This document shows positions 1 through 64,000 of a DNA stretch of 64,000 nucleotides, piece after piece; the stretch's first letter is position 1, and each line of letters starts with the position of its first letter. Source of the DNA: Patellaria atrata CBS 101060 (taxonomy: Eukaryota); NCBI GenBank assembly GCA_010093705.1, contig MU006099.1:806001-870000 (forward strand). Reading direction: 5' to 3'. The translations under genes and the position numbers were made by a program. The notes under the pieces were generated by a model. The model searched no databases, had not been told where the DNA came from, and saw nothing but the letters and a program-made list of their open reading frames with translations.

Positions 1-2207
1 TCCAGAGTCCGCGATCCCCTATCCCTTGCCAATTTCCGCGTCCTGCTGCCACTCATTTCTCCATACGGAGAACTTCTTTCAAGATGCTCCTTGGGGTAAC
101 ATACCTTCGGATCGTTTAGGTGTCCTAGTACCGAATAGTATCCGTCTTCGCTACGGTCTCTTAGGGGGTTCATCGAAACCTTCTAAGCTTGCCGCCCTTG
201 CTGCAGCTCGGAAGAAGAAAGAAGATGAGAAAAAGGCAGGCACTACCCCATCATCTTTTAATTCTGGTAACCTTGAAACTGGGAAAAGTATCTTGCTTCT
301 ACACAGGTTGGGAAACAAACAGTCCAGCCACAGTAGCCAGCCTTCAACACCTTTACCAGATGGCAGCATAACTGGAAAAGAGAATGTTGGAAAATACATA
401 ACACCTACCTTACCTAACCGACAGAAGGTAAAACCCACTCCAGCGATTGAGCGTCAAATACGAGACGTCAGCGATACCGTTGATCACTCAGAGGATACCC
501 CTGCGAGAAATATACCACGGTCAGATTTACGTGCCAATCCTTCAGCGTTTGCTCATAGCATGTTCGGGAAATCACTTTCTCAGGCAGTGGGTTCAAATGA
601 TCAGGAGGACAGCGCTTTTATGCTACCGTATCTTAGTGATCCGGACTTTGCTAAATTAAATGCATTTGCAGGTCCAAGTCCGGATGACGTTGTACTTAAC
701 GCACAGGCAAAAGGTTCGATTCGCGCTTAAGCAGCGATACGAACAGGACTAATCCTCAATAGGCGCAAAAGGAACCAAATCACAATCGAAACAATCTATC
801 GGAAAGGCCACAAAGAGTGCAACTGAAGGTTCTGATTCCTTAAGCGTTCAGGAGCCGCCAAAAGTCAAAAGCAAGAATTTAAATGTATTAGAGGAGTTCG
901 AGAAATCCAAGTTGAAGAGTTCGGCAAACTTCGTTGTCATCGGTATGGATATTTGTATTCGCAGTACTTGCACCATCTAACTGCCCGAATTAGGACATGT
1001 TGATCACGGAAAGAGTACGCTGATGGGAAGGCTTCTATATGATTTGAAGGTCGTCGACCAAAGATCTGTTGACAAGCTTCGAAAGGAAGCCGAAAATATT
1101 GGCAAGCCATCATTCGCGCTTGCTTGGGTAATGGACCAGACGGCCGAGGAACGCTCAAGAGGTGTTACCGTTGATGTTGCCACCAACACCTTTGAGACGG
1201 ATAGGGCACGATATACTATTCTAGATGCTCCGGGCCATCAAGACTTTATACCGAACATGATTGCTGGAGCTAGCCAAGCAGATTTTGCAGTGTTAGTTAT
1301 TGACTCAAGCACAAACAGTTTCGAATCTGGTCTGAGAGGTCAGACCAAGGAGCATGCCCTACTCGCACGCAGTATAGGCGTGCAACGAATCATCGTCGTC
1401 GTAAACAAAATGGATACTATATCATGGTTCGAATCCCGATTTCAAGAAATAGCTCAACAAATGTCTGCTTTCCTGTCGTCCGCCGGCTTCTCCCCTAAGA
1501 ATGTCTCATTCATCCCATGCGCCGGTCTAACCGGCGAGAACGTTGTTCTCCCCGCTCCATCTACCGCATCATGGTATACCGGCAACACTTTCCTCCAGGA
1601 GCTCGACACATGCGAGCACTCTACCTGCCCGCTGGAGCGACCCCTCCGCCTCACCGTCTCCGATATCTTCCGAGGTGGCATCACGAACCCGCTCTCCATC
1701 TCCGGTCGCATCGACGCAGGCTCTCTCCAGGTTGGCGATACAATCCTTTCTATGCCCGCCAATGAGAACGCAACGATCCGCGCCATTGAGATAGATAGTG
1801 AATCGGTTGACTGGGCTGTCGCCGGCCAGATTGCCACTCTCCATCTGGCGGACATCGACCCAGTGCATCTTAGAGTTGGGGATATTGTATGCACACCCTC
1901 TGCTCCTGTAACGAACATCAAGTCCTTCACGGCCAAGATTCTAGCTTTCGATCACGTGTTGCCGATGCATGTGGATGTATTTCGGGGACGGCTGAATGTG
2001 CCGGCTAGGGTTGCGAAGTTGCTTGCCGTGTTGGATAAAGCGACGGGCGAACCGGTCAAGAAGAAGCCGAGGGTTGTGCAACCGGGACTCGTTGCAAGGG
2101 TGGTAGTGGAGTTGGAGAGGGCTATGCCGTTGGAGGTCAGAGAGAGGGTTGTGCTCAGAACTGAGGGAGCAACGGTTGCAGCTGGACTCGTGGAGGGGTT
2201 GGTATAG
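1..2207 (+). CDS. HBS1: HBS1 translational GTPase (eEF1A/eRF3-like), 5' end outside window, with Ski7-like N-terminal exon
   Basis: Splicing introns 714-762 and 943-993 gives the P-loop VVIG/HVDHGKST, followed by ERSRGVT, DAPGHQDFIPNMIAGASQAD, NKMD and EF-Tu domains 2 and 3. The upstream exon carries SKLAALA, PSAFA and PSPDDVV. Confidence 0.93.
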
Positions 2208-2435
2208 GGAATAATGAGATTAAGGATACGATGAGACATTAAAACTTAGGTTAAAGGTACCATGGATGGATAGGACCATGATCATATATCTCAAAGTGGT
2301 CAGTTGTAAAGCTTATGGACTTGACTTCACATTTTGTGCTTATTTCATGGTCTTTCTACACATCCCTGAAACTTTTGAGTACTTTCTGTTTGAACACTGT
2401 GAGATCATTTATGACTATTGGTCAATATATTCCAT

Positions 2436-4305
2436 CTACACATTACCTAAAGTAACCGTACTTGCCTCCAGTACGCCATTCTCATCAATCAAGCCGTCCA
2501 CAATTTCCTTGCCGGCCGGCTTATCCACTCCCAAAATCATCAAAGCTTCGTTCCTATTCTTCCCCTCTCCCTCTCTCTCTAGCGGCGCAACGGACATGAA
2601 ATTGATATTCACATCCGCTTTTCCAAGCCTCTGTCCGACAAACCCGATCCTACCGCATGAGTCGTAGTTCCGGCAGATGAGCAGATTCCCGCTCGGGACA
2701 AAGTTCGTCGCAAATCGGTCCAGCCGCGAGATGTACGGCACGTTGCCGGCGACGTAGCCCTGGATGACTTGCTCGGTCTCGGCTTTGGGGTCGTTGCGGG
2801 GCCCGGACCGGGCGTGAGAGGCCGAGCGCGAGGTGCGTGCACGTAGCGTCACGAAGCTCGTGTACCCCTTTTCTTCGGGTGACTCGCGGGAGCGCTGCTC
2901 GTTGACGTAGAGGCCGCGCTCTTTGGCGACGAGCTCGGCGTTGACGATGTTGATGTTTATCTCGCCCGGAGAGGAGATGGGGGAGAGGAGCCCCTTGATT
3001 AGAGCGGCGAATAGGGGCTTGGTGGTGTTGAGCGTTGCGAGGGAGCCTTCGTATGTGATGTCGAAGGTGTTTCTGGTTTGTTGACCCGTCGATGCGGCAC
3101 GGGTCGTGTAATGTTGAGTATAGAGGGATCCCATCTTCTCGACGAGGGTGACGAAGGGTTGAAGCGTGCGGTATTCTTCAGGCAGGATAATGGGCGCGTT
3201 GACCGCACTGCGCGGAAGGCTACCGGAGAGAATGAGGATGACTTGCTCGCAAACATCGATGGACACGTTTTCTTGGGCTTCGACGGTCGAAGCTCCGAGA
3301 TGAGGTGTCGCCACGACCTTTGGGTGCGCTATTAGGCGCGAAGCGGAGGAGTCTGGTTGTGGTGGCTCGGAGGTAAAGACATCGAGGCCAGCGCCGGCGA
3401 TTTTGTTGGCCACGAGAGCTTCGAGAAGAGCGACTTCGTCAATCATACCTCCCCTGCTAACGTTGAGTATGCGGGCCGTCGGCTTCATCATTGCAAGCTC
3501 AGAAGCCCCAATCATACCCTTGGTGGATGCAATAAGGGGCGTATGTATAGTGAAAAAGTCTGCGTCTGGGAGAAGCTCGTTCAAGCTTGATTTCAAGGTC
3601 ACATTTGTAGCTGCCGCAAGCTGTGTATTGGCATAAGGGTCGTAAGCAATGACATTCATCCCCAAGCCATTAGCAATTCTTGCAACGGTAAGACCAACTG
3701 TCACTTTTTGTGAGCTTTGGATCATTGGGGTACGATAATCACGAGCTGAGTACGGTACGGACCTTTCCCAAGACCAACGATTGCCAGGGTCTTTCCTTTT
3801 GCTTCGACGCCAACCAATCGACTACGCTCCCACTTCCCGTCCTTGATACTTGCGCAAGCGTCTCCGATGTTACGGGCTACGGCCATCATCACTGAAAGGA
3901 ATATCAGCACCTAGCGCTTTCAGTACTGTACACGAGGCAGAGATTCGTACAAGCAATAGTATGCTCGGCGGCAGCATTGATGTTGCCAACGGGCGAGTTG
4001 ACCACAATAATGCCGTTCTTTGTGGCGGCCTCTACATCTACATTGTCAACGCCAACGCCAGCTCTTGCTACAACCTTGAGCTTCTTCGCTGCTTGGAGGA
4101 GTGCTGCTGTCACTTTGGTCTCGGAGCGTACAATGAGAGCCTCGTATTCAGGGATGATCTCAAGAAGCTGCTCAGGGGATAGGCCTTTCCGCTCGTGTAC
4201 CTCGAATGATTTCTGAAGAAGGGCCAGGCCATCGGGTGACACCTTTTCGGGAATCAATATCTTGGGTTTGGACTGATCTGGTCCGCTGGATGTAGGAATG
4301 GGCAT
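2436..4305 (-). CDS. serA: D-3-phosphoglycerate dehydrogenase, type 1 (with ASB and ACT C-terminal domains)
   Basis: Motifs LIVRSETKV, RAGVGVDNVD, AAAEH, the spliced GLGK/VG Rossmann motif, LNVSRGG and TPHLGAST. The C-terminus is ASB-like (VNAELVAKERG) and ACT-like (G.IG.VG..LGK..VNI). Two introns at about 3950-3894 and 3762-3698. Confidence 0.92.
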
Positions 4306-4331
4306 GATGTTTGATGTATACTACAGATTGA

Positions 4332-4410
4332 GTGAGAAGTGAGACGTGAGAAGTGAGACGTGAGAAGTGAGACGTGAAAAGTGAGAAGTAAGAAAGTGAG
4401 AAAGTGAAAG
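4332..4410. repeat. Heptamer tandem array GTGAGA(A/C), with a 14-mer higher-order unit GTGAGAAGTGAGAC x3
   Basis: Read directly: gtgagaa gtgagac gtgagaa gtgagac gtgagaa gtgagac gtgaaaa gtgagaa, then degenerate units. Confidence 0.9.
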
Positions 4411-5148
4411 GTGTAAGAAAAGAAGAAGATTTTTTGGGAAAGAAGAGAAAGTTTGTCCGCAATCGGCGAAGAAATATTTTACGGTTTTGATAGTCAGCTG
4501 CTCTCTCGTCATGTAGTACTTACACGTCGACAACTCCTTCCTCCCAACGCTCCAGACCTCCTTCCGTCTTGACATTCCACCTCAGGCTCCTTCCTATTTG
4601 TGGCAAACAGCTACCCCGCTCTCTCTCTTTATTACCTTAGTCCCCCCTAGACTCCCCACAGCTGTCATGCACCCCACGCGACCTTACTCCACACTTCAGC
4701 TTCCATTGTCATCAGCCTTAATAATACTTTCTTGTTCTTGCCTAAGGTAACTATCGTGCCAAAGGAAAGAGCCGGAAGTAGGCAAACAGACAGACAACCA
4801 ACAAAAGAAATAATGAGCTTCTTTTGATACTGTATACAATCCGTGGGCCCCTACAGTTTTGCGTTCAACCCTTAGCTCATACAAGTACAGTACGGATCTA
4901 GAATTACCATTTCGAGCAGTTATCATGGAATAGTGTGATGGTATAAAGTCATGAAGTGGACTGGTGGAGCAACTCTTGAATCTGACTTTGCCAGCTGTTG
5001 CTGATATATGACCTGATGGGGTGAGAGGAGGAATGCACGTCTGTCAAAACCGAGAGAATGTACAGTATGTGTATTGGTTATAGGGTGTACGAACACTAGC
5101 GACCTACAATGATTGACTATCTCAAGTAGTATTGACTGAAAAAGGCAT

Positions 5149-6272
5149 TTACCACTTAGTCCTCGTCTTGAGCTTCTCGTTCTGCACGATTTCAATCCAA
5201 TATCCATCAGGATCTATTGTTAAAGTCAGTTCCGGCCATCATAACCATCTATACATATACTGCAGGAAACCTACCCAGAATGAATGCGATATCTTTCATT
5301 CGCCCATCCGTGAGCCTCTTCTTCCAGTTTACATTCTTCTCCTCCCACCTTGAGCAAGCAGCATCCAGGTCATCAACAGATACGCAAATATGACCAAACC
5401 CTTGAGGTTCTGCATTCCCGTCGTGGTATTTGAAATCCGGATCAACTTCCGTTCCGTAGTTATAGGTAAGCTCTAATAGTCCTTCCTGGTCTGCTACGGC
5501 ACTGACACCGCTTGGAGACGATCCTGATGGAGGCGGTCCATAGCCCAAGAAGTAAAGATCGAACTTGGCACCTTCGTTTTTGGAGGTACGCTTCAGGGTC
5601 ATGCCCATCACATCCCTATAGAACTCTAACGACTTCTTGATGTCCTTGACACGAATCATTGTATGGTTCTATAAACGGTCAGCTAGCAATTTGGGACTGG
5701 TGTGCACACTGAACTACCATTCGATACGTTGTGAGATCACTCTCTTTTATACTCTCTGTAGACTCGGCAGGTTTCTGAGGGATGATCTCTACCCAATATC
5801 CATCAGGATCGAGGGCAAATGCAATGCTTCTCATTCGGCCATCCGTCAGCCTTTTCTGGAATTTGTAACCCGCGTCTTCAAGCCTCTGGCAAGCCGCTTG
5901 GATGTTATCTACAGAGATAGCTACATGGCCGAAACCTTTGTACGGGTCACTGTTGCCGTTTGTGATCTTGTAGGTGGGGTCGTCTTCAGTGCCGTAGTTG
6001 TGTGTCAACTCAATTAAGCCCTCTCGGTCCGTCCAATGGTTAGCATGTGAGGCAGCTTTAGGGCTGTCATACCCAAGGAAGTAGAGGTCGAATTTCGCTT
6101 CAGGAGACTCTATTCTGTTTACCAGCTTCATGCCGAGGAATTCGTAGAACTTGACCGACTCTTTTGGGTCTTTCACCCTCAACCTACAAAATCCCAATAA
6201 GCGACATCCCAAGGTCTGGAGACATCTGCCTTACATGGAATGATTCAGCTTGTATCTACCCGGATCCGTCAT
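5149..6272 (-). CDS. GLO1: Glyoxalase I (lactoylglutathione lyase), two-domain fungal type
   Basis: Starts MTDPGRYKLNHSM/LRVKDPK. Two repeats of ELT(H/Y)NYGTE, GFGH and DPDGYW(V/I)EI. Three introns; ends KTRTKW-stop at 5149. Confidence 0.95.
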
Positions 6273-6823
6273 CGTTGGGAGATATCTTCTTAATTCGGAG
6301 TAAAACTTTGGGCAAAAGAAGCTCGAGCCAGTAGAATTGATTCGTCTTAACGCGGTTGAGTTCAAACTGCGAGAAAGAAGCATAGACTGAAATATCAAGC
6401 TCTAAGGTAATTGCTTGACCATCCATGAGAGGACCATGACGTTGATAATCCACCGCTGTAGGTTCGGGGGATTATCGGATGACCGCCGGATGATCGGCCC
6501 AATTCTTGTAGTTCTAGCACATTACTTGACCCAGCGATATACGTATATAAAGAAAATGTGTATATATACAGTGAAAAAAACTTAGGATCAGATTCACCTA
6601 GTTACAGCTCGCAGCTGGTTTAGGATCCAGTTCTAAAGAAACTTGAACTAATAAATGAAACAGGTTTGAAATAGTAGTGCACCTACCAACCCTCATGAAG
6701 CTAGATTAGGTTATAATGGTATGGTAAAGGACGTAACGGAATATTTGTAACAGCTACCTTTCATTAGGTAAGGTAGGCCGGAGTGATGTAACCCCCGCCC
6801 AGGGCTTGCCCAGTAAATTATCT

Positions 6824-6873
6824 GGGGGGAGCCGTGGGGGAGGGGGGGGGGGAAGAGGGAGGGTAAGAGGGGT
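6824..6873 (+). other. G-tract cluster (potential G-quadruplex) in the GLO1/GH18 divergent promoter
   Basis: Runs of G6, G5, G11, G3, G3 and G5 within 50 nt. Confidence 0.55.
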
Positions 6874-7061
6874 ATTATCGTATGGGTCAAGTATTGTACT
6901 GTACCTTAATTGGGAGAATGAATTTATTCGGTTATATGAGATGGTACATCTTATCTTCCATTTTTCTGAAACAACAAATTCATAGAAATTCTTGGACGTG
7001 AAGCCGATGCGTGGAAAAATCTCGAGGCAAGGAAACTGTTTACTTACACTTTCCGAAGAAC

Positions 7062-8343
7062 ATGGCACCTACAGCATCGAACCCAAACCCACCTCTTCTT
7101 CCCGTTGATCAAGGGCCTCGTTTAATCCTATACCATCAGACACATCATGATAGGAATGGCAGCTCCATCTCGATTCTACCTCTTGTTCTTAATCCGACTG
7201 GAATAACGCATGTCATCATTGCTGCCATACACTTGAACGAAGGCCCTGGGAACATCACACTAAACGATGACGTCCCGGACGCGAGAAAATTCGATGCTTT
7301 GTGGGGAGAGGTTGCATGGTTGAAGGGTACGGGTGTCAAGGTGATGGGTATGCTGGGTGGAGCGGCGAAGGGAAGCTTTTGGAGGTTGAGCGGGAGTGAA
7401 GAAGAGGTTTGCACGCACTACTCGTACAGTTATCTGAAGCCATCTTTGTGTACTCTACTAACATACTGTATGTACCGACTTACAGTTTGAAGCATACTAC
7501 AGACCGCTGTACGCGCTTATTCACGCTCGCAACCTTGATGGTCTCGATCTCGATATTGAGGAGCCAGTCCCGCTGCACACATGCACCCGCCTTCTCACAC
7601 GATTACGCACCGATTTTGGGCCTTCCTTCATTCTAACTCTTGCTCCAGTTGCCACCGCTCTTCTTCGACTTCCAGCAAATTACGAGTTACCACCCGCATC
7701 AGATGAACTCCCGCCCGTGCTCGTTCCACCTGCCGACACATTCCCTATGTCTTTACCACAATTGAGCGGGTTTTCCTACTTCGCACTGGAAGCTTCAGAA
7801 GCGGGCAGGTTGGTCAGCTGGTACAACACACAATTCTACTGCGGCTGGGGTGAAGCGCGAACTACACAATGGTACGACGCTATCATCGCTACTGGCTGGA
7901 ACCCGAACCGCGTCGTGATGGGTTTGGTTACAAATCCTGGTAATGGAGCTGGATTCGTGGACACGCCGTTGATGTCTCAAGTCCTCCGATCTCTTCGCTC
8001 GAAATATCCTAACTTTGGTGGTATTATGGGCTGGGAACACTTTAATGCTCTGGATGAAGGGTTTGCGAACGAAATTGGAGCCGATGAAGACGATAAAGGC
8101 CCGTGGAGATGGGCAATGCGCCTTGGTCGGGTCCTTCGAACTGAGATCCCAAGTAATCCAGATATCACATTCATCGAGCAATTGGTGAGCGGATTACCTC
8201 AGCTACCGACGCCGCAGACAAGTTGGCCGCCGGAAGATATTCAGACCCTAATGGACTTGGGATTCGACCGCCCGCGCGTCATTGCGGCATTGAATGCTAC
8301 ATCGGGTGCAGTAGATATGGCTGCCAGTCTTTTGTTTGAGTGA
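7062..8343 (+). CDS. Cytosolic GH18 endo-beta-N-acetylglucosaminidase-like protein with C-terminal UBA domain
   Basis: Exons 7062-7406 and 7486-8343 join in frame. Motifs YHQTHH, THVIIAAIHLN, MGMLGGAAKGS, catalytic LDGLDLDIEE, WYNTQFYCGWG and FGGIMGWEHFN. C-terminal PEDIQTLMDLGFDRPRVIAALNATSGAVDMAASLLF matches the UBA pattern. No signal peptide is evident. Confidence 0.85.
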
Positions 8344-11281
8344 TATAACTTATCTCTTCTTCTTGCTAAGATTGGCAGTCCTCGGTTGCTGTACACTTGC
8401 TATACTGCGCTCAGTGGACACTCAAGCTAAGACCTGGAAAACTGTTGAGTGTTGTAATACGGTTTTGACATTGTACAGCTGGCAGTCCATTGCATTGTAC
8501 AGTCTTATCCAGTACATACAGTGACAGGACCGTTTCCAGATACAAGCATACAGCATTAGCCGCTTCGTATGCTCGTATCATATTCATGTATTATCTAAGC
8601 TAAGTGCTATCTTCCTTTATATTTGGTTTCCCATGGTAAAGAGTCCTTCTCTCGATACCCCTCTTTCTTTATTCCCAGATGTATTTTGCGGATCACCGGC
8701 CATACAAGTGCGCAACAACAAATTAGAAGACTATCTCCGTACTGATGCTCTCAAGAGGGAGTTCCCACCTCACTGTATGTAATTATTCACAGTGTACAAT
8801 CGTCTGTGAGCTATATAACTCCTTAACTGTACATATAATGAAGAGTCGACTATTGAGAAATTAGAGTCTTGCGGGTGAGTCGGTAGTAAGTATGTCTGAA
8901 TTTAATGGTTTGACATCATTCGGAACCACCCTTAGGGCTGTCTGACTTTGTCGTAGGCCTTTCGCTCCGACTACTCGGAGATCGTGACTTGGATCTCTCG
9001 CGTTTACTCATCGATGACTTCGTCATTTGGGTGATCCCACAATTCATACAAAGGCATCCCACACAGAAGCAATGCGCTTCGGTTTTGTAGACCGATGGTC
9101 AGTACAGGACGTCAGCCCTTCCTCTTACTGATCTCCTTGAAGAGCTTGATTCGATTCGAGGGCCGAAAGTCGACGCTATTGAACTCGGTGGCGGGGCTGA
9201 GTGCTGGTTCAGCTTGATCAATACAAAGATAATTTTTTGATACTCCACATCATAGTGTTTCTATTGCCGGACTGTATATGGTCATTGATCGACTCCAAAA
9301 CCCGATACCCGTTGTAGAAACCTGTGCGAGATCCTCGTGACTAGTAAGGGGATCGCCTGGGCATGGAATTTACTGCAAGATCTGAAAGATATCGAACAAA
9401 GATTGCGGGAATCCCGTAGTTCGAAGGTCCGGCGCGTTCCCGAACCCTATCTGGGGATGGCGTCTAGGTGTTGATAGTTGCATAGTTATCGGCACGGATC
9501 GCTTTGTTGACTTAACTTAGATTGGTAGACTCGTGATGGACCATACGATTATAAAGTCCGAGGATACGACCTGTCCGCCAGTCGAGGAACGAATTTCTAC
9601 CCTCTGATCCCTGCGTCTATAAGGATATCTTGCTAGCGACACTTCTCGATTTCAGGACATTGTTAATATCGCTCACATTCATTTAGTGTCTCACACTAGT
9701 ATTCACATGATTTTAAGGGGTGGTCTGTTGGCCGTACAGTATAAGCTTTGTGATGTGGCCTTGATTGAATAGCACTGACGGTTGAAGTAAGTCATTGATA
9801 CCGCTTTCTCAAGACGGTTCAGGACGACCGATTCGCAGGCTATCTGGTCAACACTCCGAGGAATGATATGAATTAGCCGTCTTTGCATTACACGTTGGGT
9901 CCTTATGACGATGATTCAATATCGAAAATGTTTGTTTCCCCCTCACGAGGAATCTCTAGGTACTATAGTTCTATATCCCCTCTTTAAGGAGACCATGACT
10001 CCACTATATAGGAAAACTGAGAACGTACGAGGTACTCGCAACCGTACGGACAACCTGACCAAATATACTTCTTTACTGTATGGTTGTCCCCCTGAGATCG
10101 TTTCGACTCTGCTGTACAGGGAAAAACGAAACATAACTAAGAACTACCGCTTGTCCGCATAACAAACTCCTTAGGCTATCACCCTGTCTACCTATAGTCT
10201 ACGCATGGCGTCCGTTAACTTGCCAAATATATATATTTACTATTACTTCAACATAAAACGACTTGGAAGTGGGTGTATAGTAGGTGCATGGAGGCCGCGG
10301 CATTCTAAAAGAGGTCTTCGACTGCGCTATATAGCAAACGTCCAAGCGTACGGAGACTCGTAGATTTCGAAACAACTTAATTGTATCCATAGCACCTATC
10401 TATGGTTACTTGCACTCTTCTCTCATCCAGTTTCGAATACTCTCTTCGTTACATCATTTCTGTGCTTGTACTTGTACTTCAACCTCTTTCGACCGAATTC
10501 CACAACAAGGGCATAGGCACCTTAAGAAATCCTTCTATTACCTAAGTATTATACTGCCAAGATTTAATCCATGTCCCGTGCTAAAGCTCTTGGATAGGTT
10601 ATCTAGACCATCAACCTTTCTATACTCTTCTCCAGTTTCCGAAATCTAGTGTGTTGCTCTCTTGGAAAGAACACGGACGAGAGACTAATAGTTGCAGTAA
10701 TAACTTATCGTGGACACCGTAACGCACCTGCAAACGGTCTAAATGGGCAATCCCCTAAGATTTTCAGCAAGGGTAGAGTATAGATATCGAATGCACACCG
10801 CCCAGGATAGGGGGCAACAGAATAAGTCACAAAAAGGAGACATTTCAATATGACATTCTGAATTATCTTCTCGCTGTACAGTGTCGCTAACTAGTCTGTC
10901 ACTCCGTCTCCTCAAGGTGCATATCCTAGCCCAGTATATAAGACTTGAAAATAGAGGACTCAAATATGGTATTGTACACAGAGCTCCATTGAAGGAAAAT
11001 CTCCCGGGAAAGATGAGAGATGTCGTGTTGGTCCCAGATCCAGAGTGGTAGGGACTTCATAGAACTCCAGAAATATAATTCCAAAATGGGAAGGCGGCCC
11101 GCTTTCATAAGGGATGCTCCTCATTCCAAAGACAGACAATTGATTAGGAGAATCCTCGCTATGCGCAGACCATTAAACAAAACCGCTGGATTCCAGCACA
11201 TTATGAACGCCAAAACACAACATGCCTAATCGTTAGAACCGTGACAGCAGCAGTAAACCGAGTTGGACATAACGTCTCGCA

Positions 11282-14200
11282 TCACCACATATCGTCGTCC
11301 TTTGCGTCGTTACCGCCGTCGTCATCAAATGAAGAGCGCTGGTAGAAGCCATCCTGATGCTTTGCCGCCGGTTGACCAAGATAATTCTGCCCGCTTGAAA
11401 CGCTGTATCCACCGCTGGACTTGCCGCGTCGAGACTGGGCCGACGAATGGGCATATTGTGACGACTGCGAGTCGGACGTATCGTCCTGGTTGGTATCATA
11501 CTCTCCGTGTCCTTCCTGATCAGTAGAGGATTGGACAGTAGAGTGGTGAACGCCATGGGCTGCTTTATCACCAGAACCTGCATCGTCGCGAGCTTGTTGC
11601 TATATTATGTCATTAGCGTACAGTTATAAATGCCATCTTTCCAATCAACTTACCTCCTGATACCTTTGATATTGTGAAAATTCTTCAGGCTGCTGCTGCT
11701 CTTTCTTGCGTTGCTGTGCAAGACGTTCTTGTTGTTTAGGTGTGGCGGATTGCCCAATTTGCACTTGGGGATGCATTTGCTGGACCTTAGCTAGGTACGA
11801 GTACATGAAATTACTCAGCAAGACCTGAGAATAAAGCTCTCTTCTAGGATTGGCAAGTTTGAGGTGTGCCATTCGGTAGATTGCTCGTTCCTCCATGATC
11901 GAAAACCTGGTCCAGTTGTAGTCGATGTCTGGTTTAAGTACACGGGGAGGAGGTTCAGGAGAGAGGCCGCGCTGCGAGCTGCTCTTTTTGCCGCCCGAAT
12001 CTCTATCACTCCTCTTCTTACCGCCAAAAAGGGAAGAGAATAGGCCGGAATCCTTCCCCTTACTTCCGTCACTACCAGTCGCCTTCCTGTTGCTTTCTTT
12101 TTTCCTTTCCTCTTCCAACCTAAAACTCTCGCGATTTATAACGACACTTTCTCGTCCTTTGGAGCCTCCATCAATTGACGACTGCAACACGTCTAGGCGT
12201 GTGTTATCGTGGACTTTTTCGGATGACCTGGAGAGCTTTAGCCTGCCTTTTCTTACAGGCTCTTTCTCTTCTTTTTCTTTCCGTTCCCGTTCTTTTTCTT
12301 TTTCTTTCTCCTTATCCTCGCTACCCAGGAGCCATCCCCAACTCGTCTTCCGACCTGCACTATCAGATGCATCCTTCTTATCTTTTGACCTTCTTTGGGC
12401 TTGCTTGTCTTCCGAAAGGGTTGGAATGAGCGTTAAAGAATCAGTACGAGTGCTATTTCCAGGGAGGGGAGAGGGATGGGTAACTATATCATCGAATGTC
12501 TGGCTGAGAGGGGCCTGATGCTGCAAAGGGGCCGTTAAGGGTTGTCTGTTCTGTGAACGCGGTTGTGCAGCGTCTCGTGTAGGTACTGGATGCTGTACCG
12601 CAGATTGATTTTGATTGTATGAGGACTTTGACGATGTACGTGCAGGGAACTGTTGGTTATAAGTAACAGGGGTTCTTTGGGTTTCAGGAGGAGGTGTTTC
12701 AATGATCTGTGGAATAGGAGGATTATAACCAGGTAAGGGTGCTGTTGTCCGACCGTTGGACGCGATACGAGAATGAAACGCCCTCGGCTGAGGCGATCGC
12801 CTCTCCCCTGATTCTGACGGAGCAGTAATAGAGTCGACAGGTGGTACGGTATACGATTGTTCCACAGTTATTGGAGGTGAGCGTTTTCGCCCTGGCCGAG
12901 AGAAATTCTCTGCCGACTCCCCCCTTGGTGGGATAGGCTCTGTATGTACTCTGGTTAGACCAAGGTGTGGTAGGTCCGGATGCGACGGAGCAATCGGTGA
13001 TGTCGCTGGTGACTCTTCTGTGTCTGTCTCGACCTGACGTCCGGCCATTCGTTTAGAAAAGGGTACTCGTTCTCCTTTGCGTAGACTTCCTCTTCTATAG
13101 TTGGTACGCGTAGATCTCTTCAAAGATTGACCGGCCGGAGCAAGTGGCAGAATGGGCATATCTTCAGTTACTGGAACTTCCATTCCATCCTCAGAAGACC
13201 TCCGTGTCTGATCGATGCTGAGACGCCGAACGATAGAAGAAGGGTCGCTAATGAGAGATTCGAACTCTAAGATACTCGGATCTTTATGGCCTGCTAATGA
13301 CCTTTTCTTCTCAAGTCTCTCAGCACCATCTTTGTACCCATTGGGCCCATCAATCTGTTTGGACAGCATCGACTTCTTCCTCCGCAGTCCACCGCCGGAT
13401 CCTTGTCTGTCAACCCCTTCAGGTGACAATGTATCCTCCCCTCCAGACCTGCGCTTAATTTTCTCCACTTTGTCCTCTATAAAAGTCTTGAACTCCTTCG
13501 GCGCAAGTTCAGGGTGTAGCCTTGCTGGTACCCAGAATAGCCTGGAGGTGTCATTCTCATCGTCGGAGTGGGAAGGCGCTAGTGTGGGAATTGCAAACCC
13601 AGAGCTAAAGGATGGTAAATCAGGATCTGACGCATTGACGTCCATGGACATTCTTCTTATAGCCTGTAGATTGCTCAATTCCTGTGCGACAGCGGCGGGG
13701 CTTGATTCATAGTCAATGTCATTAAGCGGGAACTGCTGGCTAGCCGTTTCTGAGTGAGTCCGGGACAAAGTCGGAGGGGAACGAGAGATGTCTTCGCGTG
13801 GGAAGGAAGGGCTCCGTGAGGAGGGAATCTTTGGGGAGCCATTGGGAGAGTTCGTGGTTCGGTCATTGCTGGTCGATTCGCGTAGCTGTGAACCAGGAGA
13901 CGGCCGATTGTTCAGACTTTGCAAACTAGCAACCTCGAATTTATCCCCCTGAGGCGATGCTACGAAGCTCAAAGGTCGTTGCATACGGTTACTGGTCGGT
14001 TCATAATCTGCATCTCCGTACATATCTCCAATCGCTTCCGTGACATGGTGGTTGTCATCACTGATTGAAATCTGGGGAACATGACCGCGCCTGGCCTGAT
14101 ATTTACGTTCTAACTCGCGCGCTCGCTGTGAACTCTGTAAAACCATGAAGTCGTTAGTAGTAGAAAGTAGAAAGTGGACTGGGGAAGGTGAGGGGGCGTT

Positions 14201-14323
14201 TGGTTGAAATATAACTCCGATTTTGAACCCCGTTTTATTTATGGCTAGTAGAGGCGAAGAATATGAACAGCTGATGTTCAAAGACCCCTAAATGGCTTAA
14301 TAGATTGTCCAACTTACTTGCAT
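11282..14323 (-). CDS. ZDS1: Zds1-family protein (PP2A-Cdc55 regulator)
   Basis: Conserved LFWVPARLHPELAPKEF, LRRKKSMLS and the Zds_C motif RFSIMEERAIYRMAHLKLANPRRELYSQVLLSNFMYSYL. First micro-exon ATGCAA at 14323-14318, intron to 14135, last exon ends DDDMW-stop. Confidence 0.9.
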
Positions 14324-15729
14324 TGCGGAAGACGCTCGAGGAATGGATGTCCTCGTCGCACCGCTGCAACAATGGTGATAGGTTCACAGTCCGAGCCAGG
14401 TTCTCGAGGTGGGAAGAGCTCATCGAGTGAAAACGTACAGGAAGAGTTGAAAGAAGCAGAGAGGTTGCTTCATGCGGCAAAGAGATGCAAGTCGAGCAAT
14501 AATCAAGAGTTCAAAGAGTTGCTGGTGTAAGTCGGGGTTTTGAGTGGGTAGGTAGTCGTATGCTTAGGTACAGTAGAGCAGTTATGCAAGCCCTAGCCGG
14601 GTCTATCTAACCTTCACTCTGTCAAGACAAAGGCATGACACTTTAAATGAAGAATTTTACTTATACTTAACTTCACGTGCCAACGAGTGGAAACTTCAGA
14701 GCTGTGTCTCATTCCATGGCAAGAACACATGTTCGAACTGAAGTCATCCAGAAATTCATTCATGATGAATGGTAAGTTTAATGTTTCTACTACAGTACTA
14801 CTATACTACACTATAAGTCCTCATATTTTTATGGCCCCATTACTAAAATAATGACGAGTAAAACTAAAATTGAATACCAATCTATATATATACTGGTCAT
14901 AGTTCTAGTCTACGATATCTATCTTTATTGTCATCTCCGTAGAGATACATCATAAAGATTGGCACAAGGGTATTCACACCAGCATTATGGCAGTGATATT
15001 CAACTGACACGGTGTGCAGTGCCATTCTGCTAAGCGCCAATTAAGCAGAAGGAAGTGGGTTTATGGAGTGCTTACTTGGATTATGGGCGAAGTTATCCTG
15101 AGAGACCAGTTGTGCGAACATCATAGATAATTTCCAAATCTTCGATGTTTGATAGCCCAACAGGCGAGTGGTTATTTAGTCCTCTGGTCAATTGATACGT
15201 AATTTGTTAGAGACGAGATCCCAGCTATCAAAAAGATCAACAAGATGACGGTCGAGTGACTCTTCACATAGTCACAATGTTACATATAGGACAAGAGGAT
15301 GGTTTTTGGGGTGATCAACATAAGCGCCCTGGTCATGACTGTTGCCCGTCACGCCTCAAGCAATAGCTCTGGGTGTCCGGCCCCAAGACATCACAATAGC
15401 CGCCTTACTAGACTCCAACATACAAGACTCACTTTTAGTCGTTGGAGCCAACTCGAATATCCCTATGATAAGTAAGTATAGCTGCTATGCATTTTACGAC
15501 CATGGCGTCGGTGACTCCGTCGACTTATAGGGAATGAGGTAGAATGCTTTTGTCGAGCGAGCATCAACCCTCGTTGACCCTAACTACTCTAAGTTTCTAA
15601 GTGGAAATGCTCGCTCCTCAAATATGTTTAAAATGTTTGAGATCAGCGCGTTAAGTGGAATCATATCTGCTCATGGTTCACGTGAAAGCATGGACGCTTC
15701 TTAGCGACAACATGCATCCTATGGTTTTT

Positions 15730-17729
15730 TCACGCTGGTCCGCTCAGATTCTTTTTCCAAACGTAGGCAAGAGTGACTGCGGCACAGAGGCTAACGCCTA
15801 TCGCCAGATACATGGTCGTATAGTCAACGGGCTCCTCGTCAGACTTTGGAAACGCGGTTGAAGGGTGAGTAGCACACTCTGCTAGCTAAAACAATCATTA
15901 AGTAGCCATAGCACAGGTTCTGATGTGGAATCGATCACTTACGTGCACAAATAGCTCAGAGATACTGCTCCATGTAGCGCTTACGTGTAATGGAGCTGCC
16001 ATATTCAGAGCATTCGTATACTCATCAGGTTGTTGCTCGCACCGCTGAGTCGTCCTATCCTGATCTGCTTTTAGAGCAATGTATACTGCCGGGATTTGAT
16101 CTAGCTGCGGATACTTCTTTCGCAAGTCGACAATATGAGAGAAACTGTCTGGGTCACTTGAATCGTAAGTGTAACAGAGGAGATCGCATGCGTCAAGTTT
16201 CGCCTGGTTTTCCAAAATTGCTGATTCGAGCTCTCCTAGTTCCTCGAGGATAAGATAAACCTGTTTGCCGCCCTGTAGTTCAACGCTATTAACGGCTGAT
16301 CGCGGTTTTATGGTGGGCGAATATGTAGAGTTGAATGGACGGTTGAGTAGAGCAGAGAGCAGCATGCTCTTTCCGCTTCCTCTGGAGCCGATGACATAGC
16401 ATAAGATTACATTCCGTTCTACCCTTCCAGGCTTGTTACGTCTTTTCCGCGCTTTTGTGACCTTTAGTGCTGCTGTGGTTCCCCCTTTATCCAGGCTCTC
16501 GAAGCCGAGAAATGCAAGATATTCCAAGGTGGTCTTTGGTTCTTCAAAGGTAGTCATACTCCATTGAGCAAGCCACCCTTGGAGCGTGATATGGCCTGCT
16601 TCATTGCGCACAGTACAGGATGGAAAGGATGAATCAAGCCAAGAAGACGGAAGGCCGGGAGTAGGGGCAAATAACGCTGCCAGTTCCGAATCGTTTAATC
16701 CACCATCGTTATCTTTATCGAAAAGAAGGAACAAATCGACGAAAAATCGGTAACCGGCAGGGCTGAGTTCAGCGGATGAAAACTGGGGTACTTCGAACTT
16801 GGGATGCAAAAAACTGTCTTTAAGACTGAGACTATCAGTATATTGGAACTTTCTCAAAATGATCCACACCGTCTCGTGCCGGCCTTTTTCGGCAAAGATT
16901 TTGTTAAGATGGATGAAGCCATTCTCATCTATTCCCCTCTCCGATGCGGACTCTTGGGCCCATTTTTGGATGGACGTTTTGATGTTCGAGAGGTCATCAT
17001 CCGAAAGTGGTTTATCAAAGCACTTCTTCTGAAAGTCATGAATCTCTTTATCATTAAGATAGCCGTCCTGATCTTTGTCACATAAAAAAAAGACGCGCTG
17101 TAGGGCTGCAATTGCTGCAGGTTTTAAGGTAGCTTCCTTGGAATCATAAAGGGGCGCTATCGGATGGGTCACGGCCTTTTGACAGAGGAAGAATGCTTCA
17201 TTGATGTTGTGATGCTCTTTGGCACTTGTGCGAATACACGAATCAATCTCTTTGAATTCGTTCATGACTGGCAACATCTCGTCTGCCACCACTTGAGCGG
17301 TTGAACCATTATTCCGTAGATCTGACTTATTTGCGCATAGAACAACGGGTATGTTTACTCCAAGGGACCTGAAGTATGGCATCCAGAACAAGGCCACCCT
17401 CTCATAGCTATAATGATCGGAATATACCAGGAGAATGACATTAGCTTTACGAAGCTCTTTTCGCAAGTTGTTCCGTTCCAGGGGTAAGGCAGAGGTATCT
17501 ATGATAGTTGTTGTGACATTGTCTGGGGTACCAAGCGTTGGCGGGAGCGTTATAGGCGGAAGGACGGGTTGGATTTTATTGTTGATGAAGGTGTCCTTTA
17601 CCAATCCTGTGATGATCGAGGACTTTCCAACTTCGATATCACCACATACACAAATTCGAACTAAAGCCAATGCACGTCAGTCGATCTATCCAATAGCGAA
17701 GGGGAATTCAAAGGGATACCTGTAGCCAT
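15730..17729 (-). CDS. GEM1: Mitochondrial Rho GTPase Gem1/Miro
   Basis: Two GTPase domains (GDIEVGKSS and GSRGSGKS), two EF-hands (DKDQDGYLN and DKDNDGGLN) and a C-terminal tail anchor in the last exon ([20 protein letters not shown]). Confidence 0.95.
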
Positions 17730-18634
17730 CGTAAACTCCTCTTATTCGCATCATGCACACGGAGCAAAAGAGGCTCTCAAAGAGGTAGATAGAGAAGATG
17801 CAGGGAAGAATTACTTGCAGTAGGTAGGTGTAGAGATATTTATTGCACTTGCTGAGGTGTACTCTGTATCCTTACAGTAAATTATGGCGACCGCCCGTGG
17901 AGGAAGTTTGGGTGGGTAATAATACTGTGATGGACGGGGACCGGTTTACCGCAGCTTGCGCCGACAACTGGTGGGGAAGTACTGAGGCGTACTGTACCGG
18001 AATACAACCTTAATAAGTCGTTCTATACATACTCGTCGAGTAGTTCCAGGTTGATTGAGCCGCGAGCCTGGTAAAGGAGAAGTGAAGCTGTCAACAGACC
18101 GGTCGGCTGGTTGATTGTGCGTATACCCCTTGAAATTTGAAATCGTAGGATACTGTATGGGCGCATAGTGGGCAGTGTCATCATTTGGTTTTTGAACAAC
18201 CTCGCCGGTCCACCTCAGTGCCTTGAGGTTTCCAGGAAGACTTTTTATGAAGAGATAAAGCAAACACGGGAATTCTCAAATTTATTTTTTCAGAATTCCT
18301 GACCCTGCATGCCGTACAGTACAGTAGTCGATAGTTCTACCTCATTTTAGTCCCGGCCGCTCTTCGCCGTATGAATCGTGGGATGGGCCACATGTTGGTC
18401 AATACTGAAGCCGCCAGAGCATTATTTGAATAACTACCCCAACTTCCCCAAGTTTCAATTGCGGCAAACCGTCTCCCTACCCCACAATCTCAAATCTCTC
18501 TTAGATCTTACGCTGGCACTCTTTCAAGTTGCTGTTCGGAAGTAGTCACCTCGAACTCCTCCTTCTCTGGCGCTCGGATTACCGTCTGAGGTTGCTCTAT
18601 CATAATAGCGGTTGGCGGTTGTGACAGATGCGCG

Positions 18635-21045
18635 ATGTTGTAAGTGCTGCAGCCAGCGGCGGTCCCGTCTTGTCAGTCCTGATATGGAAAACCGCTGACT
18701 TTGCGCTGATAACGCGCGCAACAGTGTCCTTCCTCCACCACCGAGATATCCTTCCGGCGCATATCAAGGCGGCGCTCCCGGTACAGGTCTGATCGAGACC
18801 AACAATGTGCTATCGCACCCAACCGGCCCGGAACAACAGCTTGTTGTAGGCGAAGGTATATTTTTGCATATGCATCTGAGTATCCTCCTTATGACGTGCC
18901 ATGGTAGGGACGTATATCCTTCGAGATAGTTTGCAGCTTGCGACTCCACCACCCCATCCGTCCGAAGCTCCCATTCATAATCCAAATCCGTTAGCTACCA
19001 CCTTATCACCTCCTTCAGCCGGCACAAAGCTCTCTCTTACGGTTATTTCGCCGCGACACACCTCCTTGAAGCGATTGTATCATCTTGACTCGGCCAATGG
19101 TACAAGATCGGCGATACCTCCAAGCATACAAGAAAGCTCGAACGAGACGCAGAGCCTTGGTAGTGACAGCTCCCAGCACAGAGCAAATGGCACCAATGGA
19201 TTCGACCATACCGACGAGCGGACACCTGTCTTTGGCGAAGGGAATCCTTCACTCGCTCTCGCAAATGCTAAAGATAGTAAAGATGCACAAAAAAAGAGAA
19301 AGCCTAAAGGAAACATTATCAAGAGCAATTCGTCCTTCGTCTCCCGAGTCATCCCTCATGAGGCTCTTCCAAAAAGATTGCAAGAACGCAATCTAGAGGG
19401 ATTATTTGCTTTTGCCAACATCAATAGAGCTGTTCAATGGCTTGATCTGTCCTCGTCAATCAAGGTAGACCATGCTGATACCAAGCGATAGTGCCAGTTC
19501 ACTCATATATATCATAGGAGGAAAATTTGACGAAGATTTTGTTCACAAAAGCACACGCGTTATGTCATGATGTCAATCCGATCACCAAGAGCTCTAATCA
19601 CATGGATGTAGTCTTGGGATTTTCAACGGGCGATATTATTTGGTATGAACCCATGTCCCAAAAATATGCTCGCCTGAATAAGAATGTAAGGAGAATTGCA
19701 TAACGTTTTGCCAGCAAGTGACTAATAGTGTGCAGAGCGCAATAAATGGATCCGCGGTAGCAGAAGTTATTTGGTTACCGAATTCTGAAAACCTGTTCAT
19801 AGCAGCGCACATGGACGGAGCTATAGTCGTATACGATAAGGAGAAAGAAGATGCGCCTTTTGCAGCCGAGGATACATCCAGCGAGGAACTCAATAGCACG
19901 GAGCGGAGATCGAAGCTGCAGATTCGAAAATCGGTACAGTCAAGAAACCAGAAAACCAATCCGATCGCATACTGGAATGTATCTAATTCCAAGATAAACG
20001 GACTATCACTTTCCCCGGATGGTAGACATCTAGCGGTCGTTTCCGAAGACGGCTCATTACGCATCATTGATTATCATACAGAAAAGTGAGTGAGGTTGTC
20101 CTTGGGACTTGAAATTCGGGCTAATGTTTTGCAGGATAAGGGATCTCTACACAAGTTATTATGGGGGCATGATGTGCGTGTGCTGGTCGCCAGACGGTAG
20201 ATATATGGCGACAGGCGGACAGGATGACCTAGTATCAATATGGTCGCTGGAGGATAGTATGCTCGTGGCACGTTGTCAAGGGCACAATTCCTGGGTAACT
20301 GCAGTTGCATTCGATCCATGGCGGTGTGACGAAAGAAATTATCGGTTAGGTAGTGTTGGTGAGGATTGCAGGTTATTACTTTGGGATTTCAGTGTCGGCA
20401 TGCTGCATCGGCCCAAACCAGTATGAATATGATCGACTTTCCAGTCCACATTTGGACGAAATCGAGAGCTGACGGGTTCTTGTAGGCTTCAGTACGACAA
20501 CGTGGCAGTATATCCTCTCACCTCCCGATACCTCGGAACAGAGCGGAAAGCTCAACGTCGCGACTACGGTCAAACTCCAACCTCTCGGCGACGACTGTAG
20601 AGAAGGAGGAAATTATTCACGCAGTGGAGCCTCGGGCACGCACGGCGATGCTACCACCTGTGCTGGTAAGTTTTCAACAAATTTTTCTTTTCTTTTTTAA
20701 CATTAGTCTCTTCTGGCTCCCAAGCAGGCAACAAGTGTGTTAACTTATTTGACTCAGGCGAAAACGGTGGATGAACATCCGTTGTCATGGCTAGGCTTCG
20801 AGGAGGACTGTGTGATCACTTCCTGCAAAGAAGGTAGGTTATTCTCTCTTCTTTATAGGTATTCCCGACTTCTGGGAACATTTCGAAACCCCCTACACGC
20901 TTCTAATCTGTGACTTTCCGGATGCCGCATTTTTCGGTGCTGACACCATTTCTCCATGACAGGCCACATCAAGACTTGGGACCGGCCGAAAGAGGTAACT
21001 ACAAGCAACGACGACCTCCCCTCCACATCAGGGAGTAATAGATGA
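18635..21045 (+). CDS. creC: WD40 catabolite-repression protein CreC (WDR20-like partner of the CreB deubiquitinase)
   Basis: Spliced start [11 protein letters not shown] (intron 18640-18724). Motifs [72 protein letters not shown] and GHIKTWDRP. Multiple introns. Confidence 0.92.
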
Positions 21046-22856
21046 GTTGCGTTTTAAACTAGGGAAGAAAATATGTTCGGTGTTTACTTTGCGCCATTAT
21101 TTCTGATATGCGGACATGTACAGGACTGGTAAAAAAAAAAAAACTGGGGATTTAGGGTATTCTAAGTTACTGTACGTTGGTTATGTCCGTAATAGACTTT
21201 GTACGACGGGTTCATGCATGTCACACGGATGATGCCGGGGGTGTATAAATAGTTGCTCTGACTCGATTTTCACGGGTAGTATTGTGAATAGATCATAATT
21301 CAACCGAACATATTCCAAAGTGCCTTAGGACTCTAAGGTGCCCTACTCGGATTACTGTAAGGTATAAACTTATGGATGACTGTGGTTGAGGCTCGGAAAT
21401 CCGTAAGGTTATGATGGAACCCTGGAAGAGCAGAAGCAAACGTCCCGATTCGCTGGTTTAACAATTATAAGAACCTTACGGAAGGTAAGCCTGTCACTTC
21501 CGCAACCAATGACTTGGATAGTTACGAGGCCGCATGTGAAGATGCAGGAGGATTATTGTTGGGTGTGGAAGAGTCTTAAGATACCTTATTACAAAGAAAG
21601 GTAAGGTACAGCAACTCGATCTTTTACCGTTGTTAGCGTTCCCGTCTGATCACGTCTTCGTTTCGGAATTCAACCAATCCAATGTCAAGAAAGAGAACGT
21701 TCTGGATGAATAATTTGCTGTATTTTTGCGCTGAACCGTGCCTCTAGGATGCGCTAACGACCGTAGAAAATCGGGTGCTGTAGGTGCGTAATGAAATCCT
21801 CTCGTTCCTTGAATTCATATAACATGGAATAGCATGCATGGATGTATATATCTAGCTTTCTCAACCGTTCCCGTGAACGCTGTAACCCAACGATGAGTGG
21901 CTGCAAAACCATCTCAGCAGATTTGGTAGCAATATGGACAAGAACTTGGATGGATCAATAATCGGCTTGTACGGTATTACTGTGTAGAACGCACTCGTAA
22001 GGTAGAGCGCCTTACCTTATAAGGGTAAAGGGTTCCATCCATACGTCAGTTCTAGTCACACCGGACTGTATGACTACCGTACATACTATACAGTACCCAC
22101 CGGTTTTATTCAAATGTTACCGGATATCTGACGCGATCAGGTTAACGTCATCTATAATTATATGCGCTGGGCGGTTGTCGCTTTGTCGGGTGTAACAATA
22201 GGTAGAGCCCCATATTAAATCAACACTACCCTTTTATCCCTTATCTCAAAACAAGCTGAAAGGAAACAAAAAGAAGTTTTCCTGACCCCATCGCAATAGA
22301 TGAGTGAAGGTGCGTATAAAGATCTAAGAATGTCTTTCAACGCCGTTCTCATCGACTATACCCTCACTGCTTTTTCCTAAAGCTACACATCCCACGCGCA
22401 CGAGCTGTGCTCATCCCTCGTCACCTCCGTCCCAGTCAGCGGAATTACCGTACTCATCGTACTCATCACCTCTATAATAAATATACTATACCGGACCCTG
22501 TCGACCCTGCATGCATTTGTCCTCTTCAGCTCTCATATCTGTACAGCGTTAGTTTCGAATCCTAACGGCCTTTCTATTTCTGGCCTGGATTGCGAATACC
22601 AATTACAGATTGTCAGAAAAGCAAATCCCCAGGGCAGCTACAGTACAAACTCGCATTTGACACATAGCCACACCTAACCTTACGACTTACCCTTCCCGCT
22701 GTCTCCGCTCCCTTGGGTGCCAGTGGTACCTCCCTTGTCCTTCAGATTTCGTAGCCTTGTGGTCAATATATAGCTTCGACAATCCCTGCCCCACTCGTCT
22801 TACAATCTAGAACTTCTTTTTTACTTTTCGTGCATCTCTGCACATGAATATTCATC

Positions 22857-24845
22857 ATGGTTTTTGGCAGTGGCCAGTCCCATAAGCCGCAAGTAGAGAT
22901 ACTGTACGTCTGTTCCTGCTCCATCGCCATCGGTAGAACCATCCAGCGTTGCTTGTCATTCTGATCTTCTCTTGTAGTCCGGACTCTAAATACGTGACAT
23001 TCTATGGAACGGATGCGGAAGCTGCCGGCCTCGATGTCACCGGGAGACTCATCCTCACAAATTCTGATCATGTAGACATCAAGAGCATAAAGTTGGTTCT
23101 CAATGGCGTTCGGAAGGTTTCGTATGTGTTGGGATCCATTGTTGCCCATGGGGAAACTGACGAACTATCACCCAGATTTCTGGCCAAAATGGCGAATCCT
23201 CAGCAAGTTACCACTAGAGAAGTAATAATGAATGAGAGTTCTGTATTATACCCTATAGAAGGACAAAAGAAAAAGGCACATAGATTCGGCCCGGGCCGCC
23301 ATGAGTGGAACTGGGCCTTCAAGATGCCGGCAAACGCACCACAGAGCGTCGCTGGGTTAGGATCTTCATACGTGAGATATACTTTGACCGCATCTGTACA
23401 GACAGGCATGATGGACAAGAACATCGAAAAGGAAAAATTACTATACGTTATGAAAGCACCGCCCAGAGACACCGTAGATACGGAACCTTCCGAACAAGTA
23501 GGGATTCTACAGTGCTTATATGTGCAAATATGTTCAGAGAATGCAGGACTAATCCGAAATACTAGGTGAACGAAGACATTTGGACAAATAAAATCAGCTA
23601 TAGGATAACCGTTCCCCGAATAAAATTCATATACGGGACGTGGGTAAACGTGGACTTCGTTTTAACCCCTCTCAAGAAGGGTCTATCAATTGGTAAAATT
23701 ACCATGGAAGTCCATGAGAAGATTACACTTGCTACTGAGAAGTGGGGTCGGACGTGTACAAATACCGACACCATCACTGTGACGAGAAAAGAACTTGATA
23801 TGCCAGAAGACGCAGAGCATCTTGGGTCGTCTGACGACCCCGACAACTTATATGACGAGTCATACCGTTTCAAGTGTACCCTAGAACTGCCGAAAGATCT
23901 CAAGCTCTGCCGGCCTACGGTAGAAACCGACGCTATCAAGATTGAGCACAAGCTGAGGTTGCATGTTAACCTTTTAAACCCCGAGGGACACACTAGCCAG
24001 GTATGTTCACAGTCCGATAAGTTCGTATACTTCATCTAATTCGATTTCAGCTACTCGTCAAAAATATGCTCAAACTATACCATTCCCCACACATGCCCAT
24101 GGGGGACGATCTTTGCGTTTCCATGGCGCAACTTTCACTGACAGAAGAATCAGTACATTCAGATTTGGCGGCAATAGCTCCTCCCCCGCACTATGGGGAG
24201 CACACTTTAGACATGGTTGTCGATGGGGACGACCCGAATATCATTACCCCAGCTTTGAGACATAGCCCTCATGGGAGTCATGTTGCCACGCCTATCCACG
24301 GCAGTAGACGACCGTCTGTGGAAGATATCTCCTTGGGTGCAATAGCAGCAGAAGACGCTCGCGATGGCGCTTCTGCCACACAGCTTCACTCCCGTCTGAG
24401 TGGACTACAAGATCATGGGTCAAGCCGATGGGCGAGAGCCCAGGTTATTGATTCCCTTCAGTCATCCGGACAGAACACGCCGCATAACGGGTTGGACGAT
24501 AGTCGTCGCTCCACAACTCCGAATGAAAATGGTTCTGCCAGCCGACATTCAAGACAAGCATCAGGGCAGGCGTATTTCTGGCCCCATGATGATGTTGTCC
24601 AGGCTCAATACGATATAGAGGCCTTGTCAAGAATCCCTAGCTACAACACGGCGGCCAGAACACCGATTCGCACTCCTGCACTAGAAGGTCTACCAACGTA
24701 CGAAGCGGCGACAAGCAGACCGTCCAGTCCCTCCCCGCACGCGCGACAATCCCACGGTGGGACTGGCCTGAGATCCTTGCCGGAAGGAGTATCACTTGAC
24801 GACAACCAGTCGATGACAACGTCTTCGACAGATGAGCGAAGGTGA
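22857..24845 (+). CDS. creD: Alpha-arrestin (CreD/Rod1-like HECT ligase adaptor) with PY motifs
   Basis: Arrestin_N (GRLILT..., GRHEWNWAFKMP, PQSVAG) and Arrestin_C (NEDIWTNKISY, IKIEHKL, NPEGHTSQ). PY-type motifs PPPHY, IPSY and LPTY. Four introns. Adjacent to creC; creD orthology versus a paralogue is not proven. Confidence 0.8.
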
Positions 24846-25892
24846 TTATAACCTTTATTTAAGCGGAAAATACTTTCTTTTCCTGAGAGAGGTAACTTTG
24901 CTCGCACCACGAGCAGGCTACCTTTCCATTTTCCTTTTCATTGCTCCCTTTTCAACGCAAGATACCATAGACGGATAGAAAAGGTTATTCACGTATTTGA
25001 CTTTACTAATTCAGCATGGTGGTGCGGTACAGGTCTTTGTTCTCTCCCAAATTCTCCACTCACTGGTTAACCCGCATTCCGCGGATACTTGTTCAAGAGT
25101 TTTCGTAATAATAGATTGGCTTGAACGATGACCGGCTTAGCGGGGTTTTGGGAACTGATTAAAGGCGTTCGGTCGGGATTCTGTAAACAAAATCGGAGGA
25201 GCAAGCGATCAATGTTGGTGCAAGGGGGTCTTTTGTCTTCATTATATACGGTCTTTTGTGTATGAACACCATCAAGATTGCGCTTATAGAGAGGGTAATG
25301 GTTGCCCTACATGGTGGATAGAGAAAAAAGGAGAGGAATATTCAATTATAATGTACAGAAATAGGATCATTTACTAAATGAAAACTCCTTTTTAGTAGTA
25401 CATGGTTATAATGATATCCCCAACAGAACAATAAGTTACTGCGCTGTTGCCGAGTTGAACTTCTCTTTTGTCACGGGTTATATTTCCCACACATTTTACG
25501 ACTGCTGCTATACAGGACGCATAGTTAAATGTCTTGAACGCTTTTTCTCAAGAGCGTATAATAATAATACTCGTTAAGGATACACGTAGGATATAAAAGT
25601 AACAGTAGGATAGAACCGTAGATCTCCCGTAGAACTCACCTTAGTTCTACCCCTCGCTTGGATCATGTCAGTGACGTCTGTATTTTCTTGTAAGAACTAC
25701 ATCCTTCCCCTCCCTCAGACCTCGAGCACAACACGTCATTATAAAGCTGGATTTGCCCTCCTCAATCCCCCCCCAAAGCTCTAAGTTACTAAATCTGGGA
25801 TAGTATAAGATAGTTACACCTCCTGCTATAGTAAAGTTGGACCCTTAAGAGGCTTACCCCATCATTCGCTCCACCAAGAAACATTCCTCAAT

Positions 25893-27658
25893 ATGACAAC
25901 CCGCCCTATACCTACAAGAACCAGTACTACTGCTACGGATGACGATGCAGTCCCCGGTGAAGATACCAGTGAGGTATGCATACAGTTGTATTTTTCGGAG
26001 CTGTGACGCTCTTGGAGCTTTTGATAAGACGTGATCAGGATGGACTACGGAAGGGTTTCTGATATAAGCCTCCTGAACACAAATACTTTAAGGCGGTTTC
26101 TTGTGTAGCTGTCAAAATGGCTGATCTAAGAACGACTACAGGTTACTAGATTATTTCAGGAGCGTCTCCAAGCTTGGAAACATGCGGTAGTCTACCTCGA
26201 AGACTATATCGGCGCGACTGAGAAGGTGCATCACGCGCACGGTAAAGAATACGAGAAGGTCTTGAAGGTACTGGCGCTATTCATCTTAATATTGGTGGGC
26301 GCGCTGTGCTAATGGAGAACGTAGACCGTATCGCACCCTCTGAAAGAGGGAACGCATTTCTCCCAGAGTCTGGGGGGAGTCGCAGGCATGTTTGATAATA
26401 TTCGCTCGAATACGCAGGTAGGTATAACATCTTAATATACCAAACATTCCTTGTCTGAAGATCCGCAAAGGGCATATCCAATTCCCATTCCGATACGGCC
26501 AAGGTCTTGAAAGGCTCAGTGCTACCAGTTTTCGAACGCTTGCACGCTGAAATTAAGAATAAGAATAAAGAGCTCACTAAAGGTGCAGGCAAGGGAGCAA
26601 AGTTGGTTGACAAGGCCCGGAATTCTACTCAGAAGCAGATTGAACTGTTTGGCCAGCATACTGCTACCTTTGACAGCACAGGTGGGCGCATACGTGCCGA
26701 AGACGATCCCTATGTTCTTCAACGTGGTGTTTTGCACCGTCTCAACAAGCAAGTCATCGAAGAGAACAACAATCGACAAGATCTCCTGGCCGTGCAGGAT
26801 GGCTTCGCTCAATTTGAAGCACATGTGCTACAAACGGTTCAGACTGGTATGGGCCAATTTATGCAAGTCGTTAACGGACAGGCCGAACAAAGCAAGGCCA
26901 TGTACTCCGACATGGTTGGAACCATCCAGCGTATTCCTCCTGACTTCGAATGGAAAGGGTTCCTCTCACGTAACACGCACATACTGATCGATCCTAACGT
27001 TCCCCAACGGACCGTCTCCAGCATTCAATTTCCCAACCAGAATCACCGTTCCACAAAGCCTCTTATTGCAGGCTCGCTGGAAAAGAAGGGTAAGCTCCTC
27101 AAGAGATATGAAACGGCATATTACGTCGTAACGCCTTCGAAATACCTCCATGAGTTCAAGACCGACGATGACTTCGGCAAGGAGCCGACCCCTGAAATCT
27201 CGCTCTATCTCCCTGACTGTGTTGTCGGTGGCATCGACGGTCAAAAGTTCAATGTCAAGGGTAAAGACGTTTCAAAGGGCTCTGTCGGGAACAAATTCAG
27301 CATGAGCCACGAATTTGCGTTTAAAGCACATACGCCTTCTGATGCGCAAGCCTGGTGGGAAACGCTCCGCAGCGCAGCTGGACAGGTCACGAACGAGCTA
27401 CCGGAAGCTAGCACGGTTAATAGCCCCGTGAGCCCTGTCGATCAGAAGGAAAAGATGCCAGCGTTACAGACGGAGAATCTGCCGCAGCAAACGCAAACAC
27501 AAGGGGTGACGAGCGCCGGAACGACAGCTCCGACTACGGCAGGCACTAGTAAGAGTAGTATACAGAGTCCACAGACGGCGAGTACGGCTTCGACAAGTGC
27601 AGGGACGGGAGTAGCGTCTCCGACTACCGGAATTGAAAAGCAACCGGGCCAGTCGTAA
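25893..27658 (+). CDS. Slm1-like BAR/PH-domain protein
   Basis: Motifs LFQERLQAWKHAV.YLEDYI, DDPYVLQRGV, and a PH domain (GSLEKKGKLLKRYETAYYVVTPSKYLHEF...FAFKA...WWE). Three introns in the 5' part. Confidence 0.85.
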
Positions 27659-28041
27659 CTTAGGGGTTCGTAGATATGATGATCCCGAAAACGACGGATA
27701 AGTGTGATGGGACATGATCAGGAGGGATAGCGACTCGGACACACTTTACGTTGATGTATTTTCTTTACGTTTCCTTTAATTTGTGCGCCTTGACGATGAT
27801 AACTTGACGATACTTATATTTAGTTTATTCAATGAACCCCGTCGGTAATGTAGACTGGCAACTTGGCCTACTTTCCAGTTCGATGTCCGGTAGCATCCAT
27901 GTACTCTCCCTTATATGCACTAATATGCGATCAAACTAGACACATACCAGTTCTCTCAGTTCCGCTCAAAACTATGGAGTCATGAGTTCTCTGAAAAATA
28001 AGGCTAAATTCGGATAGATCGTCATGAAAACATGCTTTGTA

Positions 28042-29494
28042 TCAGTCCCACACCTGCCGTACATTGAGATTGATCCGCTTGTTCGCCATCCAACCTTTCC
28101 AATGTGCATACGGATCTCTTTGTTTGCTTGTAGGATAGCTGATATCATCAGTACCAGTTCTATTCTCGAACCGGGAGCATTCGATCTCGTTCACTTCTTC
28201 ATCACGTTTCCCACATACGAGCTCTGCAGGCCAGTCTTTCAGGAATTTCGGAGAGGTTCCCTCGATGACCTTCGGAACGCCGTGCCATGCGAACCTACTC
28301 TTCCCCGTCATGAAGACGGCATCACCCGAGCGGAGACGGAGGACGATGCATTCGCAGTTATTTTCAGCTTCCGTACAAGCACTATTTTCGAATTTTGACC
28401 CGTCGGACGATTTGTGAGATGGTTCGTTTTCTAGCCCAAGCACGAGGATGCCATCACAACCTATGCTCATGCTCACGAGACCTTTTCCCACTTCCTCACT
28501 AACATCGCGATGTACGCTGAGCGTGTCGCCCGCAGAGTATATGTTCACGATCGCCGCTTGTGGGATCATGGAATACCATGTCTCTGCAACGTGAGAAGAG
28601 GAAGTTTCCTCACCCTCCGTATCAGTTTCGTATGTGATTTCACCACCGTTCTGCTCCACCTCCGAACGAGAAGATGGAGCGGAATCGGAGAACAAACGAG
28701 AGAGGAGGAATGAAAGGTCTGCAGGAAAGGGAGGGGCCGGGGTGGAAGGGTAGGTCTTCTGAGTCCAGTCGTACTGAGCCCCGAGGGTGAACCACCGAAG
28801 TTTAGAGGAGAGGAATGAGGAAAATGGGAGAGGCTTGTGCAAGGTTAAATCTCTTGGGGGAAACGGTTCGAAAGATTGTATTCCACCATCTGAAGAAGCG
28901 ATGGCGATAGGAAAGGACGTCCTAGCGGAAGCTTTCTTTGAGAGCTTAGGAGATGTTGGTGAAGATGGAAGGGAGAAGAACGAAGCGTGATTGGGAGGAT
29001 ATGAAACGTGGTAGTGGGTGTGGATGTTAGAAAGATGGGAGGGGTTTGAGAGGTCCCGGTGAAGGAGTCGGGAGAGGAGAGTGAGTTGAATGCGAGGAGG
29101 GAGAAGAGAGGGGATGATGTAGAGACCTGACGAACGGTATCAGATGGAAAATTGAAATAGAGCGTTGGAAAAAGGAAATGTAAAATTGAATTATTCAATT
29201 ACCTGGCATGGAAGAATGCTCATAGATACGAACGCTTTGGAGATCCATACATGATATAGTACTTAGTTCGTGTGGAGAGCCATAGTGAACGAATTCATTG
29301 TAGATATCAGAGAGATGCTCAGGTTGGAACACGCTGACTTGTCTTACACATTTTCTCTGCGCCTGTGATAGATCTCTGGTTAAATCGATTATATCAGAAT
29401 CTTGATCTAGAGCGCGGATTGACGATTTCTGGTAGTCCTTATAGATTTTGCGGATTCGATCCGGAGGTCGCTGATAGGGATCAAGATGCTCCAT
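28042..29494 (-). CDS. AlkB-family 2OG-Fe(II) dioxygenase (ALKBH1/Abh1-like)
   Basis: Motifs KLRWFTLGAQYDW, QAAIVNIYS.GDTLSVHRDVSE (HxD), LRSGD, AWHGV and RINLNVRQV. One intron (about 29201-29127) joins the exons in frame. Confidence 0.92.
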
Positions 29495-29562
29495 GGCGGG
29501 CCTGTTCTAATGCTCGATCGAGATATGTTTCCTTTCTCGTCCGAAGTTGAGGAATAATTAAT

Positions 29563-29618
29563 TTGAAATCTGAAATCTGATAACTGATAACTGATGTTCG
29601 ACGTTTGATGTTTGAATA
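29563..29618. repeat. Degenerate heptamer array (YYGANNN x8)
   Basis: Read directly: ttgaaat ctgaaat ctgataa ctgataa ctgatgt tcgacgt ttgatgt ttgaata. Confidence 0.65.
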
Positions 29619-30003
29619 TCTCGATGTCTGATTTATGATTTACCACCATTTTGCCGATGTAGCCAATCATCGCGCGCAGAACCCTCAGCAACAGTTTTGT
29701 GTACCTTACCTCAAGATGTTTACCTTAGACACGCCTCAAACCTCCGACCACACCCAACATCCATCACGCTTCTTTCAAAGGTCCAAGCACAACCTACTAA
29801 CCAGCGGGCACCTTAGAATATTCTCTTCCTCGCTCATCACATTCTTCTCGATTCGAAGCTCACACCCGGGGAGGAGAGCCGAATCAACCTCATTTGAAGC
29901 GACCTGAAGGGGTAAACGAATCTTTCTCCCTAATCTCACAGACTCAAGAAGTCTCAATCCCTTCGGAAAGGATACAAACTTCCTCCATATCAAGAGTACT
30001 GCA

Positions 30004-31233
30004 ATGGAGAACTACCAGAAATTGGAGAAGATCGGAGAAGGTACAACACCCCACGTCCACTATACTCTCACAAACATTATAACCATGGTTGCGCGAATGC
30101 TAATCTATAGCCGCAAATAGGAACTTATGGCGTTGTCTACAAGGCTCGCGATCTTCTCGCCAAAGATCAACGTATAGTAGCCCTCAAGAAGATTCGTCTT
30201 GAAGCTGAAGATGAGGGCGTTCCCTCCACCGCAATTCGCGAAATTTCATTGCTGAAGGAAATGAACAATGAGAACATCGTTCGTCTACTCAACATCGTGC
30301 ACGCTGATGGTCACAAGCTCTACCTCGTTTGTGAGTTCCTCGAATTGGACTTGAAGAAGTATATGGAAGCACTACCGGTCAGCCAGGGAGGACGGGGTAA
30401 ACCTCTACCCGAGGGAAGCGTCATGCAGCACAAAGGTCTAGGGCCAGAGATGGTAAAGAAGTTTATGACTCAGTTAGTTCAAGGAATTAAACACTGCCAT
30501 TCGCATCGTGTTCTGCACAGGGACTTGAAGCCTCAGAATCTGCTCATTGACAAGGATGGGAATTTGAAGCTCGCAGATTTCGGCCTTGCCAGAGCGTTTG
30601 GCGTACCATTGAGGACATATACGCATGAGGTATTTCACCCACTCCTTTTCGGCACCTTGATTGGATGAAGACTTTGCTGATAGATCTCAAAAGGTCGTCA
30701 CTCTCTGGTATCGCGCACCGGAGATTCTCCTCGGTGGCCGCCAGTATTCAACTGGTGTCGACATGTGGTCGGTCGGCTGTATCTTCGCTGAGATGTGCAC
30801 TCGGAAGCCCCTATTTCCCGGTGACTCAGAGATAGACGAAATCTTTAAAATCTTCAAGTACGTTCTATACCTTCTCCTTACGTTCACTTTCCACGGTACG
30901 GGAACTATCAATCCCACTCTCTTACAGTTTCAGGCTTGAAATCCTTCAAGACTTCCCTCTAACCATACCCTGAACAGGATCCTTGGTACGCCCACCGAAC
31001 AAGATTGGCCCGGCGTAACATCGTTCCCAGACTTCAAACCCTCGTTCCCCAAATGGCAGCGCCAGGATATTGCGGATGTGGTCCCTGGCCTCGATGATAA
31101 CGGCTGGGATCTTCTCGACGCTATGCTTGTCTACGACCCCGCTGGCAGAATCTCGGCGAAGCAGGCAATAATACATCCCTATTTTACGGAGGGCGTCAGT
31201 GTTGGTCTGGAGGCAAGGAATGGTTTCTATTAA
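30004..31233 (+). CDS. CDC28: Cyclin-dependent kinase 1 (Cdc28/Cdc2/NimX)
   Basis: Motifs [66 protein letters not shown] and GDSEID. Three introns. Confidence 0.97.
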
Positions 31234-32024
31234 GGGTAGGTCGGCGGCTATAAAGGGGCGTCGGGGAGGCCTGCTTGGGAAAGGACCGAAACGGGTAGAA
31301 ATGGTCTCGGATATATGCATATATTGATGATTATTATTGCCTCACGAGAGCATGGGATTCCATTGTCTAGGATTGAGCTTCTTGGGTTTTGTTGGAAGAA
31401 GTGCTGGACCACGGCAAATGGGCGTTGAAAGATTCTGGACTAAAAAAACTTCGGGACTTATTGTTAATGCTGATGTGGGTTATGAAATGCATCTGTATTA
31501 TCTCTCCTTCCTTGAACTGGGTGCATTCGGGGAAAACTATAATCTGGTTGCACGTCTACTCACCTACTCTAGTACGTACGATTATTGCACACAAGCTACT
31601 TTATATATGCAACTAACATCTCCGGATCGAAACTTCGCAATCTGCATAGTCAAGACGAAGGACTTCTGTCCAAAACCCAGGACCTCACTGTGTTCCAAAG
31701 AAAATAATAGCAGTCGCACTGAGAATCCGCCTCAATTTGGAAGCAGAACGTCTGTCACATAAACTAGGATTCATATAGTTCTATATAGTACTGGTAAACG
31801 TACTAGGGTATCATCCTCATTCTCGCCAGAGCGCCTTGTACCAGAACCCCCCAATAGAAAAGGAGCCCGAATTGACATAACACTCACACTTGCCATAAAT
31901 CTGGTATATAGCGGGCATTAGATAGTTGTCCACCACCAAAGTTGTATATGGTATAGAATACCCCACAGCATACTAGGCTAAGACGCAAGTCTAGCTCTAG
32001 TAACAGGTATATAATCCCAACATC

Positions 32025-34164
32025 CTAATCGATTATGACGGGAATGTCACGAACCCATTGTTCGATCTCGAGACCCCTTTCAGTATCGTCAGAGATGAAC
32101 AGGTTCTTAAGAAGCCACGCCATGTATGTAATCTCTGTGGCGGTCCGCCCTCTCAAGGATTTCCCCCTCCCGCATGAGTCTTTAAAAATCTTCGCGAATA
32201 CAGCTACTTCGCTACGGTTCTTGGAACTATATCTTGCTAAGCCGAAAATCAGGGCCTCCTTTTCCTCTTCACTCCAGCCTTGGTCATCCATCATGCGCCA
32301 CCAATTCGGGGAAGACCGTTTATCGCTCTTTGTGGGGAAGACCTCGATGCGATCGAAGGGTTCGCCGTTGGCATCGATATCATAATGGTTGGCTGGCTCG
32401 ATAGGCCATTCTGGTGCGGCTAGATGACCGTATCTCCGAGCGTCAGGCTCAGCTAAAAGTCGTGCGGTGTGCAGTGCAATCCAACGACGCCTTCTTGCGT
32501 CTTTGACAGCCTGTTCTTGTTCCCTTTGCACCCGAATAGCTTCCTCCAGCTGTTGTACTCTTAGCCCCTTCTCTTTTCTCCTAGCTGCTTCTTGTTGACT
32601 GTCGTAGATATCGAGTTCTCTCTGGAAACCTTTGTAGATTGGCTCTAACTTTACGAAAATACCCTTGACTGGTTTAATGACGCCCATGTCGCGGGGCCGA
32701 TATGTGACAGAGTGTAGTTTTTGTTTGATGTCAAGGATAATTTTCATGATCCGGGTTATTCTTCGCAATGAAGAGACAAAGAGATCGGTGTCCCGTTGAC
32801 CCCGATGAATGATAGTATTGTGATAGTTAGTGGAGTGGCAAAGCACTCTAGTTAGACACGGAACTATCGTCGTGTACACATCCTGCACTAATTCTTTAGT
32901 CTTGAAGTTCATACTAGCAATATTGTTTTGAAGGTCATCTAGCACGTCATTGACTTCGACCAACGCCTTCTTGATATCGTCCCTTGTTCTCGGTTTGGCC
33001 TCATAACTTGATCCCATAGTTTCACACTCTCGGTATATTTCCTCGCCGACTTCTGTAAGAATCTCAAAGTCACGTGTTGTTTTCGACCCTTGACTATAAG
33101 AGACTCCGACGGCTTTAATTGACCGGTATAGTCCACGAAGATTAATCTTTCGACCGAATAGATTGTCCTGGCTCTCTGTTTCCGACACTGCATGTTCCGA
33201 CTCTTGCTCCACCGGTGTAGAAGATTTCCTGTAGGAAGACCTTTCATCCTCCTGTTCGGCGTCTTCGTTGGGTCCATGATCTAATCCGCGACCATCATCC
33301 TTGTCAGGAGGATCATCCACTTCAATAACCACATTCACATTTGAGCCCTTCGGGGGTCTGCCGCGGCGCTTTGGTTGCGCCTGCGACGGTTTCGCAGCTG
33401 TGAGTTCTGATTCTTGTCTTGGGTCATACTGCTGCGCCGTACTAGATTCTCTATGACCCGACTTTCGGGTGGTTTGTTTCTTTTTTGCTCTTTGTGATTC
33501 AACCGTGGATGGTAACTTGTTTCCTAATGACCTTGTGGTACGGGTTGAAGACTTCGCCGACGAGCGTGTAACTTGCTGATTCCCCTCGATTGTTTTAGTT
33601 GTGGGTTCAATCACCTCATCAGCCTGTTTCCGGTTATTCTTGGGTCGAACAGTACTCGGGCTAGGACGTTGTATCCGGAAATCATGCAGACCATCACCGT
33701 CACCTGTTTTCGATCTCGTTCTTACATTCGGGCTGGGTAGAGACCGTGAGGTGTTTAATAGCGACGCAGATTCGGCCGCCAATACTGTCTCATTGGAGAT
33801 TGCAGCACCAGGGCTAAGAAAGCGTACTGCAGTTGCTAGCACAGCTTCTGTCTTGTCCTCTTTCGATAGAGCTGCGCCCATACTGCGCGTCTGTTCCGTC
33901 AGCAATTGGTTTGACGGCAAATCCTGCGGTTCTGCGCTTTCGGTTTCAGAATCGGAATCTACGTGTCTTCGATAAGCGACGTCGGTGATAGGTTAGGTGC
34001 AATCAGGTGAAGTCGAGGCAAGACGAACCCGTTTCGGGGAGATCATGAGCAAGATCAGACACATTAGGTCCTTCTTCATCCTCAAGTTCCTCATCCTGCG
34101 AAACATTATCCATCTCATTCTCTGAGTCCGACTCCGGATCAGCGTTATCGTTCCTTTTGGCCAT
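32025..34164 (-). CDS. Hypothetical nuclear protein with AT-hook, coiled coil and C-terminal Myb/SANT-like segment
   Basis: A 631-aa ORF extends upstream through a plausible intron (GTTCGT...CCTAAC...TAG) to an ATG at 34164 with an acidic N-terminus. Contains KRRGRPPK and WSEEEKEALIFGLARY...LRGRT. Confidence 0.75.
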
Positions 34165-34479
34165 GTTTTGATATTGTGTTTAGTTCAATTAGATGGCGAA
34201 GATTGGATCAGAAATGGAAGCTGGATGGATGGGGTCAAAGATGGGGTAAAACACGTCGCGTCCTCCACTGTCCCGTCCTCACATGAGCTGCTTTGTCAGC
34301 CGAATGCTTTAAAGTTACTATACTGCCGTACTGTAACATGGAATGGGAGCTACCTTACTTGACCTCATTCGTATTTACAGTACATCAGCCCGACAACTAC
34401 CTTACCTTACCGTACGGCTCAGTTCCTACGGTAACATACATCTACCCTAAACACAACAAAAAGAGACAAATCCATTAAC

Positions 34480-36051
34480 ATGACCCTAAACCCAGCTCAA
34501 GCTTCTTCCTTACGAGTCTTTGAGCAAAACGAAACAGCTAGTTTTCAGGTCCCTTCAAAGAAGATCAATGAAGGTGAAGATGTATTATTTTGGCTTAAAT
34601 CAAGGGCATACGCGGATATTATGACTTTTATATTGCAACTCAACGCTGCTATGTTCCCTAGCAAGATTTCTCGTACCGATTCCCATGATTCAGGAGTACA
34701 GATATGGGAGCTCGACACACCAGTTGTCAAGTTTTCGCCAACCGTAGAACGATTGCAAACTCTCATTTGCAAGCTTGACTCGATAATTGAAGAAGCTCCT
34801 CCAGATAAAGGTCCCCGTAGGTTTGGTAATATTAGTTTTAGAAGATGGTACGAAATTGTCAATAGCCGCCTACAAGCTCTTCTGGACGAATGTTTACCAA
34901 GTGAAGTATTATATTTCGGCAACCCGATCGATGGTGATACATCATCTAAGGATGAACTTTCAGCCTATCTTTACGATAGTTTCGGAAGTGCACAGAGACT
35001 AGACTACGGTACAGGTCACGAGTTGAGTTTCCTGGCATTTTTAGCTGGCATCTGGAAGCTACATGGCTTTGCTACTGGAGAACCCGGCGTCGAGGAACGT
35101 GGTATCGTGCTTGGTGTGATAGAACCGTACGTAATCCTACACTGAGAAGGACTACTCTACTCACCGAGAATAGGTATCTACGTCTAATTCGACGACTGAT
35201 ATTGACCTATAATCTTGAGCCCGCTGGATCACATGGCGTATGGGGTTTGGATGACCACTCGTTCATTCCTTATATCCTGGGTTCAGCACAGCTATCACCA
35301 GCAGTTGCGTCTCTTGCAGATATTCCCACAGAAGGATCATTACCGGGCGCACCAAACCCCGCGGACGTAGCCAAGTCCCCTATAGTGGAGAGGGAACGGA
35401 AGAAGAATCTCTATTTTGGGGCTGTTGGATTCATATATGACGTTAAGAAAGGCCCATTCTGGGAGCACAGTTCCGTTCTTTATGACATATCAGGGGTCAA
35501 AGCAGGTTGGGCAAAGATTAATAAGGTAAATATCTGGTTAGTTAAGATTTGGACACATTCACTAATGATGCTATCAGGGTATGCTCAAAATGTATAATGC
35601 AGAAGTATTATCGAAATTTCCAGTTGTACAACATTTTCCGTTTGGCGCTCTGTTTCGGTGGGAAAGAGATCCTAATGCGTTACCCGCTGAATCCTCTATT
35701 CATATGACGAGCGAACCCACAAGACACCCAGCTGTCAGCGTAGGCACAGGGAACCCTTCTAGGCCTTCAATGCACGAATCCTCTAGGGCTCCTTGGGCTT
35801 TGAATCCTAGGTCGTCGACAGCAACCCCAACATCACGGTTTCCAATTGTACCGTCAGCCCAAAGGACATCCATGGAGAAGACTACAAGAGCACCGTGGGC
35901 AGTCAACTCATCGGCGGCTCATTCTGTGCTCCCGGTACCTAGACCCGGCACACCTAGTGCTTTTAGCAGTGGCGGGTCTACAACAGTACCGTGGGCTCGA
36001 CAAGAAGAAATTGATTCAAGGACGAAGACTGGATCGCGAAGAATACCTTGA
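34480..36051 (+). CDS. RRD1: PP2A phosphatase activator (PTPA) Rrd1
   Basis: Motifs [55 protein letters not shown] and [18 protein letters not shown]. Two introns. Confidence 0.93.
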
Positions 36052-36644
36052 GCTGGAAAAGATAGGCCTTAACACTAGAATCTAAAGATCCTATATCAAG
36101 TTGCTCAAGTTGTTCAAGTCATCCTGTTTGCGCGGAAGTTAGGAGGCTATAACAGTTGATCTAAGTCTTTGATCGTTTAAGATATCCGAAATCCTACTCG
36201 GTATATGCGTGCCCTCTATTATATTCACTCATCATCTGTCACCGTACGCTCAGTGCATACACCCAATCTTACTCCGTTACAGAGACTCGCTAGTTTATAC
36301 TTCTGGATTGGGGCAAGGGGCCCTCAGACTATTTCAATTATCCTTGTCCTGTACAGTACCTGACAAGTGTTGCGAGTAGCAATGGATCGACAAGGAAAAA
36401 TATATAGGTTCGGGTACTTATTGAGCCTCAATATGATTAAAAGTATGGATTTCGATTTAGTAATTGTACTCTGAAGTTGATAAATAGAAAATTCTTTGAT
36501 AAAGTGATGTATGAGTGCTCGTTGAATGATCGTGAGGGTTCATGGACTCGTCCGAGCTTGTTGTTTTTCAGTTCTAAGCAAACGAAATCCTTCAATCTCA
36601 ATAGTACCATTACACACTCCACTATGATTGTACTTTAGAGTTCG

Positions 36645-38108
36645 ATGGGACCACTCCGAAGCATCGCGCTCGTTGTTCTACTCATCTCCTTCCTAACCTT
36701 TGTAGCTTTCTTCGGCAGACTTCCGGGTTTGAGGTTCGTGAGCTGCTTCTGCTTGGCTTGTCATCCGATGGATAGCATCACGCTGATAGGATCAGGAACA
36801 CACCTATTGGATTTCTTCACCGCGCAATATGGATATATATTCCTAATACCCTTCGCCATGTAGACCTTCTGGTCACTGGTGGCCGTTTCTCGCGCTCCGC
36901 TTTACGCTTGTTCAATTATCTCCTCTACGATAAGCATCCTGTGGTTCTGGTACGCGGCCTCACCTTCTCCTGTCTTACTGCAGAGTTGATGTATACAGAT
37001 CTTCTTTCTCGGCCTCATATCCGCCAGCGCTGCCCTTATAGTTCCTCGAACGTGGTCCAAGATCTCCTCCATTCACCATGTCGTGATTCCAGTTATCCTT
37101 CCGTTACCCTACCTATTCACCTACCTGGCCACATCCGCGCGCTTCTCACCCTACATCACGCGCGATAACCATGCGCGACATATGTCATATTATCCCTACG
37201 ATCGTATTCTTTACCATCCAGGCCATATGTGTCGAACATGTCTTTTTCTGAAACCGGCACGAAGCAAGCACTGTAGTATGTGTAAGACATGCGTCGCACG
37301 TAACGACCATCATTGCATCTGGGTGAATAATTGCCTTGGCCGTAACAACTACAGGTGGTTTCTTCTGCTTCTTCTGTCTACAAGTATGCTGCTCGCGTAC
37401 GGAGCATACCTTGCGTACATTGTCCTCACCCCGCTAGTAGAAGAGCAGAAGCGAGTTTGGCCGGAGGCACATTATCGCTCTCCTATACTTCCCGCGGGGC
37501 TGTCATTTTACGCTGCTCGGATTCATGCCATACAAGACGCATTCTTCCACTTTACAGATACGTTGATCACGGCTGTCGCAGTTGGCGGAGTGAGAATTGC
37601 TGCAGTTGGGTTACTGGCTTTCATGACTGCGCCATTACCAGCTGCGTTGCTAGGTTACCATATCTACTTGATATGGGCCGGTATGACGACTAATGAGAGT
37701 GCAAAGTGGTCTGACTGGCGACAAGACATGTATGATGGGCGTGTCTTCCTTGGAAAACAGTTACCATGGACGGATATTACAACGATGGGAAGTCGGGCCT
37801 GGAAAACACGAGATTCAATGCTTGACCGTAACCCTGATAACGACAATGATGCGTACACGGAAGACAATGCCTTTGATGTAGGAAAAGTTGAAGGAATAGC
37901 CCCGACAGAACCGCCAACAGATTGGCCCGTCAGACCTTCTCAAATCCTTGTCCAGACACGGGATGGCAAACCACCCCACGATCCTTTGCCCGAATCTTTG
38001 GTAGGTGTAGTTGATCCAGCGAGCTGGAAAAGGTGTTGGAGGTTGACGGAAGTGGAAAATATTTATGATCTCGGTTTCTGGGATAATCTCGTTGAAGTAT
38101 TGCGATGA
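36645..38108 (+). CDS. SWF1: DHHC palmitoyltransferase Swf1
   Basis: N-terminal [12 protein letters not shown], then YPYD.ILY, CRTC...[37 protein letters not shown] and [11 protein letters not shown]. Confidence 0.92.
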
Positions 38109-38493
38109 CATGCAAGCTTGGAGGAGGTTCTCGAACTGGTGAGTGTTATCTACACCTTTGTATACTAATCTAGCGGCATGTACATAGACACCACCTATGA
38201 AATCTTTGTGTACAGCACGAGTAAAGAGAGTATTTTTTGAGTTTATAGCTCTGAGCATGTCTATTTTGTACGAGTTAGCAATTGATCAGGACTGGGATTT
38301 CAACTTCGAACTAGAGCCCCTTTCCAACCCCCCCACCTCCCCACCCCTTTCTCGAATATCTAACAGACTTTAGTCACTGTACTGTGCTTATAAAAGTTTA
38401 GAATCCCGGTCGAGAAATTAACGAACCCCTTTCGTATGACCAACTGTACTGTAGTCTAGGAATAGTAGGAGGCGAAAGGACCTAAATCTCGGA

Positions 38494-39525
38494 TTATAAC
38501 CGCTGATTGATCTCCTCTCTCGACCATAGCTTTTCTCTACCATCATGCAAGCTTGCGGGATCAGCATTGCTGCAAGTTCTCTCGAACCACCTAATCTTCT
38601 CTTTATGTTCCTTAGTAGGCCTTGCTGCGCGATATGCTTCCTTCAAGTTTTGCCAACCCTTAACACTACCAACACCCTCGGAACACCATGACCGCAACCA
38701 TCGATACACACAATCCGTTCGGTGGGATCTACACGGCCCTCAAGAATGATTTGATAAGCCCACATGTCTCCAAGGTCATAGGTATATTCAAAGGATAAAC
38801 CTAGACAGCGTCAATGTTGTACCGTAATTCAACGTGTGCTGGGCGTACATACCTTTATATTCCTCTTTAATCCAATACCTCAAAAAGCTTCCACCCTAGC
38901 TTTCCTCTCTGGTACTTTCAGATGCCTTCTTCGTGCATTTTCCATAATGGAATCGACGGGAGTTCCATATGTCGGATGAGATCCAGTCCCGACGTCGTCA
39001 ACAAAACGTGCTAAGAACTGAGGTCGCTATGTTCCACCTCCTTCATAATCAGGCCCTATCCGACCCCTTGACATACTGCTAATCATAATCAGTAATCCGC
39101 CGAATCCATCATCTTCCTCTTCCCACTCTGGATCGTGGACTACGAAGTCATAGGTGTGAGTCGTGGCCTAGCCGAATGCAATCTGAAGACTCCGATGCAG
39201 CCGAGCAAGAGTGGTGGTCGCCGGTACAGAGAGCGTACTCCATACGGCCGGATCGGTAATATCATTGGGTTTGAGATGTACCTTGAGGATATAGTTGGGA
39301 CGCTTGCAGGAGGACTTGTGGCTCGGCCAGTTGCTACTCTGGCACGCTTAGAGCAGTAATACGCGGCATGAGAGCGACCGCAGCGTTGTAACGTATTTGG
39401 TGAGGCCAAAGTGGAGCAGCCTGTGCAACGGAGTTCCTGGGTAGTGGATATTCTGACTCGGCGAAGAGACAAGTCATCGTCTAAGAGCCAACCTTTCTTT
39501 GTGTGAACGGTCTGAGAACGGGCAT
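38494..39525 (-). pseudogene. Disrupted gene for a MYND-type zinc finger plus pRiA4b ORF-3-like (MM3350-like) domain protein
   Basis: Manual translation across frames gives CTGC...RCGRS..YYCSK/CQSSNWPSHKSSC, then NYILKVHL.P..I.DP.VWSTLSVPA...LHRSLQIAFG*ATTHTYDF, FEYTYDLGDMW and CIDGCGHGV/EGVGS..GW..LKEAY. Frameshifts at about 39346, 38895 and 38680; in-frame TAG at 39170-39168 and 39029-39027. Confidence 0.8.
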
Positions 39526-40061
39526 TATGCGGCTAGTAAGAGAGACTGGTGTCACCTCTAAATGTTTTGTTCGGTGTTGATTGCTTTTAACGCCAGGATG
39601 CTTTTCAGTATCAGCCCAGTGCGGGTGGGAGTAATTTTCCCTTTCAAAGAACTAGTAGGGTCGCGTCTTTTTCACCAACGCGTGGTCACAAAAATTGATG
39701 ACCCACATCACAATTTTGCAAGTTTTAGCCCACTAATGTACGGAAATGGCATTCGGCTGAGGTGAGTCTTCATGCTATTGTGTAAGATATATCCACTGGC
39801 AAACTTTACGTAAGACTGGTATTGTTACAGTCGCATGCCATCGAAGCAATCTATCCGTCAAGGACGTCTATAATAGCAATTGAGTTTTCGATAGATGACT
39901 CCTTCTATGGACGTAAGTGATAGAACCAAAATTAGTGATAGTAATTAAGGAATGGGTATCGATATCTTAACTATCATATATCATCAGTTAACTGTCATAT
40001 CTCAAGGACCCGGGTATAAAGTAGTGCAGTATAAGAGAGCGACTATCCTACAATCTCTCTA

Positions 40062-42496
40062 CTAATCCACTTTCCTCCACATGTCGAGAAACTCCATGCG
40101 TCCCTCAATGCCTCCTGGACCTTTCCAGCGATGTTTCTTATTCAGGCGCTGAATTGCCCCTGCATCGCTACCCTCGAGATCTGCATCATCACGTTCCGTC
40201 CACACCCCCCTCATATTCTCGGGTAGGTACCCATACTCTTTCAGATTTCTCGCAGCCACAATTGCTAGATGCGGATTCGCAGAGGTGCAATGGAGAGCAG
40301 TAGTGATCTGAGTTTCAGTGAAGCCGGCACCGATGAGATGGTTTATGTAGTCATCTAGTTCCTCAGCTTGAATGATGGATTGAGACTGTGCGGGAGGACT
40401 TGATGTCTGGATTTGCGAGGAGACAGGGGGGTTAGGCTCCCCATAGAGTCCTTGTGACTCAGTTGGTGGCTGAGTTTGTGAAAGCTCGGGTTCGGGGACG
40501 TCAAGATCAAGAGGTTGGGTTTCGCGTAACAAGAGATCTTGCGTATCCCATAAGGTAATTCTCTGCCGATGAGGTATAGGCGTCTCTGAAAGCTCGCGGG
40601 TTGGAGAGGAGAGCCCAATGGGAGGAGGAACTTCGAGTTCGAGACCAAGATCTGATGGAAAAGGATCTCCAGAATACTGCTGGAAGTTGTGGGTCGGCGA
40701 ATCGGATGATTCGTGATAGCGGAGACCATTTGCCATATTCCGCTGTGGCAATCCTACTTGAGATCCAGTGGTATCTTCGTCTTCAGAGTCATACTCTCGT
40801 TCAAGTAGTTCGATCGCTTCTTTTTGTGATATGAACCCGTTGGCCACAGCAATTTGAAGTGACTGATTTATGTAGCATGTGTCACTTGATGAATCACCAT
40901 CACTATTATCCGCAATCTTTTGCAGACTTGATAGTAGATGTTGTTTTTGATTTTTGTCGAGAGTCCGGATAAGCCCGAGAAGATGGTCATTTGGAAGCGC
41001 TTGACTATTCTGCGAATTGCCCTCCCTGGAGATTTCAGGATTTGTACCATCATTTTGACGAGTCAAGTGCGCTTCTTCCTCCTTCGATTCTTCGCTCTGG
41101 CAACCGTTGTCTGACAGGTCTATAATACTGTTCACGAGGCTGGAAGCTTTGGGAGGTGTTAATCCAACTGAATCAAGATGATTCTCTATTTCTCCAACGC
41201 GCTGCCGTTTGATATTCCCTGGCTCTGAGTTTTTCTCCGGGCGTTTAGTTATGAAGAGATCATCGTGTGAACGCTTTTTGTTAGTTTTATTGTAGCTCAC
41301 TGAAGTGATTGGTTCACTGCGCAGTTTTCGATGAACGTTCCTCCCCGGCGATCGTGGCTCTTCCGGAAGAAAATCGGTTTGAACGCTTGCACCGGTTATT
41401 TTCGATAGATATGATGACGGTCTTTCAGAAATGGGCGAGGTCGAGATATTTTTGGAATGGCTAGCCACTTCCAACCCAGGATTCTCTTCATGTCGTTTGT
41501 CTCTAGATCGGCCATCTTCATCAACAGGGTGATCTATTGATGGGAGTACGCTGTGTTCGTAATGTACCAACCAATCTTTAGTTGTACATTTTGAACCATG
41601 TTTGAACCATGTAATCCATGCTTTATCATATCTTTTTTCGCAATCAGGGGCTTTTTTAAGCTTATTGTATACAGGTTTCACGATCTGATCCCAGAAAACG
41701 CTCCAGTCTTCGGCGGTATGCTCGGTCTGATTTTCCTCAGCTTGCGAATACGCTTCCCACATTTCCCCAATATTCTCCAAAGGAACCTTCTCAATCTGAT
41801 GGCCAGAGGTGAGGAGGCCATGAAAATCGCTGGCGGAAAAGGTCCTTAGATCAAGAATCCCGTCGGAGTATGGTGTAGGTGGCGCCTCGGCGGGATTTTG
41901 AGGTGAGGGAGGCTGGAACTGAAGCTTTTTTACATATCTATCTCTCCAAGATTGCCATGTATGACGAGGGTTCTAGGAACGGTATATGTCAGCGCTGTTA
42001 CAACCCGATTACTGTTAGCGAGAATAAGTACCTTTGCTTCAAGCTGTTTGTAAATCTCATTGCCCAAGGCCCTCCCTCCTCTAAGCTCGTAGTCTTTTAC
42101 CCACTTATATAATATTCGATCGTCTTCTGCAGTGTACGCTGCTCTAACTGACTTCGAAGGCCTAATAAATCCCACTTCGCGGACGGTGCCTTTGAGTGGC
42201 CCCGCAGCGTGAGCATTTGGATCTGCCAATTTGCCATCTCGTAAGGATTCTTCAATGAACCTGTAGGATATAGCACCGGCTGGGTTATCTTTCCGTATGT
42301 GATCAAAAATGCAGTACTCGGCTTGTTTTTCTAACAGCACAACGATACCTCCGTTAGACTTAACCTCTTCAACGAAACGCGAGCGTGAGGGGCAACGGGC
42401 AGATATGAAGAACTTGCGCCCTGCGAACAACCCTCCTTGAACTGAATGGTTGCTATTGATCCCATTGTACACGATTGGCGCTTGGCCCTCTTCCAT
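40062..42496 (-). CDS. RAP1: Telomeric protein Rap1 (BRCT, Myb, Rap1 C-terminal domain)
   Basis: BRCT (LFAGRKFFIS...VKSNGG), Myb (YTAEDDRIL...GNEIYKQL/NPRHTWQSWRDRYVK across one intron) and Rap1_C (ALHCTS...LPENMRGVWTERDDADL...RMEFL). Confidence 0.9.
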
Positions 42497-42579
42497 TTTC
42501 AAGGCTCACGCCTAGGTAGACTATCGATCTAGAAGGATGGGAGCTGTAGGAGGATCTGGACGGGTACACCTGGCCTGCG

Positions 42580-42606
42580 ACGCGTTATCGGTGAGGGGGG
42601 ACGCGG
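42580..42606. promoter_or_regulatory. MCB-like (ACGCGT) cell-cycle element upstream of RAP1
   Basis: ACGCGT at 42580-42585 and ACGCGG at 42601-42606, about 85-110 nt upstream of the RAP1 ATG. Confidence 0.4.
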
Positions 42607-42865
42607 TTGACAAACATGGGATCACGCTTACCCATACGGTATTATAATTTTGGTTACAAAGACAAACTTCCATTAGGTTGGAAATAACTATATACCTTAC
42701 CTTACCTATCATTCATGGTTGTTACTGTATCCAAACCCGGGTTTTATCCTTTTTAGTATATAAACTGTCGAATTTCACTTCTATGTATAAGGTAAGGTAT
42801 GTATGTTCGCATTGAGACTTTCGAGGTTATCATTCACGCGGACTCCAATGTTTCTATTTCATTTA

Positions 42866-42918
42866 ATTGCTCATTGCTCATTGCTCATTGCTCATTGCTC
42901 ATTGCTCATTGCTCATTG
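42866..42918. repeat. Perfect heptamer tandem repeat (ATTGCTC)7
   Basis: Seven exact copies plus a partial ATTG. Confidence 0.95.
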
Positions 42919-43519
42919 ACAAACTGATATTGTGAGCAATAATGCTTACCGCGTTGAGTGACTTTGCATTGACTGTTGTAGAACCATGCGAAACGAATCT
43001 TGATGCCATTATGTACAGTGAACTTGTAGACGGGAGCTCTCTAACAGACATGATACAATATGAAGTAACGTCCCTGATGCGGATGTTCTGTTCAATTATC
43101 GTACATTAAATCATTTGGGACCGTTTTGGCAGTATTTCTACCCAACCCGTAGAAAAGATCCTTTCGAACGGCATCGCTCATGCTTGTATTGAGATTCCTC
43201 CGAATAACTAATAAGGTAGTGCATCTGTATACAGATAACTTTCGCATTTTTAAATAATTGTAGAGCCAAAAATAGTCACGACCAGCTTGGCGATAAGGAG
43301 GTTTCGGGGCTGAATGCCTGATGAGACGTCCAGCTTTCGAAACTCTCTCCAGTTCCACGTCTTCCATACTTCCAAGTTTGCCATAGACTTCGCCTTTGCA
43401 ATCATACAAAATCCTACCATATTTGCAAGTACTACGGTTTACACTATTCAAAGCATCTGACAATAGCATTTTAGAACTACTTCGTAGAAGCTTTCTGAGC
43501 TCAACAATCACTCATCATT

Positions 43520-44281
43520 ATGCCTGGCGTTCGTAAGTCACCCTTACCAATAGTAGAGAGCGCGGGTGTCAATATTTCCCTTCTGAGACTTTTCGCAGTC
43601 ATTGTATTTGAGCTAACAATGTATTCTTCGTAGCTCTTGATGCTGTAGACCAGCTAAAGAAAGGGTTCAAAAACCTCTTCAAGCGGAGAAGGAATAAGAA
43701 CCCACAGGAGACGGAGGCTGTTCAACAATCAACGAAACCCACCCCCACCGTTCAAGATACCCAGCCTACGACAACAGCTACTGAACCTCCCGCTGCTGCT
43801 CCTGTGCAATCTCCAATCACTTCAACGGATACCCCTCCAGCGCCGGCTATCGGTACGGCTCCTCAAGCAGAGGGAGTACCATCAACAGAGAATAAGACCG
43901 TTGAAGCGCCGAAGCCTGTCGATACACCGGCTACTGGTGATGCCACAAATGTTCCTGCACCTACTCAGAGTAAGTAGAGTCCTTTACCATATTGGCTTGA
44001 TTACAGCTCAATTGCATCCTGTAGCTGCGCCACCAGTAGATAGCCCTGTTCCTACTGCACCGACTACCGCTGCCACTGTCGAACCTCCTGTTACTACTGA
44101 AGCTTCCCAACCAACATCCACTGAAGCAAATCCATCAACCACGGAGGCGACAACTACTTCGGCTAATGCTAAACCGGCCGAGACGGAGGCTACCAAACCT
44201 ACTGCACCCACTCCGGAAGCTGGTCTAAAGATGTCAGCCACTTCTGGGCCGCTTGATGACAATCCCACCCTAGGACATTAG
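43520..44281 (+). CDS. Small Pro/Thr/Ala-rich disordered hypothetical protein
   Basis: Exons 43520-43532, 43634-43969 and 44024-44281 with canonical GTAAGT...TAG introns give MPGVPLDAVDQLKKGFKNLFKRRR...PEAGLKMSATSGPLDDNPTLGH. Confidence 0.75.
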
Positions 44282-47058
44282 TACGGAGGTCATTTAGTGA
44301 TGTTCTCTACTTAGTTCTAGAAGTATATGAGAAATGTGTCATCTGGAATGATCGAGACTATCTTATACACATAGTCCTGGTCAGCGAGCTGGCGGAGTGC
44401 TAGCAAGCGAGCGATCTCTTGTTGCTTTCATACTATACCCACATTATGTATTTAATAAAGCTTGAACATCAAAGATATTGTTTGTATGCTGTTTAAAGTA
44501 GAGGTCCAGCTGTTCATCGCGCTCAATTCTCCTCATAGCCCTCTTAAGGGTTCTATCCAACCTATCTTCGATTCATATCTAATAAAGATTTGACGGAGCG
44601 GTAGAAGGAACCTTGGCGAAAATGGTGAATACGTATTTTTCAAGTCGAAAAAGGGTCTAGCTTATACAGGTCTCTATGTTTCTTAAAGGAAGGTCTCGCT
44701 GGGCGATATGCGTGCTCGAGATCTGCTAGAATATAGAGTAAGGTAAGGAATGGATACGCTTGTAGTTCAAGCACGCTGCTTCTTCACGCACACGACAGCG
44801 GATTCACATATACCCGACTAAGATACCTTGACGTGGCCCGAGCCAACATACTGCAAAGTTCTCAGTTTTAATAGAAGAGGTTCCAACTTTCATTTTCTCT
44901 TTACGTTCCAGACGTCATTTTCAGTTTACGCTTCACTTCATTGCTTACCAGGATGCCTTTCTTCATACCAACTACATACTGAATTCACTTCATGCTCCTA
45001 CTTGAGTACTATTTCAGACGACTCCATTAGTTGCGTAATGTCAAACCCAAGTCGACTACTCAGTAGACCCGATCCGAATCTCGGCCAGGGTAGATTTGGA
45101 CAACCGGTTGCTCCTCGCCCTTCTATGCCGTAGCCGACTATGTCACGAGCACCCACGCGAGTACTACGCCGGACCCAGCCAACCCCCCCTTTTTCTCTAG
45201 CACGTCTAGTGGGTGTACATAGTCACCAGACACAGCTGTACCGTCTCAACAATGTTAGAGCATCGTCGGCTAGCGAACCTGCCGTAGCAGGAATGGCAGT
45301 CACAAGTTCTTAAACCATACCGATTTACATGGGAAGCGCTAAATGACTCGCTCATTATCAACGCGTATCACGAAATGTTCAGGTACTTGACCCTTTCCGC
45401 TTGTCTAAAGTGCCGTTGCTGATTATTTGCTCAAGTGCGAGTTCGCGTCTCACCCACGCACCAGTCGCCGGTGTCAGGGGTTTATGTCTATGAGCCACAG
45501 TGGAAAGAAACTTATTGAAGACTCCCCTGTACAAGGAACGGACCTAATTCGCTCTTCGCTAATAGTAATTGTTGATGCGCTGAATATAGTGCCATGTGGG
45601 CTAGACTTACCCATTAACAGAGCTCCGATCCCAGAAGCGCACCATTTCCTATATATAAACTTAGTGTACGTACTTTTGTCTCGTATATTTTGTCACCTGC
45701 CAGCCAACAGTAAGTAGGAGTCTTTCGGTCTGCACTTCCCAACCGTAGGACGAACTTTTACCAAAACGTTGACCTTATATATCTGATCAACTAAGCTCCC
45801 AGGTGATCAGGACGATCATGGTGCAGCTACTATTCGGTTTTGGAACATTAGGAGAGGATTTGGAAGAGTTTTCCCCCGCCATATAATCACCGTTTTACGA
45901 CGTGCAAAGTACTGGATCAGCCGCTCCTAACACTCGTAATTCCTCACCTACGTTGACCCACTCTACTAGATTCTAATCCAGACCTATCGGCGTATTCATT
46001 CCCTTTTACACCTGAAGTAGGCAGAGACAGGCAACGCTCTCCTGTGGCAAAGTGACTGGCCGTTATGCTCGCTACGATCTAGTTTCGTCGTTCATTGTAA
46101 TGCTTTCGGTAGTACGGTATCAGATGGGGAATAGTTGGATCACAGTTGGGGATGACAGCTCCCAGTCAGGATTAATCCTTCGCCACAAAGGGATCACGTC
46201 CAAGACACAAGGCCTGCGGAATAAGATTCTCGAGGCTGCCATCTCTAGGTGCTATTCCACCAGTATCAGAAGCGTAGGTTCGACAATTGAATACCGAGAT
46301 TCAGAAGAGCATAGAGGAGAACCCAGATTTTCGTTACTGAGGGTTTACCCCTGAGATTACCCGGAAACCCTCAAGACAATGAGACAAATGAGTATTCGCG
46401 TTGTGAAGGATTGGTACGGTATAAGTCTATCTCCGCTTAGAAGTTACGAGTACAGCACGGATTTCAGCCGAGGAATGTCTTTCCGGGAGAGTTAGCCAAT
46501 GGGATGGAATATGATCTTGTAGAAAGCACTTTTGACCGTTCGGAACGCTACTGAATAATGGGACCGGTGTGGAGGAATCCGGTTGTAAGATGCGAGATGA
46601 TATGACAAGATACATGGCATTGACAATTAGTAGAGAGAGTTCAAGATGTTGGCTTGATAGACCGCTAGATAACGGGCATTATAGGAAATGTTTGTAGGAA
46701 AAGAAGGTTCGCGTAGATAAAATGAGGCGGTAAGAAGGTTGCCATACCTTGCAGGTGGGAGTATGCAGCTAAGGGTGAGGAAGTTACCAGCGCTGCAAGG
46801 TGGTGCATCATCGATCAGAAGAGCTTCAAGAGAAGCTTTTAGGGTAAGTCAAACACAAAACTGGAAAGTCGTTAACTCTTATTTACTCCCCGTAATCACG
46901 TTGCAACTCTGGCAGCCTCCGATGTCAGAGGATCTCACCATACTGTACTGTACAGTAAGATATGTATCTCGTTTCTCGTCTCTAAACGAGGAGCAAAGAC
47001 CTATAAGAGGCTCGACGGATCGAAATCGGGAAAAATAATCAAATCTGCGAACAGTCAA

Positions 47059-47093
47059 TTATTATCATCATCATTATTATTATTATTATTATC
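47059..47093. repeat. (ATT/ATC)n microsatellite
   Basis: Read directly: ttattatcatcatcattattattattattattatc. Confidence 0.8.
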
Positions 47094-47716
47094 ACTAAAA
47101 TAACTTACTTAACAACTAAACATCTCAGGTGCTTGAGGACCGGCCGGTCGGGTACGGTAAGGTAAGCACGTGGTAAGGTAAACTTGCGAAACTAGATACG
47201 TAACGGGTAAAGCGCAAGCCACATCCTTATCTTACCACGCTTACCTTATTAAGCCTTAGATTCTCTCTGCGGCACCACCGAGGCCGCATCGAGAACACCC
47301 AATCGAACAACCTTACCTTACTCCATTGGGAATTGGAATCTTTTTACCGCCCCCAACCTCACCTCCACTTTACCTTAACCTTACTGTACCTTTCGTACTT
47401 TTTATTTTTATTTTCCCACTGTACATAAGCTACTACTCGTAACTTAAACGTCAATGCTTCCACTGGGCTCGTCATTCAGTCAGCCGCAGTTAAAATCTTT
47501 CGGCATTTCCCTTCCATTGTAATCCAGGTCCCATTTATATACTCCTTCTGTGCTTCACAATTGGTCTCTACTTCAATATGATCGTAGTTTTAGTTGCCGT
47601 CTCCATCTATTGCTCTCTGGTTACTTTGCCTCACCTTAGTTAACGTCGCAACCTACCTTAAAGCTCCCCCCTCTCTCTAATCCCTCTCTCCAATTCCAAC
47701 TCACAGTGACCCGAGC

Positions 47717-50700
47717 ATGGCGTCGACTCGACCTCCAACACGCGCCCCGTCCGTCGCCGAAGAAACACAACAAGCTTATGCCACCCCCAGACCGCAAAGA
47801 CGGCAGGCTAAAAAGCAAGCTCCTCAGAAGAGCATTGATGAATTTTGGGACAAGTTTACGACCAAGACTCCGGGAAAATGCTTCACCATTCTACCCGATA
47901 ATCTATATGCAAGAAGGGCAGCCGCAAATGCTTCCAAAGGAGTCATTCCAGGCCAAAATGCCGTCGCCTCATACGAGGAAGCTGCGGCTGCGTGCCGGAC
48001 CAAGGTTGAGAAGATAGTGAAGGAGTGTCGGCGAATCAATCAAAAATACCGAGATCCGCATTTTGATATCGAGGCCGACTTCAAACGGTGGATGCAAATG
48101 GGTGCGCCTCCCGACTGTCTTACTACATTAGACGAAACTAGGAACAGTCTGCGTCCGATGTCTGTTCATAGGGTTGAGGTATACGATCCGCCCGCACCGG
48201 GGTTGGTATCTCTAGACATCTTTAACTAATGCATACTCAGGATATCTTTGAACGCCCAAGTTTCTTCATCGAAGGTGCTACAGCAAGCGATGTGAGACAA
48301 GGCAATGACGGAGATTGCTGGTTCATGTCTGCTCTCTGTACGTTGAGTAACAAAGAGGGGTTAATACAAAAGGTTTGCGTGGCTAGAGATGAAGCCGTTG
48401 GCGTATACGGCTTTGTTTTTCATAGAGGTATTACTCCATTTGGCATTTGATAAACCTTTCACTTGGACCAAACTAATTGGTCATAGACGGAGAATGGATA
48501 TCGGAAGTCATAGATGACAAGCTGTACTTGATCAAAGAAGACTTCGATGACGCTACCCTAGGCCGTAATCAGTGGCTCGAATTGCAGAACCGCAAAAGCC
48601 CTGTTGATGAATATCGGACGGTAATGCAGACTGGTTCACGCGCGTTGTACTTCGCCCAATGCAGTGACCCAAACGAGACCTGGTTGCCACTACTTGAGAA
48701 AGCTTACGCAAAGGCACATGGGGACTACTCAGCCATTGACGGTGGCTTCGTCGGGTAACTAATTTCCGCCGCTGAAATGCAGAAAGTAAGCTGACATCTC
48801 TCAGTGAGGGAATAGAAGACTTGACTGGCGGTGTAACAACCGAAGTATTTGCCACAGATATTCTGGATAAAGACAAATTCTGGAATGAAGAGCTTATGAA
48901 AGTGAATCAGGAATTTCTCTTCGGTTGTGGACAAATGGGTGGCAAATATGGAGAGCGTCAGGGCATCCAGGAAAATCACGCCTATTCCATTATGGCAGCG
49001 AAAGAAATTGATGGCGAGAGATTGCTGAAATTGAGGTACTTGGGCCGGAAAAGTGTCAAATCTGACCACGCTAACTCTGTATAGAAATCCATGGGGCAAG
49101 ACCGAATGGAAGGGTCCCTGGAGCGACGGATCCGAGCAGTGGACGCCTGAATGGATGAGGAAACTAGAGCATACCTTTGGTGATGACGGTGTCTTTTGGA
49201 TATCTTACAAGGATCTCCTTCGGAATTATCAGCACTTTGATCGCACCCGATTGTTTGGTTCTGAATGGATCGTCACACAGCAATGGACTAGTCTAAATGT
49301 CCCATGGTCTGTGGATTACTTAGAATCCAAGTTTAAGATAACGTTGCTGAAACCAAGTCCGGTGGTCATCGTTCTGTCCCAACTAGACGAGAGATACTGG
49401 CGAGGACTGGAAGGAGAGTATGAGTTTCATTTGCAGTTTCGATTACATAAGGAGGGCGAAGATGACTATATTGTCCGTAGCAATAGGGCGTACTACATGC
49501 GTAGGTCTGTGAGCACAGAACTGGATCTTGACGCGGGTAACTACACAGTGCTCTTGAAGATTACTGCAAAGCGTTTCCAGAATGCCAAAATACCCGAGGA
49601 AATGGTACGAAATACTTGTAATAATCGGCGAGAGAAATTGCTAAGTATCGGGTTAAGCTATGATCTAGCGCACGCGAAGGGTCAGTTTAGAGAATTAGAA
49701 CGTCAAACGCGGGCGGAAGAAAAGAGACGCAAGAAAGAGAAGAAGAAGGCTCAGATAAGAAAAGCTTACGAAGCGCGGAAAAAGCAGCACAAGAAGGCCA
49801 AACTAAGGAAAGTGAAAGAAAATCGCAAGATCGACGAGAGAATACAACGTAGTGCCAATGCCAGTGGAACAGCAACTCCTGCCGGAAACCCTTTGAATGG
49901 GTTTCAAACCCCAGACACCCGTTCAGAATCCGCTCCTGTGGTGCTGAACCGGAAGCTTGAGGAGATGAAATTGCAGGACCAGAGCTTTACGAATGGCCTC
50001 GGAATACACGTCAATGGTGAAGAGAGTAACGCAGACGCAAACAAGACCGAAGAATTTCCTCGCACTCAGCAGTCACCAGGCTTCAGTCCCAATCGCTTTG
50101 ACAGTTTTCCAGACTCTCAGAGACCGAGCACTCCAACACAACGGCCCACATCCCCAAGGCCAGTTGGTGGTATCCGTCGTTCGACTTCTCCGGCACCTCT
50201 AAGACCGCAGCGCCGTGCGACCTTGTCCCCGCTTCCGGGCGTACGGCCAGGAATAGAGATCCATCATACTGAGAACACCGACCGAGCATCGATAATCTCG
50301 AACAAACCAAGTTTGAGCGACATTAGTTCTGATGATCTGTCCTGGGATTCTGAAATCGACTTACCATCCTCTGACTCGGAGTCATCAGATGAAGGTGGTC
50401 ATCCGTGCAGCCTACCTCCGCTCTACGGTGGATTCAGCGGTGGGCGGGATCCTAGCGAGAGGGGAAAGGATAAAGATGAGGAAGAGGATGAATTTGAAAG
50501 AGACCCGTGGAATGCGGTATGTGTCGTGGGGTTAAGAGTTTACGGCAAAAACACTGAGGTCGGCGTTGAAGTTGTGAGACCGGGAGATAAGAAGCTTAGT
50601 CGGAAGCTAGACGTCGATGACTCCGCAGCGGATGCAACAAAGGCGCTAGGAGGTGGAGAGATATTCAACGGGAAAGGCGACGCACCTAGGGAGCTGGAGA

Positions 50701-50717
50701 GGTCGAAGCAAGGATAG
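47717..50717 (+). CDS. Calpain-like cysteine protease (peptidase C2)
   Basis: Catalytic motifs QGNDGDCWFMSAL (Cys), HAYS (His) and R/NPWG (Asn), plus LLEKAYAK and domain III (VLSQLD.RY). Lys-rich coiled coil and WNAVCVVGLRVY tail. Four introns. Confidence 0.92.
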
Positions 50718-51362
50718 ATATGTTGAAGATTAAGTGGAGTATCAAGATACCGCTTAGATTGGTTGACATTGTAAGAACATCAGCCCGTGAACTGACTATG
50801 TAGGTATATAAAATAAATAGTCTAGATAGACCAAGCCAGATGCTTCACCCCTAAATGATTCATAGTTGAGCTCTATATTCAATAAAATACCTAGCACTAG
50901 ATCTAGAGTGGTGTTTAATAGAAAGACTTATCCCTATGCTTTTACTACTGGTCTATATTGTTCTCACCGCGGCTTTGGATAGCCCTGACCTACCTTTAAT
51001 TCCGTAATGTTCCCTAAAATGCTTAGTGACTTACTGATTGTATAGATCATGAAGGCCAGTTCAAACAAAGCACCCGCGAGCGCTTAACAACGTGCCATAA
51101 CATAGTTAGAGGAACGGTCTGGCTATACCACACTAATATCAACGTCTTTGTTTTTGAACAATGTATTTTAGATATCTTGGGGCAGCTAGCATAAAAGCGT
51201 CTCCCCAATCCTTTTCACCATTCTTTCCCACAATCCTACCCAATAACAATAACTGGGCAGAATCAATCACAGCCCTCGGCCAGAACATCTTAGAACCTGC
51301 ATATACGATTCCTAAACTCCCAAAACATTTCTCATCGTTCTGCACAATCTCAACAGAAAACA

Positions 51363-51608
51363 ATGTGCAACGATGTCTATCTTAGCTGGACCACAGCTCC
51401 AAGCCCCTGCGCGCACACCGCCCACTATGTCGCTTCAGAAGGCTGCGTTCTGTACGCGCAATCCGGAGCCCACTGCAGGCCTGCAGAACGAGGTGAGCAC
51501 CGGGTCGATCCAGCACCAGTGGATTGTAATGTATGCAAGCAGCAGAGACGGAAGAGGGAGGAGAAACGGGGGAAGAGACGCATGTTTAGGTGGTTGGAGT
51601 CTGCATGA
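51363..51608 (+). CDS. Small Cys/His-rich putative zinc-binding protein with basic tail
   Basis: Good start context (CAACAATG). Pattern MC...C.H...C...HC...CxxC followed by a basic helix, 81 aa. Confidence 0.55.
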   Translation: MCNDVYLSWTTAPSPCAHTAHYVASEGCVLYAQSGAHCRPAERGEHRVDPAPVDCNVCKQQRRKREEKRGKRRMFRWLESA

Positions 51609-51930
51609 GGGAAATTGTAGGAATGACGTCTGCGATCAGAGAAGTTGGTTTGCAGATTAGACTACTGCAACAGAAGTAAAACTTTCAAACCCGTAACAAT
51701 GGTCTCTGGGATTGAGAACTCTCCGAATTAGTGTTGAGTAGGAAATTGAGGGTTCAAACGAAATGACATAGAATGTTATAAGTGCATCATTGAGTGATTC
51801 AAAGAATTATAGATAGGATAGAAGTCATTATGGTAAGACGGAACTCCAAAGCGATGTTATGGCTCTAGTTTAGTGATATGAGCACAATAAAAAGCCCTCG
51901 GTGAGAATTACGTGGTATTACTATTTTTAC

Positions 51931-52863
51931 TCAGAATTTGTTCAACCCAAAACGCCAGCCATCCCACTCATCAGCATCTTCATCTTCATCTTCGTCACTG
52001 TCATCTTGTTCGGTGACATTGGGAACGTCCGCACTTTGTAGTAGTGGATCCACAGCCTTATTCTCAGTTCCTTGCGCACGCCGTATAGCCTCCCTTTTCT
52101 CCTTTAGCTTCTGTACTCGTTGCTCCAGCGCCTCCATCTCATCTAGCTCTTCCTCCATCTGCCTCGCAGCGTCTTCTTTCTCTGCTTCTAATTCAGCATC
52201 CCTCTTCCCCTTCTGCAAACTTTGCTCTTCCCTCGCCTGTGCGGCGATCTCCTGGGTAGTCATGGGCGCAGCTTCAATGGTCGCCACTGCATTTAAACCT
52301 GCTAATGTAAACGATCCAGGAGGTGGATCAGCTATATCTCGCTCGAAAGCTGCCCATTCATCTTCGTCAACTTCTGAGATTGGGGGTGCTTGTGAGATCT
52401 CCAAAGGAGGGTCCTGTACAAGCGGTCGTGCTGTGGATGGTGTGTCTGGTTCTAATGTCACTTCGTCATCTCTACTATGAGCATTAATATGTGACACTGA
52501 AGTGACATGATCTGCGGTCTCCGACTCGGTTGCTTCTTCCTCGGTGGTCATCTCACGCACAAACCCGTTGATTGGGGGCGGTTTTACTTTCTTCCTCTCC
52601 ATATTCTCATCTAGCTCATCATCAGATGACGCTTTTCGTTTTTTGTTACTCGGTGCTGCAGGTGGTGCTCCCCGCTGTACTGCTTTCTGCAAGCTCGTGG
52701 TATGTTGAGGGGATCGAATATGGGGCTCCCAATTCGCGTCAGATTTCAAACTGGTGTTGCAGACATTGCAGGTGAGGATTCCATTGGTGGTATAGGTCGC
52801 TTGGGGGTGTCGTATGCGTCGGGCTGCGCGGTTGTCACGGAGGAGAGATCGGACGTCAGCCAT
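51931..52863 (-). CDS. ZNF830/CCDC16-like zinc-finger coiled-coil protein
   Basis: MADVRSLL...RRI.HP.ATY...L.CNVC....KS...WEPH.RSPQH (matrin-type C2H2), DEDEWAAFERDI, a coiled coil and an acidic tail ending DGWR. Confidence 0.8.
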   Translation of the reverse strand: MADVRSLLRDNRAARRIRHPQATYTTNGILTCNVCNTSLKSDANWEPHIRSPQHTTSLQKAVQRGAPPAAPSNKKRKASSDDELDENMERKKVKPPPINGFVREMTTEEEATESETADHVTSVSHINAHSRDDEVTLEPDTPSTARPLVQDPPLEISQAPPISEVDEDEWAAFERDIADPPPGSFTLAGLNAVATIEAAPMTTQEIAAQAREEQSLQKGKRDAELEAEKEDAARQMEEELDEMEALEQRVQKLKEKREAIRRAQGTENKAVDPLLQSADVPNVTEQDDSDEDEDEDADEWDGWRFGLNKF

Positions 52864-54000
52864 GCTAAGCGAAGCTGACTTGGTGGTCGTCCTTGAGAAG
52901 GTGGGTATTATGGAGGGAACGAACAACGTGTCTCTGCTCCTATACACGCTTTTTCGTAGTTCGTTGTCCGTAGTTTAAAAGCTGTCTTGGGAGGTGTAGG
53001 TTCTATCTATGTAAAGAACAGTATTGCTTCGCTTACCTAATGACGAGAGGAACGTAAGATTACTGGGAGCGGGGAGCGGGAAAGCTCTTGGCTGAGGTTA
53101 GGGCCAAGGAGAATCTACATTCCACCATAGCATCACGTGAGGCATTGTGCAGTAGAATAAATATACAGCCATCAGTTTAACTTTACCGTTTAAACCTGCC
53201 AAACCGAGTCCATATATAATTTCCTTCTTTATTTATAACCTCAACCGCCATCTACTCCAGTAGCGAGGGTTGATAGTGGTATCTGTTGACTTGCTTCCAT
53301 CGAAATCACGGGATTTTTGTTTTCTTCCACCTTGCCGGTAACTGACCGCACCTTCCCGCAAACAGTTTAGATTATTTCCCACTCCCCTCTCGCTTCATTT
53401 CTTCCTTCTATCGCCTCCAGCTGTCGCAACTCGCAACAAGTTGATGAGCCAAAGCCAACAACTCCAATTCCCTTTTTCTTCATCTCCCATTTCTTCCCAT
53501 CTACGGTATTCACGCTCGGCAGATCTGATACACTTCGCGTGCATTTTTGCGCTCGGCTCAGAATATTTACTCAAAATTACTCCGAACATCATCTCATCTC
53601 ATTGCAACCTGGAAGAGGTTCTGCCGGCTGAGCTGAGGTGTCATCCCGGCCCGCAACCACAGTATCGTGATTCAATTTTGGAAGTGAACGTTCGGTCACA
53701 CGCAAAAGGGGCACGCACGCACAGATCTTGCATCATTGACGTTTCCGTCGCCATCTTCAGTTGTTTAGGTTTCTGCAAGTAGGGCATTAGGCTGGTGGAA
53801 ACGACCTCTGCGTTCTTGCTAGCTATTCTTCCGTGCACGCGCATCCACGCGTGCATCTGTGTCGCATCTCCCTTCTATCCATAGTTGCACCAAAACTGTG
53901 AAGACTAGAGATATTGCCATTCCTGAAACCCATAATATCACTGCGACCTGGTTGTGACCGTTTATCTGTGAGAACGAGCACCTAGTACTCTAGACGGACC

Positions 54001-56390
54001 ATGGCAGGTAAGCATGCGCACCATCACACGTTATGCCATGTCCCATTTCCGCTAGACGGTACACGATTCAAATGCTGCCTGATACCAGAGCTAACTTTAT
54101 TGTTTCCCATAGACGAGCCTCGAAGATCTGGTCGCGCTACCAAAGGCCAGCACACCAAGCTTGAAGACCAACCTCCCACTACAGCGCCCGCATCTAAAAA
54201 GAAGGGGAAAGGTAAGAACAAATTAGAAGAGGAAGAAGAGGAAGAAGATGACCCGGAGAACCGAGTGCGATGCCCCTGTGGCGCGGTTGAGGATCTGGGG
54301 GGTCGCATGATGCTTCAATGCGAAGACTGCAGAGCATGGCAACATAACGACTGCATGGGACTACCTGAAGATCCGAACGATTGCCCGGAATATTGGCAAT
54401 GTGAACAGTGCAACCCCGAATTGCCCTTGAACAAGGAACTCTTGGGTGCGTTAACTCGAGGAGAACCCCTCTTAGAGAAGCGTCAAAAGCTAGCGGAGGC
54501 GGAAAGGCACGCAAAGAAAAAGAAGAAAGGAAAGAAAGGGAAAGGAGGAAAGGCATCCCGTCCCAGTGAGCTCCTTTCCGAGGTTGGTGATACTGCTACT
54601 ACGACGAAGCCACAACCCCCATCCCCCACAATAAACGCAACACAAGAAGTGAAAGTAGAAACCGGCCGTGAGATCCAGACGCCGAATGGGGAAGATAAAG
54701 GTAGAGCTGGGGGCAAGCGACGAAGGAGTGAAATTCATGATAATCAGGATACTAAATCAAAACGGCAGAAATCAGAAGACAAACGAGACTCGAAGAGTCG
54801 CAGTGCGTCTATGGAACCTATAGCTGAGAAAATCGACGATTTGCCAGAGGATCGTAAACGTGTGGCTACTGCTCTCATGAAAACTATATCTCCTATCATC
54901 AGAAAGACTGCTAAAGGCGGTTCTTATAGAATTCCCGATGGAGAAACAGCGGACTCGTTAGCTGCACGCCTAGCACTTGGAACTGAGCATTCTATGTTCA
55001 GTAGTTATTACGGCACAATCAAATATAGAGACCAGTTCCGATCGATGATTCCGAATATGAAGCGTAATCCTACCTTGGTAGAACGACTCTTACATGGTTC
55101 CCTCACGCCTCGCGAGTTGGGTGTCATGCCCGAAGCTGAGATGGCCAGTGAAGAGAGACAGCAAGAGAATGCGAAGATCAAAGCTGAAGCGGAAAAGCAG
55201 GCTATACTTGTTAACGAAGAGGGCCCACGACTGAGAAAAACCCATAAAGGTGAAGAGATCGTGGAACCGGTTGGGGACCAAGCGGAAACTGACACCTTTA
55301 CTTATCCTGAACCACGAGTCCCGCGCCATCGGGAAGAAGAGCAGAAAGAGCCCGATGACACCGAGATGGTCGATGCGGGGAGTCCAGTCGAGCTTCCGGA
55401 AGATATTGGGATTAAAAAACCGCTCACAGTGGATACCTCGCGGTCTGCACAGGGTGTGACTGGGACGAAAGACTCGGCATCTAGCTTTGATATCTCTCAA
55501 GTTTGGTCTAGTGTCCAGTCGCCTGATGTTGATAAGCAGAGATTTTCCCAGACGTCGCGACGTCAAAGCTCAGTACCTCAACCCCAAGCACAAGGCCCAG
55601 GCGTCGACGCCGATATAGATCGGATGTTGGATGATGACGATAACTTTTCGCCGCAAGTATCGCCGACGGCATACAGCTCGGATGCTACGATCGCTTGGCA
55701 AGGGAAGATCAATATGCATGCCACAGCAACGTTCCTAGCATCGGCAAGGTTTGTAGCGGGTGGTGACATTGGGCATAAGATACCCTACTCTGAGCTGCTT
55801 CCCAGGACTCTTGAAATTAAAGGTCGGATAGCACCTAAGGACGCCAATCATTATGTTGCAGGACAAGCGAACAACCCTTACAACGATGTCGCTGTGCTCT
55901 CCCTCTCCCCGACCGGTACCGAGAGTCAAGCAAACTTTGATCGTTTCTTCAATTATTTCCGATTTGAAAAGGAACGCTGGGCGGTTGTCGGTGATCTACC
56001 ACATGACGGTGCAGTAAAGGATATCTACATAGTCCCTGTAGAAGCTGGTGCTGAACCTTATCAAGGTGGCGACGCTGAAACACCCTCATTTTTAGATATG
56101 CTTTCAGATAACACCATTGAGAAGCCGCGGCCTAGTAACATGCTCTTACTTACCATCATCGCTAGGACAAGGACTCCACCGTCCTCTGCTCAAGCAACGC
56201 CGGCAGGTATACCTACCGGAAGCAGTACATCTCAGGTGATTCCCCAAGGCCCTCGTATGAGTCTCCCAGGCCCTCAATTCTCCCCCATGGTCGCACAACC
56301 TTCGAGCTCATTCCCGCCTCAGGTTCCGGGTCAAGTACAAGCACCTGGTTATGGATCCCCATATGGCTCACAGCACGCTCAACAGCAGCC

Positions 56391-56444
<54 letters not shown>

Positions 56445-56772
56445 TCGACTCTCTCCCACACCTCCTTCGCATACACAGTCTCATAATAAACCGTCATCGC
56501 AGCATCCTACCAATTCTCGTCCACAGCCCTCCCAAATCTCATCCCCTTATTCACCTCCACCCCAGGCGAACAGCCCGTGGTTGCAGATACTTGGTCCTCT
56601 GTTCCACTCGCCGACCGTCGCAACCATCTATAAGACCAACCCCAACCTTGATACAAAGAGCATTGAATCTCTGAAAGATATTCTGTCTCAGGATCCGAAA
56701 GCGGGAACAGACATGACAGTATTTGCGAGACTTGTGGAGAAAGGAGGAAGCTCCACGGCCGGGGGTGATTAA
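54001..56772 (+). CDS. BYE1: Transcription factor Bye1 (PHD, TFIIS central domain, SPOC)
   Basis: MA/DEPRRSGRATKGQH (intron 54008-54111), PHD finger RCPCG...QCEDC.AWQHNDC...CEQC, TFIIS-M (YRDQFRS...MASEE), RKTHKGEEIV and SPOC (WQGKI...GRI...VKDIYIVP). Confidence 0.9.
56392..56442 (+). repeat. (CAA)17 poly-Gln tract in BYE1
   Basis: Seventeen uninterrupted CAA codons. Confidence 0.95.
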
Positions 56773-59700
56773 AGCAGAGCTATCGTGGAAGGAGAGTAAT
56801 AAGAGAAGGGGGTTCATTCAACTGGGGATAGCAGCTGAGCACACGGAATGAAGGTGTTTTCTTAAACCTCAAACAGCAGTGGTTCGTAGGGCAACGTCGC
56901 ACGGGGTTAGTTTCTGTGAAAATTCGGATCGTTCGGGTTTTGTGGTCGGGGCCGTATGCGGCTGGGGCCAATATTCTCTCCACTAAATTTTTCTGTACTT
57001 CTATTTGGACCATGTGGACCATCTATTCGGTTCTTCCGTCACAAATCGTGGACGAACGATGGGTTACTCCTTTGGAGCTTCAGAAGTCTCCGCCCCTTCT
57101 TTCATTTTTCTACTCAGACAGGGGGTGATGTCGAGTGGTGCTGGATTTGGCGTTAGCAACGACGTTTTGAACATTGGACGGCCGGCTTCCTTCGCTGGGG
57201 CTTGGTTATAAGAACAATATGTCGATTTCATACTTTGTATCAGATTAAAATCAGAATACTTTCTGCGTCGATAACTGAAACCTAATGCTGTGAACTGTCC
57301 TCGAAGTACATCTAGATACCATACACAATTATATAAGCAGCGTAGTATTTGCCCGAACGACCTAACACAACACGACCTGCTCTTGCATCTCCGCACGTCT
57401 CCAGCGCTTTTTCACCTCAGGATCCATTAGACCTTATTGCCAGATCGATTTCAACGCTCTTTACTATTATATATATACGAATAGCGCTCTACTAGCTTTA
57501 CATACCAACGGAATGGGCTTTGATTCCTCCGTTATTCCCACAAAAAATAAAATCCTTCAACCTTCCAACTCTACATTTGCCCGAAAACTGTCCCTCTTTC
57601 CTTCTAAAACTAGCAAGAAGCCGATAGAGAATGTGTCAACATTTCCGTAAACCTGTGTTGATAGCTTCTTGAGAGCAAATCTCTTAAACGGCCTTTCGTA
57701 TCATTACCTATAACGAAGTGCAACACGTATTTCCCATATTAATGAGTATAGGGAGCTCAATACCTCTACTTCGATAACCCAGCAGTTCCATCTTCATTCA
57801 AGTCGGCGAAATAGAGAAAGAGAGATACCATCTGCCAGAAAGTCTATGTTCGAATATGGGGTCTCCGATGATCCAGCACGTTGGTGAATCCGGATACCAG
57901 AACACACTGAGAAAGTAAATCTCCTAGTCACCTCTTATTAGCAATATCGGATGTCAGCACTGGTTATACTAATAAGGATAGAGTGACATCAAATAAAAAG
58001 TGCGGTCTAGGTAATTGAAGCCAAGGTAAAGCCTCTATATCCTCCCGAATATAGGGATTTCTGCAGGAGTCATTAAAGTTCTAATAAATATCGGCGATGT
58101 GTCGAAGTTGCATAAGCCTCGTTTCTACCCTCTTTACGTCAAATATACATACGAATTTCTGGTTCTCTTGTTACCAACTTGTTGTAGAACGTTGAGATCC
58201 CTTAGTCAATCATGGAATGATCATTCCTCCATGTACATCAAATCATAGGGGAAAATTCCATTGATACGACGATTAGTCCGAAGAATGACATTTCTAAGAT
58301 GTCTACATGTATCACTTGTCAGTTCAACGAATACTTTCCCCACTACTAGACGCCCGTTCTCTACTTTCATGCACGTAACTGGACTTTCAAATGCGTACTC
58401 CAAAGCAGAAATAGAGATTTTGATGAACCTCAAGGCGGAGGTATGGCAATATACTACCTTACTTTTCACAATGGCGCTGCTGTCACCGCTTTCCGCTTCG
58501 GACTCCCGCAGACACCATAGCTAAAACTGTAACAGGCTAGAGCCTAGTGGTATGGGCGCGCCCTGCATCCGAAGATCAGCCAGTAATATTTTCCTCAAAT
58601 CTGCCCTCAGACTCTTCTTTTCTCCTTTATCTTGATTGTAGATAGCATCTGGACTAGATAATTGGAACACAATTACTAGAGGCCGCTCACAAAAACGAGG
58701 ATGCAAGCCGATGGTCTCTTACAACTCATATATACGTGTTTGGGGCATATATCCCATAGGAGAGAGGAGATAAAAAAGCTGCCTGATAAGTTTTGTGAAG
58801 AAGGTATCATGGCTAGCATTCGATTTCTGACATGCTGGGATGAGGTGAACCTTGATACTTCCGGCCATATGAGCCGCGTTGCTTAATCACAGAGTAACTG
58901 TTGCCACTTCATTACATCCTGCCAGAGCACCACAGCTATATTATGAAGACTTTCTGGGGATATTAAACAGTACAACGATCCCGACCTTTGACAGGAGAAC
59001 GGCAGTCATCCATCAGTTTGAAGCTTCGGTAACCCTACCAGATATGAAACTACATCTTTAACTGGAAAAGTGACGTTTCATAACGAGCTAGAGATGCCAA
59101 CTGCGATTCTCCACGTTCGGAGCTAAAGCAACAAACTATTTCGAAGGGGAACGAATGTGGTATGAAACCTGCGGTTCAAGAGCATATCGACGGATACGAG
59201 CGAAAGGGGCTTCGTGCCGTATGCACTTTCTAACACTTAGTATGATGGGGCTTAGTGAACTACCTGGAGGCATGCCTGTTCTTGGCTCCTAGAGATGGTA
59301 TCCCGCATTCCTTTGCGCATGCTAAGAAACTATTTTACTTACATTCAGCATTATTCGTATTTCTCTTTATGGTTACTGTAGCAACAAGGTAGGTCATGTC
59401 GGGTTTACCGCTACTTCGTTACCTTACTGTCGAACATATACGGTATTGATATTACATCTGGGGACCAACCGTGATGGATAATTCTCCAATAGCATAAGCA
59501 GCTACCTTGAAATAATGAGACATCCAATGAAACAAAAGGAAGTCCAAAAGGAGGTTAACTAGATGTAATAAATATAGAATGAGGTATCATATTATGTCAA
59601 TGTCTACCGACTCCCACTTCCTGTATTGTAGAGAAAAGTTAATAGACTTGAGTAAGGCGACTCAACAGCAGGAAAGGTATAAAGAAGTTGCGGGAATATG

Positions 59701-60668
59701 TGCTAGAATATTTGAATGTCGCTGTTGTAACCTCAGTTTGTTCTTGTTACGGAACGGTATACTAACCGGTCAGTGACTAGGCACTGCTAGTCTCACGGTA
59801 AGGGAGATTGGTCGGCCCGAGAGGCTTGGCTCACGCATGTCTTCTCGTCTACTCGTAGCTAGAACTAGAGCAATTCAACTCACTTTTACCACAGCTCTAT
59901 GCTCGTTTCTTAACAGTTCTCTTCTTGCAGTTACCGTAGAAGCGTTGAGTTGCATGGTGATCTTATTCTTGAAAGAGACCAACACACCTTACATATTTTT
60001 TCTTTTATTAGAGTTTACATTGTGTATAATTCTTATGCAATTTTATTTTCTCCTCCACATGCACGACAGATTCCTATGCAGACTTTTTTCGTTTCACTTA
60101 CTCCACCTTGGACAACGGCCACATCATTTTATACATTCTGAATAGCAGTTTGCCTCATCTCTTCCTGTTCCTTTCTGAAATCTTTGTTATTCTATAGCTA
60201 ATTCATTCATTCATTCCTTCCTCTCCATAAGAGGGAAATGACCGGAAAGATGAGCGATATCGATGCTTCGATGTATCGACGACATGTTATATCAATACGT
60301 GGAAAGCTGTAAGAAATGTACAGTTGAGACCTGATTAAGGCAGCCCAATCCTTAGTCCATAATATATCTTGAGTTCAGTCACCTAGTAAAACAGTAATAA
60401 TTATACATTAAACGAAGACTGCATAACTGGCAAGTGGAAAAACAGAATATATCACTTTGCTTGGCTTGGATCCGTCATATCCGCCAAATTACAGCGTCCG
60501 GTAATATGTAGATAAGGGCTGCAGAGCAAGACATGCATTCTTCAATTACTTGAAGATATGGCATGACAAACGTAAAAGTACTGTTCTTAAAGAAGTGATA
60601 TCAAGGCGTTATAAGGCATAAATATCCCATTTTGAGGTCTATATAGCGAGTGATATTCTTTATAGCGG

Positions 60669-62033
60669 TCACTGATAGACGTAACAGAAAGGTCCAGCTG
60701 TAGTGCTCACCAACTGACCGCTTGGGATACTTCCTGTGGTAGCCGGCGCAACAATAGATAAATGCTGAAGATCACTCAGTTTTCCGGCTTTGCTGTTCAT
60801 CACCATCCATTCTGTCCCTCCCATGTATTGCTGCACGCGGGTTGCTGGGTCTTGATTCTGCCAGATCCACCAATGACGATCTACTTGTCCATGATGAAGC
60901 CAAAACGCTGGGTCAGCCGGGGACACGTAGAAGTCGCCAGCTGGGTCTCCCCAAATGGTGTAGTGACCTGCAGTATGAAGTGAGAATGCCTGTCGTGTGT
61001 CTGTTTGTAAGGTGTCTTGAAATACGCCTTGGTCCTTTGACGATGTGATGTGTTTCGCAATATCCTGCGGCCGGAGATACTGAGATGTGAAATAACTAGT
61101 TACATCTCGGCGCATACACCGGGGGTTGTAGCCATATCCGTCAGGTCGAGGGTTTCTTGGAATTCCGATTTTGGGGTCCATAGAAGGCGCAATCGGACCG
61201 ACGTTAACAGTTGTACTGAGGCATAATCAGTCGCGGGTTTCTTATAAGACGAACATGAGATCATAAAACTTACTTCGCTAATGCACCCGTCATCACACAA
61301 CCACCACCATTGCCTGCGGGGACTTGCTGGCCAACCATTCCGAGAGGCTGGCCGCTATGGGCGACATATTCGCCATTCCCTCCCATACTATGTGCATCAC
61401 CATTGAAAATCGGCGACTTGAGCGGGTCAGGGTACTTCCCCCAGTTCCAATACTGTTTTTCTCGTTAGAGATACGGCACGATGGAGCTGTGTAGGGTATG
61501 TAGAATCTCACTGGTTGATAGCCTTTGTAGCCGCACTCGTCCCGAAGAGCTACTTCATATGCCCAGATATAATATCTATGCCAGTGCAAGAAGTTTGCTG
61601 TCCCATGAACCATATGAGTCATGTTGATGTGCACGATAACAAAGTCATCATAACGATTCTTCGCCCCTGGGTATTGACTTGAGCTCAACTTTGAGGGGGC
61701 ATTTAACAGACACTTGACTGCTTTCGTATAATCATCCCTTTCGTCGGTGGTGAGATCGCCACTACAATGCGAACATGTTAGCCCGACCATAATTTATAAT
61801 AGAAATGGAGGTAGATATTACTATTCTTTTCGAATAACGACGTTGTCCCTATTACAAGAAGTATGGGAACTTCCATCCTGGAGCGTACCATCTAAGATCT
61901 TGTATGCATTCTCCAAAGCTATTGCAGCGAGCTCATCATCGGGGCCACGGGCAACCAGAGGAGCTCCTGATACAGCTGGCGCCAAAAGTAGGGAAACACC
62001 TAAGGCCGAGGATAGCTTCTTCCAGTTGACCAT
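60669..62033 (-). CDS. Secreted tyrosinase-family di-copper protein
   Basis: Signal peptide MVNWKKLSSALGVSLLLAPAVSG, RKE/YGDL, CuA (HINMTHMVHGTANFLHWHR), ECGYKGYQP and CuB (LHTAGH...SPADPAFWLHHGQVDR). Three introns. Confidence 0.92.
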
Positions 62034-64000
62034 CTTGCAGACAGTTGGAAGGAATGAAAGCGAACAGAAATGCTAACCAATACCCCCATCTTATCTTTTG
62101 GTCCTGTCATGGAGATATAACTCTTTCTTGACACTGGAGACCTTGATCTGAATGTGACATACCACTATAGGAGACACTTTACTCACAACCAAATAGAAAA
62201 CTGGGCAATTCAATCGCTGCAACTTGACTCGTCAAATATCATCGCGTGGTAAGTAAGCCGCACGTGGCAAATAAGGCACCCAATTACAAGTGCAGTATGT
62301 CTACATAGTGATGACTCCCAAGCGCGCTGCCCTAATTAGACTGGGATTGTTAAGGAACGTGGCGCCAGTCCAAGTTTGCTAAGCTTTTCAAGTTCACCAA
62401 AGCTTAATTTAAGCTTACATTTAACCGGCGAAGATGAGGAGATGGAACCAGTGAAGAGAAAGGGATCGGCGACATCAATGTCGGCAATAAAATTCATCGG
62501 CACGAAAGGATCATGGACATGGTATGCAACTGACTTTATGATATTAAAGAAATTTGATGTTGTGTTGCAAGGAGAGACAACGGAACGTTACTTCACACCG
62601 AGACTAGTAAGACAGTATACCACGACATAGATACCTTGCTCGCGACCAATTTTATGGTAAGCTAAGAGAAGAGCAAATGAGGAGAGTTATATGAATCCGA
62701 AAATTGAATATTGTTTGCAACAAACTTGATACAAGACAGTACACCGCAAAAAGATACAGGATATATTAAGGAGAATATGTAAGGTCTGAGAGGCTTACCT
62801 TTCCACGATGTAAACCCTAGTTTAAGGTATTTAAGAGTCATTGCAACCCGTATAGGGGGACTATTCGATAAACAAACTAACGTATTGTATCGAAAAATTA
62901 CACAATTGCGATTAATGACAGGACATCAATGAGATGAGTGTGAGCGGAAAGAATTTGCAGATGACTTTTAATTCTGCGGAAGATAAAGTGATTTGGAGAC
63001 GCCGAATTGGTCTTAGCCCATGATCAGATGAACGGTGCACTAATTACGGTAGTTGATGCCATTGAGCTCGGCATGGGATAGAATCCTTTAAGAGAGTGGC
63101 AAATAAGGTAATTAAGTCCTTCGCGTTGAAGCACCTGGCCAAAGAGGGGTGAGAGTTATTTCTAGGATAGCCTGATGGACATACTGACTGTTCAGAGCTG
63201 GTGGCCGCAATGGTTTCGGGCCTGCTATGCTTTAATCCTTTAGTAACCACTTTTAGCGAGCATACTTTCTATCAGTCGCTTCCAACTTGCCTTAATCCAG
63301 AGGTCAATATGATGAGGAAGACGGTAACTTTAGCGTCCCATTTTGAATAGCATATATACACACTGTTTAGCTGATGTGATACGTGTTCAAAACAGAACAC
63401 ATACTTACGTACCTTAACTGCTTCTAAATGAGGTAAACAAAGTATTCGTCTCCGCTTTTGATGTTTTGGACCGACCTTTTTGATTAATAGTAAGCTTGGG
63501 TCTATGAAGGTTAGACAACTGACAAGGAGCTAATGAATTCTTCCTTGATTCCAAACCGAATTCTGGGACGACTGAACTTGATTGCGAATGTCTCCGAAAC
63601 AAACTATAGTCGAGAGCATTGCTATTTCTTGGGCTTGACGGCTTTTTTGCACTCTGCCAGCCCCGAGAGCTTTTTACATTTGCATGTGCTCTTCGGAATC
63701 CCATTGTCTAGACATGTTTTAATCTTGTCGTGACACTTTCGAACGCATGCGCCTCCGTCCAGTTAGAGATCGAGATCTGTCATCCAGCTCATGCCGCGCA
63801 AGATTCTCTGACAGTATTGCCTATAGAGCTGTTAGTGACGATCGAGAGGGAAATACGTGAGAAAGATAAATTGGGCGTAGTTTGAACTTACCACGTTGGT
63901 GGAATTCTTCAAGGCACTCATATAGAGCCGCTTGCACGGGAGCGGGTTTTTCAATCTTTGGAGCGGGGATATAACGTCTCTGTAGAGTTGCCTTAGAAAC

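Follow-up and report, generated by a model that had tools for sequence, protein, structure and literature searches.

Can a deglycosylating enzyme find its substrates through a ubiquitin-binding module built into its own polypeptide? Filamentous ascomycetes raise the question because, as a Neurospora preprint describes it, their PNG1 has lost catalytic activity and the deglycosylation of ERAD substrates is believed to have passed to a GH18 ENGase (bioRxiv 10.64898/2026.03.25.714127). How the ENGase finds those substrates is not stated in the sources cited here. We analyzed a 64,000-nucleotide window of the Patellaria atrata CBS 101060 genome that contains a candidate answer: a single gene whose product very probably joins an Eng18-group GH18 barrel, a flexible linker of ~25 residues and a canonical C-terminal UBA.

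One gene, one polypeptide

The locus is a two-exon gene on the + strand, read from an open reading frame scan and from the sequence itself, with a product of 400 aa (Table 1). Open frames at 7062-7490 and 7462/7747-8343 span it, and an in-frame stop 5' of exon 1 ends at 7001. Excising the predicted intron recovers both the frame and the alignment to homologues (..SEEE joined to FEAYYRPL..). The spliced product is letter for letter the NCBI entry 'glycoside hydrolase family 18 protein [Patellaria atrata CBS 101060]'. No joints were seen in two sequencing runs from one study; these are probably DNA and have no bearing on expression.

Table 1. Features of the P. atrata gene, in window coordinates.
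Feature	Position	Strand	Description
Exon 1, aa 1-115	7062..7406	+	Start codon, signal-peptide-less N-terminus, initial third of the GH18 barrel
Intron, 79 nt, predicted	7407..7485	+	GT 7407-7408, AG 7484-7485, branch site TACTAAC 7456-7462
Exon 2, aa 116-400 (285 aa, 7486-8340) plus stop	7486..8343	+	Remaining GH18 barrel, linker, UBA; single unbroken frame
GH18 catalytic motif DxxDxDxE, D133-G-L-D136-L-D138-I-E140	7537..7560	+	End of strand 4
Proline-rich in-frame insertion, about aa 180-205	7678..7755	+	Follows strand 5 and precedes the LSGF segment; disorder predicted
Flexible linker, about aa 337-360	8149..8220	+	pLDDT 55-57; length and sequence vary among homologues
UBA domain with conserved W-P lead-in, aa 361-400	8221..8340	+	Pfam PF00627, model, conservation

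The strings DGLDLDIEE and LMDLGF..ALNATSGAVDMAASLLFE are both found within exon 2, which makes the fusion independent of the splice. The gene structure was read from DNA and homology, which would leave room for a gene model that merges two separate genes. We consider the chance of such an artefact negligible: the catalytic motif and the UBA share one unbroken frame, and an identical domain order in all of the 120 closest homologues, drawn from many independent assemblies, effectively refutes it.

An Eng18-group barrel with a Ddi1-like UBA

The enzyme is predicted to stay in the cytosol. A hydrophobic stretch resembling a signal is absent from its N-terminus (MAPTASNPNPPLLPVDQGPRLILY...), and strand 1 of the barrel already starts at residue 20 of the AF2 model. 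The protein shows no transmembrane segment, GPI signal or signal peptide, on a direct reading of the N-terminus and a crude heuristic that was negative for the P. atrata protein and positive in 3 of 84 canonical homologues. Direct reading of the N-terminus and the motif in exon 2 thus bear out the original prediction of a signal-peptide-less GH18 enzyme with an intact DGLDLDIEE.

Sequence and predicted structure place the barrel in the fungal GH18 Eng18 (B-V/B5) group, with probable ENGase activity. Pfam PF00704 scores 41.9 bits on the full protein against a cut-off of 29.6, each exon alone falling below the cut-off. D136, D138 and E140 do not vary among the 48 aligned sequences, and in a phmmer search of the PDB their segment aligns with the catalytic stretch of Endo T, whose catalytic pair is reported as D129 and E131 (PMC3408457). 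The closest solved structures in that search are 2y8v (4.3e-45) and Endo T, 4ac1 (4.4e-38). The AF2 model (pLDDT 87.1, pTM 0.82) alternates strands and helices as a (beta/alpha)8 barrel, and Foldseek matches it to the same two structures (2.5e-32 and 3.0e-29, TM by target 0.90-0.93), with the best ordinary chitinase at 5.4e-11. These matches agree with an earlier assignment to the Endo T/Eng18 group. Over the barrel, the protein is 48% identical (154/320) to a 337-aa Trichoderma gamsii protein that fits the published description of Eng18B, namely 337 aa with DGLDLDVE at 127-134 (PMC3346758).

The database labels of this family point elsewhere. The top structural match, 2y8v, was deposited as 'chitinase ChiC', and many family members are named chitinase, as they might be if the enzyme were a cytosolic chitinase or chito-oligosaccharide hydrolase instead of an ENGase. 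We regard this as very improbable. ENGase activity is reported for the characterized members of the subgroup that the cited sources name, Endo T, Endo FV and N. crassa gh18-10 (PMC3408457; bioRxiv 10.64898/2026.03.25.714127), and Endo T was shown to have no part in chitin degradation (PMC3408457). True chitinases are also separated from the group by ~20 orders of magnitude in Foldseek E-value.

The barrel also carries a proline-rich insertion, modelled by AF2 at pLDDT 49-63. It amounts to ~27 aa relative to Trichoderma and is missing in 2y8v, Endo T and the Trichoderma orthologue; the alignment places insertions at the matching site in Mytilinidion, Pleosporales, Botryosphaeriales and Trichodelitschia. 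We rejected the idea that it is an unrecognized intron: it is in frame and has no stop, several orders have inserts at the same site, and those of Pleosporales keep a motif at the protein level.

The C-terminus scores as a UBA and lies closest to the Ddi1 type, upholding the terminal Ddi1/Rad23-type UBA named in the original prediction. Pfam PF00627 gives 34.3 bits on the full protein and 36.1 bits on exon 2 alone (E 5.5e-9), with a cut-off of 22.4. The nearest solved UBA relative found by phmmer in the PDB is that of yeast Ddi1 (2mr9, E 8.7e-6), and a structural comparison of residues 345-400 in the Atlas gives GH18+UBA clusters and Ddi1 UBAs as neighbours, with TM 0.68-0.73 by query. In the alignment-based AF2 model, the domain is a compact bundle of three helices, at 364-372, 377-386 and 391-399, that reach pLDDT 81-92; L373-G374-F375 form a loop. 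When the UBA was folded alone (52 aa, no alignment), pLDDT was 71.5, helices 2 and 3 merged, and Foldseek against the PDB returned 0 matches at E <= 0.001, the best being 7.5. We treated this as a model failure and did not count it against the UBA fold. The linker ahead of the UBA had been called proline-rich; it is present and predicted to be disordered in the AF2 model, and on reading it is only moderately rich in proline.

The surface that would bind ubiquitin is conserved. Among 108 distinct canonical tails, G374 is kept in 100% and F375, L398 and F399 in 99% each, and we take these four to be positions that contact ubiquitin in known UBA-ubiquitin complexes. The ubiquitin-contact positions are kept in the P. 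atrata UBA as well, which is a candidate ubiquitin binder. For comparison, a yeast Ddi1 construct with the UBA and without the UBL is reported to bind ubiquitin with a Kd of 43 uM (PMC5028754).

A class-wide fusion and its decayed secreted relatives

Judged by sequence, the enzyme has the GH18-UBA fusion as its standard form throughout the Dothideomycetes. The UBA tail is picked up by a family-specific HMM in 120 of 120 closest homologues, all named ones being Dothideomycetes, so the fusion is not peculiar to this gene. The UBA sits at the extreme C-terminus in 137 of 138 HMM matches. The same HMM finds it in none of 120 Sordariomycete Eng18B-type homologues, 117 of which end in a conserved F[DEQT]Y.[ST][DE] motif.

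The original prediction knew of no functional description of the fusion, and full-text literature searches likewise turned up none for a UBA on cytosolic GH18 ENGases. The combination PF00627+PF00704 is nonetheless precomputed in databases as a machine-made annotation, and the UniRef name of the Venturia homologue is 'UBA domain-containing protein'. Together, these searches suggest that a UBA on such enzymes is new to the functional literature, the ERAD role of cytosolic GH18 ENGases being already known.

UBA-bearing and Sordariomycete enzymes also separate in a tree of 80 rows, comprising 23 named picks and 57 representatives of ~270-500 aa; from 150 representatives, fragments and long multidomain proteins were omitted before tree building. 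The Sordariomycete clade (SH-aLRT 99) is distinct from a group of 30 rows that includes every UBA row (SH-aLRT 84). The backbone is weak, with 29 of 77 inner branches drawn open, and the tree does not join the UBA clade with the Sordariomycete Eng18B clade as sisters, which leaves the characterized enzymes as putative orthologues in the strict sense. A tree with such a backbone settles neither orthology nor the order of gain and loss.

Paralogues with signal peptides retain a degenerate UBA-like tail with a conserved N-x-S/T, the heuristic flagging 24 of 32 full-length ones. Homologous tails occur with signal peptides in Cercospora and many other Mycosphaerellales, in Atractiella (Basidiomycota) and in an Oidiodendron-containing cluster (Leotiomycetes), as well as in a Drechslerella (Orbiliomycetes) protein whose N-terminus has no clear signal peptide. 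Both tail types share the W-P lead-in, L370, G374, A383-L384-N385, T/S387 and G389, and the Cercospora tail still reaches the Ddi1 UBA at E 0.058. The signal-peptide group, with 53 distinct tails, has A in place of F375 in 58% and V in 30%, and lacks F399 in 96%. Set against their retention in canonical tails, these losses indicate that only proteins able to encounter ubiquitin retain the loop aromatic and the end of helix 3. The persistence of a degenerate tail in the signal-peptide paralogues in turn implies that the module has, or had, some role independent of ubiquitin. We also considered the C-terminal peptide cleaved from Endo T as an instance of the same UBA-like module and rejected it, the tail of the Endo T cluster representative having no HMM match.

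A candidate route from ubiquitin to deglycosylation

We propose that the P. atrata protein is a cytosolic ENGase held by its UBA on polyubiquitinated ERAD substrates, a mechanism on which we are evenly divided when it is taken as a whole. By analogy with characterized relatives, the GH18 barrel would cut the chitobiose core of high-mannose N-glycans on ERAD glycoproteins returned to the cytosol. The UBA would keep the enzyme on the polyubiquitin chains that these substrates bear, and deglycosylation would in this way be coupled in cis to ubiquitin-marked substrates bound for the proteasome. As the original prediction had it, such coupling could replace that of Png1 and Rad23. A UBA built into an ENGase across a whole fungal class offers a concrete and cheaply testable substrate-finding mechanism.

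Published work on related enzymes fits the catalytic half of this proposal. The Neurospora preprint reports that N. crassa gh18-10 deglycosylates RNase B and replaces Png1 in a yeast ERAD assay, and that N. crassa PNG1 has neither catalytic activity nor a genetic coupling to rad23 (bioRxiv 10.64898/2026.03.25.714127); it thereby substantiates the earlier statements that cytosolic GH18 ENGases act in ERAD and that Neurospora PNG-1 is inactive. An ERAD-linked deglycosylase role has also been published for Trichoderma Eng18B (PMC3346758). Sordariomycete ENGases thus function in ERAD assays and have no UBA in any of the 120 homologues searched, which means that the UBA is not required for the pathway.

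The UBA could serve another end than substrate recruitment. UBAs bind UBLs, and the C-terminal UBAs of Rad23 and Ddi1 shield their carriers from the proteasome. The domain might accordingly dock on the UBL of a shuttle factor or proteasome receptor (Rad23, Dsk2, Ddi1), or stabilize the ENGase in cis near the proteasome. Its nearly constant extreme C-terminal position and its closeness to Ddi1-type shuttle UBAs suit this reading, which we nevertheless judge unlikely: the strictest positions of the tail, G374, F375, L398 and F399, are the ones taken to contact ubiquitin itself, although this pattern cannot separate ubiquitin binding from UBL binding. Less likely again, in our estimate, is that the tail is an old accessory module independent of ubiquitin, which might assist folding, form a regulatory lid or act as an Endo T-like pro-domain, and whose UBA resemblance is inherited and unused. 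Homologous tails on signal-peptide proteins of several fungal groups would be explained by it, and maturing Endo T is reported to lose a C-terminal peptide of 43-46 aa (PMC3408457). The Endo T cluster representative, which matches 4ac1 at 4e-116, has a tail that is not UBA-like, however, and the loss of F375 and F399 in the signal-peptide group against their 99% retention in cytosolic enzymes is what would be expected if the ubiquitin surface is in use in the cytosolic form and idle in the secreted one.

Recruitment to polyubiquitinated substrates would have consequences beyond efficiency of targeting. An ENGase acting without a PNGase leaves N-GlcNAc stubs, which the mammalian NGLY1 literature has found to be harmful, and tight coupling to ubiquitinated, proteasome-bound substrates could let fungi avoid this problem. 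The Dothideomycete UBA, the Sordariomycete tail motif and the decayed secreted tails together amount to a natural experiment in the evolution of a targeting module. More speculatively, the tails of fungal cytosolic GH18 ENGases may be interchangeable, class-specific address labels into the ERAD/proteasome route that followed the loss of PNG1 activity. The Ddi1-like UBA of Dothideomycetes would read polyubiquitin directly, the F[DE]YYSD of Sordariomycetes would dock on another ERAD or ER-surface factor, and signal-peptide paralogues with a decayed UBA would be cytosolic enzymes re-routed to secretion. For filamentous ascomycetes as a whole, the fusion would then be a 'Rosetta stone' that connects the ENGase with the ubiquitin system, a generalization we offer tentatively.

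The P. atrata protein combines parts seen separately in known systems. Eng18B of Trichoderma atroviride and gh18-10 of Neurospora crassa are likewise B-V/B5 GH18 enzymes without a signal peptide and with the same catalytic motif. Unlike the P. atrata protein, they have neither a UBA nor the proline-rich loop insertion; in the published description of Eng18B, SMART detected GH18 alone (PMC3346758). Endo T/Eng18A of Trichoderma reesei (4ac1) and A. fumigatus 'ChiC' (2y8v) share the fold and the catalytic residues, but Endo T is reported to be secreted and trimmed at both ends (PMC3408457), and its cleaved C-terminal peptide is not UBA-like, judging by the tail of its cluster representative. Yeast Png1-Rad23 is the closest functional parallel, a cytosolic deglycosylating enzyme tied to UBAs that recognize polyubiquitinated ERAD substrates (bioRxiv 10.64898/2026.03.25.714127). 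The yeast pair is held together non-covalently and its enzyme is an amidase of transglutaminase fold, whereas P. atrata has a glycosidase and a UBA in one polypeptide and no UBL. The UBAs of Ddi1 (2mr9/2mro) and Mud1 resemble the tail most closely, being its best solved sequence match, with LMDLGF and AASLLF identical in the alignment; the GH18 tails have a family-specific W-P lead-in and the signature A-L-N-x-T. In Ddi1 the carrier of the UBA is a UBL-aspartyl-protease shuttle; in P. atrata it is a glycosidase.

Architecture of the GH18–UBA protein

The gene certainly encodes a GH18 domain and a UBA in a single protein, as the original prediction held. An ORF scan found two ORFs in overlapping frames on the + strand of 7062–8343, and the joined exons give a product identical to the 400-aa database protein P0003, which NCBI names 'glycoside hydrolase family 18 protein [Patellaria atrata CBS 101060]'. 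The fusion does not depend on the splice, because one uninterrupted exon contains both the catalytic motif and the UBA. Two sequencing runs across the stretch, X1 and X2, are probably DNA and contain no splice joints. Run X2 has a contig break at window 7893–7983, where low-depth alternative contigs of 31–60 nt with one differing letter lie beside the main ones, probably as sequencing noise or a minor variant. A purine-rich run, mostly G, occupies window 6824–6850, ~210–240 nt upstream of the start codon. Judged by their predicted domains, the neighbouring ORFs in the window are ordinary housekeeping genes, and none of the 11 with a Pfam assignment is linked to ERAD or ubiquitin.

Gene structure of the GH18–UBA protein and neighbouring ORFs (window coordinates)
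Feature	Position	Strand	Details
Exon 1	7062–7406	+	115 aa
Intron	7407–7485	+	79 nt; GT 7407–7408, AG 7484–7485; perfect TACTAAC branch site 7456–7462
Exon 2	7486–8340	+	285 aa, then TGA
EF-Tu-type GTPase	981–2207	+	Pfam
D-3-phosphoglycerate dehydrogenase	2436–3821	-	Pfam
Glyoxalase I	5679–6230	-	Pfam
Zds_C protein	11645–14287	-	Pfam
Miro/Gem1-type GTPase	15898–17676	-	Pfam
PTPA	34435–35597	+	Pfam
DHHC palmitoyltransferase	36990–38108	+	Pfam
Rap1	40062–42505	-	Pfam
Calpain-family protease	49035–50717	+	Pfam
PHD-TFIIS_M-SPOC protein	53986–56772	+	Pfam
Tyrosinase	60669–61793	-	Pfam

The catalytic domain belongs to the Endo T/Eng18-like subgroup and has an intact motif. Against Pfam GH18 the whole protein reaches 41.9 bits (cut-off 29.6), and the closest solved relatives by sequence are A. 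fumigatus 'ChiC' (2y8v, 4.3e-45) and the T. reesei ENGase Endo T (4ac1, 4.4e-38). An AlphaFold2 model from the 48-sequence homologue alignment A1 (mean pLDDT 87.1, pTM 0.82) recovered the same two in Foldseek (2.5e-32 and 3.0e-29), with the first ordinary chitinase far behind at 5.4e-11. The motif D133-G-L-D136-L-D138-I-E140 preserves DxxDxDxE; D136, D138 and E140 are invariant in 48/48 aligned sequences, and their stretch aligns with the Endo T segment containing D129 and E131, described as its catalytic residues in the accessible text of PMC3408457. Direct reading of the N-terminus found no signal-like hydrophobic stretch, in keeping with the predicted lack of a signal peptide, and barrel strand 1 of the model starts at residue 20. 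The T. gamsii counterpart of Eng18B is 48% identical over the barrel. Compared with 2y8v, Endo T and the Trichoderma orthologue, the window protein has a ~27-aa proline-rich insertion and a longer acidic loop (~301–320). The insertion (~aa 180–205, window 7678–7755) follows strand 5 on the catalytic face, is in frame and is predicted to be disordered (pLDDT 49–63). In A1 an insert occupies this site in Mytilinidion, Pleosporales, Botryosphaeriales and Trichodelitschia; Capnodiales, Dothideales and all the Sordariomycete orthologues compared lack it.

The C-terminus scores as a UBA and most resembles those of Ddi1 type. Pfam UBA gives 36.1 bits for exon 2 (E 5.5e-9) and 34.3 bits for the full-length protein, above a cut-off of 22.4. 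Its top solved match is the yeast Ddi1 UBA (2mr9/2mro, E 8.7e-6), which shares LMDLGF and AASLLF identically in alignment, followed by the weaker USP5 (0.018) and Mud1 (0.71) UBAs. After a low-confidence linker, the alignment-based model places helices at 364–372, 377–386 and 391–399 (pLDDT 81–92). A single-sequence model of the tail alone (pLDDT 71.5) merged helices 2 and 3, matched nothing in the PDB and was counted as failed. ESM Atlas neighbours of residues 345–400 comprise Ddi1-family UBAs and two GH18+UBA 'putative chitinase' clusters (145 and 65 members, mostly Ascomycota), at TM 0.68–0.73 by query, values that mean little for such short stretches.

Spread and ancestry of the tail

The fusion is real but not peculiar to this gene. 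Of 3527 candidates in a word-indexed search with exon 2, 861 proteins reached E <= 0.001; precomputed PF00627 is present in 98 of the best 120, and a tail HMM, derived from the C-terminal columns of 35 A1 sequences, finds the tail in 120/120. Those named are all Dothideomycetes (Pleosporales, Mytilinidiales, Botryosphaeriales, Dothideales, Mycosphaerellales/Capnodiales, Coniosporium), and in 137/138 HMM hits the match stops no more than 12 residues short of the C-terminus. When 50%-identity representatives were searched exhaustively, 739 proteins reached E <= 0.001. Among the best 150, Pfam UBA appears in 14 at E <= 0.001 (13 reach the cut-off) and the HMM gives 18 strong and 3 weak matches; the named representatives with the canonical tail of the cytosolic group (Polychaeton, Aulographum, Venturia, Trichodelitschia) are again Dothideomycetes. 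Since domain databases already display the fusion (the Venturia protein is entered in UniRef as 'UBA domain-containing protein'), the architecture as such is no discovery; within an established enzyme family, GH18+UBA is a real variant that extends across a whole class.

Sordariomycetes keep a different module. The best 120 matches of a Purpureocillium orthologue, nearly all Sordariomycetes where named, are annotated with GH18 only and contain no tail (HMM 0/120). This agrees with T. atroviride Eng18B, a 337-aa protein in which SMART finds only GH18 (12–269) according to the accessible text of PMC3346758. Cytosolic Eng18B-type enzymes (P0130, P0290–P0408) have a strongly conserved ..VP..F[DE]Y[YFH][ST]D.. 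motif near the C-terminus, where Dothideomycetes have the UBA. A strict C-terminal pattern, [FYW][DEN][YFW][YFWD][STDE][DE], occurs in 82/120 of the Sordariomycete set and 0/120 of the UBA set, and relaxed F[DEQT]Y.[ST][DE] in 117/120, with a median of 5 residues beyond it. The two classes thus each conserve a distinct C-terminal module; the Sordariomycete one might conceivably be a docking peptide, FFAT-like or of another kind.

A quick IQ-TREE of 80 sequences placed all 14 canonical UBA proteins in one 30-member group (SH-aLRT 84) that also contains degenerate-tail and some tail-less members. The Sordariomycete Eng18B clade (SH-aLRT 99) lies outside it, in a tree with 29/77 inner branches unresolved. 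This topology is compatible with a single origin of the tail and later decay or loss; strict orthology of the UBA enzymes to Eng18B/gh18-10 is putative.

Some family members pair ENGase-type GH18 with ankyrin repeats, GH20 hexosaminidase, PhoD phosphatase, peptidase A4 or lysine methyltransferase (50%-identity representatives P0131, P0139, P0227, P0132, P0156, P0165), and some of these may be merged gene models. The GH20 pairing is noteworthy because GH20 is induced on gh18-10 deletion in Neurospora, according to the accessible text of bioRxiv 10.64898/2026.03.25.714127. Public names of family members such as 'cyclin-dependent kinase', 'alkaline phosphatase', 'aminotransferase class 3' and 'chitinase' look like propagated mis-annotations.

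Degenerate tails in secreted-type paralogues

GH18 paralogues (P0164, P0272–P0275, P0147, P0152, P0420, P0429, P0435–P0529), most with signal-like N-termini, carry a homologous tail in degenerate form. These include Cercospora (P0164 and four relatives), many other Mycosphaerellales, Atractiella (Basidiomycota) and an Oidiodendron-containing cluster (Leotiomycetes); a Drechslerella protein (Orbiliomycetes) has the tail and no clear signal peptide. In a Cercospora-seeded set the tail is present in 49/116, 47 degenerate and 2 canonical. A crude signal-peptide heuristic, conservative in that it misses the Endo T cluster representative, was positive in 24/32 full-length degenerate-tail proteins versus 3/84 canonical ones. 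Canonical and degenerate forms coexist in each of Pseudocercospora musae, Zasmidium cellare and Polychaeton citri.

Common to the two groups are the W-P lead-in, L370, G374, A383-L384-N385, T/S387, G389 and A394. F375 (99%), A395 (100%) and F399 (99%) are retained by the cytosolic group alone (108 distinct tails); the 53 distinct tails of the degenerate group carry A (58%) or V (30%) at position 375, and 96% of them lack position 399. The loop aromatic and helix 3 end form the ubiquitin-contact surface in UBA–ubiquitin complexes, and the pattern is consistent with ubiquitin binding being selected for only in proteins able to encounter ubiquitin. Degenerate tails, having lost the loop and final Phe, keep PWP and A-L-N-x-S/T-x-G, whose N-x-S/T forms a sequon for N-glycosylation, a curious feature in a secreted enzyme that cleaves glycans. 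Endo T sheds a 43–46-aa C-terminal peptide (PMC3408457, accessible text); the idea that its own tail is UBA-like was rejected, as its cluster representative has no tail-HMM match.

Proposed ubiquitin coupling and its rivals

According to the accessible text of a 2026 Neurospora preprint from the Tzelepis group (bioRxiv 10.64898/2026.03.25.714127), N. crassa gh18-10 removes glycans from RNase B and can stand in for Png1 in the yeast RTL ERAD assay. The same text describes N. crassa PNG1 as no longer having its catalytic triad and as genetically uncoupled from rad23, and the loss as apparently common among filamentous ascomycetes. Neither 'UBA' nor 'ubiquitin' occurs in the accessible text of that preprint or of the Eng18B paper (PMC3346758). 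The full-text literature searched held no description of a GH18, ENGase or chitinase fused to a UBA, in line with the original remark that no functional account was known; most subscription journals fall outside this coverage, and an earlier mention is possible.

The most likely function, to which we give about an even chance, is that of a cytosolic ENGase that would act on retro-translocated glycoproteins while its own predicted UBA tethers it to their polyubiquitin. A yeast Ddi1 construct with the UBA and without the UBL binds ubiquitin (Kd 43 uM; PMC5028754, accessible text). It is unlikely that the UBA binds UBL domains instead, or merely shields the enzyme from the proteasome. Secreted paralogues with the tail suggest that the three-helix module may be an inheritance serving some purpose independent of ubiquitin; we hold this to be somewhat less probable again, given retention of the presumed contact residues in the cytosolic group. 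Chitinase rather than ENGase activity is very improbable beside the Foldseek ranking, and with the catalytic motif and UBA in one exon a gene-model artefact has practically no chance. The preferred reading, ENGase tethered by its UBA, offers a testable lead on how the enzyme may be coupled to the ubiquitin system in fungi without active PNGase: the proposed ENGase–UBA protein would correspond, in covalent form, to the yeast Png1–Rad23 pair.
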